From Lytechinus pictus (Eukaryota): a stretch of 64,000 nucleotides of DNA. The stretch covers positions 36,458,001 through 36,522,000 of the forward strand of contig NC_087245.1 in assembly GCF_037042905.1 (NCBI RefSeq). The letters are read 5' to 3'. Below the pieces are notes generated by a model that did not search any database, was not told where the DNA came from, and saw only the letters and a list, made by a program, of their open reading frames with translations. A program made the translations under genes and the position numbers. How positions within the stretch are numbered: position 1 is the first letter of the stretch; each line of letters opens with the position of its first letter. Positions 1 through 64,000 of the stretch are shown piece by piece.

Positions 1-835
1 TACAATACAATTCCCATTCTTCGGGAGCGTGTTCAGACAAACAGTAAGGGGCATAAAATGATGTGTGTGACAAACTTTCTTAAAAGTCCCGAGTGAGCGA
101 AGCTGGCGAGCAAAAATATTCAGGATGAAAATCTTATTTTGTTATTTTGACATATTATTATGAAAATATCAAATCTACCTTAAAAATTTCCTTTCTTTCT
201 CTCCCTTTTCCTGGTTGAACCTTTTTTGTGTCGGTGGGGGTGCTTCAAGCTTCCCATCAAGACGCTAGTTCCGGAGAGAGTTTAAGTTTATCATAATTTT
301 AGAGAATAACGTAATGTGTAATGTAGATTTAAAGGAGTATCACGGATTTTTTCAGAAAAGATGTTTTACTTCAAGCATCATATACATGTACATCAAAACC
401 CAGGATTAGCATTATGTGGAAGTCAAATTTAACTAAACTTCGTATGGTTGATCTTTTAAACTTTATTTCTAATAGATTTAATGCTTTCTAGCAAAATCTC
501 TCTTGATTCCATATTTTGTTTTGGTGATACTCACAAAATTGAATATATTGGTTTGACTTACATTACATCAACGTAAGCGTTGTAAAATTTTGGTCATTTT
601 AACAGAAATCTCCATTACATTAGGGCTGGGTTTTTTAACGTTTTATTGCCTTGATCAGGAAGTGTAATATTTTGTTAGGGCACAGAACATTATTTGCTCA
701 CCCATGCTAGATTTACCCCCAATGTTTGTTTGATTTTGATATTTGATAGTTTTTTAATTATGCAGGCCAAAACAAAAAAAAATCACCAAGATCGGGCAAT
801 GAGTTTAATATTGTACCATGTTTTTTTTTCTCAAA

Positions 836-1310
836 TGATGCTAATGATGATGAAGATAGTGATGATGATGATGATGAGGAGGAGGATGATGATGAGGATG
901 ATGCTGCTGCTGATGATACTGCTGAAGATAATAATGATAATATAATGGTGGTGGTGGTGGTGATGATGGTAGTGGTGGTGGTGGTGACGATGATGATGAT
1001 GGTGAATATGTCGATGATATGATGATGATCATCATGATGGTGGTAGTGGTGGTGATGTCGATGATATGATAATGATGATGATGGTGATGGTAATGAGGTC
1101 GACGATATGATGATGATGATTATGATGATTGATGGCGACGATGATGATGATGATGATGATGTCGATGATATGATAATGATGACAATGATGATGTCGATAG
1201 TGCTTATGGTGATGATGATCACGATGATGATGATGATGATGATGAGATGATCATGATGATGATGAATTGGAGGAGGAGGAGGATGTTGATAATGATGGTA
1301 ATGCTGCTGC
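836..1310. repeat. Imperfect (GAT)n/(GGT)n trinucleotide microsatellite
   Basis: Long gat/ggt/gag runs, directly visible; explains the poly-M/poly-S/poly-H ORFs. Confidence 0.95.
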
Positions 1311-2047
1311 TACTCGTGGTGATACGCCACATATAATATCTGTTTGAAAGCAGAAGGCGCAGATCTCTCCAAAAACATAAGGAAACTAAATGAACCGTAT
1401 ATGGAAAGGTAAAAAGACAAGATATTGCCCCCTCCTATATAGTGACACGACCTGTCCCCCCCCCCACGTTTTCCTTCGCTTATACTCAACACATCTGCTC
1501 CTGCTACTAATCGTTTACAAGATATCAACCGCCAAATAATTGTCAAACTTGACTTTGCAAAAGAAAATCCCTGAAAAAAAAAATCGTTCACATTTTGTTT
1601 ATGTACATTTATCGACCATTCCCCCCAGAACACCTGACGACCGACCGTATTTTTTGTTGCTCGTTATGATCAAATAATCAATTACAATCGAGCATGCCGA
1701 CATATATCGTAATCTCTTTGTATAGCAAAGCATTAAGAATGATTCGACATTCTGACTATAACACAGCCATGCGATTCTCAACAAGTTATTGGGATCTAAT
1801 CACATTGACTGGGAAATGGAATGTCTTTGAAGATTCATTATCTTTCTGGATCACATAATTACCGACGCCTGGAGCTATTTTACTATTTCTCCGATTTTTT
1901 TATTTTATTCAGTTTCTTGAGGGGGGTAGCAATAAAGTGTAAACTTAGCCCTTTGACTTCAAAACCCAGCTGGAGGAATATTATCTACCTTTGATTAAGA
2001 ATTTAATTTGATTATAACATTCAGTATTATAAATTTTAAAGAGACAT

Positions 2048-2219
2048 TGTTGTGTATACAGTCTGAATGAAGACTAGTGCGAGGAGACCCGAGATAGGGT
2101 GCACAAGGAAATCGTGTAGTAAAATGGATGCCGATTAAAGTAACGTTTGTGTTGGAATTTGCAGAGTGAATTCTTGTCTTATTTAGACCTCTACTGTAGT
2201 TATGGACTGGTATTGAACA
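2048..2219 (+). repeat. 5' LTR of element A (172 bp)
   Basis: tgttgtgtatac...gtattgaaca, identical by eye to 6829-7000. Confidence 0.97.
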
Positions 2220-2220
2220 T

Positions 2221-2229
2221 TGGCGACGA
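2221..2229 (+). promoter_or_regulatory. Primer-binding site of element A, probably tRNA-Ser
   Basis: TGGCGACGA 1 nt after the LTR; complementary to a ...UCGUCGCCA tRNA 3' end (tRNA-Ser(GCU) from recall). Confidence 0.75.
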
Positions 2230-2230
2230 T

Positions 2231-5200
2231 ATGGCGAATTTGCAACCCCCGCCATACTTTTTACCTACTCCAGGCACTCCTGCTATGCCATGGAAACAAT
2301 GGAAAGGACTCTTTGACGTGTATCTCGTTGCATCGGCTGCCAACAAATTTAACGAGGACCGTCGCCGTGCCTTGCTACTCCACTGCCTCGGAGCGGAGGG
2401 CCAGCGGGTGTTTCATACATTACCATCTACCTCATCGGGGACCTCTTCTGCTATTGCTGGGTCATCTACAGAAACCGGTGCTGGTGAGTCTTGTTCATAT
2501 GCAGAAGCCATAGACAGACTAGATAATCATTTTCTACCAACGGTTAATGTTGTTGCTGAACGTTACCGTTTCCGACAGAGAGGCCAGATGCCAGACGAGC
2601 CTGTGGAAACATATGTTTGTGCACTCCGGTCTCTGTCACTTACCTGTGCGTTTGGTGATCTTCGAGATGAGTTCATTCGGGATCAACTGGTGGAGAAGAC
2701 CAACTCAGAGCGAATTCGGGAAAGGCTTCTGATCGAGCCGTCTCTTACTCTTCAGTCTGCTATGACAATTGCACGTCAGATGGAATCTGCGTCACGAGAG
2801 ACTCGAGCACTGAATACACCTGCAGATAGTGTGAACGCAGTGAAGTTTAAGCCAAAGCGTAGACAGAAACAGTCTGGTGCGTGGAAACAGTCAACTGCCA
2901 GTCAACCTGAACAGAAAACTGTAACTTGTTATCGTTGCGGTGATAAGAGGCACAAAGCTAATGATGTCTCTTGTAAAGCTAGAGAAGCAACTTGCAATTC
3001 ATGTGGGAAAAAGGGACATTTTGCTAAAGTGTGTAGGTCCCGACAGCAAGCTGTTCATCAAATTTCTTCAGAACAGTCTCAACTACATAACGTTGAGGTT
3101 TTGACTATTCACCCATCCAAGGATGCAATCTTGTTTCCAGTTACGGTGAACGGATCAGTGAAGCTTGACTTGTTATTTGATACAGGGTCTCGCGTGTCAA
3201 TCATTCCTCTTGACATTTTTGACAAACATTTTACTCGGAAAGCTCTTCTGCCACCACGAGCTAATTGTATTCTCACTACTTACCTCACAGATGAACAAAT
3301 TCCAGTGGTTGGGATGTTCAAGGCCAATATTTCTCATGGTGACCTTACAGTCATGTGCGAATTCTTCGTTGCTACAAAAGGAAGCTGTCTCATGGGACGT
3401 GATCTCATGAAGTTGTTACATGTGCTACCACAGCTGCCAGACGAGGTTAATGCAGTGAACTCAGAGATTTGTGGTGAATTCAACGAGCTCTTCAGTGACC
3501 ATGTTGGACTTGCAAAGGGTTACGTGCATCGTGTGAAGACGAAACAGGACGTGCCGCCAGTACAACACAAGCTGCGACGCCTACCTTTTGCAGTTAGAGA
3601 CAAAGTGTCGACAGAGTTACAGCGTTTGGTTAAAGCTGATATCATTGAACCAGTAGAATCAAGTGAATGGATTTCCTCATTAGTCGTCGTGAATAAGAAG
3701 AATGGGGACATCCGCCTGTGTGTCGATTTGCGAGATGTGAACAGAGCGATAGTTGAGGATAAATATCCACTGCCTCACATAGAAGAACTGTTGAGTGAGA
3801 TGCGAGGAGCAACTGTATTCAGCACTTTAGATCTCAAAAGTGCATACCATCAGCTTCTTCTTCATGAGGATTCGCGTCATCTCACAACTTTCATTACGCA
3901 TGAAGGACTCTTTCAGTTCAAGCGTGTCTGCTTTGGACTTTCTTCGGCTCCTTCAGCATTCCAGAAGCTTATGTCGTCTATTCTAGCTGGACTTTCTGGT
4001 GTCCAGTGCTACCTTGACGACATCATCATCTACGGTGATACTCTATCAACCCATGACACAAATCTTCGGGCAGTTCTACAACGGCTACAGAGTGTAGGAC
4101 TTACACTGAACTTACAGAAGTGCCAGTTCAACCTGAAGGAGATCAGTTATCTAGGGCATGTTATCTCTGCCAAAGGCGTTCAACCTAATGAAGATAACGT
4201 TGCTGCAATACGAGATGCTCCGGTTCCTGAGGATGCTGCAACACTCCGATCATTCTTGGGACTGGCTTCGTATTACGCAAAGTTCATTCCAAATTTCTCC
4301 AGCGTAACTGCACCACTACGAGAGTTGACCAAGAAGGACGTTTCGTTCGTGTGGTCTACTGCTGCTGCCGAATCATTTGCTACAGTCAAAGATCAGATCC
4401 TACATTGTTCGACGTTGCATCTTTTCGATCCAGATCTACCAGTAGTTATTTCAACTGACGCATCAGAATACGGGTTAGGAGCTGTCCTTATGCAGATGAA
4501 GGATGGAAAGGAGGTTCCTATCTCTTACGCTTCCCGTACGCTCACTAAAGCTGAGAAAAACTATTCGGTGGGCGAGAAAGAAGCTCTCGCATGTGTATGG
4601 GCTTGTGAAAAGTGGTTCCAGTACGTGTGGGGCCGCCATTTTGTTCTCCGCACAGATCATCAATCTCTTACTACATTGTTGTCAACGAAGGGGACAGGAC
4701 GTCAGTCTATGAGGATCGCTCGATGGGCTACGCGTTTGCTACGATTCAACTACACCGTCGAGTACATTCCAGGTCTACAGAATCATGCTGCTGATGCATT
4801 ATCGCGATTACCACAGCCAACGCCTTCAGTCTTTGAAGATGATGATCATGAAGTTGTGATCCAGAGCATATTCGCGGAAGTTACAATATCAAAAGCCGAG
4901 TTACAACAAGCAACGGCTTCTGATTCAATTCTACAACGTGTGATTGAGAAGATATTACATGGTTGGTCAAAAGAATCAAGCAAAGATAGTTCACTGAAAG
5001 CATATTACATGATTCGCGATGAGCTTACAATCATTGATGATTGCGTGTTTCGTGGTAATAGAGTTGTCATTCCCAAATCACTTCAAGCAATCTTGATTAC
5101 AAATGCGCACTCCGCACACCAAGGAATAGTGCGTACCAAGCAACGCTTACGTGATATTTATTGGTGGTCATGTATGGATAGGATGGTAGAGGATGCTATT

Positions 5201-6169
5201 CATAATTGTAGTTTGTGTCAATCAAGTGATAAGGTTTCAAATACTCGTAATACTCCCTTACAGAGTGTTCCTCTTCCTGATGGACCTTGGAAGAAAATAG
5301 GTATTGACATAACAGGTCCATTCAATACTACACAACCTTCATACAAATATGCCATTGTAGCCATAGATTATTACTCCAAATGGCCAGAGGTTGCTTTTGT
5401 TTCTGAAGTGACTACACATTCAGTCATTACATTTCTTACACAAGTGTTCGCTAGGGAAGGTATTCCTTCTGAAGTTGTTACTGACAATGGTGTTCAATTT
5501 GTATCTAGTGAATTTGAAGATTTCCTAAAGAAGCTAGGTATTTCACATTCCAAAGCATCACTGTACTACCCGCGTTCAAATGGTGAGGTTGAACGTTGGA
5601 ATAGGGTGTTGAAGCAAACGCTTCAAATTGCAACAATGCAAGGTAAACCATGGAAGGAAGCAGTCCTTGAATTGCTTATGGCATACCGCGCTACCCCTCA
5701 TCAGACCACTGGTACAACTCCAGCAGAGTTGTTACATGGTCGACCCATGGTCACGCCATTACATATTCATGATGCTAATGATGGCAATAGGCGTGCCGGG
5801 GAGGATACTGAAATGCGAAGGCGTGTTGGTGCAAAGCAAAAGAAAGCACGCGAGTACGCTGACAAAACTAGGGGTGCTTCCATTCCAAAGTTTAGCATTG
5901 GTGATAAGGTTAGAGTGAAAAGAGTCAAGAAAAAGAACAATTCATGGTTTGAGGCACCACAGAAAATTGTAGCCAAAAAGGGTTTGTACACATTTGTCTT
6001 GGAAGACGGACGTATTTGGAATGCCTCAAAACTGACATTGTTCAGGGATAGTGGTCATGTTGATCAGAGAAAATCAAACACAGCTAGTGAACAGACTGGA
6101 AGTCATAATGAAAGACCTAAACGTGACAAAAAAGTACCAGTCTGGACATATGATTATGTTTCTCATTGA
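2231..6169 (+). CDS. Gag-Pol polyprotein, 1312 aa from the first ATG after the PBS
   Basis: Knuckles CYRCGDKRHKANDVSC and CNSCGKKGHFAKVC; protease LLFDTGS; RT LCVDLR, LDLKSAYHQ, YLDD; RNase H TDAS...EKE...TDH...ADALSR; integrase HHCC and D,D,E (GIDI, VTDNG, EVE). No stops. Confidence 0.96.
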   Translation: MANLQPPPYFLPTPGTPAMPWKQWKGLFDVYLVASAANKFNEDRRRALLLHCLGAEGQRVFHTLPSTSSGTSSAIAGSSTETGAGESCSYAEAIDRLDNHFLPTVNVVAERYRFRQRGQMPDEPVETYVCALRSLSLTCAFGDLRDEFIRDQLVEKTNSERIRERLLIEPSLTLQSAMTIARQMESASRETRALNTPADSVNAVKFKPKRRQKQSGAWKQSTASQPEQKTVTCYRCGDKRHKANDVSCKAREATCNSCGKKGHFAKVCRSRQQAVHQISSEQSQLHNVEVLTIHPSKDAILFPVTVNGSVKLDLLFDTGSRVSIIPLDIFDKHFTRKALLPPRANCILTTYLTDEQIPVVGMFKANISHGDLTVMCEFFVATKGSCLMGRDLMKLLHVLPQLPDEVNAVNSEICGEFNELFSDHVGLAKGYVHRVKTKQDVPPVQHKLRRLPFAVRDKVSTELQRLVKADIIEPVESSEWISSLVVVNKKNGDIRLCVDLRDVNRAIVEDKYPLPHIEELLSEMRGATVFSTLDLKSAYHQLLLHEDSRHLTTFITHEGLFQFKRVCFGLSSAPSAFQKLMSSILAGLSGVQCYLDDIIIYGDTLSTHDTNLRAVLQRLQSVGLTLNLQKCQFNLKEISYLGHVISAKGVQPNEDNVAAIRDAPVPEDAATLRSFLGLASYYAKFIPNFSSVTAPLRELTKKDVSFVWSTAAAESFATVKDQILHCSTLHLFDPDLPVVISTDASEYGLGAVLMQMKDGKEVPISYASRTLTKAEKNYSVGEKEALACVWACEKWFQYVWGRHFVLRTDHQSLTTLLSTKGTGRQSMRIARWATRLLRFNYTVEYIPGLQNHAADALSRLPQPTPSVFEDDDHEVVIQSIFAEVTISKAELQQATASDSILQRVIEKILHGWSKESSKDSSLKAYYMIRDELTIIDDCVFRGNRVVIPKSLQAILITNAHSAHQGIVRTKQRLRDIYWWSCMDRMVEDAIHNCSLCQSSDKVSNTRNTPLQSVPLPDGPWKKIGIDITGPFNTTQPSYKYAIVAIDYYSKWPEVAFVSEVTTHSVITFLTQVFAREGIPSEVVTDNGVQFVSSEFEDFLKKLGISHSKASLYYPRSNGEVERWNRVLKQTLQIATMQGKPWKEAVLELLMAYRATPHQTTGTTPAELLHGRPMVTPLHIHDANDGNRRAGEDTEMRRRVGAKQKKAREYADKTRGASIPKFSIGDKVRVKRVKKKNNSWFEAPQKIVAKKGLYTFVLEDGRIWNASKLTLFRDSGHVDQRKSNTASEQTGSHNERPKRDKKVPVWTYDYVSH

Positions 6170-6290
6170 ATCTTGGTAATTAGGCCTGAAAAAGAAATTA
6201 TTTTCATGACAGAAGGGCGTAAATTGTTTTCAGGGTTCATTGATTAAAGAATAGGTATATTTTATGTTTGTTCAAATTATGCTTCAAGGG

Positions 6291-6321
<31 letters not shown>

Positions 6322-6814
6322 AGGAAAGATATTGAACTTCATGGAAATTGTTATACATGAAAAAAACAAAACAAATGAAAAATCAACAATTTGTGTTATT
6401 TTCATTGCAAGTTGAAAGTGATTATTATGTGGTGTACTGTTTTATACAGGTAAAGAAACTTGAAACAGTTGTTTTAAAATTCCTTAATACAACTTACACA
6501 GGTTAAACACTTGCATATGCATATAAAAACAATATATTTAATAAAGTTACCAGGTAAAGAGAAGAAACTCATATTTAAAATAATTGCACTGTACACATCG
6601 GTTTTCAAGATACAAAATATTTATTATGCAACCAGGATACATATGCAAACAATACAGAGTTATGTTTTGAAATACAATGTACATAATGTTACAAACTGAT
6701 TTCAGTATAAGGTTATTTTTTCAAAACACATGTATATGCTAGAAGGTATATTTATACTTCTATTTGCCATTAGTGTTATTTGATCATTTGAAAATTGATA
6801 CGATACCCTATTTC

Positions 6815-6828
6815 AAGTAGAGGGGAGA
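6815..6828 (+). promoter_or_regulatory. Polypurine tract of element A
   Basis: aagtagaggggaga directly before the 3' LTR. Confidence 0.85.
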
Positions 6829-7000
6829 TGTTGTGTATACAGTCTGAATGAAGACTAGTGCGAGGAGACCCGAGATAGGGTGCACAAGGAAATCGTGTAG
6901 TAAAATGGATGCCGATTAAAGTAACGTTTGTGTTGGAATTTGCAGAGTGAATTCTTGTCTTATTTAGACCTCTACTGTAGTTATGGACTGGTATTGAACA
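6829..7000 (+). repeat. 3' LTR of element A (172 bp)
   Basis: Identical to 2048-2219; followed by TSD gacat. Confidence 0.97.
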
Positions 7001-8211
7001 GACATGTAGCTTCGGTAGCTTCAACAGATGAAAAGCTCCGCAATGGTGAAGTACTTGTTCTGAGGAAGAAGACGGATGTGATTTACATAAGTGAAGACGC
7101 CCTAAACTTTATTTTTAAGTAGATAAATTTATATATCAAAAGATGGATAAAGAAGAAATGGAGAGTGACAGACAGGCTGACAGGAACATGTACACAGACA
7201 TATCGGGGGACAGTTAGGCCTACGATGCGAGAAAGAGAAAGTGATAGAAAACATTAAAGACGGAGAAGAATCTGAACAACATTTGTAAACGAACAACAAT
7301 ATGCAACAAACCGAATAATTCTAACACTTATACACCCTTAAGAAGATGGTGGAAAATTATCCTTCGCGCCCTTTTTTTTCTCTCTCTTCTAAAGACTCTC
7401 GATCGCGTATCTAATTTCTATTTATTATCAGTCAATGATATCAAAAGGTTCTGCCGACAAAATAGATATGAAAAGAAATTCCTCTCGCCCAACTGCTCCT
7501 TTGATCTTGCATGGGAATCGCGTGTTCTTGTGCTGAAAAACATAATATACGACTCAAATTCATGAAATCGGGAGCATGTGTTCTTAACATAAGACAACAA
7601 AGCTAGAATGACGAGGGAATTTCAAGCGATTAAAGGAAGTCCATGGAGTGGACAAATTGAATACTACTTTCAGCTAGTTTTCCAGACACTAGTTCTACAA
7701 ATTAAAAGTAAGTAAGTACAAAGAGAATCTGTTTGACAAGTCAGAAAATAGTGAGAGATGAAAGAAAAGAATGATCAAATAAATTATATATTGAATTTAA
7801 AAACGAAAGGAAGAAACTCCATAAAATCATTCGGAAAAAAATCATGAACACAGATAAATGATATTGTTCAATGCTCAATTAAACAAATAAAAAAAAGGGA
7901 TTAAAGAATCACCGAGAACAATGCAAGAAACACTCGAAATATTACTAAGAAATAAAGTATAAAGTTTAAAATAATTCCCATATACAAAAAAAAAACCTTT
8001 GCCAAATTGCTAACTACCACCCATTTCATTATTTAGTAGCATATCCCAAATACTTGAACCCCCCCCCCCCCCCCCCCCCCGTTTACAAACGACTATATAG
8101 TCTTTTCGGGTCACAAATAAATTATCAAATCCGAATAAAAATGGTTTTGGGAAACTAACTCAACTGACTATATATGCATTCTTACAATTTTACGACGAAA
8201 TAACTATATGA

Positions 8212-8719
8212 TGGCCCTAAAGGTTCATCGCAAATAGACCAAATCACGTTTATAGACGACGAAATTCACGACGTCGCCCATTCCGTCGTGAATTTCGTCG
8301 CGAATTTGTTTTGCCTGCTTGGGCGGTCCTCGTACAAGCGCCAGAAGACTACTACGATTTTGAGTCGAACACGTGAATGTTGGCATGGGCTAATAAAGAA
8401 ACGAGACATATCGATCTAGCCTACTGGTAGTCTTCAACAACTTACTTAGAATTATATAATCTAGGCGATGGCAGCCTTATATCTAACAAATCTACATACT
8501 TATTCCACTTTGTACAAAAGGATCATAATTAGAAGTTAAAACCTAACATTTTCACAGAAAGCATGGTTAGAAGTCTCGGCAAGAGTTCTATATGCACGCA
8601 CGTACCGTCCAAGCATGAAAGCAAAACAAATTCACGACGAAATTCGCGACGCTTTGAATTTCGTCGTTTCGTCGTCAATATTCGCGATTTGGTCTATTTT
8701 CGATGTCCCTTCAGGGCCA
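8212..8719. mobile_element. MITE-like element with ~130-bp imperfect terminal inverted repeats
   Basis: tggccctaaagg...aaatagaccaaatc versus gatttggtctattt...ccttcagggcca. Confidence 0.7.
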
Positions 8720-8773
8720 CCATAAATACAATAACATATTCAATTTCCAAAAAGAGCACACCGTTAACTTGAG

Positions 8774-8917
8774 GTTTTCATGGATCTATCGAAGGTATTC
8801 GATACCCTCGATCATCATATTCTATTGTGTAAATTAAAGACATATGGAATCAGAGGGATTGTTTTATCATGGTTCAATGATTACTCATACAACAGAAGTC
8901 AATATGTTACACTGTAA
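8774..8917 (+). pseudogene. CR1/L2-group LINE reverse-transcriptase fragment
   Basis: Manual translation VFMDLSKVFDTLDHHILLCKLKTYGIRGIVLSWFNDYSYNRSQYV matches the DLSKAFDxxDH...GIRG...W..SYL..R.QYV LINE motif. Confidence 0.85.
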
Positions 8918-9494
8918 CAGGTATTTACTTAAATCAAATTCATTCATTTCATTCATTCATTTATTTATTCATTTTTCCAACAAATTTTACAATGCAATAA
9001 TAACAATATATAAAACATAACATCAGACAATATAGATGACATAAATATTCAAATAAACCAAATATATAAAATATACACTTGATACAGAAGATAATATTTT
9101 CAATTTGATAATAATATTATGCAAGATACATGAGATATGTTGGAAAAATGGAGTGGCCCACTAAAAAGCAAGCTTGTAGAGGGTGGACCACTCAAAAAGA
9201 AAAAAAAGTATAACGTAACACTTAGATCTATATGGACCGAAAAAAGCAGCAATACAAATTATGTTTAGAAACCGCCTTAATGTTCTTAAAGTACTTATAA
9301 CTTTGGCAGTTTTGAGTAAAATTTATTTGTTTTCTTTGCAGCCATTTTACTCAAGTAAATTAAGTTACACCGACTTAATTCATTCAAGTAAACAATCAGA
9401 CACTGCAATGTTTGAAAAAAAATGGAGGGGACTTTCTAAGCAAGAAAGTTCACTACTCGTCCAACTTTCAATGGCAACAAATAAAACGGTGCCA

Positions 9495-9960
9495 GGTAAA
9501 ATGGCAGAGGTAATAATGGCAGAGGTAAAAATGGTAGAGGTAAAAATGGTAGAGGTAAAATGGCAGAGGTAATAATGGCAGAGGTAAAAATGGTAGAGGT
9601 AAAATGGTAGAGGTAATAATGGCAGAGGTAAAAATGGTAGAGGTAAAATGGCAGAGGTAATAATGGCAGAGGTAAAAATGGTAGAGGTAAAAATGGTAGA
9701 GGTAAAAATGGTAGAGGTAATAATGGCAGAGGTAAAAATGGTAGAGGTAATAATGGCAGAGGTAAAAATGGTAGAGGTAATAATGGCAGAGGTAAAAATG
9801 GTAGAGGTAAAAATTGTAGAGGTAAAAATGGCAGAGGTAAAAATTGTAGACGTAAAAATGGTAGAGGTAAAAATGGCAGAGGTAAAAATGGCAGAGGTAA
9901 TAATGGCAGAGGTAAAAATGGTAGTGGTTCAAATGACAGCGGCAAAAATGACAGAGGTAT
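9495..9960. repeat. Minisatellite, ~15-bp unit (gcagaggtaataatg / gtagaggtaaaaatg)
   Basis: About 30 tandem units visible; source of the LPLPF, MVEVK and YLCH ORFs. Confidence 0.95.
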
Positions 9961-10982
9961 AAATGGCCAGTCTTAAACCCCATGCAAAAAAAATCAAAAA
10001 GCCCCTGGACCACCGCTGCTTCGACAGCTTTGCCCGGGCGGTGATTAAACGTTGCACAAACTTTGGTGGAGCGGCAGTACGCGTTTTACGAGCGGACACG
10101 GTATTGCTGGAATGGTCTCGGGTGTTAAAGCAGCGATCCATTCATCCATAGATGAACTTTGGTTTGGCGTTGGTATGGAGGTGTTGGAGCCGGACCAGCA
10201 TTTGGCTATAGATACGAAGAGAAATGGACCATTTGGAATCTATCAAAGAGATCCGTTCAGCTCCGAAGTCAAAAGCGGTATGCCGCTAAACCAATTTTTA
10301 AACTCCCGCCGAGCCAACGCTCGCATGCGCAGAACGCTGCTCTATCAACGCTCTTGTCATCGCTAAACAAACGCTCGCTACCGTTAAACCAACGCTAAAG
10401 CAACGCCGACTTCAGCGGTGCACCGCTAAGGCAACGCCCGTGTTTTGATTTCTTTTCTCCCATTTTGTGCGCGGTGACGAGCGTTGTCAAAATTCGGCCC
10501 CCTCTCCCTACCGTTCAAGGAACGCTTCAACAAAGTTGGTTGGTTCATGGACGGTACATGTTCCCATCTATTTTTTACTATCTACTTTATACCATACAGA
10601 GTCTTATCTTTTTTATACATTATTGAACAAATCAAGAGAATCATATTCACTTTTTGAAAGAACATTTATAGAAAAAAAGAAAGAATTATTTTGTTCATAT
10701 AACCATGTGTATAAAAAGATTTCCTGTCATTCTTGTAACGAAATAAATTATAGCTAAAGACGTTCTTTACACATTAGCATGTTTATACATGTTATTCCTA
10801 GAATTGAAATAATAACACATCATGAATTGATCGCAAATAAAAAAGAAAATGTATTCAATATTCGTTCAACAGAATAATGCAAATTTAAAGTACAATAAAC
10901 AAAATTATGACCTACCATTGTAAAGCTTAATCTTCTCTTCCATCCCATATAATTTACATATATTTGCGCACGAGTTAGTTAA

Positions 10983-11571
10983 AGGACAAGTCCACCCCGA
11001 CAAAAAGTTGATTTGGATAAAAAGAGAAAAATCCAACAAGTACAACACTAAAAGTTTCATAAAAATCGGATGTAAAATAAGAAAGTTATGACATTTTAAA
11101 GTTTTTCTTAATTTCACAAAACAGTTATATTTACATCCTTGTCGGTATGCAAATGAGGAGACTGATGACATCACTCACTCACTATTTATTTTGTATTTTA
11201 TTATATGAAATATTCAAATTTTCTCCCAGTTGTCGTGTTGAACGATTAATTCCTCCCTGAACAAGTGCAATTAGCATTGTTAATAGTAATGGTTCAATCA
11301 AGATGGTCCTTATTGTCAAATCTGTAAAATATGAAATATTGTATAATTCAAACAATAAAAAACAAAAGAAATAGTGAGTGATGGACATCATCTACTGTCT
11401 CGTTTGCATGTCAATGAGATGTGCATATAACTGTTTTGTGAAAAATAAGCAGAATTTTAAAATGTCAACTTTCTTATTTTACATCCGATTTTGAAATTTT
11501 TTTCAGCATTATGCTTGTTTGATTTTTCTCTATTAATTCAAATCCACATTTTTCTGGGGTGGACTTGACCA
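10983..11571. mobile_element. Non-autonomous DNA transposon with TTAA TSD (Kolobok-like)
   Basis: ttaa|aggacaagtccacccc ... ggggtggacttgacca|ttaa, long imperfect inverted arms; same family as 13971-14990. Confidence 0.8.
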
Positions 11572-11689
11572 TTAAAAACAATTTTAAGAATTAATGATAC
11601 TAAAAAGTAAATTGAAGAGGGGTTGCTGGTTTGTCAAAAAAAAAGTGGACAAGCCATAAAAAGAAAGATTTTTACTCCGAAAGAAGATG

Positions 11690-12250
11690 ATTTTGGATGA
11701 TATTTGGAGGTTCGCATGATAGTATAAACAATCGCAGAAGTGGTTTACGGTACACACCTGGAAGGATGTGGATAGGGATAGAAGTGAAATAGAAAGGCAA
11801 GAAAGTGGAGGTTGGGAAGGAGAGTATTCTTTTTTGAATGAGTGTACTGTGGTAGTTCAAAGCAGGGGCCGTGTAAGCGGGGGGGGGGGGGGGGGGGGGC
11901 TTCAGCCCCCTACTTTTTTTTTCTAAAACCGTGTACAAAAACGTAAAAATGACCATATGATTGTTATTTTTTTACATAATCAGCCCCCCTCCCACTTTTG
12001 GCTCAGCCCCCCCCCCCCCCCACTTTGAAAGGAGTGTAAAGCTGAGTAGTAGGCAGGGTGAGAGGCTTGGGTAGAAGGCTGGTTGAGGTGAGAGAGGCTT
12101 GAATAGATGAGAGGAGGCTGACTTGAATCAGCGAATGGAGCTGTATCGAGCGGCATACAGGAGAGAAGACTCGATGTTTCGGGCAGGTTGACTTTCCGTC
12201 TTCAGCAGCCCCATGAAGACGGAAATATATAAGAAATAAAGTGGAGAGCA
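11690..12250 (-). pseudogene. Possible degenerate Penelope-like retroelement remnant, interrupted by a MITE (approximate ends)
   Basis: Minus-strand LPF...VYRKP motif and a ctgaaga...gaaac hammerhead-like motif near 12165-12210. Confidence 0.4.
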
Positions 12251-13970
12251 AATTTGAAAAAGGGTGTTTTGGGGCAAAAGTTGCAATAAGAAAATTTAAA
12301 AGTTATTAGGCATTATGTTTATCATATAATATTTATTATTTCTTAAATATTCTCTCTTCTTATACCTATTTAAAGTAATTTTTTTTTCTTTGGTTCAATT
12401 TACAGTGACAAGGTAAATAAGAACATGCAAAAAAAAGCACACATCAAAATTACCGAAATCACGGCGAGGGTGATTGGGGGGGGGGGGGGGCATGCCCATA
12501 CTAAAAATCCTGCTACGTGTAAAATGTATTTTGAAAACATCATTTGTTATAATTGATAATATTTGAGGCAGTGAGGTTGCCGGACTTCTTGTTTTTCTCT
12601 CGCTGTAGGGTGGTACTTTAGCAATTCCATCTAATGTTGAAGAGAGGGAGAGAGAGAGAGAGAGAGGGGGGGGGGTTTATAAATTTAATGTACCGTTGTC
12701 ATTCCCTATGGGGGGCATGTGGAATGTCCATGAACGAACAAGATGTCCTGCCTGCAACGGCAGTACCCCCTTCTCCCCCCTCTCTCTATAAAAAAAGAAG
12801 AAACACAAAAGTAAAAGAAAAAATATAAAAATAATGAAATAGGTAAACAGAGTAGTTTTAATTTTCGTGGTTTACACCACTGAATTCTCAAGTTTAATGA
12901 CCTTATAGACGCGATACATATTTCACGAGTTTGTAAAAAAAATAAAAATAAAAATGAATAAAGATAAACAAATAAATAAATTAAAGAGACACACACACCC
13001 CATATGGCAAAATAAAAAGCTTATAGGTGTTTCTGAATCGTTTTTTAATTGTGTGGAGGAATATTTCCTTTTCTTTGTCCATGACCCCTTAATATTAAAC
13101 GCTAACCTCTCTTTATGTTTCGGGGGCAGGATTTACGTGCGACATAAAATACGTTGAGTACACCGTTGATATGGCGTAAAATGTAACAAGAGCGAAATCA
13201 CATTAAATGAATTGTGTTAGGGATTGTATGTAGAGCCTGCGATCCTGCATGTAAACAGCAATGCATCATAGTGCTGATTACAATATTTCCATGAACGATA
13301 GGTAATATTTTTCGGCATTCCGACGACTTTGATCAAATAGATAAACTATATATAATTAAGCAAGCAAAGAATATTTATTGAAAGTGCAAAGTGTTTAGCA
13401 AGTAATGTTTTTATTTGAATGATTGTTGTTGTTTTCGTTTCCAAATTGGGTTCTGCAGTAAATTCGAAACACAGAATGACACTTCTTATGTTGATATTTA
13501 ATTTGGCGATGGAACTCATCCTTCGAGTTCCCCATTTTGGAATTACGCCATCTACGACGAAGTGTGAATTCAACGCGAACACAAAAGAGGGCCAAATAAG
13601 GGAAGACATTAATTTTCGAGCAAAATGAAAAGTCAGATATGAGCCTTACACAGTACACACATACATTTTGGCATCTTCACGAAGCATTTCCATACACGCC
13701 CAAAGGTCTTTACGATATAAAATATTAAAGAGTAGTTATGCTCTCTTAGTTATTTAGGCTAATCATTAAAAAGGAAATTCGAGATTAAAAGATATTGCAT
13801 GAGACGAAAAAAAAAATCGACAAAGAATATTTGAGAAAGTATATCCAGTACGTGTGAAGTCGGTCTTGCTTAACCAGTAAGGTGCACATCATGTAAAATA
13901 AAATGCAGGAGACTTCTCAGAAAAGGGGTTCTTAGAGGGTTCTACGTTTTTCTGTATTTGAAACTTTTAA

Positions 13971-14990
13971 AGGTCAAGTCCACCTCAGAAAAGTGTCGAT
14001 TTGAATCAATAAAGAAAAATCAGACAAGCATAATGCTGAAAATTTCATCAAAATCGGGTGTAAAGTAAGAAAGTTATGACATTTTGAAGTTTCGCTTATT
14101 TTTCACAAAATAGTTGTATACACAACTTAGTCACATGCAAATGAGAGAATTGATGATGTCCCTCACACGCTATTTTTTTTGTATCGTTTGAATTACACAA
14201 TATTTCAATTTTTACCGATTTGAAAATAAGGACCAACTTGACTGAACCATGAAATGTTAAAAATTGGTAATTACACATCTTCAGCGAGAATTAATACTTT
14301 GTTTAACAGGACAAATAGAAATAAATATTTCATATTTCATATAATAAAATACAAAAGAAATAGTAAATGAGCGATGTCATCAGTTCCCTCATGAACTACA
14401 TTGGCTACCTGTTTCTGATAGAATACATTATCGAATACTTGTTCAAACCTATAAATCTCTGTCAACCATATACTACCTTCTTACATTTCTTCGTTATTTC
14501 AGCAACAAAGATCTACATACTCTCTTCGTTCTGCAGCTGCTCCTTCCTATATGTCATTCCAAAATCCAGAAAACAGGCCGGTTTCAACTCCTTTCAATCT
14601 CTTGCCCCCCGTCTTTGGAACAAACTCCCTCCATCTCTTCGCAATCTCTCTTCTCTTGACCTCTTCAAAAAACATCTCAAAACACACTTATATAACCATA
14701 AACCTTAACTTGTCTAATGCAATCAACAGCGCTTTGTATCCTCTGGAAAAAGCGCTATATAAATCCAATTATTATTATTATTATTATTACCGACCGGGAT
14801 GTGCATAATGCACATCTCGGTCGGTATAATGAGCAACAGTGCATAACTGTTTTGTGAAATCAAGCGAAACTTTAAAAATGTCATGACTTTCTTATTTTAC
14901 ATCCGATTTTGGTGATTTTTTTCAGCATTGTGCTTGTTGAATTTTTCTCTTTTTATTCGAATGCTCTTTTAGTTGGGGTGGACTTGTCCT
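13971..14990. mobile_element. Kolobok-like non-autonomous element containing a nested LINE 3' end
   Basis: ttaa|aggtcaagtccacc ... ggggtggacttgtcct|ttaa. Confidence 0.82.
14393..14789 (+). mobile_element. 5'-truncated L2/CR1-group LINE 3' end
   Basis: Peptide SFQSLAPRLWNKLPPSLRNLSSLDLFKKHLKTHLY is the typical ORF2 C-terminus; followed by gcgctatataaat and an (att)n tail. Confidence 0.85.
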
Positions 14991-15428
14991 TTAAAGGTTC
15001 CCTAAACGTTTCTAAATTACCTTAAACATCCACTTTGGAAAATTTTTAAAGGTTCTTTATAAAAACAGTTAATGTTTTTGAGCACGTAAGGAACCCTTTG
15101 GGAACCTTTCTCTCGAGGGTTCAATTTCGCACCCCTTTCTAAGAGTGTGGACCTACACTTAGATGTTGATAGGAGGGGGAGGGGCGAAATAGGTTGCGCC
15201 CCTAAAAATCATTTTTTTTACGTGACAGACCTCTTTCTTTCCTTTTTGCTGTTAATTTCTTTACCTTTATAGGGAGGGGGGGGGGCGCGCGCTCTGTTTT
15301 GGAAAGTAATATCATGCATTTTTGTGAGGAAATGAATGAAGAAGTTGACCAACATTTTCTCCCATTCAGTCCAGAGGGGCGATCATACCATAGAGGTGGA
15401 TAATCCAACTCTATAGATCATACATTGT

Positions 15429-15620
15429 GGAGGTGCCGTGGCCGAGTGGTCTAAGGCGCCTGGCTATACATGGAAAGTCCGGGGTTCGATCCCCGGCACT
15501 TATGCCCGTGAGCAAGGCATTTAATCTACAATGCTCTTTTATCCTGCTTTCAAATAAATGGAAATGCTATATGCATTATTGGTAACTAGGTGTGCACTTG
15601 TTTGTTAAAAAAAGAAAAAG
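15429..15620 (+). mobile_element. tRNA-derived SINE
   Basis: A box tggccgagtggt, B box ggttcgatccc, A-rich tail; second copy at 18955-19154 (-). Confidence 0.85.
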
Positions 15621-15793
15621 AAAATACAGGTGTCGCCGGTGTAGCGGCGGATTCGGTTCCACCGGCGGATACCGTATCCGCCGGCAGATATCGTTCTAAA
15701 TGGCCGATATCGTTTTTAATAGGAACCATATCCGCCGGGTTTGCGCGGCTTGAAGTTTGCAGATTTGGTTCCTCGGCGGATTTGGTTCTATTG

Positions 15794-16328
15794 AGGCTGT
15801 TCACACCGCAAGGGGGGACCGTGGGCGGACCGTGGATCGCGCTATCGTAGCGCGATCCACGGTCCGCCCATTGGCATTCGCCGGATTCACACCGCAGTGA
15901 GATAGCGCGGTCTATCGTAGCACCCCTTTTTTTGAGAGGTCCTGTTGCCATGACGCATTACTTACTATATTTCTATTTTCACGATGTTCCGACGCGTTTT
16001 ACTCCATAAAATTAGGAGTGTTGAGTTGTACCGATTCAGATTCAGATCGCACCAAAATAGAATGAGTATAAAATTCCCCGCGTGTAGATGACTTCCGGCG
16101 TGCTATCGTAGCTCGGGTTCACACCGGCAGAGATAGCGCGATCTAGCGCGCGCTAGACCGCGCTATCTCTCGTGGACCACCCCCAAGAGGTGCTCCAGTG
16201 GCACGCCGTTTTGGCTCGCCGTGGCTCGCTGTTGGGCGGACCGAAACGACGTTGTACCTTCCACACCGCAGAGATAGCGCGATCTAGCGCGCGCTAGATC
16301 GCGCTATCTCTGCCGGTCTGAACAGGCT
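15794..16328. mobile_element. PIF/Harbinger-like MITE
   Basis: aggctgttcacaccg ... cggtctgaacaggct, with internal agagatagcgcg palindromes. Confidence 0.7.
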
Positions 16329-16701
16329 CAATGACTATACGTGTAATTCAGACAACCTCGGCAGCGCGCGCATGCGCGGCTCTGGCAATGTCGATCGTAA
16401 TTGGGGGGGGGGGGGGATTTTCGTCCGCCTTTAGTGAATTTTTATTCAGGGGCGGATCCATACAGCGTTCGACATAGGGCTCGATGGGGGTGAGGATTAA
16501 TAGGAGAAATAATGTCTCGATATTTCATGTATTACATAGACCTGGCACATACGCCAAAACTTTGCTATTTATTATGTTTTTTTTTTGAATTTGTATACTA
16601 TTTTCTGTCCGCAGTATGCATCGATCTCTTCAACTGTGCTTTTTCACACCAATGTTAGTGTCAGTTTGCCAGACTGTTTGGCGAAAATGTGCACCCCCAT
16701 A

Positions 16702-18044
16702 CAGTGCGTATAAAAAAAACGGGACAGTTTTGAAAAGTCTGTAAAAAATTGTTTCAAATTATGATATCTATATTTTGATGTTAATAGATGCTCTGAAATC
16801 TTATCTTTGAAATGCCATTTAAAAAAAAACTGTTCATGCTTGAGCGAACACGGGACGTTTTTGTTGGGGGTTCAAAGAGAGGCTTGCGCCAAAATGGCAG
16901 AAATTAGAAATTTGATGATCAGACTTTTTGCTAATCAGCAGGCTTCCTTTTTACCTTTTCATTATCTTCGCCATGATTTTCGAATTATGCTGTCAAATTT
17001 TATTTACAAATGTATTTATATACTTGAATTATTTTGTTTTTTCATTAAAACTTCTTTAACCTTTGAATTTTCCTTCATAAGTAAGAAAAGAAGACTTTTG
17101 TCAACCCAAGGAAGAAGATTTGCGTTATTAATCATGTTAATTGGGAGAACTTGTAGTTATTCAAATCGTATTTTATTAGGTGAAAAAAATTACGTTATGG
17201 TACCTTTATAATAGAAAAACATGAATCCTATTTTCAAGGGGTCATTGATTCCTTGACCAAGTTTAATTAAGTGCTTGACAGGGCAAACAGGAAAGGATTC
17301 ATGTCTTTCAATGGCAATGTATTGAGTAAATTTTGAAGGAGCTAGATATGGCAGATCGGATAAAATGTATTTAAATAGTTGTGAGCGAGCAAGCAAAAAA
17401 TTCCACTTTTTTAAATATCCAATTCTGTGATAGATTTTGACAAAATATTTACAAAATAAATCATATTTCACTTTCTATCTTTCCTTGTATTCCCTTTCCA
17501 CTTTTTTATTGGGGGGGGGGGGGGGTAACACCCCGAGCCCCCACCCATCTGTATGCCACTGTTCAAAAGCACCATAACCTTTGTAGCACACAATGGAAGG
17601 ATTAAAAAATACACGCTTTCCCATACTTCGGTTTAAACATTTTGTTTTTGCTTATAGAATGAATATTGAAAGCTAAAAGAGAACATATTAAAAAGAAACA
17701 ACAGAACAATTCAGGCAAATAAACAGATTCGAAAATGAATTTTAACAGCATAATTCGAAAATTATGTCAAAGATAATTAAAAGGTTAAAAGGAAGTCTGC
17801 TAAATAGCAAGAAGTCCGATCATCATATTTATCATGTTATGCCATTTTGGCGCAATATTCCTTTTTAACCCTAAACAAAAACATTCCGTGTTCGCTCAAG
17901 CATGAACAAAACTATTTTTTTAATGGCATTTGAAAGATGAGACCTCAGAGCACCTATTAACACCAATATATACAGATGTCATAATTTGAAGAAAAAAAAA
18001 TTTATAGACTTTTCAAATCTGTCCCGTTTTTTCGATACGCACTG
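16702..18044. mobile_element. Tc1/mariner-type non-autonomous element, TA TSD, ~300-bp TIRs
   Basis: ta|cagtgcgtat...cgggacag ... ctgtcccg...atacgcactg|ta. Confidence 0.88.
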
Positions 18045-18954
18045 TATAGGCATATTGGTTTTTGAAACTACAAATGTTTAGAAAAATTTCAACAAATTAA
18101 AACTTCATATTTCTAAATAAATGATGCAAATAAGTGTATGAAAATATGTTTTGCTGTTAACTCATATTATTGCTTGTAGAATGCTAATTTTGGTTGAAAA
18201 CATAAATTTGACATTTTTAACAAAAAAAAAAAAAAAAGAATGTCAAAACATGATTTATTTCTTATGTAGTTTATTGTAGGCCAATTTTTAATTTATCATG
18301 TATTTTTTTTTTCTTTTTTTTCTTCAATATTTTTGTTAAGGAATCTGAACTTGGGGACCGGAAGTTCACCCTGACAAAAGTTAGATACGCCACGTATCGT
18401 ATGCTCCTCAATTTACCTCTCAGTCATCTAATTTTAAGATCAATATGGGATCTTTAGTGAAATATAATTTCTCCTTTATATCTTATGTTTCTCTTACTAT
18501 ACCCCCTTCTGGTTTTTCATCTCTTTATTTTTTGCCTTTCTTTTCTCCCTGCTTATTTCGCCCCTTTTGCCTCTTCTCCAGTTTCCTAACATTTCTGGCA
18601 CATTATGAATATATCTGGGGCGTATACGCGTGGGTGATATAGCACCAAAAAGGGAGAAATAGAAAGAGGAGGGAAGGGAGAAAAAAAATATACGAGAAAC
18701 TGTGGAGGAAATGATAATAATACATAGGAATTTCGCAAATCAAGAATTTCATTTGCAGTGATCATTATCTATACTTCCCTTAGAAAACTTATTACAAAAT
18801 CCTGCCATTGTTTGCCTTTATTTAATACTCTGTATCAATCATAATTGATACATATTGTATCCAATTCATCCCTAAAATTGTGATAAGAAGGATTTAATAG
18901 GTATAAAATAAATTAAAAATGCATGTTATTTTTTATTACAAGACGTATTTTTTT

Positions 18955-19154
18955 TATAAACAGTGCACACCTATATAGTTACCACTAATGCATATAGCAT
19001 TTCCATTTATTTGAAAGCAAGATAAAAGAGCGTTGCAGATTAAATGCCTCCAGGCTCACGGGCATATAGGTACTAGGTGCCGCGGCCGGGATCAAACCCC
19101 GGACTTTCTATGTATAGCCAGGCCGCCTATAGACCACTCGGCCACGGCACCTCC
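18955..19154 (-). mobile_element. tRNA-derived SINE, same family as 15429-15620
   Basis: Reverse-complement match along head and body. Confidence 0.85.
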
Positions 19155-19848
19155 ACGTATGTGAGTGAAGGATATCGCGATAGCGCAAGAACTATATCTT
19201 CCGAAGAGAGTGGTCTTTTTTGGTACTGAATCCGCCGGAGTAGAACACGATCCGCCGGCGGATTTGGTGCCTAGAACAGTATCTGCCAGGCGCAGGATCC
19301 GCCGGTACACCGGCAGAAATAAATAAGGTAGGTCAAATATTTATAAAGAGCGCCATCTATATCCGGCGAGGGCCGGGAGAAGGGAGGAGGAGGAAATATG
19401 GAGAGAGAGAGGAGAGCTGGAGGTGACGGAGAAGAAGAGTGGTTCATGGAAAGAAAATGAGGATATAAAGAAAATCAGGCAGAAGAGGAACTAAGAACAC
19501 TTGTATTATTTTATTAATTCATATCCTTTTTTTTTATCAGTTTAGTTTATTAACTCGATCACCCATCTAGAAAAAACTGGCAAGAATAACAATGGACATG
19601 TAATTCTAAAACATGCAAGGGACATTATAGAGATTTTGATATTTGTTGTTTAGTTACAGGCATATCCCGACTTGAGCACCTGCTGCTTTCTTGGTTTTTT
19701 TATGCCTTCTTCCCTATACATAAATTAGAAATTATATTTACATTCATTGTTATATTGCTATATTATTGATTTGTTTATTTTGTATGAAATTGGATGTAAC
19801 CTTTGTAATGTCAATCGGAAGAAAATAATAAATTTTTACTTGAATTGA

Positions 19849-20145
19849 ACCACGGAACGGTTTTTAAAGTTGGGGACTGACCATGCAAAAATCACAATCA
19901 GATATACGTTTTTGTACACGGTTTTTTGAAAAAAGTTGGGGGAGGGCAGGGGCCGCGGAACGGTTTTCAAAGTGGGGGGGGGGGGCTGACAATGCAAAAA
20001 ATCACAATCATATGGCCATTTTTACTTTTTTGTACATGGTTTTGGAAAAAAGTGGGGGCGCTGAAGCCCCCTCAGCCCCTCCGCTTCTGCGGCCCCTGGA
20101 GGGGGTGGGGGGGGGGCTGAAGCCCACCCCTTCCCCGTTGCCCCT
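19849..20145. mobile_element. Short G/C-run-rich interspersed repeat, partly tandem; related copies near 11863-12030 and 50565-50730
   Basis: Shared ggaacggttttcaaagtgggggg...atgcaaaaaatcacaatca...ggctgaagcccc. Confidence 0.7.
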
Positions 20146-20267
20146 GATTAACTATCTACAACAAGCACATGTGCCTTATGTAAATTCATATATCATTACC
20201 CTTAAAAAGGGGTAAACATAATATTCATAATCACATACAATAACTTCTTATTACTCAACCTAATTTG

Positions 20268-20535
20268 GGGGCCCATCTTTCAAAGACTTGCGATTGATCC
20301 ATAACTCTGATCCGATCAATCGCAACTATGGAAAGCCAGCAAAGTCAACATACAAAATGCATGTTTGCTAATAAAAATTCTAGATATAAATGTATATCCA
20401 TAAATTCATTGATTTCTTGACAGTTCGGTGTGTTCTTCTTTGTTTACAAAGGACATTTTGCACATTTCCTGTAGAAAAACTTATGACACTGATGGATTTC
20501 CATAGAGTTACTCTTTCCTGTGTAAGACGGAGCCC
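20268..20535. mobile_element. MITE (Harbinger-like GGGCCC termini), copy 1
   Basis: gggcccatctttcaaaga ... tgtaagacggagccc; homologous to 20735-21007. Confidence 0.7.
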
Positions 20536-20734
20536 AAGAGTTGCTTAACAAAATTTGACTTGTTTTGATAAGGCTATATGCCTGTAAGTGGTTCAGTAAG
20601 GAGAAGGCCCATTTTATAAACATTAGGTTGTTTCTATAAAAGAGGGTTAAAAAAACCTGGACACAACGACACAGTACATGTATTATTTAAACATCTAACT
20701 TGACGTTGGGCATCACAATATTATTGAGATTATA

Positions 20735-21007
20735 GGGCCCCGTCTTACAAAGAGTTACAATCGATCCGATCAATCGTAGATATGGACGGCCAGCAACGTC
20801 AACATCTATTGTGTATGTTTGTTCAACATATTTTCTAGCTATGATGTATATTCATAAGTTTTCTTGAAAATGCACTGTGCTTCTCTTTGTTTACAAAGCC
20901 AAGGACATTATGCAAATTTCCTGAACAAAAAAATTATGACGCTGATGGATTTCCACAGAGTCAAAATAGATTGGACCAATCGTTACTCTTGAGACGGTAC
21001 GGGGCCC
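20735..21007. mobile_element. MITE (Harbinger-like GGGCCC termini), copy 2
   Basis: gggccccgtcttacaaagag ... acggggccc. Confidence 0.72.
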
Positions 21008-22477
21008 AACAAGCAGTGAGTTGGTGACGAAGGATGCTGGCTGGTGGATCCTCACGCTCGTGTGCGACATTCGATTCATTTCTCACGTAAAATAATTAGA
21101 TGACTTCTTTGATATACACCCAAACTTCTTTCTCCTACCTGGAAAACTGGGCACCTAAATTCGCTTTCAACCTGTTCAACTGAAACACCAGCCGATGTCG
21201 TACTAGTTTTAGTTATTGCACCGAGCTCCAACGTCTACCTTCATTCAGCTCGCGGCCGCCGTCGTTTACGGGCTGAACATCTTGTAAATTGGCCTCACCT
21301 CATCAGTGATCATTCGGTGTGTGTTTTCATCGGTCTATTGTAAACGGCCAGGTACTTTTTGACAAGCATCGAGGTGTCACTTTTATGATCACAACTTCTT
21401 TAGATCAGAAGGTAAATATCATTATGTAACCAGATACAAATAGTGCTATCAATCATAGTATGACAAAATTTCACTTTTGACTTGTCTCGTGAAATGATCT
21501 TGTGGTTTTTAGCAACGGAGTGTTGATCCCTGTATTGTATCTGATATTGATAAGATGCAATTGCAATTTAGCATTTTTTGGTAATACCAAATAGGAATTT
21601 TATCTACGTTATTTTATTTTGTATGCAGTCCTACTTGTCTACATTGCAGACATGTTATCTTATTAATCATACATAGATCTAGGACCATTTTTTGTGTATT
21701 CTGTCTTATTTCATATGAATGAATGCTGCCTAATTTAAATAAATGACAATCATGCCACATATCGACTGGGTGCATGATCATTGATCTAGTGTTATTTTGG
21801 TAAGATACACTAGCTGTAATACATCACAAGTTACAGTTAATCATTTAACAGGTTGCTCTAGCTCTTGCAGTGTAGAAGGCTTGTAAATGTCAATGCATGC
21901 ATGACTCGCATTATTTAGAAGCATTTAAGCCTCCATTGTGAATGACAATTGTAAAATATCAGCAATTCCTTTTTCATGTTCTTGATATTGTGAAGAAATA
22001 CCCCCAAAATTTTTCAAAATTCTCTTTTAATATTTTCTATTTAGATCTGTGCTTACTTTCAGCCAGAATTAATTATCCAAAATCTATCCAAAATTCCACT
22101 TTAATACAACGCCACCACTCACAGCTGTTGTTTGTTTTGAATCTTGAATGAACGTAGTAAAATCAGCTGAGTGTGTTTACTACAGCAGTCAATGAGCATA
22201 GTAACGGAGGCAGATTGTGCTATTTTTAGAACCACAGCAATACATAGGATTTAGTACGTGGGACAAGGTTAGGTTAATGGCGTGCACGGTGATGCACGGA
22301 GCGAGTTTTCTCGATAAATTGTCACTTACCTTGTAAATGTCTTTTAGGTGAGGAGCTTGATGCTCTATTTTTCCCTTTTATGATAAAATGATGTCTTTAA
22401 TGATCCTATTTTAGTCACTAGAAGTGATTATTCCCTACCGGAAATGGTACATTCTGTATTTCGTCTTTCGCGGGTGA

Positions 22478-22595
22478 TGACGTCACAAACTTTTGGCCAA
22501 TCACGTAAGCGGGCAAATCAAGTTTTTGTCAGGCGATAGGGGCCCGATGGCTAGGGGTATAAAAGGGGCAGAGGGTGAAAATTTCTTCACTTTGC
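22478..22595 (+). promoter_or_regulatory. Pol II promoter in the LTR (CRE, CCAAT, TATA, Inr)
   Basis: TGACGTCA 22478-22485, CCAAT 22497-22501, TATAAAA 22558-22564, Inr-like TCACTTT with the A at 22589; canonical spacing. Confidence 0.75.
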
Positions 22596-23380
22596 ATCTT
22601 TGAGAGTATTTGTCTAGAGAGAACTCCAAGCCAGTCTTCCAGTTGAAAGTACTTGTAAGCGTTTGACCTTAGCAAGAATCGTGAGTGGAATATTTCTTTA
22701 AACTTCTTAAGGTTATATAATATCCCCCCCCCCTTTTCTATAAAAAGGAATTTCTAATTAAATTTGTGAGAACTGGAATTTCGAAGTTCTTTATAGAAAT
22801 TTTAGGCTTGATGCCCGATCGATGAGATGAATATTTTTATGTCTGCCCTTAACGTTGGTCTTACTCTTAGAGATATTACTTGATTGCTGATTTTATTTTG
22901 TATGTGGTACACAACAGAATTTAAGGAGAGTTTTGTTTTGTTTTTCCCTCTTTCTCAATTGATAAACGCAGAAGTATGAAACATCGTAACGTTAAGGAAA
23001 TTGGGGTAACTTAGGGACAAAAGTGCAAGGGTACCTCGTAGTTATGTAGTCTTTAGTTTGAGTTTGTTTTGTACCTCGTAGTTGCCTATAAATCTAGGCT
23101 TAAGTCTTTTACGTCTTGACAGATGAATATTTAGATGTTATTTCATGATGTGTCTATGGAAATGTTGTAGGCCTAGACTGTTTTAAGTCAGAGAATGTGG
23201 ATGTAGGCCTAGATTTTATTGTATTGTGCATGGAAGAATATGAATTCCCCCCCCCCCCTTCCTTCGACGAAGTTGGCTGGCGTTGTACAGAGAGGTCGAG
23301 GGCAGCTCGAACTCAGTACGGTAGATTGACGGCGGCAGAAATGAGAGGTTCGACAAGTGACAATCCTGAGTAAGGAACGT

Positions 23381-23629
23381 CATCGTGCACCGGTACTCTC
23401 AGTACTCTGTACTTCTCATCGTGCATCGCGTACTCTCAGTACTCTGTACTTCTCATCGTGCACCGGTACTCTCAGTACTCTGTACTTCTCATCGTGCACC
23501 GGTACTCTCAGTACTCTGTACTTGTCATCGTGCATCGCGTACTCTCGGTACTCTGTACTTCTCATCGTGCACCGGTACTCTAGTCTCAGTACTCTGTACT
23601 TCTCATCGTGCATCGCGTACTCAGTACTC
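23381..23629 (+). repeat. Tandem array in the 5' LTR, 7 units of 36-37 bp
   Basis: catcgtgca(ccg/tcgc)gtactctcagtactctgtacttct; unit starts 23381, 23417, 23454, 23490, 23526, 23563, 23604. Confidence 0.95.
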
Positions 23630-25748
23630 CACACCAGTGAACACTGGGCACCGTCTACCAAACCCCTGTCCATCTGAGATGACTTCATAGCTGCTTTCTT
23701 ACATTCAATCCCGGTTAGGGAACGAATTTAAGCAGTCTTCACCATGTTTTCTTCAGTATTTCTGACATTCAATCCCGGATAGGGAACGAATTTAAGCAGT
23801 CTTCACCACGTTTGCTTCGATGTTTCTTCAATTCTTCGACAGCATGGAACCTCTTGACTCTTACCCCCCCCCCCCCTCTCTCATCCTTCCAAGTTATTCA
23901 TGCACACATACAATTATTAATAACTTGTATTTTGGTAGTGTATTAATTCTTATAAAGTTATTTCTAAATACTTAACCAGAACATTTACATGGTTCTAATG
24001 CAAGGAGTTAGAATGGTTGGAATGTTAAGTTTTATGTCTTGTTATGGACCAGGTTGAACATAGGAAGTTGTTGGTATAAAAAGGACTTTGTTAGTCTAAT
24101 ATTTGGGAGATAAAATCTCGAGGCCAGATATTACTAGGAGTTAGTGGCAGGAAATAGGCCGGGGTGGAGAGACCTTGGAATGGCCATTGAAGTGGCGCGA
24201 TGGGTTGGAAACAGGAAAGTTTAGGATTATGTTATAGTTAGGAGAAAAGGTTTGATATCTAGATGCAGGCATTAGATATGTTAAGCAAAGTGATGGTGTA
24301 GAAACAAAGACACCTTTATACCAACTTGGAATGTTGTTCGGAAGACCGTAGAGAATATAGAATAGGCCTACTCGCAGCAAGGTTATGGAAATGATGAAGT
24401 TAGATGGAAATATTTACAAAGTTCACACTTTTACTGAACACAAATCAAACAGACTATGTTGTAGAATTTAAGATAGTTTATTCGAAGAGTGACGAAGCAG
24501 AAATTTCTCGTCATTTATTTACAGCGTAGGTTTATTAAATGTTCGGTGAACATTTAATTATTTTTATTAAGACGTCAGCCATGTAACCTAGGACGGTGAA
24601 CATTTAATTATTTGTATTAAGACGTCAGCCATGTAACCTAGGACTTAGTTTTAAGCATGTAAATATGTCAATTACTGTATAGAAACATCTGATAAAAATG
24701 CCACTTTTACTATTCATGAATTTACAAGAGTTTGAATTGTTAAAGTTATTGTTGTTAATAAATGTTTTACATCGGGTATAACTCGACTTGATGGTTTCCA
24801 AATGAGAAATTACTTAGACCTGGTTTAGTTGCACGAATGTCTGATTAGATCGAGTAGTGACCAGTGGTCGTTGATGTGAATCATGGAATTGTAGTAAATA
24901 GTCTTAAGTCTTAGTAATTTATAGATAGAGTGTTCGTATATTTCGAACAAACGTCCCCGTCATCGACCCTCGACTTAATTACCATGCTATCCGTGAGACA
25001 GAATGTCGTTAGAGAGAAGTCTGAATGAACATGATGTATGCTGGGCATCTGTGGTTTGCTACTGGAAATGTTCTTGGATGGCCGATTGATGTGCTTGTTG
25101 TGTGCTCGAGATTGTTATGAGTGATTGAAGTGCTGTTGTTGTATTGACCGAAGTTACAACGAGCGACCACTGTGCATGTGCAAATGGCTAATCAATGTGC
25201 ACATCGTAACATGTGTCAACTCTTTGTAATTTGGTTGTGTGTACAATGTTGTGTGCATACTGAACATGTGAATGTTCGAAGTGAGTGAAGTAGATTGATT
25301 GATTGTTGAGCTTGACCAGTCATGAATAGTTTAGCTAATTAGTAGGGATGATCAGTTGACTATTACAGTTGACTTACCAGATAAATTCTTGATTGTTGTG
25401 ATGCTGGTCTTGGGAACGAGAGTGGAGAAGGAGTCAAATGTTTGGTCAGTCAGCTGAACTTGGGTCTCCGGTCGTGTATGCATGATTGTGGAGTGCAGAG
25501 CTTATGTGTGTAATGTCGTGCACGTGCGACTGATTGAGGAGATCGAGCATGAGTCATGCCCTTCCCAGTCCTCACCCCCCCCCCCCCCCCTTGTCTACCC
25601 AGTATGAGTCCCAGCTATTGTTACGTCATGTTAGATTTCTGTATAGGTTGTCTGGATTTCCCCGGAACAACCAAGGGCTCATACCCCTAGAAAAGTATGT
25701 GGTGGCAGCATTTTACCTTTTGTTAGGAGGGTCTCACGTTACATTTTC

Positions 25749-25767
25749 TGGTGGCAGCGGTGGGATT
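25749..25767 (+). promoter_or_regulatory. Primer-binding site, tRNA-Leu
   Basis: TGGTGGCAGCGGTGGGATT, 5 nt after the LTR; complement of the ...AAUCCCACCGCUGCCACCA end of tRNA-Leu(AAG)-type tRNAs (recall). Confidence 0.88.
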
Positions 25768-26366
25768 AAGCTCTATCTGTTATCAAACATTATTTATAGT
25801 AATTAAGCTAAAGAAGGATTGTGTACTTGAAGTAAAAGTTGATTATTTGTCAGAATTTGTTTTGAAATCAGAATTTATCTGAGGAAGTTGTTGATAAGAA
25901 TGAGTTTGCTTGGTATGGAGTAAAGGAAGTTGGAATTTTGAAGCTGATGTTATGGGTCTGAATTGACAAGGTTAGAGTTGCTACTTGGAAAACAGTAAGA
26001 GTCTGTTTGTCTGGAGTTAGTAGAGTTGAGTGTCTGAAGTCAAGTTTGGTCTTGTAAATCAGTTCAAGTGGATATGTGCTTCATAAACCAGGCATAAGTT
26101 AAAAAAAAAAAAAAAAAAAATCTTAGAGTAAGAGTGGCATCTTTCGTAGTAGGAAATAACTTAGTTAATTCATAACGAAATGTATTTTAAGTAGTAACGT
26201 TGATAACAATTAAACTCGAAAGAGTAATCAAACATTTGTAAGAGGTACCCTTGTTAAAAAAAAATTATTGTTAATTCAAAAATTAAACAAACACAAATGT
26301 GTAACAAAAGCTTCCTGGCAATTTTTCTGAATTCAAAAGAAACTGAACAAAAATTGCAAGCTTAGA

Positions 26367-27386
26367 ATGGAAGGTGAGCAAGAAAACATTACTGGTGGTG
26401 GTGATAGGTCACACTGGACGGTGGTCAGTGACGATCCAGAAATCGCAGTAGGAGAATCAGGAGATGTTCAGCAGAATTCTGGACACGTTTACACGCCACA
26501 AGGATTCAGAGATAACCCTCTTTACGTTCAGAGCACACAAACCACTGAAGTGAAGCAGAATGAATCAGGATTCCGTAAAGATGTCTTGCCGGAGAAATTT
26601 GGTGGAAAGACGCCATGGGGTGATTACAAGCGTCATTTCGAGGTTTGCATGAACTTGAATCGATGGTCTGACTATGAAGCAGGGCAATTTCTGGCAACAA
26701 GGCTTCAAGGTTCTGCGTTGAAGATCCTGAATAATTTCCCTGCTGGAAGGCGCATCTCATACCGAGAACTTGTATCACAGCTGGAGAGTAGATTTGGTCC
26801 TGGAGAACAAGCAGAAAATTTCCTCCTGGAGTTACGTGTGCGACGTAGACACAAGGATGAGACGCTTCAGGAACTTGGGCAGGCAATCAGAGACCTGACG
26901 TGTTTGGCCTACCCAGAGCTAAGCAGTGAAGCTCGACAGCGACTGGCAAGGGGACATTTCTCCGATGCGATTGACGACCCGGAGATTAGGGCTGGAATTT
27001 TCAGGGCCCATCCACAGACGCTTGATGACGCCATCCAAGCTGGTCTTGCAACAGAGTCATTCCTTAGGGCCGAGAAATCAAGAGATCGAAATAGACTTCC
27101 CCGTCACGTCCGTGCAGTGGATTCTGTTCAACCAGTACCTATGGACGAGAAAACAAGAAAGGAAATTGAGGAGTTGAAGATGAACATGAAACGGCTAAGT
27201 ACATTGATTGAGGATATGGCTATCAATCACCAACCAAACAGAAACTATAAAGCGTGTTTCAACTGCAATCAAGTGGGACATTTTGCAAGGGAGTGCCCAC
27301 AGACCAATGCAAGACAGGGAAACGACAGCCGGTCTTTCCGAGGGGCCACGGCCAGGCCGAGTTTCAGACAGGGTCCACGAGTTTAA
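26367..27386 (+). CDS. Gag, 339 aa
   Basis: PEKFGGKTPWGDYKRHFE capsid-like start; CFNCNQVGHFAREC knuckle. Confidence 0.93.
   Translation: MEGEQENITGGGDRSHWTVVSDDPEIAVGESGDVQQNSGHVYTPQGFRDNPLYVQSTQTTEVKQNESGFRKDVLPEKFGGKTPWGDYKRHFEVCMNLNRWSDYEAGQFLATRLQGSALKILNNFPAGRRISYRELVSQLESRFGPGEQAENFLLELRVRRRHKDETLQELGQAIRDLTCLAYPELSSEARQRLARGHFSDAIDDPEIRAGIFRAHPQTLDDAIQAGLATESFLRAEKSRDRNRLPRHVRAVDSVQPVPMDEKTRKEIEELKMNMKRLSTLIEDMAINHQPNRNYKACFNCNQVGHFARECPQTNARQGNDSRSFRGATARPSFRQGPRV
27317..27323 (+). promoter_or_regulatory. -1 ribosomal frameshift slippery heptamer
   Basis: G_GGA_AAC in the gag frame inside the gag/pol overlap; pol is in the -1 frame; GC-rich sequence follows. Confidence 0.85.
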
Positions 27387-29317
27387 GCTCACACAAGAAT
27401 CAGCATACAGTTATTTGCACCATTACCGAGACTGATCAGAGTATGTTTGTGACAGGAGTTGTTAAGAATGAAACATTGCTGCTATTAATCGACACTGGGT
27501 CAACAGTTACTATACTATCTAACAAGGCATATTGCAAAATGAAGGAATTCAATATGCTAGATGATGTGAATGTAAAATTGTTGCAAGCTGACGGGACACC
27601 CATTGAAGTATTTGGAAAAGCATGGATCATAATCACGATTGGGACACTATCTCATAGGATGGAGGCTGTTATAGCAGATATCAAACATGATGGCATCCTG
27701 GGATTGGATTTTCTGAGTAGTAGGAGGGTGAAAATCGACTGTGAACAAAATCATATCAGCATCGATGGTGAAATCATCCCATGTGAGGACCGCACAGGAG
27801 GAAGACTTGAACTTCCACTTCAAACAGCAGCTGTCACTCAATCTACTACTGAAGTACCAGACCATTTGATAGATGTCTACAATAGTACCAAACTCAGCAT
27901 TGATGAGGAGTACTACCATGATGTCGCTAATTTGTTGTCAGAATTTAGTGATGGATTCTCTAAGGGTGATCATGATATTGGACGTACTGACAGGGTCAAA
28001 CATAGCATCCACACCACAAGCACTGGACCAATCCGGCAGAGACCGAGACGCCATCCCATGGGACAAAGAGAAGAGGTTGAGAAACAAATTCAAGACATGC
28101 TTGCACGGGGTATTATCAAACCCTCGAATAGTGCCTGGTCTTCTCCAATTGTATTAGTGGACAAGAAAGATGGAACCAAGCGATTCTGCGTTGATTATAG
28201 ACTGCTAAACAAGTACACAGCAAAAGACTCATTTCCACTGCCCAGTATTGCTGAATCATTGGATTCACTTGATGGTGCAAAATATTTTTGCACGCTGGAT
28301 CTAGCATCTGGATACTGGCAAGTTCCCCTAGACGATGATGCCAAGGCAAAATCAGCATTCGTGGTACCAGGAGGGCTGTATGAATTTGAAGTCATGCCAT
28401 TTGGACTTTGCAATGCACCATCCACCTTCGAGAGATTAATGGAAAATGTCTTAACAGGATTGCAATGGAAAATACTTTTGATCTATCTCGATGACGTCAT
28501 AGTGTATGGTCCATCGGTACCGGAGATGATTAACAGACTGAAGACTACCCTTCAACGGCTGCGGGAAGCAAATCTAAAACTCAAACCAAAGAAGTGTCAC
28601 CTATTTCAGAAGGAGGTGCTATACCTAGGTCATGTGGTGTCTGAACACGGAGTTAGTACAGATCCCGCTAAGATTGAAGTCGTTTCAAGCTGGCCTACAC
28701 CTACCAACCCAACTGATGTAAGGAGCTTCTTGGGCCTTGCCTCATACTATAGGAGGTTCATTAAGAAATTTGCTGATGTTGCCAAGCCACTGACTGCTCT
28801 CACTCAGAAAGATCACCAATTCGTCTGGACGGAGGAGTGTGAATCTGCATTTAACACACTGAAGGAAAGACTTACTACAGCACCCATACTAACTTACCCC
28901 AGGTTAGATGCAGAGTTCCTGTTAGACACTGATGCAAGCAAGTATGGAATGGGAGCTGTACTCTCACAAGAGAAAGATGACAAGGAATTAGTGGTAGCAT
29001 ATGCAAGCAGGACTCTAAACAGGGCAGAGCAAAACTACTGCGTGACCAGACGGGAGTTACTTGCTGTTGTCACATTTCTGAAGCATTTCAGACATTATTT
29101 GTATGGACAGAAAGTAACAGTGCGCACTGATCATGGAGCTCTTAGATGGTTAATGGATTTCAAAAATCCAGAAGGTCAATTAGCAAGATGGTTAGAGGTC
29201 ATCAGCCAATATAGACTTACCTTAGTTCATCGTGCTGGACGGGTACACATGAATGCAGATGGATTGTCTCGGCGTCCCTGTTCCCAGTGTGGTAGACTAG
29301 AAGATATCTGCAAGTAG
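27323..29317 (+). CDS. Pol (protease, RT, RNase H) entered by frameshift; ends before integrase
   Basis: LIDTGS; RFCVDYR, LDLASGYWQ, MPFGL, YLDD; DTDAS...RRE...RTDH...NADGLSR; TAG at 29315-29317. Confidence 0.93.
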   Translation, partial: RQPVFPRGHGQAEFQTGSTSLSSHKNQHTVICTITETDQSMFVTGVVKNETLLLLIDTGSTVTILSNKAYCKMKEFNMLDDVNVKLLQADGTPIEVFGKAWIIITIGTLSHRMEAVIADIKHDGILGLDFLSSRRVKIDCEQNHISIDGEIIPCEDRTGGRLELPLQTAAVTQSTTEVPDHLIDVYNSTKLSIDEEYYHDVANLLSEFSDGFSKGDHDIGRTDRVKHSIHTTSTGPIRQRPRRHPMGQREEVEKQIQDMLARGIIKPSNSAWSSPIVLVDKKDGTKRFCVDYRLLNKYTAKDSFPLPSIAESLDSLDGAKYFCTLDLASGYWQVPLDDDAKAKSAFVVPGGLYEFEVMPFGLCNAPSTFERLMENVLTGLQWKILLIYLDDVIVYGPSVPEMINRLKTTLQRLREANLKLKPKKCHLFQKEVLYLGHVVSEHGVSTDPAKIEVVSSWPTPTNPTDVRSFLGLASYYRRFIKKFADVAKPLTALTQKDHQFVWTEECESAFNTLKERLTTAPILTYPRLDAEFLLDTDASKYGMGAVLSQEKDDKELVVAYASRTLNRAEQNYCVTRRELLAVVTFLKHFRHYLYGQKVTVRTDHGALRWLMDFKNPEGQLARWLEVISQYRLTLVHRAGRVHMNADGLSRRPCSQCGRLEDICK

Positions 29318-29429
29318 AGATATATTGTAAATAAGCATTTTGTTTTAGGAGTTAATTACATATGTACATATTGTGTTATTTTGATTACTATAGAAACTGA
29401 TGGATAGCTGAATTAGTCAAACTATAGTC

Positions 29430-30455
29430 ATGGATGTTGAAAATGAGATAGTGGAGAAAGTTCAGGCAATCAGCCTTTCACCCGGCATAAGCAATGCTGA
29501 AATTAAGAGAGCACAACTTCAAGATGTTGATCTGAAACATATACTACGGTGGAAACAAGAAGCAAGACAGAAGCCTGAGTGGAAAGATGTGTCCAGTTTG
29601 TCATCAGCTACAAAGTCGTACTGGGTCAATTGGGACTTATTGACCATTCGGGATGATATCCTCATGAGGAGATGGGAATCTAATGATGGGAAAGAGGTCA
29701 ACTGGAAAGTAGTTTTACCCCATTCACTTCGTCAACTGGTGCTCCAGGAATTGCACAGCTCCAAGACAGCATGTCACCTGGGAGTAAATAAGCTATTGCA
29801 CAAAGTACAACAAAGATATTACTGGGTGGGATTAGCAGCTGATGTCAGGTCATTTGTGCGCAAGTGTGTAGTCTGCTCTAAGCTGAAAAATCCACCCAAG
29901 AAATCAAGAGCCCCATTACAAAAGTACAGAGTAGGAGCCACTTTGGAGAGGGTAGCGATGGACATTTTAGGCCCCTTACCAGTAACTGACAGAGGAAATC
30001 GGTACGTCTTGGTAATTGGTGATTATTTCACCAAATGGATAGAGTCGTACCCAATTCCGGATCAAGAAGCTAGGACAGTGGCAAGGATTGTAGTGGAAGA
30101 ATTCATCTGTCGATATGGCATTCCAAAAGAATTACACACAGACCAAGGGAGGAATTTTGAGTCTAATGTTATGACAGAAGTTTGTAAGATGATGGGCATA
30201 AAGAAAACTAGGACATGCCCGCTTCATCCCAGGAGTGATGGATATATAGAAAGATTCAATAGAACGCTAGTTACCATGGTATCTTCCATTCTAGATCCTG
30301 ACCGCCACCAGAGAGACTGGGATGAGCAGATTCCATATGCGATGTTGGCTTATAGATCAGCAGTCCAAGAATCCACAGATGACTTATTTGTACTGCCACA
30401 TCTGCAAGAAGAGCATCAAAGGTTACAAGTATGGACAGCATATGCAGGAACATGA
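29430..30455 (+). CDS. Integrase in a separate ORF, C-terminally truncated
   Basis: LHSSKTACHLG...CVVC zinc motif; AMDILGP, LHTDQGRNFE, GYIERFNRTL catalytic core; homology ends at AYRSAVQEST (about 30378). Confidence 0.9.
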   Translation: MDVENEIVEKVQAISLSPGISNAEIKRAQLQDVDLKHILRWKQEARQKPEWKDVSSLSSATKSYWVNWDLLTIRDDILMRRWESNDGKEVNWKVVLPHSLRQLVLQELHSSKTACHLGVNKLLHKVQQRYYWVGLAADVRSFVRKCVVCSKLKNPPKKSRAPLQKYRVGATLERVAMDILGPLPVTDRGNRYVLVIGDYFTKWIESYPIPDQEARTVARIVVEEFICRYGIPKELHTDQGRNFESNVMTEVCKMMGIKKTRTCPLHPRSDGYIERFNRTLVTMVSSILDPDRHQRDWDEQIPYAMLAYRSAVQESTDDLFVLPHLQEEHQRLQVWTAYAGT

Positions 30456-31266
30456 GGCCACTATGACGCTCCAGTGTACATACTGTTCATACGAAACTGA
30501 GGGGAGATCCGAGATGACGAGGCACTTTGGAAGAATGCATAACAGCAGAAAACAGGAGGCTAAATACATTAACTACACGGCGGCGACAAATGAACATCTA
30601 AGTAGGAAACGTGAAGGGGAGAGGAAAAGAAGGGACAAAGAGGAAGAAAGGAAGACAGAAAGGGAGAGTAAGGACAGGAAGGAAAGAAAGCGTGAAGTAG
30701 AAGAGGAAGAAAGGAAGACAGAAAGGGAGAGTAAGGACAGGAAGGAAAGAAAGCGTGAAATAGAGGAAGAAAGGAAGACAGAAAGGAAGGAAAGAAAGCA
30801 TGAAGGAGAGGAAGAAAGGAAGACAGAAAGGGAAAGTAAGGACAGGAGGGAAAGTAAGGACAGGAAGGAAAAGAAAGACAGGGAGGACATTAAGAAAGAG
30901 AAAGAGGACAGGAAGGAGAAGCTTGAGGAGGAGCAGCCTGAGGAGGAAGACAGAAGAACCCAGTCAGGGGAGGCAGAGGTAGACAGTAGAGATACACTTG
31001 ACCTCCATCCTGATGAGAGCTCGGAGGAAGAGTCTGGGGATGAAGAATCCGAGGAGGAGGAAGAGGACTCCATGTCACGAAAAAGGGAACTAACTGTAAC
31101 CACTGAGGAGGAAATAGACGTAAATTTGAAAGTGAAAAAGCCAAGGTTAGGTTACATCCAAGTGAACAGAGTGGAGGTGTATACAACCACTTTCATAACG
31201 GCATATGGAGAGAAGCGAGTGCATGAGGAGAAGAAGACCATATATTATTTTAATGAACAGAAGTAG
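30379..31266 (+). CDS. Accessory ORF3: 295-aa protein with two C2H2 zinc fingers and charged, acidic and basic tracts
   Basis: CHICKKSIKGYKYGQHMQEH and CTYCSYETEGRSEMTRHFGRMH; ERKTERESKDRKERK repeats; acidic tract ESSEEESGDEESEEEEED; KVKKPR; lies between integrase and PPT. Confidence 0.8.
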   Translation: MTYLYCHICKKSIKGYKYGQHMQEHEATMTLQCTYCSYETEGRSEMTRHFGRMHNSRKQEAKYINYTAATNEHLSRKREGERKRRDKEEERKTERESKDRKERKREVEEEERKTERESKDRKERKREIEEERKTERKERKHEGEEERKTERESKDRRESKDRKEKKDREDIKKEKEDRKEKLEEEQPEEEDRRTQSGEAEVDSRDTLDLHPDESSEEESGDEESEEEEEDSMSRKRELTVTTEEEIDVNLKVKKPRLGYIQVNRVEVYTTTFITAYGEKRVHEEKKTIYYFNEQK

Positions 31267-31450
31267 TTTAATGATGTGATCATCTTAATTTTGTATATAC
31301 ATGTGAATTACAGTATACTATAAGATGGTTTGTTGAAGAAGTGATAAATGATTCTGAGATCTGAATGTTTTAAGAAAATAATTTGATTGAATCTGTTAAA
31401 ATTGTATATTTTCAATAGTGTTTTAAATTGAATCGCTGGGACAGCGATTT

Positions 31451-31466
31451 AGTAAGAGGGGGGCAG
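31451..31466 (+). promoter_or_regulatory. Polypurine tract of element B, preceded by a hairpin
   Basis: agtaagagggggcag-type purine run next to the 3' LTR; aatcgctg-gga-cagcgatt at 31431-31449. Confidence 0.85.
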
Positions 31467-34400
31467 TGTGAAGAAATACCCCCAAAATTTTTCAAAATTC
31501 TCTTTTAATATTTTCTATTTAGATCTGTGCTTACTTTCAGCCAGAATTAATTATCCAAAATCTATCCAAAATTCCACTTTAATACAACGCCACCACTCAC
31601 AGCTGTTGTTTGTTTTGAATCTTGAATGAACGTAGTAAAATCAGCTGAGTGTGTTTACTACAGCAGTCAATGAGCATAGTAACGGAGGCAGATTGTGCTA
31701 TTTTTAGAACCACAGCAATACATAGGATTTAGTACGTGGGACAAGGTTAGGTTAATGGCGTGCACGGTGATGCACGGAGCGAGTTTTCTCGATAAATTGT
31801 CACTTACCTTGTAAATGTCTTTTAGGTGAGGAGCTTGATGCTCTATTTTTCCCTTTTATGATAAAATGATGTCTTTAATGATCCTATTTTAGTCACTAGA
31901 AGTGATTATTCCCTACCGGAAATGGTACATTCTGTATTTCGTCTTTCGCGGGTGATGACGTCACAAACTTTTGGCCAATCACGTAAGCGGGCAAATCAAG
32001 TTTTTGTCAGGCGATAGGGGCCCGATGGCTAGGGGTATAAAAGGGGCAGAGGGTGAAAATTTCTTCACTTTGCATCTTTGAGAGTATTTGTCTAGAGAGA
32101 ACTCCAAGCCAGTCTTCCAGTTGAAAGTACTTGTAAGCGTTTGACCTTAGCAAGAATCGTGAGTGGAATATTTCTTTAAACTTCTTAAGGTTATATAATA
32201 TCCCCCCCCCCCCCTTTTCTATAAAAAGGAATTTCTAATTAAATTTGTGAGAACTGGAATTTCGAAGTTCTTTATAGAAATTTTAGGCTTGATGCCCGAT
32301 CGATGAGATGAATATTTTTATGTCTGCCCTTAACGTTGGTCTTACTCTTAGAGATATTACTTGATTGCTGATTTTATTTTGTATGTGGTACACAACAGAA
32401 TTTAAGGAGAGTTTTGTTTTGTTTTTCCCTCTTTCTCAATTGATAAACGCAGAAGTATGAAACATCGTAACGTTAAGGAAATTGGGGTAACTTAGGGACA
32501 AAAGTGCAAGGGTACCTCGTAGTTATGTAGTCTTTAGTTTGAGTTTGTTTTGTACCTCGTAGTTGCCTATAAATCTAGGCTTAAGTCTTTTACGTCTTGA
32601 CAGATGAATATTTAGATGTTATTTCATGATGTGTCTATGGAAATGTTGTAGGCCTAGACTGTTTTAAGTCAGAGAATGTGGATGTAGGCCTAGATTTTAT
32701 TGTATTGTGCATGGAAGAATATGAATTCCCCCCCCCCCCCTTCCTTCGACGAAGTTGGCTGGCGTTGTACAGAGAGGTCGAGGGCAGCTCGAACTCAGTA
32801 CGGTAGATTGACGGCGGCAGAAATGAGAGGTTCGACAAGTGACAATCCTGAGTAAGGAACGTCATCGTGCACCGGTACTCTCAGTACTCTGTACTTCTCA
32901 TCGTGCATCGCGTACTCTCAGTACTCTGTACTTCTCATCGTGCACCGGTACTCTCAGTACTCTGTACTTCTCATCGTGCACCGGTACTCTCAGTACTCTG
33001 TACTTGTCATCGTGCATCGCGTACTCTCGGTACTCTGTACTTCTCATCGTGCACCGGTACTCTAGTCTCAGTACTCTGTACTTCTCATCGTGCATCGCGT
33101 ACTCAGTACTCCACACCAGTGAACACTGGGCACCGTCTACCAAACCCCTGTCCATCTGAGATGACTTCATAGCTGCTTTCTTACATTCAATCCCGGTTAG
33201 GGAACGAATTTAAGCAGTCTTCACCATGTTTTCTTCAGTATTTCTGACATTCAATCCCGGATAGGGAACGAATTTAAGCAGTCTTCACCACGTTTGCTTC
33301 GATGTTTCTTCAATTCTTCGACAGCATGGAACCTCTTGACTCTTACCCCCCCCCCCCCCCCTCTCTCATCCTTCCAAGTTATTCATGCACACATACAATT
33401 ATTAATAACTTGTATTTTGGTAGTGTATTAATTCTTATAAAGTTATTTCTAAATACTTAACCAGAACATTTACATGGTTCTAATGCAAGGAGTTAGAATG
33501 GTTGGAATGTTAAGTTTTATGTCTTGTTATGGACCAGGTTGAACATAGGAAGTTGTTGGTATAAAAAGGACTTTGTTAGTCTAATATTTGGGAGATAAAA
33601 TCTCGAGGCCAGATATTACTAGGAGTTAGTGGCAGGAAATAGGCCGGGGTGGAGAGACCTTGGAATGGCCATTGAAGTGGCGCGATGGGTTGGAAACAGG
33701 AAAGTTTAGGATTATGTTATAGTTAGGAGAAAAGGTTTGATATCTAGATGCAGGCATTAGATATGTTAAGCAAAGTGATGGTGTAGAAACAAAGACACCT
33801 TTATACCAACTTGGAATGTTGTTCGGAAGACCGTAGAGAATATAGAATAGGCCTACTCGCAGCAAGGTTATGGAAATGATGAAGTTAGATGGAAATATTT
33901 ACAAAGTTCACACTTTTACTGAACACAAATCAAACAGACTATGTTGTAGAATTTAAGATAGTTTATTCGAAGAGTGACGAAGCAGAAATTTCTCGTCATT
34001 TATTTACAGCGTAGGTTTATTAAATGTTCGGTGAACATTTAATTATTTTTATTAAGACGTCAGCCATGTAACCTAGGACGGTGAACATTTAATTATTTGT
34101 ATTAAGACGTCAGCCATGTAACCTAGGACTTAGTTTTAAGCATGTAAATATGTCAATTACTGTATAGAAACATCTGATAAAAATGCCACTTTTACTATTC
34201 ATGAATTTACAAGAGTTTGAATTGTTAAAGTTATTGTTGTTAATAAATGTTTTACATCGGGTATAACTCGACTTGATGGTTTCCAAATGAGAAATTACTT
34301 AGACCTGGTTTAGTTGCACGAATGTCTGATTAGATCGAGTAGTGACCAGTGGTCGTTGATGTGAATCATGGAATTGTAGTAAATAGTCTTAAGTCTTAGT

Positions 34401-35225
34401 AATTTATAGATAGAGTGTTCGTATATTTCGAACAAACGTCCCCGTCATCGACCCTCGACTTAATTACCATGCTATCCGTGAGACAGAATGTCGTTAGAGA
34501 GAAGTCTGAATGAACATGATGTATGCTGGGCATCTGTGGTTTGCTACTGGAAATGTTCTTGGATGGCCGATTGATGTGCTTGTTGTGTGCTCGAGATTGT
34601 TATGAGTGATTGAAGTGCTGTTGTTGTATTGACCGAAGTTACAACGAGCGACCACTGTGCATGTGCAAATGGCTAATCAATGTGCACATCGTAACATGTG
34701 TCAACTCTTTGTAATTTGGTTGTGTGTACAATGTTGTGTGCATACTGAACATGTGAATGTTCGAAGTGAGTGAAGTAGATTGATTGATTGTTGAGCTTGA
34801 CCAGTCATGAATAGTTTAGCTAATTAGTAGGGATGATCAGTTGACTATTACAGTTGACTTACCAGATAAATTCTTGATTGTTGTGATGCTGGTCTTGGGA
34901 ACGAGAGTGGAGAAGGAGTCAAATGTTTGGTCAGTCAGCTGAACTTGGGTCTCCGGTCGTGTATGCATGATTGTGGAGTGCAGAGCTTATGTGTGTAATG
35001 TCGTGCACGTGCGACTGATTGAGGAGATCGAGCATGAGTCATGCCCTTCCCAGTCCTCACCCCCCCCCCCCCTTGTCTACCCAGTATGAGTCCCAGCTAT
35101 TGTTACGTCATGTTAGATTTCTGTATAGGTTGTCTGGATTTCCCCGGAACAACCAAGGGCTCATACCCCTAGAAAAGTATGTGGTGGCAGCATTTTACCT
35201 TTTGTTAGGAGGGTCTCACGTTACA
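31467..35225 (+). repeat. 3' LTR of element B (3759 bp)
   Basis: Copy of 21989-25743 including promoter and array (32863-33111); followed by TSD atat. Confidence 0.96.
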
Positions 35226-36700
35226 ATATGTATGCAGACTCCACTTGGCATGACATGAATTATGAATGACTTGAATGGCATGATAATTGTCTTGACAATA
35301 GACGGATAAAGAAGGGGGGGGGGGCTTCCATGCAATAGTACATCATTAGGAAATGGTAAGAAAGGGAAGTTATGTTATATAAACAAACATTTGTCATGAG
35401 ATTGAAGCTTTCCATGAATCCCTGTCTCATACAGATTGCTGGGCGATGATGATTATAATGCGTCTAAAGAATATATTGTCAAATGTAAGATTTTTAAAGC
35501 ACCTAAATGATCAAGAATTAACTCGTCACTACTTTGCTTCTCATGACGGCACACAGATATGGAACCACTCATGAATGCTCAGCACAATTATTTCATCTTT
35601 TTGGGGTCATATTTAGATGGTAATGCCATCTCAAGAGTGCAATATTTTCACTGCACCTTAATAACATGAAAAGAGTGCTCCCAAATGATCGCTTTCACTT
35701 TCCAAACACACAGGTTTCCCTTTAAATATTTCCAAAGAATTGGATCCCCATCCCCCCTAAAACAGGTGCTTATAGTCGACTATGATATTTGTATCAAATT
35801 GTAAATTTTGTAGAGTGATATGAGCTATGGACATTCTGCTGGTGAGAAGAAAAAATGTTGAAACTGGGAACTTTTCAATCATGATTAAGTACCAACCTTA
35901 ACACTAAATGGTAAAAAAAACTCTATAAAAAACCCTAACACTCTAATTTACATAGCAAAGAAGGATGGGGGGGGGGGGGGGGGGGCTTGGCTGGCAATGT
36001 ATTCTGCTGTCTCAAAATAGAATCACATAGCCTTCAAAGAGGAAGTGGTCTGGGGATAATCCTCAGAGATGTCCTTTTGATGGTATTTTTACTTATATGG
36101 TATCTTTGAAATCTGAAAGAAAATAACAACTTTATTCAGAATATACATGGATACAGGTATTTCTATGAGCTAGAGTCCCCAGTTTTTCATGATAGAGAAA
36201 AGAGAAAGAAAATCATGGAATTCAGGAAGTACACAGATTTCAAAGAATTTCACAGAAAAAAAACATTGTACTGGCCAAACATGTGAATTGCAAAATATGC
36301 AATGAAAATCATTCATGTTAAGTGAAAATCTGTCCTCTCTGTCAAACATGTTTGCTGTGTTTAGCATGTGATTGCAAAGCTGTATCTGTATTGATTTTTT
36401 TTTTTTGGGGGGGTTAGTTTTTCATTCAAAATTGCTTTGAAATCTTGTTATGTGCACGTTACCCAACACCAACACAAATGAACAGCGTATTGGCATTTTA
36501 TAAAACAGAACAATGTAGGGTTTCTGCATAATCCCTACTTTGATGATTGGAAGTTATGATATAGACTACTGGAATTACATTTTCATTAGCTTTATTGTAT
36601 TGTAATTCATGATTTTTTGTAAATTAACCCTTTCTGCATGTGCTGTTGGTGTTTATGTATATACTATATACCAATAAAGAAATAAGAAAGTAAAAAAGGG

Positions 36701-36739
36701 GCCTAAGCTTTCGATCCTAGCAGAATCTTCGTCGGAGGC
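36701..36739 (-). ncRNA. Minimal type I hammerhead ribozyme motif of Penelope-like type (core variant)
   Basis: Minus strand gcct-ccgacga-a-gattct gct aggatc-gaaa-gctta-ggc: stem I, C(C)GACGA core, stem II, GAAA, palindromic aagctt stem III. Confidence 0.6.
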
Positions 36740-36779
36740 AAAATGACAGAAATAAAGAAATAAATAATAATGATAATAA

Positions 36780-37905
36780 ATGAATGAATGAGGGAGTGAA
36801 GAAGAGAAGGAGTAAGACAGTGGGTGAATGAGTGTATGGGTCGGTGGGTGAGTTAGTAAGAGAGGAAGTGGGTGAGTGAGTGGGAGAGTAAGTTAGGGAG
36901 GGAGTGGGTGGGTGAGTGAGTTGGTTAGATAGGGGTGAGTGGGAGAGTCAGTGAGTACATGAGCGATTCTTTGGGTGGGTGGGCGAGTGGGAGAGATAGT
37001 GAGTGAGGGAGTGGGTGAGTGAGTGGGTTAGTGAGTGGGTGGGTGAATGATTGGGTTGATGAGTGAGTGAATGAGGGAGTGGGTGGGTGAGTGGGAGAGT
37101 GAGTAGGTTAGTGAGTGAATGGGGGAGTTAGGGGTGGTGGGTGGGTGAGTGAGTTGTTTAGTGAGGGGTGAGTGGGAGAGTTAGCGAGTACATGAGTGAT
37201 TTGTTGGGTGGGTGAGTGAGTGAGTGGGTGGGTAGATGAATGATTGGGTTGATGAGTGAGTGAGCGAGTGAGGGAGTGGGTGGGTGAGTGAGTTGGTTAG
37301 ACGGGGTGAGTGGGAGATTTAGTGAGTACATGAGAGATTCCTTGGGTGGGCGAGTGAGTGGGTTAGTGAGTGAATGGGGGAGTTAAGGAGTGGTGGGTGG
37401 GTGAGTGAGTTGTTTAGTGAGGGATGAGTGGGAGAGTTAGCGAGTACATGAGTGATTTGTTGGGTGGGTGAGTGAGTGGGTGGGTGGGTGAATGATTGGG
37501 TTGATGAGCGAGTGAATGAGCGAGTGAATGAGGGAGTGGGTGGGTGAGTGACTTGGTTAGATGGGGTGAGTGGGAGATTTAGTGAGTGTACATGAGTGAT
37601 TCCTTGGGTGGGCGAGTGAGTGGGTTAGTGAGTGAATGGGGGAGTTAAGGAGTGGTGGGTGAGTGAGTTGTTTAGTGAGGGATGAGTGGGAGAGTTAGCG
37701 AGTACATGAGTGATTTGTTGGGTGGGTGAGTGAGTGAGTGGGTGGGTGGGTGAATGATTGGGTTGATGAGCGAGTGAATGAGGGAGTGGGTGGGTGGGTG
37801 AGTGAGTGATTGAGGTAGTTAGTAGGTGGGTGAGTCAGTGGGAGAGTTAGTGATTGAGGGAGTGGGTGGGTGAGTGAATATGTGGGCGGTTCAGTGAGTG
37901 AGTGA
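36780..37905. repeat. Complex (GAGT/GGGT)n satellite with higher-order repetition
   Basis: G/T-skewed tetranucleotides with a recurring gagtacatgag landmark. Confidence 0.92.
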
Positions 37906-39235
37906 CTAAATAAACTCTGAAAATCAACATGAAAGAAAACAAAGTTATCGAATTTCTAAGTTTGCATTATTTCTGAGGTTCACAGTTACATTTGTGTCAT
38001 GAATATTCAGTGAGCATGTTACATCTTCACCTTCATTTGAAAGCTTAGGTTTTCTCATTTGTACATCAACATCTCCCTTGCAATAAAATACATGGACCTA
38101 CCACGAAAGATGATCAGTAAACACAATCATTATCTTTCCTATTTTTGCACTCTTGCCTCGGACTCATTTGGAATACAGTGTAGTTGTAATTTCTATATAA
38201 ATAATCAGGCCTGTAAATACAAACGAACAAGTGAGGAAATACACAACCATAAATACACAATCTTAAGTATGACTTAAGAGTCGCACTTAAATGGCTAGAT
38301 GTGTGCGCGGTATAAACGACATCACCGCATTTTCTCAGATCATGCCAAGAGGACGCGCATTACTGCATATTGATCAATAAGATTGCGCGTTGCATATCGT
38401 GTTCATGTTGACATCTAAGTACGACTCTATGTCATATTCAAATCTTTGTGAACCCCCCCCCCAGTTTACTTAAAATTACACAACTTTGTTAATCTTGTGA
38501 GTTGACAGATTTGGGTGAACTCATTGGCGTTAGGCTAGGCTTGTGAGTGGGGCAATTTTAAGAGGAAAATGAGTTGGAACTTGTGGTATGGTTGGCAAGA
38601 GTCAATGATGTAAGGTGGAAAAGGAAGTAAGTGGAGACGTTTCTTCAAACCAGATTATTTTCATAAATATCTCATACTGCTATAGAGCAAAAGCCATTCT
38701 GTCCTCATTTATTAGGGTAAATATCATCACTGACACCTTACCATTAGAGCAAAATGAGCATGGCCTGACAGATTGACTCTTCACAAGTCCACAACACTCT
38801 AACCTACAATCCATTCAACAACAGAAGCCAAGGTTTTCATAAGATGATATCCTGCATATCTCTACCTTACATCTGACTAGCTAATGTTCGTCTGCCTTTT
38901 GACACCTCTCCCCTCGCTTTTGCGTTGACGTGCACTTTTTAGCAGTGCCCTTCCCTCCATCTAGAGTGGTGCTCATTTTACAATGGACTGAGCAATGATC
39001 GGCCAAGCATCGATAGACAGCAAGGCCTAAATTAATAGATGCCCTTTTACCGTCCATCCTTGCTTCGCTCCTTAAGTCGTACACTATGCTGACTTGAGCC
39101 ATAGTTCTTTTCATATCATTTGTACAAGGTTTCATGTTAAAAATCTGTTGGATCTACAGGTAACTTTACCTTAACTTGAATCTAGTGGGAATACAGAATC
39201 TGTTTGAATTTGGGAGAATATATAATGCATAATCT

Positions 39236-39381
39236 GGGGAGCGTTTCATGAAAGGATTTGTCAGACATTTTATCTGACAAGTCCTTTTTTAGCCGACAGT
39301 TACCATAGTAACAGTGCTTCTCGGCCAAGAGTTATCAGATCTGACAACTTGTCGGACGAAAATGTTGATGAAACGCTCCCC
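39236..39381. mobile_element. Small Harbinger-like MITE
   Basis: ggggagcgtttcat ... atgaaacgctcccc. Confidence 0.75.
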
Positions 39382-40049
39382 AGGTCTATAAAAATTTGAC
39401 ATGGCAAATACTCGACTCGTGGAAGGTCTGCTTATAATTCAAGTTTACCTTTTTTTGTTCTTATTTATGCTTTATTTAATATGGCTTCATTAATACATGC
39501 CACTCACCACCCTTACAGTAAATCATCATTGTTCTGTCCCTCTCACATGGTCCTGGCTGTATGCAGATTTCTCTTCCAGGGGGAGGGGGCTCGACACATT
39601 AAAAAGTTAGATGAGACTCAACGTGAAGTGACCGAGCTTGTCATATAGGGATGCTTTTCCATTTTCCAAAGTGAAAATTTTGAATAAAATTCTCGAGTCT
39701 TAAACATTTTGTGGGAGGATAGGGGGCAGTTGTGAAGCCTTAGATAAGGATAATTTCCCAAAGAACGCTGTCTGTTGCACAGACTCTTGTGCAGTTTATA
39801 TGATTTTTTTTTAGAAATCCATGCACTTTTTACATCTCACCAAGTCACAGTTTTTTATTTGATTTACCTTATAAAAATCATAAGGAGTCTTATAGGATTG
39901 ACTTGATTTACTTAATAAAAACCCTGATTCATAAGAAGTCTCAACACCCCCCTTAAGAATGGGGCATGAATCATTTTAATATCTCCCTTTTTGTGCAAGT
40001 ATACAGGAAAAATGATTGTATTTTTCTGAATACACAAAAAAACGGTTGT

Positions 40050-41030
40050 TACTTTTCTCAGGAAATAAATTGAGATCTTTCTTTTTGATAAGACTATTTC
40101 TTACATGAGAGATTATTTTGCATAATTAATTATCATCATATTTTCTCTAGAGTGAATTTCTTTAGATATTACTTACAGGAATGTACTTACTCATTTTCCT
40201 ATGTTAATGTCCTAAAAATAAAGTGAAATTTCTTTGAAAATCGATTTGATTGACAATCATTTAATGAGAGATGAAGTATTGTGCATGTTTTTAATTTCTA
40301 TAATAAAGTGATCTACCTAAGATATTGAAGGAGTGGATAAGGATTTATCTGCAATTTCCCTATATTATACCCCCCAAATTAAGTGACTTTTCTTTGGAAA
40401 TGAATATGGTTGAAATATAGGTTTTCAAGTAAACAATTTCTGGCATGAGAGATAAAAGTAATTAGCATTTTAAAATTCTAATTCCTGTCTGGATAAAGTG
40501 ATCTACTCGAGATATTGAAGTAGTGGATATTGTTGCATTATTCCAATTCCTATTGTATATCCTCAAAAAAAAATAGTCACTTTACTCAGAAAATCTATGT
40601 TGTCGAGATCTACCATTTTGAAAAGGTAATTATTTAGATTAATTGAGAGATAATTTATTTTGCATTTTATGTTAAATAGACTTTTCCTGTGTGGAGAAAG
40701 TGATGTACTACAGATGTTGAAATAGTGGATGTAATGTCCTCAAAATAATTGAAATCACTTTTCTTTAAAAAAATATATCCGAGATACTTTATATTTTTAT
40801 AATTTTACAATTTGTACAAGAGCAATGAATTATTTTCCTTGTGCTTTTTTTCTTTCATGCATGTAGAAAGTAGTCTACGTAAGATATGGAAATAGTAGAT
40901 AGGGAATGCATTTTTTGGTTTCCCTAAAGTCCTTTAACAAATTTGCTGTTTTTCTCAGGAAGTTTATACTTTGAGATTACTCTTTCTAAAATACAGTTTC
41001 TACATCAGAGATTTATTATTTCACATAGAT
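40050..41030. repeat. Old diverged tandem repeat, ~170-200-bp period (approximate ends)
   Basis: aaagtgatctac...agatattgaa.tagtggat variants recur near 40303, 40493, 40695 and 40865. Confidence 0.65.
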
Positions 41031-41679
41031 TGATATTTTTTTCTTCTATATTTCGGTAAAATTACACAATTATTTTCAATTCCATGTTTTTTATGAAATG
41101 GTGCTTACTCTTTTAAGAGGTGAAATTAGAAATATGGGAGAAACGATGTTCAAATGGTCATGAAATTCCTATCCATTTTAATTTTTTTAATAAAAAATTT
41201 AAGATTGTTAAAAGATTTTTAACATTTTTTTAAAGTTTGCGTGTGCCCTTGTATTCATAATAAATGCGCGAAAGGAGTCTTCTTTGTGTGCTTTGCGACT
41301 TTGAACTGGACAAACATCTCTCTCTACCCAGTCCCAAAATGCTGTCGAGAACTAGGGCAAGACTGTGTACATTGAGTCTATCGTCGCTCTGGCGTACATC
41401 TATTCGTATTGATTTGCGCAAAGGTAAGCGGTGGGAAGAATGCATTCCCCTGCATACATTACGCTGTCGGGCTAGAGCTGTATGTGTGTACTCTGATTAC
41501 TAGCCTGCTCACAGAGAATCTTTAGTCACATGTATGTTTGTCACAGATTTGTTTGCTTCTTGTGTTTGGAGGGCTGGAGAGGGGGAGTGTGGAAGAGGGA
41601 GAGGGATAGAGAAGGGGGATGAAGGAGAAGGGAAGATGAGATAGGTAGGGGAGAGAGAGAAAGAGAAAGAAAGATATAT

Positions 41680-41860
<181 letters not shown>

Positions 41861-44800
41861 GAGGGGAGGAGGAGGTAGAGAGGGGGTTAAGGGCAAGGGA
41901 AGGTGAGAGGGATAAAGAGAGATATAGGGGAGGGGGAGAGGGAGGGAAAATTAAAGGTAAAAGACAGTAGTTGCACCAAACAATCATTTCATGAGAAAGT
42001 CTTTTAAATCAAAGTTAATTGACAAAATATTATCATACATCTAGATCTGGTATATTAATGTATACTTATATTCGTAAAATCATGAAATCTTAGCTCAAAA
42101 TCGAAAATTCTGATGATCACTAACACAGAAAATCATATGTGGGATAGTAAATAGAAAATAGAAAATACCCGACATTTGACGGAATTCTGTCTTTATTTTG
42201 CTAATTTCTCATTAATTACGCATTTTCCTCCAGAGCTATTTGGCACACATTTTTTTATTGATACGTACACACACTTTGGGTGTAATTTCATTGCATTCTG
42301 TTTGAACTCATTTTGAGATCGTTATCACAACTGGTATTTATCTCTAAGGGGGAGGACAGGAAATAATAACATGAAAGAGAAAAGAGAGAAGGTGAGAGGA
42401 GGGGGGGGGGAGATAGCAAAGATGGAGAGAGAGACAGAGGTAGAGTGAGAGAAAGAGGGGGAAAACTAGATTAAAACTGGAGAGGACAAAATGATAGAGA
42501 GAGAGAAAAAAACAAAGAGAGAGAGAGAGAAAGAGAGATTGAGTGTGTGTGTGTGTGTTGATAGAGAAAGAGAGAGAGAAGGGGGTAGACAGAGAAAGGA
42601 GAACATTGACGGGAGAAAATGAAAGGAAGAAGAACAAGAGTGGGGAAACAGGCAAATCTAAAAAGAGAAGATGACGTAAAGTGTAGTAAAAGAGATAAGT
42701 ATAAGAGGTGGGAGGATGAGAAACAGACACTGAGATACCATATCAAGAAAAATAATTCTAAATTCTGTTTCCACATTAGGATTTGTAATGCCCTTTTATT
42801 AATAATTTTTATTGCAAAAGGCACTACAGGAAAACTCCAGTCCAGGTATTATTCAAATCCTATAAATCTGTTCACTCCCACACCATGTTGTATTCATGAT
42901 CTTCTTAAAACTGCCCCAGGCTCCTCTAGCTCTCATCAATGTATTCTGTGCTGTCTCTCTAGTTATATTTATCCATAATGGAACCAAAAATATATTGTTT
43001 ACCGCTTGTGTGTTTTTCAGTCATTGATATTTTAAGAGCACCTATAATATTTTCACTAAAAGTCCTTGGATTTACTTTATTTTTAGTTGAAATGCTATTT
43101 CTGTAGATCTCTTCGATATATACTATTTTTGTTTAAAAAACATCATTTTTGTATACTGTATACAGTGTGCCCCACAAAAAAGGGAAATCTGTTTTCAGAG
43201 ATAAATTTCACAATTATGAAACATGTTTTTACTATGAATTTGATACTTATGGTAAGAGTGGAATCTCATCTTTGATTTTTGACCAACAGCTTAGCAAATC
43301 ATTCATGCATGGCAAATTAGGAAGAATGAATATTGAGGCCTATCAGAAACGATTTGCGCAGGAACCCACTGGTGAATCTGAATCCACTCTCATTTCAGGG
43401 ATCAGTGTGAGAAGAAATGCTTATGATCCAATCGTTGAATAAGCACAGTTGTCGTAACACAAACCAATATTGTCCAATTTTTCTGGGCAACCTAATTTTT
43501 ACATTGAAATTTCAAACTGGTCTTGCTCATTAATGCGTTAAGCCTTTGTCTCATATTAGGTAACCAAAAATAGAGGAATAATTGAATTGTATGATGATGT
43601 AAATGGAATATCATAATTAATTTGCAATTGAAGAAAAAAAAAGATGTGGGAATGGTGGTTTCCTTTAATATTCCTGGGACGCACTGTATATATCTATGTT
43701 AAACTGGTGAGGGTTGGGGAAGTGGGTTGTAAAATGAATTACAGTCTAACCCGTGTCAGCAACTACCTGTATAGCAAACCACCTGTCTATAATGAACACA
43801 AGTTTTGGTTTGTAAATAAAGAGGCTTTAATAGGAGGAAATTATAATTTGTTAACAAATTTTCAGCATTAATCCTATTTGTTTAAGATTGGTATGCTCGA
43901 TCTCTAATGAAAATCATAAGTCAGAAAAATTGGAACCAGTGAGATTCGAACCTGCCATCTACTGCTTTCCGGGCAGCGACTCAACCACCAGGCTATTCTG
44001 GTTCACAGCTAAGTAGATGGCAGGTTCGAATCCCACTGGTTCCAATTAGGAGTAATGCTGAAAATTTGTTAACAAGTTTTGGTTTGCCTTAAATTATATT
44101 TGCCGTTGAAACATGTATCACAGGGAATGTCTGTATGTAAAGACCTTCTGCATAAAAAGACCACCTTTCTACATTTTCCAATGTATTATTAGTCCTTTCA
44201 CCTGTTATTGGGTTGTTTTGAAACATAATCTGTTTAGATAGTGGATATAGATTGATATTTGATTTAGTCAGCTGTAATTAACACCAAGGTATGCCAATGT
44301 TGTGGTTTTGACTACCAGAGCAATATGTATTGACTATTGTGTGGGTGCGGTAATCCCTAATATTTGCACATACAAGGTCTGAATGGTATGGATTATAATT
44401 ATTTGTTCTTTGTAGTATACTGGTCAGTTCACATATGACAAATTATATTAGCACACTTAGGAGACATAGGGTTGTGTTCAATGTCGATTTTCAAATTTAA
44501 ACAGCAACACTAATCATTATTGAAAATGCAAACGAAACACGGATATAATGAGCAGCAAAGAGTAGCCTATGTTCAATGTCCCCCATTTCCAGTGGGAAGA
44601 GTACACATCTTTCAGATCGCGATTGGGAGGAAAATTAAACGCCACCGTAATTCAGTGGCCGTATATGTACTGGTGATCAAGTGCAAGAAAAGCAAGGGAT
44701 TGACTGCAGTCAAAGAATATAAGAAGGCTCACTACAGATATTAGAGATCTTATTGTGGTAGATTCAAGATTCTAGAAACCTATTTAATTTCCAACATTTG

Positions 44801-45084
44801 CAAGTCAAATTTCAACTACAGATTAATCATAAGAATTCAAAATAGCTTTAATGTATAGTAACAAAAGCTTGTACAAAATGATGTCAAACAAGTATGGAAA
44901 TGAGGGGATCCCTAAGAAACACTACTACATAGCACGTATGCACATTAACATTAATATGAAGTTCCCTAGACCCTGTTTTTCACTATTCTTGATAGACGAT
45001 AGTTCCAATGACCGGTATTTTACATCTTGTAGTCAGTTCCTAAGACCCCAATTGTTAGTTTTCATGAGCCACAGACCTGTTTGA

Positions 45085-45581
45085 AATAAATAATGAAAAA
45101 AATTATATAGGATTTGTATAGCACATGTATCCACCTTGCTAGGTGCTCAAGGTGCTCCTATATTACCCTGGCTAAGCTCATCTACCAATTCCGGTGCGCA
45201 CAGCTTTGTGAGGAATTACTTCCTGCCGGTACCCATTTACCTCACCTGGGTTGATTGCTGCACAATGTGGGTAAATTTCTTGCTGAAGGAAAACACGCCA
45301 TGGCTTAGTCCTTTGCCAGGACTGTTCTACTTTTAAGTTGATCAATAACACAATCCTCGACCTCTACGCCCGAAATGAAAACAGCCACACGATTTCCTAC
45401 CCTCGTGAAAGAGGGGATAGCGCGATCACTGGAGATGGCGCGCAGGGGAGAATAAAGCAAGGGGAGAGAAATAACAAGTACACCTACGTCTAGAATCTAG
45501 ACTAGCCATGGCTTGGAATCGAACCCATGTCCTTCAGATTGAAAGACAAGAGTCTTAACCACTAGACAACGATGCCCCCAC
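45085..45581 (-). mobile_element. tRNA-derived SINE interrupted by a small DNA transposon
   Basis: Minus strand head tgtctagtggttaag...ggttcgattcc, body acccaggtgaggtaaatgggtaccggcag. Confidence 0.78.
45306..45504. mobile_element. 199-bp insertion with TAG...CTA termini and 9-bp TSD (Academ-like)
   Basis: gccatggct|tagtc ... gacta|gccatggct. Confidence 0.75.
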
Positions 45582-45699
45582 TAAGATAAATATAGGTTTA
45601 GTCCAACCCCCAATTGCTGTAATTGTTACCCATCCTCTTTTTTATAGCATCTCTATTTGGTGTTATGTATTTTCAAACTGAATAGTTTACCATATTTGA

Positions 45700-46152
45700 T
45701 AGCTATGGTGTATTTTATTACATGAGGTAGCAATCCTCTCGATCAATACACAGACTGGTGATTTTAACACCATATTTATTATACTACATGATTTCATGAT
45801 TACTTTCAAAATCAATAAAAGCAAAATAACTACATGATTATTTTGTCCATAGCATGTATCCTAGTCAATTTCACAGTATTTCTAGATCTGTGATCTTTCT
45901 CCTCCCAAAGTTTTATTTGATATATAGGGTTACTCTATGGTGTATTTTATTACATGAGGTAGCGATCCTCTCAATGAATATGCCTACATAAACTGGTGTT
46001 TTTAACACCATATAATACCACATGATATCGTGACTTTGCAAAATTAATATATGCAAAATAACTACCTAATTATTTTGTAAGATGTCCACAGCCTGTTTCC
46101 CAGTCAATTTCACAGTATTTCTAGATCTGTGATCTTTCTCCTCCCAAAGTTT
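45700..46152. repeat. Tandem duplication, ~235-bp unit, 2 copies
   Basis: ctatggtgtattttattacatgaggtagc...tagatctgtgatctttctcctcccaaagttt occurs twice. Confidence 0.85.
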
Positions 46153-49100
46153 AATGGTCAAGGCTCATTACATATGAACAGTGCTTATCAATAGAACATG
46201 CATGGTTACCACTGTAGGCTCAAAGGTTATCGTAATAATTGAAAGAAAATAGACGTCCTGTTTGATCTTCCACCCTCTGCTGATCTCAGTTCAGCCGACT
46301 GTTGATAAGTTCTTTCAAAGAACTTCAGTATTGATATTTGAATAAGTGCAATTAGCCAGAGTGTAAAGAATGTGAAACAGGAGCTAAAATTAGATTTGTT
46401 TGTTTTGACAGAAATTTTGTGCACTTGTAGTGATAATTAAAAACGAAATAAGTGTTTTGATTTTTCATTCTCTTCTGTCCGTAGCGACTGTTGATAGGTT
46501 TTTAAATCATCCGTTCCAGGATTTTAGTATTGATATTTGAATATCAATAAGTGCAATTAGCTGCAGTGTGAATAATGTGAAATGGAGACAAATATAAGTC
46601 ACAGATAAGCCATTTTTATCTGCAATTCTAGCCTAAAAATGTTATTAAAGACCCTAGTCATCTTTCCCTATTTGCTCTTTTATGTATGGCCCATGGGATT
46701 GTTAAATAATGTGTGATTTTTTTATTTTGGTAGCATTTCGCAATAGCCAATAAAAAATCACTGGTTTCCATACCATAATGAGCAAATACCGTAATCGTAA
46801 TCGTAAGTCCTAATGATTTGGGCCCCATATGCCTTTCGATTAAATTTTTAAACGACATTTCATCATTGGGTTTTGATGTAAATGTTTTCCTCATGACCAT
46901 GCTAAAAATAATAATAAGCCTAGAGTAATTACCTATTAGTTTCTCTGGAATAGAAGGCTCTTATGAAGAACACCTGCCAATCTCCTTCAAGTGATCTTTA
47001 TAAGTTATTTTTAAATCAAGTTATCCAAACCGTCTCATTTGACTATAAAAATAGTTGTTTTCTTCCCGGCCTTTCAATATTTGTGTTGTAAGCAAGTGAA
47101 ATATAGCCTATATTTCATTTCCTTGGAACAATCTCCCCCTACAAATTCATAATGCTAACTGTGTTAATACATTTAAAGTTATTGCCTAAAAATCATCTTT
47201 TTAAATCTGAAATTGATCATATCATTGTTTTATTGGCTGATTTGATGGTACTTCTATATTCATGATCTGGTAAGAACTAGTTGTAAATTGTAATATTAGT
47301 ATTGATACATTTTGTTGTGCAAAGTATTTCTATTTCCTTTATACTTCATATTTCCTTTCTCTTAAACACTTAGAGGCAATTTTTGAATTTGCGGTATGTA
47401 AAATTATTATTATATATATAATTATATATATTTTTTAATGTTGAAACATGAGGTCACCCACTTACATAGGTATTCAGTCTTTTAATTACAGTTTTGGAGA
47501 GGGCGCATTTGGACAGAAATGTATTTGACAACGTAGGAATGTGTACTATCTAAAAAATAAGTGGGTGTGGCCAAACTAATTGAACCTTCTGGGCTTGGTG
47601 CATATACATCTATGTATTAAAAAAACATCTATCAAATACACTATGTGTAAAAATATCGAATTCAGAGAGGGCATTTTTGGATAGAACTGGCACCACATTT
47701 TTTTAAAATTAATAGTCACAAAAATTCAAATTGTCAGTCACTTCTGGGAATTCAACTTAAAGATTCAATAATCAATTGTGAATGGTAAAACAATACTTAA
47801 TGAATACAAACAGTAGAGATGTAAGAGCTCAAAACTGAAAAAAACATAATGTGACAATAATTTTTGCCCTAAAATGACAGATATGGTCAATCAACGTTTC
47901 GGGGAGTAAATATTTCTGTAATTTTCATTCCTCTTCCAGGTTGCTCTAATAATGACCAATGTCCTGCCATCATAATTTTATTTTGAGATTACACTACACA
48001 TATTTCATTTTGTGATATAAATACACAGAGGGTTTTTTGGGGACAGTATATACAATTCAAACAGACTTCACTGTCATCACATGAAATACAGTATTACAGT
48101 GAGTTAATTTTAAAATCACATTCCCCTTAAAATGGTTATACATGTAGGACTACCTATAAGAAACTTGCAGTCAACAAAGTTACAGTTTCATTGAGTTCAC
48201 ATGAGACTATATCATTAGATATAATATCATGTTTGATCACTTAACATATTCTTTATCAATATTACTCCGTACCAAACTGCTCAGTAATTGAAATGTTCAT
48301 TGTAATTCAATGAGTAAAAAAAAATTATATGCTATTAAGTGTTTACATGTAGTGAGCAATTGTATGAAGTGCACATTTTGCAATGATAAAAAAAAATAAT
48401 TTTGTAATATTTGTACAAATAGTTTGTTGCATTATTGAACAACTCTCATGTCAGATTGTAAAGCCTGGCATACCATTGTTGATTAATTCTCGAATGCGTC
48501 CGATTTGTAGTGTGTAGTAGTAGCAATATTTGATTGGCTACATCTGATGAGGCAACTCTGACTGGATAAAAGGTGGCTTCGAGACATAAATGTATGTTTT
48601 CATTAAATTATATCATATATCCAATCAAATATCATATTTGATAGCATGGAAAAAAGTGTTATTTAATATTTTTCCAAGAATTGTAAAGGCATTGAGAGCT
48701 TCGCTGATTTACATAATGCTTTTAGAATAAACAATAATTTCAGTTTTTCAAGATAAATCTCCACGTAGTATCTTAAATTATGAGAATTTGGAATATTATT
48801 AACCTGTTTCATTAAATGATATTTCAATAGAATTCTAATAAATGATAAATCCATCGCAACAACTGTGAAATCATTATTCCAGGGAACAGTAGGAGGAAAT
48901 ATTGTTTGTCTCTTTTGACTTTTAAAGCTTATCCTGAAAATATTCAAGATGGGATTATTATGAATCCTACCATCAAGAGAGAACAGTTGTGTGGGTTGAA
49001 CGACAAACAAATATTCCTCTCTTCTGAAGGGTAATTTGGAACATGACACAAATTCCAATTAGCAAGAGAGTCCTCATTAGATATTGCCCTATACCACGCA

Positions 49101-51599
49101 GCGTTTATTAGTCTCTGACAATGCCCTGTGATCGTGTCATTACCCCATAAAATTACATCCATTCTGCGGATGAAAACGATGTCTAGCCATCGGCCCTTCA
49201 ATCTCCCCCCCCCCCCTCAGTTTCCCTCTGGCTTGGTTTCCTGTGCATTGAAGAACAGCACATCGAGTCAAAATCCAGTAAGTGCTAGTCTATAGCAGTA
49301 GAAGCTTGATTAGCTGGGGTGCTTGTAAATGGACATCTGACAAGTTGTTTTATTTTGCTTTGCGTTTGTGAAGGTAAGGCGGTGTTGTCTTTTGATGAAA
49401 GTAACGAGCTACCCGGCTTTAAGAATGTCAGTGGTTGCAGCGAGTGTCTACAGAAGTCACAAAGTGTTTGTTTTTGGAGACTGATGAGTGGAGAGCATTT
49501 TGGATTTGTCTTCGTTTGACAGAGTGCATGGATGTGCTCGGTGCATTTTATGCAGAGCCCTCTCAATATTCAGGTCTGTCTCCCCCTCCTTCCTTCGCCC
49601 AACAAGGCTTCGTCATTGTGTGTGTGTGTGTCGCCGTAACCCTCCTCGCATTCTAACAGCGCGGGAGGCAATCTTCGGCTTGCAGGCGGCTGAGAAGGGA
49701 ATGAATAAAGGCGTAATTGCGACAGAGTAGACTGTCCCTGTCAGATCCGAGTTTGGATTTGCTTTGGACGGGTCGTGGTGATCGCGTGTGATCTGGTTGT
49801 CGTGTCTCTCTCCCTCTCCGTCTGATTAATCAAGTCTTTCTGGATGAGCCTTTGATTTGATGAGGGAACTTCGATCGCATCTTATCTATCAAGGTATTTC
49901 TACCATTCAAATCTTCTTTTTCTTCAGCTAGCTAAACCTTTCTACGATGTCCCTGGAATTCGTTTAGGGGCTCCATCAATTTTATAGCGCAGAATGGTCT
50001 TGAGCGTCTTTTCTTGCTTTATGTGTAATGGGTTGAGAACTTGAAAGCTATCGACGCAATGTGTGACGTAAAGCTGAATTGATTTCAATTCAGTCCGGTA
50101 TACCCTTTTTGATGGGATAAAAGTAGGAATTTGAATCCATTTTAGTCTTTGTTTTTGTGGTTCCTTTCTCTAGCCTTGGCATGTTTAGATGATGTAGATT
50201 TGTCTTCCTTTTTTTTTTTATCTCAGGCCCTCACATAATTCTTTTGAAGATTCTTGGTGCAGTTATTTTTTAGGTCAAGAGCAGTGCCTTGGTCTAATGT
50301 ACAAAATTACAATGTAAATAGATATAAAAAATTCTTGTATTTGTTGTATACCCAGTTGTGTGTCCGGACGATCAATTTTAGAAAGTTATTTGGAAAATTT
50401 ACAAGCAAAGTTTCATCAATTTTTAGTACAAAATGTTAGGAAATATTATAGAGAACAAAACAGAAGATGATTATAACTATTGAATTCTTATTTTCAGTGC
50501 AATTCAAAGACAAAAAAGGAGGCTTCAAAAATATAAAGTGTCCGGACACCCGACCCCCATCCTACTGAACGGTTTTGAAATTGGGGCGGGGGCTGAGCCA
50601 AAAGTTGGAGGCTGACTATGCAAAAAATCATAATCAGATGGTAATTTTTACGTTTTTGTACACGGTTTTGGAAAAAAGTGCGGGGGCTGAAGCCCCCCGC
50701 AGCCCCCACCCCCTGTTTCCGCGGCCCCTGCTGAATTTTTTGTGTTCCAAATTTGATGATTTTCTTTTGGTAAAGTCATTTTATTTGATTTGGACTCCTA
50801 GAATGCCTTTATCCCTCTCTCATTGTATTTCTATCTTTTGTTTTTTGTTTCTTTTTTCTCCTCTCTTTATTTCATTCTATGTTTTTTCTTTATCTCTCAT
50901 CTGTAACTGTATTTCAATATTTTTTTCTTCAAATCATTTAATTCATCCCTTTCTCTAGCTCTCTTTCTCCCTCTGTCTCTTTCCCCTTTCCGTCGACCTC
51001 TCTCTATTCTTTTAATAATCGTCACATCTCTCACCTCTACCAACGCTTGCTTGTTCAATCTGATATTGAAATTGAATTAAGTTGTTTGCTCATCAATTCC
51101 CCATCAATTTAAATCTCTGTATACCTTTTAAAATAACCAGTTACATCACTTTTGTATTGATTGCTTTGATGTATTCTTTGTTTCAGAATTTCATGGCCTT
51201 TTTTTTAGAATTTCCAAATTATGTTGCACGTGTGTTATACTTATGAAGTTGTGAGATGAATTTATACAGTATTTTATTTTTTTTTCAATGTTTGTCTCTT
51301 CAGTCCAGTTAATTTTAATTGAATTCATAAAGTCAATTAAAGCAGGTTTATAGGCTGTTTATTTGTTGAAATAATCACACGGATAAACAGTGTTTAATAC
51401 ACGTTGCTTGCGGTTTAAGAGGCAACCTTGCTTGGATAGGCAATACATGAGTGGATGAAAATATTAATATTTAAATAGATGAATTGAATCAATAACTAAT
51501 ATACACCATATTATATCAATGAATGATTGATCATACGTGATAAGATACAGGAAATGACCAATAATTGACTGAGACTGAACATGTACAAGTTACAGAGCA

Positions 51600-51807
51600 G
51601 GGGGTGTTACACAAAGATTTAAGTATGACTTATCACTTAAATGCCAATGCGTATATGATATGCAACGCGCAATCTTATTGATCAATACGCAGTAGTGCGC
51701 GTCCATTTGCCATGATCTGACCAATGCGGCGATGTCTTTCATACCGCACGAAACTAGGCAATTAAGTGCGACTCTAAGTCATACTTAAATCTTTGTGAAA
51801 CACCCCC
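51600..51807. mobile_element. Harbinger-like MITE; related copies near 38260-38462 and 51867-52063
   Basis: gggggtgttacacaaagattt ... aaatctttgtgaaacaccccc. Confidence 0.78.
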
Positions 51808-52170
51808 TAGTGTTTTATTTGGCTGTGCATATATTACGCATGACTCTATGCATGATGGTGATCTATGGGGCGTTTCACAATGATAAAAGTGCAACTTAAT
51901 TAGAGTCGCGCATAAATTTCATTTGCGAGCGGTATAAAACACATCACCACGTTGGTCAGATCATGCGCACTTGACGCACACTACCGCGTATCCGTCAATC
52001 AGATTGTGCGTTAAATAACTTTGATCTATTAAATTCACACTTAAATCTCAGTGAAACAATCCCCTGTTCTTGAGATGCACCCCATTCTTTTGTGACAATA
52101 CTAAATCAAATCGGCCAAAGTTATAAACAAATTTGTATTTAGATGCTTGTTTCTAATTGATTGGTGGGGA

Positions 52171-52368
52171 TTTTTTTACCTGATTGCTAAGAAAGCATGA
52201 ATGCTTGTAAGCAAGCAACCAGAGGACCAACGGCTTAAGGTCCTCTCCGAAGGACCTGGTAACGAGGATTAATGCCTTACCAAAGGGCACTAGCGCACTA
52301 AGTGGGAATCGAACCCAGGTCACCGGATTACGAATCCCCCGCTCTACCGACTGAGCTATCGCGCCTCC
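52171..52368 (-). mobile_element. tRNA-derived SINE
   Basis: Minus strand tagctcagtcggtagagc A box, ggttcgattccc B box, non-tRNA body, A tail. Confidence 0.85.
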
Positions 52369-52483
52369 TAATGACGTTTGCTGATTTGAATAATAATGAT
52401 TCGCACTGAAGAACGGGGTAAAGTCATTTGTAAAGTGCAATCATTTACAAACAGCATACAGCAGGCCCCAGCATGCAGACATA

Positions 52484-52916
52484 GACCCCATTTTCATTAC
52501 AGTCCTAAAACCGGTTTAGTGGAAACTAGTTTAATGTGTAATAGGAATGCTCGAAGCGGTCCTGGAAGCAATCTGAAGTGGTCTTCCAAACCTTACAATG
52601 TGGTTTTCATGATCCCTCTGCCTCTTTAAACTAGATTAAGTGTAAGTGAGGACACAACATTTCTTTGGGAAGGGATCTTCGCACGTGTTTGGCTCGCTGC
52701 TCCACACACTGCGTAGAATGCCTACAGCGCGGTTTCAAATAATACTTGTAAAACATGCGACCCCACTGAGAGTGTTCCCGTAGCAACGAGACTGCTTTAC
52801 GTGAAATGGCTTTCAAAACCACTTTCGGGTGATCAGATAGAAACGTTAACAAAGTGATCTTCAACACTGGTTTCCTTAACTGGTTTCCACTATAGAATTG
52901 TAATGAGAATGGGGTC
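52484..52916. mobile_element. MITE with 3-bp TSD (ATA)
   Basis: ata|gaccccattttcattaca ... tgtaatgagaatggggtc|ata; inverted sister copy at 62822-63264. Confidence 0.82.
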
Positions 52917-53111
52917 ATATAGTATACTAGTAGATGGTTTGTAGATGAAATACCTGTGTGATGAAACCTAATGGAAAGTAGATGATGTGTTTTGAATCAT
53001 GATTGAAATTATGATTCTGGCTTATTATGAGGTCGCATAAACACAGCCTTAAAATGATGACAAAATTCCTAATTCTTCTTCTTGTACAGGTGACCTTAAT
53101 GCAGATGAACC

Positions 53112-53221
53112 ATGGGCAGGAAGTTGAATCTCACTCATCTTTCGGATCGAGAATGCCGTCAAATCCTGGATGTCATCCAACGAGACTTCAGGGTCCGTCA
53201 CGATGAGAAGGAACGCTTCAC
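53112..53221 (+). CDS. MYRIP: First coding exon of a Rab27-effector gene, MyRIP/melanophilin (Slac2) family; exon 53090-53221; gene continues downstream
   Basis: Acceptor ttcttcttcttgtacag, Kozak aaccATGG, donor ac|gtaagt. Translation MGRKLNLTHLSDRECRQILDVIQRDFRVRHDEKERF closely resembles the recalled vertebrate MyRIP start [36 protein letters not shown]. Orthology versus melanophilin is unresolved. Confidence 0.88.
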
Positions 53222-53784
53222 GTAAGTAACTCTCCCCGACCCAAACGCCCGTCTAAATCACGCCGTTTTATTTGAATGCTTTCGAAGCAAAAAAGTGTTT
53301 TCACACCTCTTGAATGCCCATCCTGGACCAATGTCGCCTTTTGTCCGCATCATGAGACGGAGACCGCTTATGTTATTAATAAACATGCAGGAAATCTTTT
53401 TAGTCCTTCTGTGCGCTGAAAAAGAAAGATGTAATAACTTGTCAAAATGCCTGTCTATCTTTAGACACTTTGGAGAGAGCAATTACGATATTACTCCAGA
53501 GAAATGAAGGGCTTGGTGGTTGTGACATTTGGAAATTAAATGTCTGCATGGTGATGCCTGTGCCCTAGGTATTGAACATGCTCTGACATTGAAGGCATAA
53601 TACCTGATGGCAGCGCTGTGACTATCTCGTAAGTGAGTAAGTTGGAATAGAAACCATGTTAGTGTGTTAATCCTGATTATCATGTCCTTTTGAGAGGTCC
53701 ATGTGCCATAGGTCCTCTGGTTGTTTAGTGAACAGACTTGGACCATGTGGCATATGAGACTTGATAAATAAGTTGTCCAACAAT

Positions 53785-54900
<1,116 letters not shown>

Positions 54901-55790
54901 ACATGTACTGCTGATTTTAAGACTTTAACTCTGCTTGCTTTTCAGTTGTCAGATAAAAACAACAATCTATCCAGGAAAAATTATAGCAAGAGCAACATTT
55001 CATTAATTCCTCATCAACATGCATACTTTGCACTATTACAAGTACCGTATTCCAAAATCCATGCTTCCCTGGAAAATATGATATTAATCCTAAAAGATTG
55101 GACCGTGCGAGGGTTGTGACATTTGAAGATTAAAACGTCCGCTCTGATTTATCTGTTAGGAATATTGAAACGACTTATAATTGCTGTACTGACGGGACAA
55201 TATGGATTAATTTGCCAATCCATATTGCTCTTCAGTTGTGTGTGTCGTAAATACATCCATGGGCCCGTTACACAAAACATAAAGATGATTGTATGGCTGG
55301 TTGTTATGATTGAATGCATAGATCATCATGTGTAGTCAATCGTACAAATCAACAGTGTTATCGATCGCTAAGTTTTGTGGAATCGGGTACATGTCAGTGA
55401 CTAATACACCTAACCTATGGCAAATATAGGAGCGTGTGTCAATCGTCCAAACAAACAAATCTGAGATCCGTATTGATGGAAATTTTAACAAACAAAGGGA
55501 AGTTGAATATTAAGGGGTATTGATGTTCACTGAACTAATGCATATATTTACCTAGGTGTAAAAAGCTACATAATAACACTTGCAAAGCCAGAAACTGTCT
55601 GTATTTTCCATACAGGTATGTAGGTCTGTGTTTAAGAAGAAGTGGATTATAAGTCTAAAAAATCAACCTTTGAAAATAGTTGAGTAGGAACAATGGAATA
55701 CAAGTATTACAGTGGTATTGAATACTGATATCCAACTTAAAGTATGTTCTCCAATGATGGCTCAGATTACATGTTCTTGGTCAGAATCTA

Positions 55791-55976
55791 ATAAAAGAAA
55801 CCTTTTCTCAGTTACATGTAATGTAGAATACTCGAGTTTAAAACTGAAAAAGAAAAAAAACCTAGTTTTAAAAACTGCTCAAGCATGTAATGGAGCCCGC
55901 ATAATGTTTTTCTGACTCTTTCTCTCGAGTCCTGAGTATTCTAAATTACATGTAACTGAGAAAAGGTTTCTTTTAT
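55791..55976. mobile_element. Short palindromic MITE-like element
   Basis: ataaaagaaaccttttctcagttacatgtaat ... attacatgtaactgagaaaaggtttcttttat. Confidence 0.7.
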
Positions 55977-56886
55977 CACAATCCTAAAAAAACAAATCCT
56001 CTGGTTTCCAGCTTTTGTATGTGAAAGCTTTCATGTCTACCTTTCTATCAAATATCACTCGGGTGAAAGTATTTACTCATTGATGTTTTTATTTATTCAG
56101 ATGGGGTTGTTTTCACGAAAGGAAACATAACCAATGAGTCTAATGGGCATTGGAGGAAACTCTAAATCATTCATATGTGCTGCAATTAATTGCAAATCAG
56201 TGATTGATTGCTAATCTGCTCCATGAAACAAGAAGTTTAATCTGATTTGCTACAGCTAAAATTGATCTATTGATTGTTAAAGTTCAATAGAATATTTGCA
56301 ATTGATTGCAAATATTTTCTTGCAACACCCCCTAGGGTTATAACCAAAAAATAGGTAAACTTTCATGATTGTGGAAAAAAGAAGGTTTTCTTATATCTAC
56401 ACACCAATCAGATGAACCTCTCAGTTGTACATTATGAAGCATATATGATTTTTTTTTGCTTAAATTTTCTGTACACGGCATACACATTTCCAAAGGTTTG
56501 CATGAAAAAGTCACAATGTAAGAACCGAATCCGTCGGTGTAAGTTTTAACTACTGGAATACCCATCGCAGCTCACGCCTTTTTTTTTCGTCCTCAAGTTT
56601 AGTTTTACGCGTTACGAACACCTTTCCTTCTCCGTTTCCAGTGACATATTGCTGCACATAAGGAGGAAAAAACAAGCCGTCAGCAAGCTGAGCTAGTTTG
56701 CATGGTGTTGAATTCTGTTTGTTCGTAATGTTAACTGTTTGTTCCTTCCCACTCTACACTTTCAGTCTGACGTGGATAGTGGAGAGGGAGAGAGAGAGAG
56801 AGAGAGAGAAGGGAGGGGGGGGGGGTTGGTGAGGGGGTGGTAAGAGGGAGAGAGGGAGGACAAAGAGAGAAAGATGGAGAGATTAA

Positions 56887-57378
56887 AGGGGAAGTTCACC
56901 CTGAAGAAAAGTTTATGGTAAAAATAGCAGAAAAAATAATAATAAATGTTGGTGAAGGTTTAACAAAAATCCATTGAAGATTAAGGAAGTTATTAGAATT
57001 TTAAATGAGGGATTTGTGACGTCATAAATGCTGCCCCCTTTCTTGTGTGATATAGAATGCATAAATTTCAATTTTTTTACGGTTCATGGTGACTTATTTT
57101 TGTTTTCTTGTTGGGAACAGGTGCAAAATGATTTGTCTATTGTTATACTGAAGGTACAATAAAAACCATTTTCAATTTTCTAAGAAAATGAAATTTCATT
57201 GATTTTTTACTATACGATATGCAGGAAAGCTGCTCGCATATGACGTCACAAATTAAATAATTAAAAGTCGAATAACTTTTTTATTCTTTGATGGATATTC
57301 CTCAAACCTTCGGCAATATTCTTTTTTTTAAATTCTGCTATTTTTACAATAAACTTTTTGTCAGGGTGAACTTCCCTT
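56887..57378. mobile_element. Kolobok-like non-autonomous element
   Basis: ttaa|aggggaagttcaccctga ... tcagggtgaacttccctt, long imperfect arms. Confidence 0.75.
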
Positions 57379-60300
57379 CAACAAGAGAATGAGAGAGGGG
57401 AAGACAGAGAGTGGGCTGAAAAGGAATAGCAAGGGGTGAACAGAGTGAAACATAGAAAAAGATAGGGAGAGAGAGAGGATGAGAGAGTGAGAAAGAGGGG
57501 GGGTATGAAAGGAGTACCCTTCCGATAGAAGTTCTTTCCTTTTTATATTTTCAACCAAAAGACAGTGATGTGATCATTGGCGGCGGAAGTCAAAAATTTC
57601 AGGGGGAGACCACCAAAATTTTGACAAGCAAAAAAAAAAGGTTATCAACTAAAAATTTAGGGGGGGATCGTCCCCCCCTTCCGCCGCCTATGGATGTGTT
57701 GGTATACATAGTTCTCTCAGTTATGACAAGTTTTCTTTCAAAAATTTTACTTTCTTTTCTACCGTTAACGCCACCATAGATAGGCCTACATTGAATTTTA
57801 CATGACTTAATATCTAGAGTAGATAGCTTTCTTATTGAAATTATACAACACATATCATCTCAAACAGACAGCAGTACTCTCTGTGGTTGAAAAAAAGTTT
57901 CTTTTATGAAGTATTTGTAAATCAAATCAAATAATTCTATAAATGGCCTTATTAATAAACAGAAAACGATTTACTTAACCCACATGTCATGCCTCATGAA
58001 TGGAAAGAATGTTAGAATGAAAAGAGCAGCATATATGAAGAAAGTGTTGTTTCAGGCTGCTTCTCTGTCTCCTCGTTGCCAGCCATGGAAGGCGTCAATG
58101 CTCCTACAGGGGGCTCTGCATCAGAATAATTCAACAAAATCCCATGGGGAACCATTGTGGATTCAACCACATAGATGTATTATAATGCGAACTGAATATA
58201 ATGAGCTACAGCAGTAAATAGCATCGGAGTATGGTTACATGTGGGACATTTTCTCCATTCTTAACAGCTTTAAGAGCATGAATAAACTCTTGTTTTTAAA
58301 CTTCACTCTCAATTATAAGATGTTATTTCAAGTGAGCCAAGAATATACAAAATTCAAACTAGGAAATGAACAACATAAATTGTTGTTGGTTAAGGATATA
58401 TGTACAGGTTGATTACTCCATAGGCTCAATTTCAGTACTGTTGTTACTTTATTTATTTCAAGATATGGTAATTCGCAGCTGTATATAAATATCATGACTT
58501 CTGCATTGTTGAATCTTATATCTTATCCTTTAAATGATAAAAATTTTGTTCTGAAATTTATCTTTAGAGTTCAAAACTGGCTTTTAGAATAAACAAAAAA
58601 ACTTCATTTTTTTAAAAATAAATAAAAGAATCAGGTTTATGATGGTTTGTAAAATCAGTGACAAAATCAATATTTTTTTTACCGGTATCTTGTTTGTTAA
58701 AAAAAATTTATTGAATAAGCAATACAGCATCTTTCACAATAACACTCTTAATGCCAAGCATATTCATAAAAGTAAAAGCATGCATGATACACAATATGTT
58801 TTTTAGTTGTTTGTACATCCCGCATTATTTTTAGAATCTATGGCTTTGTAATAGCCTGCTGAAAAAAAATCTGATTTTGAGACTGCAAATCCCACTCTGA
58901 ATATTTTATTCTTTTGATATGTGTGAGTATTGGCAGTATAAGGTTATCAGAAATGCATTACAAGATCTTAATTTTCATCAATATATAATTTTTCAATGCA
59001 CCTAGATTGTCAGATTAAAGTTAGCTATTGTATTCAGCAGACATCAGCTTGGATTCTGCAATCATTTCTATCTTCGGCTGATTATATCATATCTTAAAAT
59101 ATAGTTTCAGTCATCTAATTCCACCTTATCTCATGTATATCATATCTTTAAGTGAAAATGTCATAATGAGCTCTATTTTGAAGCCTGTGAACTTAAAGAA
59201 CTAATCATTATTTTTTAGTGATTATTGTATGCAAAGTGTAGATATACCCCCTCCCCCTCCAAAAATCCATTGGAAAGGTTACCTTATTTTTCGATTTAAA
59301 ACAGTACAAAGCCAACAGATTAATTTCGAGCAAGTTTGCAGCTTTAAAATTGTTGTGATGCTTTTCGCAGTTAGAAAACCAAAAAATAAATCATTCTTTT
59401 TATTTTCCAGTTTGCTTTTACCATGTCCAAATGAGAAATTTTTTCTCCTGTATTAAAAACTTGGGGGAGAGGGTTACTGCCAATATTGAGGCAAATTATA
59501 CAAATTTCAATTTATTAATCAAAACTGGAACCAAATAGTGTTGTGACAAGAATAAGCATACCGGTCATTGTTTTTCAGAATTTATTACTGATTTTATGAT
59601 CAAGATTGACTTGCATCCCCCATCCAATATCAAATATGTACTGGAATATATGCATAATTCTACCAATTATGCCAGCTTGAACATGAACTTCTACATTCAC
59701 TTTGAAATCTCTGACAAAGAAAAATACATTTTGTTACAATGTTGGTTGATTTCCTGTCAAAACTGAATAAATATTGAACGGAAAACTGATGCAAACCCTG
59801 TCTCAATGCTTTATTAATGAGTCGAGTCCCTCGCCTATTGCGCTGGTCGGTTGGCAGAACATTACTTGCAACATACTCGTGCCCTTTCCCGTCTCCTCTC
59901 TGTGGGCGGCTTAATTAGAAAGCATAATTAGGTTAACATGATTAAATATTAATACCCTCTAGAGTAAGGTTAATCATTCAATAGTAATTAATTTGTAAAT
60001 AAACCACCTCTATCACTTTGATTGCAATTGCAGTTCTATCTTCGTCTCCGCTAACATCTACCGGTAGGTAGTTGTCTTTTCACGAAGCAAAACATACGCT
60101 TGGTTGAATGAGTTTAATACCTCGGTTACACCAGTGAAACCGACTCTAGGCCGATCAAATCTGTTTTTTAATATTACCACTCACATATACATTCCCCTGA
60201 TATATCTAGTCAGTCTCATTGATGTTACCGTAGCGTTAAAGGGAACAATTCAACCCGACTTTGTCCTCATAATGCCCCAAATCACCCCTAGAATTCTGAA

Positions 60301-60979
60301 AAGTGATTTGGGGCGGCCATCTTTTCTGATGTCACCCCAAGATCTGCCAAAAGCAATATTCAAGAAAGTTTTAAAAAAATCAATTTTCTTCATACAGCAT
60401 AATAGCTTAATTGCTTGTTAAAAGAAGGTCTTGAAATTAGGGACAGTCCCTAAACACTTCATTTTAACCTTATCTTAGAAACTATTTAACCTGTAAATTG
60501 CAATGAACACGATGAAAAGCTAGCATAATAATTATGTTGAAATTAGTGTGCATGAAAAATAAATGCAAATAATGCCTCACTTTCAAATGAAGGTTGGGGT
60601 AAATTTTAGCATTTCATTTTTTTTATTTCATATTTTTCTAACGATGCTAATGAAATTGAATAAAAGGCAGAAACTTTGCCATAACAGCAGGCAATATATT
60701 AGAATGCACCAATGTCATGTTATTCCTGTATCTATGAAAACGGGATCAGTTATGGCATGAAATGGAAATTTAATTGGGTTATAATTGAAAAATCCTTCCG
60801 TGTTTTTAGAGAAAGGACGCTGTCTTTGTTTGAAGGATGGTTTCATGTGACTGACCCTCGTCGGAGGCCAACTCTTAATGATTATGATTTTAAATCTGTA
60901 ATAGTAATGCTAGGCAAGTTCAGTCTAGTACACAAGCTTAGACATTTATGATGAGAGATGTAATAACAGTTAGGTGGTT

Positions 60980-61216
60980 ACACTCTTAATTTGCAGGGGA
61001 TTTGAAATAAATCAAGTTGGACTGTACGTAGTTAGGGACCACTCGAATTTGGGATTTAGTTTTAATCCTGAAGATTTATTTTTTAATCTAAAAGGATTGA
61101 AATTCAAATTCATAGAGATTAAAAGATATTTTTAGGATTAAAAGTACATCCCAAGTTCGATTGGTCCTGAACTACAGTCCAACTGGATTTATTTTAAATC
61201 CCTGCAATTTAGAGTA
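60980..61216. mobile_element. Palindromic MITE-like element
   Basis: actcttaatttgcaggggattt ... aaatccctgcaatttagagt. Confidence 0.65.
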
Positions 61217-62821
61217 TAGGTTTTATTATTTTAGGGGGAAGGAAGTACATATATAGGAAGGGAAGAAAGGTATGAAGCAGATACAAGGTAAAAATATCTC
61301 CTCTTGTGGACTTGGTACTGAAATTGGAGGTAACCTGACATGGCGCCTAAGGGGGAAAAACTTAATGAAATAAAAAAATAGTTGTATTATGCCCATGTTT
61401 TCTAGATCAAAGATAGAATAAATTCTCCTTTTACTCAACCAAATGTAAATGATTTAAATTTAGATTGGAAAGTGCATGGCTTTGTCAAATCCCAACGTTG
61501 GAAGTGTTAAAATTGTTTGTGACAGAAACAAAAAACAACAACTACTAATTGGACTTGTTTCCAGGTTTCCTGAAAAAATGAGCAAAAATAGACATCAGAT
61601 TTCCTTCTGTAAAATATACAATTCCTTCTGGTCTAATTTGAGTAGTCACCTTACCCTTCGTTTTTCAATACTAATGATGCCAATATTTGCTGAAAAAACA
61701 AGCAGTACATCGCTCATCCTAGCCAATGTAATGATATGTTTTTGTCTTCAAAGGGTGCTCGTGAGCAAAGACAGAATTAGATCTCGGAGAGAGAATCCTA
61801 TAAATAGAGGCTTTTGACCAAAACACCCCCAAAAAACAAAAACAAGACTCAGAAATTAGGTCAGGATTGGGTGGAAATGGACAGAGAAAATGAAAACAGG
61901 CATTGTTAAGTTGGTGGATATTTCAAAGAGAGTGAAGTGAGAAAAGGGTGAAGATGTGAGACTAAATTTGGTTTTCCTGATTTAAACCAAACCAAAATGG
62001 AAACTGAAAAAAGTGAGGCTTTTGATTTTAGTACCAAGTCAGTGTATGGAAACATAGAGCTGCCAATACCAGTAATAGCATTTAATGTCTTTTTTAATTT
62101 AAAAAGAAAAAAGTAAGATCACATCTAAACTGCCACTCTATTTAGTAGTCATCAATATGTTAAAATATTTCCTGTTTAATATCAATATCAATATTACAAA
62201 AAGCCTTTCCACAATTGTTATGTTTATACTTTTGTCATGTATCATGTCAATTTTCATGTTATTGTAACATTAACATTTCACATATTTGTCCTGTCAGTTT
62301 TTCAGTTTTTCATTCATTGCACTTTTTTGTATTTTTCTGTTGAAATTTTTGGGGTATAATTTATTTATTTTGAGTTAATGTACAAACAGTATGACTTTCC
62401 ATTATGGACAATAAAAACAATTCTGAATCTGAAATGACATGGTGCAAACAGAGATCATCCAATCACAAAAACCGTAATAAAAAAATATTTGTCAGCTTGT
62501 ATGAACCATATATCATTTCTTTTCATTGATGCTTAGAAAAACAGATTCGAAAAGCCGAGGAAACATATATAGAGAATGAGAAAATTCATGATGATAATGA
62601 AGATAAATTATTTCTAATGCACATTTTTAAAAGCTACTAAATGCAATAAACTCTTTTAGACTGAAGTCCTTTATTTTTTATATTTACATGATACTTTTAT
62701 TAAAGATAAAGCACTCCCAAGAGTAAAACATGTAAGAAATTTCACAAACTTAAAGTTTGCCATTTGACACTACTGGCGACTGTTTCATAAAGAGTAAAAA
62801 CTATGTTAACTTTTCCATTAT

Positions 62822-63264
62822 GACCCCGTTCTCATTACACTTTCTAAAACTAGTTTACTGGAAACCAGTTCAGGAAACCAGTTTGGAAGATCACTTTGCT
62901 AGCGTTCCCATTTGATCACCCAAAAGTGGTTTTCAAAATCACTTCACATAAAGCAATTTTGTTGCTATGGGAACACTCTCAGTGGGGTGACATGTTTCCC
63001 AGAAAATTTGAAACTGCAGCATAGGCATTCTACACACAGCATATGGAGTAGCGCGCTCAAAATGTACAAAGATCGCTTCCTGAAGAACGATTGTGTCCTC
63101 ACTTATGCTAAAACCGGTTTAACGAGGCAAAGCGATCTTGAAAATTACATCGCGAGCGCGAGGTGGTTTTATGAACCGGTTTGGAAGATTGCTTCAACCG
63201 TATTCATTACACGTTAAACTAGTTTCCACTAAACTAGTTTTAGGAAGGTAGTGAGAACGGTGTC
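62822..63264. mobile_element. MITE with 3-bp TSD (TAT), inverted relative of 52484-52916
   Basis: tat|gaccccgttctcattac ... gtagtgagaacggtgtc|tat. Confidence 0.8.
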
Positions 63265-64000
63265 TATGTCAACTACCATGGTAACAGGGCCCATTAGCCA
63301 ACCAAATTCATGGTTACCTTGGTAATTAAATAATGGAAAAGTTACAATAGTTACAAGTCCTCATGAAATGTACCCCAGATTTTAACAGGACCAAAGAATA
63401 TTGTTAGTACAATAATAATGTAGTAGACATTATAAATTATTCAAGAATATATACCACTCTGAAAATCAAATTAACAATCAAACTTCAAAAGGTATTATTA
63501 TTACAACAGGTTAATTCTTTGATTGGAACAGACCTTCCAAATTCCATCTGGTTGCCCACCATTTCCTGGTCGCCCCTCGTCGTCCTTTTTTCAATCCATT
63601 TGTCGCTGTTTGGAATAAAACCCAAACCTGAGCATTTTAATGGGGTATGACCTACATACGTCTGTGATTGTAGAGGTTTAATTCAGTCACCTGAGTCCCT
63701 GTAATGTGCCTTGACACTTTGAAATGTCACCGTCAACCGAGAGAATCTAGCCACATTCTATGTACGGAAGAGAATCTCATTTTATATGCGCGACCACTTG
63801 GTGCATTGCCGCTTGGTTTTAACACCAGTCGGTGATATATTCCGGATTGTTTAATAGTAATAATAATAATACATTGAAAATGTTTCATTTCTATATATCA
63901 AATTTGTCTAATTATCTATTCATCTTCATAGATGGATCGATATCTTTAAACGATCATTTGGTCTGTTCTCAGTTAATGTTATCAGATAGACTTAATTGGT

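What the first reader, a model, noticed from the sequence alone, without database searches (positions are those of the whole stretch)
30379..31266. Gypsy retrotransposon carries a C2H2 zinc-finger accessory gene where env would sit
Seen: between integrase and the PPT is an intact 295-aa ORF with two C2H2 fingers (C-x2-C-x11-H-x3-H and C-x2-C-x12-H-x4-H), K/R/E repeats, an acidic tract and a KVKKPR basic motif. It has no signal peptide or hydrophobic segment, so it is not Env. Established: the standard Gypsy complement is gag-pol, sometimes with env or a chromodomain. Inference: this is an element-encoded nuclear regulator (trans-activator, anti-silencing or chromatin factor), analogous to accessory genes of complex retroviruses.
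Basis: partly seen in the sequence, partly recalled or inferred. Interest (0 to 1): 0.88.

Follow-up and report, generated by a model that had tools for sequence, protein, structure and literature searches.

The report
Retrotransposon clade's own zinc-finger gene
A group of sea-urchin jumping genes carries, in the slot where retroviruses keep their envelope gene, a conserved gene for a small zinc-finger protein, most likely a regulator that the element uses to control its own expression; its function has not been tested.

Summary
The ORF is real (30379-31266, 295 aa, two C2H2-type fingers, no hydrophobic segment) and is not a one-off capture. A related third gene (finger pair, low-complexity middle, C-terminal beta-hairpin) follows integrase in 12 Gypsy families or subfamilies of this sea-urchin genome. 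In 10 of 12 it has a splice-acceptor-like site before the ATG (control: 68 of 1884 ATGs). The finger region is under strong purifying selection (22 synonymous, 3 replacement differences between two copies) and diverges far more than neighbouring pol, as if exchanged as a cassette. A profile of the hairpin alone also retrieved unnamed outside proteins that carry the finger pair. Correction: this copy lacks 564 nt (integrase tail), bounded GC...AG, so it probably came from a spliced RNA. In its subclade, integrase is a separate ORF. Best reading: an element-encoded DNA-binding regulator of its own LTR (0.55; inferred). No binding, localisation or expression is shown: three thinly sampled RNA runs had no depth over ORF3. 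Non-env third genes are known; ten paper searches found no C2H2-plus-hairpin one. The scan earlier noted a different, fungal C2H2-JmjC third gene on other DNA.

The parts
21989..25743 (+). 5' LTR, 3755 bp, TG...CA; TATA-like site at LTR position 570, donor-like sites at 667 and 693, 36-bp tandem repeat (6.8 copies) at LTR 1392-1641
21985..21988 (.). Target-site duplication ATAT (second copy 35226-35229)
25749..25766 (+). Primer-binding site, complementary to the 3' end of a host tRNA-Leu
   Evidence: the matching 3' end lies in a tRNA-Leu(TAG) gene in 1 of 4 loci scanned
26367..27386 (+). gag, 339 aa, one CCHC knuckle
27251..29317 (+). PR-RT-RNase H frame overlapping gag, ending in a stop just after RNase H
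29318..29429 (+). 112-nt AT-rich gap with a T-rich tract and AG; a similar gap (112-144 nt) separates RNase H from integrase in all 5 subfamilies of this subclade
29430..30378 (+). Integrase as a separate ORF; in this copy it breaks off after the catalytic core and the frame runs on to a stop at 30455
30378..30379 (+). Junction at which this copy lacks 564 nt present in the sister copy; the absent stretch begins GC after CAG and ends in a pyrimidine tract and CAG directly before the ORF3 ATG
30379..31266 (+). ORF3, 295 aa: the zinc-finger accessory gene
30394..30540 (+). Two C2H2-type fingers (residues 6-25 and 33-54) with a 7-residue linker
30580..30933 (+). K/R/E-rich repeats, modelled as one long helix (residues 68-185, pLDDT above 90 over most of it)
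30934..31110 (+). Acidic tract, low-confidence and probably disordered (residues about 186-244)
31168..31248 (+). C-terminal beta-hairpin (two 12-13-residue strands) with a turn glycine invariant in 23 of 23 aligned sequences; no Pfam family or solved fold matched
31454..31463 (+). Polypurine tract
31467..35225 (+). 3' LTR

Best explanation
ORF3 is an old, selected accessory gene of a sea-urchin Gypsy clade. It is most likely made from its own spliced subgenomic RNA (a donor near the start of the 5' LTR transcript joined to the acceptor before the ATG), as env is in errantiviruses. The protein most likely goes to the nucleus, reads a short DNA motif with its finger pair, uses the beta-hairpin to pair with itself or a partner (two fingers alone read only about 6 bp), and uses the charged and acidic middle as spacer and effector. 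Its most likely target is the element's own LTR, which it activates or shields from silencing; the two cannot be told apart here. SHOWN: the gene, its conservation, selection, acceptor signal, architecture and cassette-like divergence. INFERRED: the spliced mRNA, nuclear location, DNA binding, oligomerisation, the LTR as target and the sign of the effect. The window copy is a young, integrase-truncated derivative, probably copied from a spliced RNA (about 0.8), so it must have been inserted by integrase from another copy.
For: Spread: of 40 integrase-bearing loci fetched (40 of the 124 matches, chosen to span families), 14 have a C2H2-type ORF after integrase; with other loci this gives 12 families or subfamilies with IN 48-99% identical to the window's. 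Paired LTR-like repeats flank 8 of 8 other families tested. Acceptor: YAG within 25 nt of the ATG with at least 70% pyrimidines in 10 of 12, against 68 of 1884 other ATGs (families share ancestry). The 564-nt stretch missing here ends exactly at that acceptor and starts at a GC-type donor match. Selection: first 65 codons, window against the older copy L033, 22 synonymous and 3 replacement differences; C-terminal 67 codons, 12 and 9 (dN/dS 0.16). Architecture: a profile of the hairpin alone found 10 proteins among 1.84 billion; 8 are unnamed ENA proteins and 4 of those 8 carry the N-terminal finger pair, which was not in the query; a Lytechinus variegatus protein also matches. DNA-binding signature: in finger 2, helix position 6 is Arg or Lys in 9 of 12 and position -1 is Arg in 7 of 12, while positions 2 and 3 vary by family (position rules recalled). 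The linker is 5-10 residues, 7 in 4 of the 8 two-finger proteins measured. Precedent for a family-specific, motif-dependent anti-silencer: VANC (PMC6719617, passages).
Against: No expression evidence: three rRNA-depleted RNA runs (about 6 in 100 of each read; 73, 44 and 77 reads laid) had zero depth over the three bins covering nearly all of ORF3 and no sense joint to the acceptor; most reads were antisense (tissue unknown, thin sampling, so weak). Families C and C2 differ at 54% of finger-region residues while the first 1.9 kb of their LTRs are 92-98% identical, which does not fit tight finger-LTR co-evolution (C2 is a decayed copy). Repeated LTR motifs exist in the three long-LTR families tested (A, B, C) but not in F, G or I. 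At least two lineages nested in the clade show no ORF3 (L099; L109 and L112), so it is dispensable. The window's finger 1 has an atypical 11-residue spacer, family H has one finger and family D's second finger lacks the last His. The basic motif is not conserved. The missing 564 nt have CAG at both ends, so a microhomology deletion is not excluded.
Confidence: 0.55

Rival explanations
1. ORF3 is an RNA-level regulator (Rev/Rex-like or SR-like) that sets the balance between unspliced genomic RNA and the spliced messages.
For: Middle regions are Arg/Ser-rich in F and K (14 and 20 RS/SR dipeptides) and mixed-charge in A, B and C (15-30 RE/ER/RD/DR dipeptides), as in splicing-speckle proteins (recalled). 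The A-D subclade has a second acceptor-like gap before integrase, so it would need at least three RNA forms. The window copy looks like a mis-packaged spliced RNA. C2H2 fingers can bind RNA (recalled).
Against: RS content is low in 7 of 9 families measured. Arg at helix positions -1 and 6 fits DNA reading. Families with an unsplit pol also carry ORF3.
Confidence: 0.2
2. ORF3 is a targeting or tethering factor for the integration complex (the job a chromodomain does in chromoviruses), or a particle-associated protein.
For: DNA-binding head, long rigid helix and C-terminal interaction hairpin is a tether-like layout. The gene sits directly behind integrase. ATAT flanks recur in families A, F and G.
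Against: It is a separate frame with its own acceptor and is not fused to integrase in any family read. Its DNA diverges independently of integrase. Short AT-rich target preferences are usually set by integrase itself (recalled).
Confidence: 0.12
3. ORF3 acts mainly on host genes or damps the element (self-repressor, copy-number control), not as an activator.
For: Copy numbers are low: 8 LTR matches for family A and 3 near-identical copies for B. Tandem arrays of ORF3 pieces exist at three loci and some are annotated as host genes.
Against: No host target is known; the arrays are element debris with integrase tails or LTR starts attached.
Confidence: 0.1
4. It is an ordinary host zinc-finger exon captured by this copy, or a chance frame in purine-rich repeats.
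For: Some database homologs carry host-gene names. Two fragments (C17:4.44 Mb, C18:1.98 Mb) had no gag, pol or LTR match within the 20 kb examined.
Against: Those named proteins are ORF3s of elements or array units. Present in 12 families, selected, same position and acceptor. 0 of 2000 shuffles gave such a frame.
Confidence: 0.02

Closest known systems
Ty3/Gypsy elements with a non-env ORF3 (bdelloid rotifer Juno, Vesta, TelKA: DEDDy exonuclease, GDSL esterase, TM or coiled-coil ORF3; Rodriguez et al. 2017, PMC5408684, passages read)
   Same: Separate third ORF after pol, family-specific, gained and lost; the paper states that ORF3s are typically expressed from spliced messages.
   Different: No zinc-finger ORF3 there (0 occurrences of 'zinc finger'); here the product is a non-enzymatic finger-pair protein with an unnamed C-terminal hairpin.
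Errantivirus env (Drosophila gypsy; metazoan survey PMC13524379, passages and a term search of 7 supplementary files)
   Same: Position between integrase and the 3' LTR, acceptor before the gene.
   Different: No signal peptide or membrane segment. That survey found no env-carrying Gypsy in echinoderms, listed both Lytechinus genomes with none, and has no mention of zinc fingers or TatD in text or supplements searched.
Plant additional ORFs (Athila, Tat, Ogre, Tekay aORFs; PMC11728184, passages)
   Same: Conserved extra ORFs of unknown function, often disordered with predicted nuclear signals.
   Different: Plant lineages; no C2H2 pair or hairpin domain described in the passages seen.
VANC anti-silencing proteins of Arabidopsis VANDAL transposons (PMC6719617, passages)
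   Same: Works-like model: an element-encoded accessory protein with family-specific action that depends on a short tandem motif in the element; the long LTRs here carry family-specific tandem repeats.
   Different: VANDALs are plant DNA transposons; no sequence link was tested or expected. That 2019 review says no TE-encoded anti-silencing factor against piRNA or KRAB-ZFP pathways had been described.
Trans-acting genes of complex retroviruses (foamy virus Tas, Tat, Tax, Rev, Rex; recalled; accessory genes mentioned in PMC2774666, passages)
   Same: 3' position, spliced message, regulator of the element's own expression (inferred here).
   Different: No sequence or fold match; host is an invertebrate and the element is a Gypsy retrotransposon.

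Membership tests
Ty3/Gypsy LTR retrotransposon | Two LTRs with TG...CA ends and a target-site duplication | tested here: met
   3755-bp LTRs, 99.7% identical; ATAT duplication
Ty3/Gypsy LTR retrotransposon | gag, then PR-RT-RNase H-IN order | tested here: met
   Pfam zf-CCHC, aspartyl protease, RVT_1, RT_RNaseH, Integrase_H2C2, rve in this order
Ty3/Gypsy LTR retrotransposon | tRNA primer-binding site and polypurine tract | tested here: met
   tRNA-Leu site at 25749-25766; purine tract at 31454-31463
Ty3/Gypsy LTR retrotransposon | Integrase continuous with RT-RNase H in one pol frame (usual layout) | tested here: not met
   Stop and 112-144-nt gap with differing frame offsets in 5 of 5 subfamilies of a clade with support 100/99; outside that clade pol is continuous. 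A variant layout, not a different superfamily.
Named Gypsy clade (GyDB or Repbase) | RT or IN groups with named reference elements | not testable with these tools
   No reference element library was available; the tree holds only this genome's elements
Env (errantivirus-type envelope) | Signal peptide and transmembrane anchor | tested here: not met
   Maximum 19-residue hydropathy 0.21-0.91 in 9 of 9 ORF3s measured; no env family in Pfam
C2H2 zinc-finger protein | C-x2-C-x12-H-x3-5-H fingers | tested here: met
   Finger 2 passes Pfam zf-H2C2_5; C2H2 families matched in 8 of 8 other ORF3s at E under 0.01, over the cut-off in 2; finger 1 of the window has 11 instead of 12 residues
C2H2 zinc-finger protein | Sequence-specific DNA binding | not testable with these tools
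   Only the helix-position pattern was read
VANC-like anti-silencer or Tas-like trans-activator | Binds a motif in the cognate element and raises its expression | not testable with these tools
   Candidate tandem motif found after the fact in 3 of 6 LTRs examined
TFIIA large-subunit mimic | C-terminal three-strand sheet related to TFIIA | tested here: inconclusive
   Weak Foldseek rows (best E 0.13) were not supported by profile comparison with host TFIIA exons (probability 0.1) or the wide fold search

The most novel reading that the evidence does not exclude
A whole clade of animal Gypsy retrotransposons encodes its own sequence-specific zinc-finger factor on an exchangeable, separately spliced cassette. 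The factor binds the cognate LTR and counters host silencing, and sub-lineages swap and recode the cassette to escape host small RNAs made from genomic arrays of ORF3 fragments. Together with the separately encoded integrase and a sister clade's TatD-nuclease third gene, this would make these 'complex' retrotransposons and give a first TE-encoded, family-specific anti-silencing or activating factor in an animal germline.
Probability: 0.25. Interest if true: 0.9.

Novelty: new variant of a known kind. Interest (0 to 1): 0.72.

Why it matters
If ORF3 regulates its own element, animal LTR retrotransposons without env can be 'complex' in the retroviral sense, and the scarcity of known TE-encoded counter-silencing factors in animals (stated in PMC6719617, 2019) becomes directly testable: about a dozen natural finger and LTR pairs in one injectable embryo system, with ORF3-less relatives as controls. 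It also shows that some short zinc-finger 'host genes' in sea-urchin annotations (named PRDM16-like, bowel-like or uncharacterized) are retrotransposon genes, and it offers a route by which zinc-finger modules move between elements and hosts.

Tried and rejected
Single-protein and whole-alignment homolog searches returned only the host's own array products and generic C2H2 proteins (capped at 8000 candidates, so weak for absence). ESM Atlas: generic zinc-finger clusters for the whole protein and no usable hit for family I's C-terminus. Viral contigs: no match to the integrase patterns. Metagenome contigs: 80 loci, all 39% identity or less; 3 of 80 had a C2H2-like motif on the sense strand, and only L151 has it in an ORF after integrase, with no clear acceptor at its ATG and its C-terminus cut off, so it was not counted. 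The hairpin matched no Pfam family, no solved sequence and no fold above Z 2.3; the whole-model search was filled by long helices. A TFIIA-mimic idea from weak Foldseek rows was dropped. The complex predictor was not available, so self-association of the hairpin is untested. Sequencing runs: no RNA holder listed in the index, which is no evidence. The 564-nt joint seen in one contig of run X17 (DNA or RNA unknown) carries the window copy's letters at 3 of 3 diagnostic sites, so it is not an independent splice event. Of the 39 matches, one (C12) had stops and no finger or hairpin match and two (C2:19.4 Mb, C17:2.9 Mb) were not examined. One 'ZF' flag (L114) was a chance pattern and was dropped. 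Synonymous proportions above 1 show saturation and the limits of the counting method; those pairs give no usable dS. The position of family I in the tree is unsure (long-branch root). Paper searches found no description of a C2H2 third gene or a TatD third gene in Gypsy elements; PMC13228809 and PMC1142308 (passages) did not bear on it except that the latter raises packaging of a spliced RNA as a way to lose a coding region. Repbase, Dfam and subscription journals were not searchable and may already hold these families; supplements of the other papers were not seen.

Full report
1. The observation. The ORF runs from 30379 to 31266 and encodes 295 aa. No 19-residue window exceeds a hydropathy of 0.48, and 0 of 2000 shuffles gave so long a frame. 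It lies in a young Gypsy element: LTRs of 3755 bp with 0 mismatches and 4 gaps, an ATAT duplication and a primer site that matches a tRNA-Leu 3' end, and gag, protease, RT, RNase H and integrase. Database names of matching proteins point to a sea urchin, Lytechinus pictus.

2. This copy is a derivative. A sister copy on C3 is about 98% identical but has 564 more bases between the integrase core and the ORF3 ATG. The stretch absent here starts with GC after CAG, a good match to a GC-type donor (consensus recalled), and ends in a pyrimidine tract and CAG directly before the ATG. The simplest reading is that a spliced RNA was reverse-transcribed and inserted with integrase from another copy. A deletion at the 3-base microhomology is the alternative. 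The same joint occurs in one contig of run X17, but with the window's letters at 3 of 3 diagnostic sites, so it is not independent. The family is small: 8 LTR matches, three two-LTR copies.

3. ORF3 is clade-wide. The ORF3 search gave 39 matches at 15 places. Seven places have gag, pol and integrase directly upstream (the window itself and six others), three are tandem arrays attached to integrase tails or LTR starts, two are fragments with no partner found in 20 kb, one looks like a low-complexity match, and two were not examined. Starting instead from integrase (124 matches), I fetched 40 loci spanning the families: 14 have a C2H2-type ORF after integrase, 8 a large ORF of another type, and 18 none that I could see, some being truncated. 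In all, 12 families or subfamilies (A to K plus C2) carry it; paired LTR-like repeats flank 8 of 8 tested. In the integrase tree (33 rows) A, B, C, C2 and D form a clade (100/99); ORF3-less rows nest beside H (98/95) and with J and K (100/99), which points to at least two losses. Family I's place is unsure.

4. One architecture. Each ORF3 has a finger pair (one finger in H), a low-complexity middle that is K/R/E-rich, R/S-rich or acidic depending on the family, and a C-terminal hairpin with one glycine invariant in 23 of 23 aligned sequences. AlphaFold models the fingers, a single helix over residues 68-185, a disordered acidic part and the strands; the hairpin alone has pLDDT above 90 in its core. 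A profile of the hairpin found 10 proteins among 1.84 billion. Two are ORF3s of families E and G annotated as host genes, and 8 are unnamed ENA proteins, 4 of which carry the finger pair that was not in the query. A L. variegatus protein named 'bowel-like' is a family G relative. Their genomic context could not be seen. The hairpin matches no Pfam family or solved fold.

5. Expression signal. Ten of 12 ORF3s have a YAG within 25 nt of the ATG behind at least 70% pyrimidines, against 68 of 1884 other ATGs in the same loci; the two misses score 65%. A spliced subgenomic message is therefore likely, as PMC5408684 states for ORF3s generally (passages). It was not seen: three RNA runs, each read to about 6 in 100, laid 73, 44 and 77 reads on the sister copy, with zero depth over nearly all of ORF3, mostly antisense reads, and no sense joint. 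The tissue is unknown.

6. Selection and cassette behaviour. Window against the older copy L033: 22 synonymous and 3 replacement differences in the first 65 codons, 12 and 9 in the last 67. Against the C2 array copies: about 37 and 5 in eight of nine units (41 and 22 in one decayed unit), saturated. Very close pairs are uninformative (C against L093, G against L100: not significant). The divergence is local. Sister against L033 has 4 synonymous differences in integrase codons 211-482 but 19 in the first 60 ORF3 codons. C and C2 are 96-98% identical in integrase, 89% in the hairpin region and 46% in the fingers; DNA identity falls from 0.97 to 0.68 there. The step at the acceptor suggests that ORF3, and above all its finger exon, is exchanged between sub-lineages by recombination. 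Escape from small RNAs made by the ORF3 arrays would explain why, but is untested.

7. Mechanism. In finger 2, helix position 6 is Arg or Lys in 9 of 12 and position -1 is Arg in 7 of 12, with family-specific residues between. By the usual C2H2 rules (recalled) that is a DNA-reading surface. A short DNA reader with an acidic tract and an interaction hairpin, on its own message at the 3' end, most resembles a self-regulator: I give 0.55 to a factor that binds its own LTR and activates or protects it. The long LTRs of A, B and C carry tandem motifs, as VANC targets do (PMC6719617, passages), but short-LTR families F, G and I do not, and C and C2 changed fingers without changing much of the LTR. 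An RNA-level regulator gets 0.2, because R/S and mixed-charge tracts and a second acceptor-like gap before integrase fit it. Integration tether 0.12, repressor or host-gene regulator 0.1, neutral capture 0.02. Self-association is untested because the complex predictor was not available.

8. Comparison and novelty. The element meets the Gypsy tests except for its split pol; ORF3 fails the Env test. Non-env third ORFs are known in rotifers and plants (PMC5718144, PMC5408684, PMC11728184, PMC2774666; passages), so the kind is known. A metazoan survey found no env-carrying Gypsy in echinoderms and does not mention zinc fingers (PMC13524379; passages and a supplement term search). Ten paper searches found no C2H2-plus-hairpin ORF3; Repbase, Dfam and closed journals were not covered. 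This scan noted a fungal chromovirus with a C2H2-JmjC third gene in another genome (unchecked, a different protein) and nothing similar by sequence or in this genome. I rate it a new variant of a known kind.

9. Verdict. Observation confirmed; interpretation partly supported. A real, selected, clade-wide accessory gene with a new domain combination and no functional proof. Interest 0.72; the boldest reading (family-specific anti-silencer on a swapped cassette) has probability 0.25 and would deserve 0.9.

Noticed in passing
L117, L119-L125 (8 of 40 loci): A separate Gypsy clade (IN 33-39% identical to the window's; support 100/100 for the seven included plus one row without ORF3) carries a large third ORF; 4 of 4 tested match TatD_DNase over the cut-off (88-113 bits), most have one zinc-finger-like motif, and 4 of 4 checked have an acceptor-like site before the ATG. 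A paper search for Gypsy with TatD found 0 papers. It deserves its own study.
   Followed up: partly
window 29318-29429; L065, L071, L094, L127: Integrase is split from RT-RNase H by a stop and an AT-rich, acceptor-like gap in all 5 subfamilies of one clade; frame offsets differ (1, 2, 2, 0, 0), which argues against readthrough or a fixed frameshift. Measured LTRs in this clade are very long (3.6-3.8 kb in A and B, at least 3.7 kb in C) against 0.34-0.71 kb in F, G and I.
   Followed up: partly
G000:C2:33.92-33.96 Mb, C4:21.48 Mb, C14:9.87-9.90 Mb: Tandem arrays of element pieces centred on ORF3: about 0.9-kb units of integrase tail, acceptor and finger exon on C2 (9 units seen), and ORF3 3' half plus LTR start on C14. 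Database gene models string the C2 units together. Possible small-RNA traps or co-opted genes.
   Followed up: partly
L133:1513-6564: RNA reads are mostly antisense to the element and show GT-AG joints on the antisense strand, including two joints that go back to one strong acceptor (3-4 reads each), as in circular RNA or tandem copies.
   Followed up: no
window 23380-23629 and equivalents in B and C LTRs: Family-specific tandem repeats (36, 41 and 24 bp) about 1.2-1.7 kb into the long LTRs share a core AGARTAYT (6, 10 and 10 copies; 0 in three short LTRs; about 0.2-0.3 per kb in flanks). The motif was picked after looking.
   Followed up: partly
window 2048-7000: A second, unrelated compact LTR retrotransposon: 172-bp identical direct repeats around a single 1312-aa gag-pol ORF, no third ORF.
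   Followed up: no
window 9438-10026, 36753-37900, 41584-41880, 53763-54700: Minisatellite and microsatellite arrays, and several inverted-repeat elements (for example arms 16696-17046 and 17692-18050).
   Followed up: no
L102:4818-6872: A long ORF that by its motifs looks like a LINE N-terminus (PHD-like finger, endonuclease) lies just past family I's 3' LTR (label from recalled motifs).
   Followed up: no

What the first reader, a model, noticed from the sequence alone, without database searches (positions are those of the whole stretch)
30361..30390. Integrase is cut off at a splice-junction-like point fused directly to the ORF3 ATG
Seen: integrase homology stops at ...gaa tcc aca g| and the next base is the A of the ORF3 ATG. 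Established: Gypsy integrases usually continue TG.TP here, as element A does (HQTTGTTP). Inference: the parent read ACAG|GT, a splice donor, and this copy was reverse-transcribed from a spliced RNA that removed the integrase C-terminus up to the ORF3 acceptor. With identical LTRs this suggests a spliced, non-autonomous derivative mobilised in trans while keeping the zinc-finger gene.
Basis: inference. Interest (0 to 1): 0.72.

Follow-up and report, generated by a model that had tools for sequence, protein, structure and literature searches.

The report
Retrotransposon copy made from spliced RNA
A very young jumping-gene copy, whose closest named relatives come from sea urchins, lacks the end of its integration enzyme exactly between two splice signals, so it was probably copied from a spliced RNA, a rare but already described kind of event.

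Summary
The junction is real: integrase (IN) homology stops at ACAG 30378 and the ORF3 ATG starts at 30379. About 160-170 C-terminal residues found in close relatives are missing. The acceptor was not seen directly; Lytechinus gene models enter ORF3 exactly at its Met in 5 of 8 joins, and distant relatives have acceptor-like tracts before the ORF3 ATG. The LTRs have no substitution in 3,755 bases. Best reading (0.75): a spliced GC-AG RNA was reverse-transcribed and integrated by IN from longer copies. Not shown: that the junction form is multi-copy, or that ORF3 is still expressed (its acceptor tract is gone). No listed read or contig spanned the junction. Precedents: spliced HERV-H and Mtv proviruses. 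More unusual, and seen in passing: this clade keeps IN in a stand-alone ORF and makes spliced antisense RNA.

The parts
21985..21988 (+). left target-site duplication ATAT
   Evidence: matches 35226-35229
21989..25743 (+). 5' LTR, 3,755 bases, TG...CA; TATA box near 22558, single AATAAA at 24757
25371..25380 (-). minus-strand splice donor (TG|GTAAGT, exon edge 25378; equivalent place in the 3' LTR about 34863) used by antisense RNA from the LTR
   Evidence: loose ends and a 30378-to-25378 joint; sequence
25749..25766 (+). primer-binding site (tRNA-Leu type: assignment recalled, not from a call)
26367..27386 (+). gag, intact, with CCHC knuckle
27251..29317 (+). protease-RT-RNase H frame (-1 to gag), intact, ends in its own TAG
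29318..29429 (+). AT-rich spacer (25% GC) between RNase H and IN, with an acceptor-like TAG at 29393; clade feature, not a lesion
   Evidence: spanned by the organism B contig
29430..30378 (+). stand-alone integrase ORF, HHCC and DDE residues present, homology ends at EST
30376..30381 (+). the junction CAG|ATG: exon side of a GC donor joined to the ORF3 start
30379..30455 (+). 25-residue out-of-frame tail of the truncated IN, overlapping ORF3
30379..31266 (+). ORF3, 295 aa: two C2H2-type fingers, K/E/R-rich middle, acidic stretch, conserved C-terminal stretch
30275..30378 (-). antisense exon (extends past 30378 in longer copies), spliced to 29307
   Evidence: (CT..AC joint 29307-30275)
29218..29307 (-). 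antisense exon, spliced on to 27135
   Evidence: (CT..AC joint 27135-29218: X1 contig, 3 X21 reads, 1 X22 read)
31454..31466 (+). polypurine tract
31467..35225 (+). 3' LTR, 3,759 bases
35226..35229 (+). right target-site duplication ATAT

Best explanation
Longer elements of this family express ORF3 through a splice acceptor just before its ATG (inferred from relatives). A strong GC donor inside the IN coding sequence (CAG|GCGAGT, seen in reads) was spliced to that acceptor in an otherwise full-length RNA, removing the last ~160-170 IN codons and the IN-ORF3 spacer (inferred). That RNA kept both LTR ends, the primer site and the polypurine tract (shown), was packaged and reverse-transcribed, and was integrated with a 4-base target duplication by IN made from a longer RNA (integration shown, source of IN inferred). 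Recombination or gene conversion with a spliced cDNA would give the same junction and is counted here. The copy is IN-defective; ORF3 stays as DNA but has lost its acceptor tract, so it is more likely a passenger than a selected cargo (inferred).
For: Loose ends exactly behind 30378 in one X1 contig (161 letters) and 3 X22 RNA reads start GCGAGT and encode the same peptide as the 87%-identical relative P0277. CAG|GCGAGT scores 9 of 9 on a relaxed donor consensus; 0 of 446 GT/GC sites in 25744-30378 score 9, 3 score 8. L. pictus gene models (ORF3 fingers 92-93% identical in P0121-P0124) enter ORF3 at the Met in 5 of 8 internal joins, at an L in the Met's place in 2, inside in 1; the unjoined donor-side peptides continue with Val (GTN codon) 5 of 5 times for KEKKK[DE]E and in 11 of 13 IN relatives for GDW. 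P0124 holds an IN C-terminal piece, absent from the window, next to ORF3. In an S. purpuratus sister family (73%) IN is joined to the ORF3 homologue in gene models and in a Logan ORF call whose 17-residue tail fits ORF3 in the +1 frame 17 of 17 (shuffles at most 4), against unjoined P0400. Distant loci: acceptor-like tract within 12 bases of the first ORF3 ATG in 4 of 10 (P=0.022) or 3 of 10 (P=0.014), one directly TAG|ATG; any upstream Met, 7 of 12 (expected 2.9, P=0.008) or 6 of 12 (expected 1.4, P=0.0008). No LTR substitution in 3,755 bases leaves little time for a later DNA deletion.
Against: The right end of the missing piece was never seen in this family; the acceptor rests on gene models and relatives. 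No listed read or contig spans the junction or splices into 30379 in 4 of 4 runs laid, and depth over 30388-30590 was 0 in X1, X21, X22 and 12.8 against about 125 in X11 (the tool filters some records and hid 34 loose ends and 101 pieces). Two other listed loose ends at 30373 and 30378 continue GGA-GAG, which is no donor; I read them as other families because they also differ upstream, but record identity was not printed. That the GC reads are this family is inferred. The acceptor thresholds were set after I had seen the contexts, the any-Met rule after seeing L083, and the loci are not all independent. Donor and acceptor share AG or CAG, so a microhomology deletion gives the same letters.
Confidence: 0.75

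Rival explanations
1. A splicing-independent deletion: reverse-transcriptase template switch or DNA end-joining between short AG/CAG microhomologies, which by chance removed the IN end and spacer.
For: The junction letters AG could come from either side. Internal deletions are the commonest lesion of LTR elements (established knowledge). IN alone has 22 CAG and 92 AG sites. No junction RNA was seen.
Against: It must hit the only 9-of-9 donor among 446 sites and the exact ORF3 start that relatives use as a splice entry. LTRs without substitutions leave little time for a post-insertion deletion.
Confidence: 0.17
2. The junction joins two subfamilies: the IN 5' part of one and the ORF3 of another, by recombination during reverse transcription, so nothing was simply 'cut out'.
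For: ORF3's first 200 bases had no depth at 88% likeness in X1, X21, X22 although gag-pol did. Parts of pol differ from X1 contigs by 2% while gag differs by 0.4% (records 5 and 4).
Against: Filtering of low-complexity or human-like records can make such a hole (caveat). L. pictus models place a matching IN C-terminal piece beside a 92%-identical ORF3. The donor coincidence stays unexplained.
Confidence: 0.04
3. Assembly error, or the normal structure of the family with a short but working IN.
For: No laid read or contig was shown crossing the junction; LTR poly-C lengths differ, as in long-read errors.
Against: Longer forms exist in reads; 0 of 40 relatives that reach the motif end here; the lost part aligns to Ty3 IN for about 130 more residues and to foamy-virus core constructs for 18 more; an error would not be expected to land on splice signals.
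Confidence: 0.04

Closest known systems
Spliced endogenous proviruses: Mtv with the rem intron deleted, and spliced HERV-H (PMC11998498, passages read; the HERV-H paper of Goodchild 1995 seen only as cited there)
   Same: Provirus-like copy with both LTRs whose internal deletion matches an intron; HERV-H used a cryptic splice site; the authors call such insertions rare and allow recombination or gene conversion with spliced cDNA.
   Different: Those are vertebrate retroviruses with many copies and a known spliced mRNA; this is an invertebrate Gypsy copy, one copy seen, GC donor inside IN, out-of-frame join, spliced RNA not yet observed.
Drosophila copia 2.1-kb spliced RNA (10.1101/2023.05.27.542554, passages read)
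   Same: A spliced LTR-retrotransposon RNA can be reverse-transcribed.
   Different: That study found no genomic read matching spliced copia; the copia splice is the functional gag mRNA, whereas this splice yields no useful frame.
Gypsy/Ty3 elements with a spliced third ORF: Drosophila gypsy env (passage), Athila ORF2 (PMC7197481 passage), C. elegans Cer1 CERV (PMC10309623, abstract and outline only)
   Same: Extra protein made from a spliced subgenomic RNA.
   Different: ORF3 here is a two-finger C2H2, highly charged protein with no env match in Pfam; likeness to CERV is of role only and untested.
Ty3 integrase, PDB 7q5b, and prototype foamy virus integrase
   Same: HHCC and DDE core align.
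   Different: The window's IN stops before the last part of the core and lacks the C-terminal region; it sits in its own ORF rather than in Pol.

Membership tests
Ty3/Gypsy LTR retrotransposon | LTRs TG...CA, target duplication, PBS, PPT | tested here: met
Ty3/Gypsy LTR retrotransposon | gag then PR-RT-RH-IN order | tested here: met
Ty3/Gypsy LTR retrotransposon | IN in one polyprotein with RT-RH | tested here: not met
   stop at 29315-29317 and spacer; 0 of 43 relatives at 63% or more carry the RNase H end motif upstream, 128 of 195 more distant ones do: a clade variant
Ty3/Gypsy LTR retrotransposon | RT phylogeny places it in a named clade | not tested
   no tree was built
LTR copy derived from spliced RNA | longer copies carry an insert at the junction | tested here: met
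   loose ends behind 30378 in X1 and X22; family identity inferred
LTR copy derived from spliced RNA | insert starts with a splice donor | tested here: met
   GC donor, 9 of 9 on relaxed consensus; not GT
LTR copy derived from spliced RNA | insert ends with pyrimidine tract plus AG | tested here: inconclusive
   only indirect: gene-model joins and relatives; no genome held
LTR copy derived from spliced RNA | the same splice is seen in RNA from long loci | tested here: inconclusive
   no such joint listed; RNA depth very low and mostly antisense
LTR copy derived from spliced RNA | integrase-type insertion (two LTRs, short duplication), not LINE-type | tested here: met
Non-autonomous LTR subfamily | lacks a function needed to move | tested here: met
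   IN truncated; loss of activity inferred, not assayed
Non-autonomous LTR subfamily | several insertions share the lesion | not testable with these tools
   no genome; the X11 contig ends at the junction, which is suggestive only

The most novel reading that the evidence does not exclude
The junction form is a self-propagating spliced subfamily shared by related sea urchins, and it is the visible by-product of a Gypsy clade that works like a complex retrovirus: IN made from its own ORF and mRNA apart from RT-RH, a spliced zinc-finger accessory protein (possibly an RNA-export or transcription regulator, sometimes spliced onto IN), and spliced antisense RNA from the LTR.
Probability: 0.2. Interest if true: 0.7.

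Novelty: new member of a known kind. Interest (0 to 1): 0.42.

Why it matters
A genomic copy of a spliced RNA is a fossil of RNA processing: it marks the ORF3 acceptor to the base and shows that partly spliced RNAs of this element are packaged and integrated. Such copies are called rare even for retroviruses (PMC11998498), and my searches listed no invertebrate Gypsy case (open-access library only). As a single dead-end insertion it changes little; the clade's stand-alone IN and spliced zinc-finger ORF are the better lead.

Tried and rejected
No whole genome is held, so genomic copies could not be aligned or counted. No RNA holder on record was listed for the stretch; raw RNA runs of the same species label were laid instead. 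The viral collection gave no relative; genome contigs gave 6 distant loci, metagenomes 80, none above 65% identity, so the donor and acceptor of close relatives could not be read as DNA. Donor dinucleotides at the matching site in 60 distant loci are mixed (GT 13, GC 7, other 40): the donor is not conserved, which fits a cryptic site. Synonymous versus non-synonymous counts on the rows shown (40 of 364): window-lineage 4 versus 9, X1-only 9 versus 8; too few and biased to the protease-linker region, so no claim of relaxed selection. Three loose-end strings had no match in the window. An antisense splice as cause of the junction was rejected: the missing piece starts GC, not CT. The ESM Atlas gave generic C2H2 clusters for ORF3 and nothing for its C-terminal stretch. 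Earlier findings: none. Rows dropped from the acceptor test: L022, L031, L035 (motif is IN's own), L069 (repeat, no Met), L086 (finger inside the IN frame); L082 was kept as a miss although its ORF seems to lie in an LTR. Literature searches for a Gypsy clade with a separate IN ORF returned 0 papers. PMC6338049 (passages) had nothing relevant. No supplements were read; repeat libraries in supplements of sea-urchin genome papers, and Repbase entries, could already describe this family.

Full report
Observation. The element spans 21989-35225, with LTRs of 3,755 and 3,759 bases that differ only in the length of four poly-C runs, an ATAT target duplication, a primer site and a polypurine tract. 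Inside lie gag (26367-27386), a protease-RT-RNase H frame ending in TAG at 29317, a 112-base AT-rich spacer, an integrase ORF from 29430, and ORF3 (30379-31266) with C2H2-type fingers. At the flagged place the DNA reads ATCCACAG|ATGACT: IN homology ends at EST, the IN frame runs 25 unrelated residues to a stop, and ORF3 begins in the +1 frame. Element A reads HQTTGTTP as stated.

What is missing. Most of the closest IN relatives (65-76%; P0277 87%) continue EST-GE(S/T)P-xMMMLGRE and, where complete, run to 474-506 residues. Of 43 stored relatives at 63% or more, 40 reach the motif and none ends there. About 160-170 residues are lost. In relative P0002 the cut falls after residue 330; Ty3 IN aligns on to residue 464 and foamy-virus core constructs to 348. 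So the end of the catalytic core and the whole C-terminal part are gone; that this inactivates IN is inference from established integrase structure.

The left end. No genome was available, so I laid four public runs on 23660-30590. One X1 contig and three X22 RNA reads leave the window exactly behind 30378 and go on GCGAGT..., coding G-E-S-P-A-M-M-M-L-G as in P0277. The longer form therefore reads CAG|GCGAGT. GC-AG introns with otherwise strong donors are the known minor class (recalled). Caveats: two other listed loose ends continue GGA-GAG and seem to be other families; that the GC reads belong to this family is inferred from antisense RNA joints that tie this exon to this LTR and gag; and 34 loose ends were not shown. 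At the matching site 60 distant loci show no conserved donor, so this is a cryptic site.

The right end. It was not seen directly. Three indirect lines agree. First, Lytechinus pictus gene models with fingers 92-93% identical to ORF3 join foreign exons to ORF3 exactly at its Met in 5 of 8 internal joins, at a Leu in the Met's place in 2 and further in once; where the donor-side peptides are not joined they continue with Val, whose codon starts GT. Such models need AG before the ATG. One of them, P0124, carries a piece of the IN C-terminus that the window lacks next to ORF3. Second, a Strongylocentrotus purpuratus sister family has IN joined to an ORF3 homologue in gene models and in a Logan ORF call, P0401, whose tail fits ORF3 read one base into its ATG for 17 of 17 residues (shuffles at most 4), while P0400 has the unjoined IN. 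That Logan calls are plain ORF calls is my assumption, and whether the contig is RNA or DNA is unknown. Third, distant loci with a finger ORF after IN often have a pyrimidine tract plus YAG within 12 bases of the ATG: 4 of 10 or 3 of 10 by first Met (P 0.022, 0.014), L065 directly TAG|ATG; 7 of 12 or 6 of 12 by any Met (P 0.008, 0.0008). The thresholds were chosen after viewing the contexts and the loci are partly related, so these P values are generous.

Against. In none of the four runs was a read or contig listed that crosses the junction or splices into 30379, and the first 200 bases of ORF3 had no depth in X1, X21, X22 and 12.8 against about 125 in X11. RNA depth was a few reads and mostly antisense, and the tool filters some records, so this is weak, but it means the splice itself is unobserved and ORF3's link to long copies in the same species is not shown. 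The 4,155-base X11 contig (96% alike) ends at the junction with two letters unaligned; a graph branch there would fit both forms existing in a second organism, but other causes are possible.

How it most likely arose. Shown: a young, integrase-type insertion; a longer form with a strong GC donor at the break. Inferred: an acceptor at the ORF3 ATG; splicing of the cryptic IN donor to it in an RNA that kept both ends; packaging, reverse transcription and integration by IN from longer RNA. No substitution in 3,755 LTR bases (95% bound about 0.08%) makes a later DNA deletion unlikely. I give this 0.75, a microhomology deletion 0.17, subfamily recombination 0.04, artefact or normal structure 0.04. 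'Mobilised in trans' is trivially true for one round; a spreading subfamily needs several insertions and could not be counted. 'Keeping the zinc-finger gene' is true of the DNA only: upstream of the ATG there is now IN coding sequence with 7 of 15 pyrimidines, so ORF3's usual splice route is probably lost and it is the fourth frame on the RNA. For ORF3's role in long copies my guess is a nuclear regulator of the element's own RNA or promoter, by analogy with spliced CERV of Cer1 (PMC10309623, abstract only); untested, about 0.3.

Comparison with what is known. LTR-bounded copies of spliced RNA are described for Mtv and HERV-H and called rare (PMC11998498, passages); for Drosophila copia the spliced RNA can be reverse-transcribed but no genomic spliced read was found in one study (10.1101/2023.05.27.542554, passages). 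My searches of the open-access library listed no invertebrate Gypsy case (listings only), which does not show there is none. The finding is a new member of a known kind.

Beyond the finding. The RNase H/IN split is not damage: 0 of 43 relatives at 63% or more carry the RNase H end motif upstream of IN, against 128 of 195 more distant ones, the closest fused form being 60%. IN thus needs its own translation route; an acceptor-like TAG lies at 29393, but no sense splice there was listed. RNA reads also show spliced antisense transcripts from a donor in the LTR through exons in IN, RNase H and gag. Two searches for a Gypsy clade with a separate IN frame returned nothing. These features carry the novel case (0.2, interest 0.7). 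Overall interest 0.42.

Noticed in passing
window 29315-29430: RNase H and integrase are separated by a stop and a 112-base AT-rich spacer; all 43 relatives at 63% identity or more lack RNase H upstream of IN, so this clade seems to encode a stand-alone integrase.
   Followed up: partly
window 25378, 27135-29218, 29307-30275 (minus strand): Spliced antisense RNA with GT-AG ends runs from a donor in the LTR through exons in IN, RNase H and gag; other reads join the same LTR donor to sequence not in the window.
   Followed up: partly
proteins P0121-P0125: L. pictus gene models named as host proteins (glutamic acid-rich, H3K79 methyltransferase-like) are repeated pieces of this family's ORF3 and IN C-terminus; four lie on one 70.6-Mb record, probably a tandem array.
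   Followed up: partly
proteins P0276, P0395-P0399, P0401: An S. purpuratus sister family has IN joined in frame to the zinc-finger ORF3 in several gene models: a possible spliced IN-zinc-finger fusion.
   Followed up: partly
L086:1-2124: A distant relative has the zinc-finger ORF in the same frame as a full-length IN, with no stop between.
   Followed up: no
L082:2193-5373: A zinc-finger ORF and a second long ORF follow a TATA box in what looks like an LTR of a distant relative.
   Followed up: no
window 21989-25743: The LTR is unusually long (3.76 kb), with a promoter-like cluster near 22480-22600, a minisatellite near 23380-23630 and one AATAAA at 24757, which implies an R region of about 2 kb.
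   Followed up: no
window 2048-7000: Element A: a second young Gypsy element with identical 172-base LTRs and one intact 1,341-codon frame.
   Followed up: no
window 52293-52364: A tRNA-Thr(CGT)-like gene on the minus strand.
   Followed up: no
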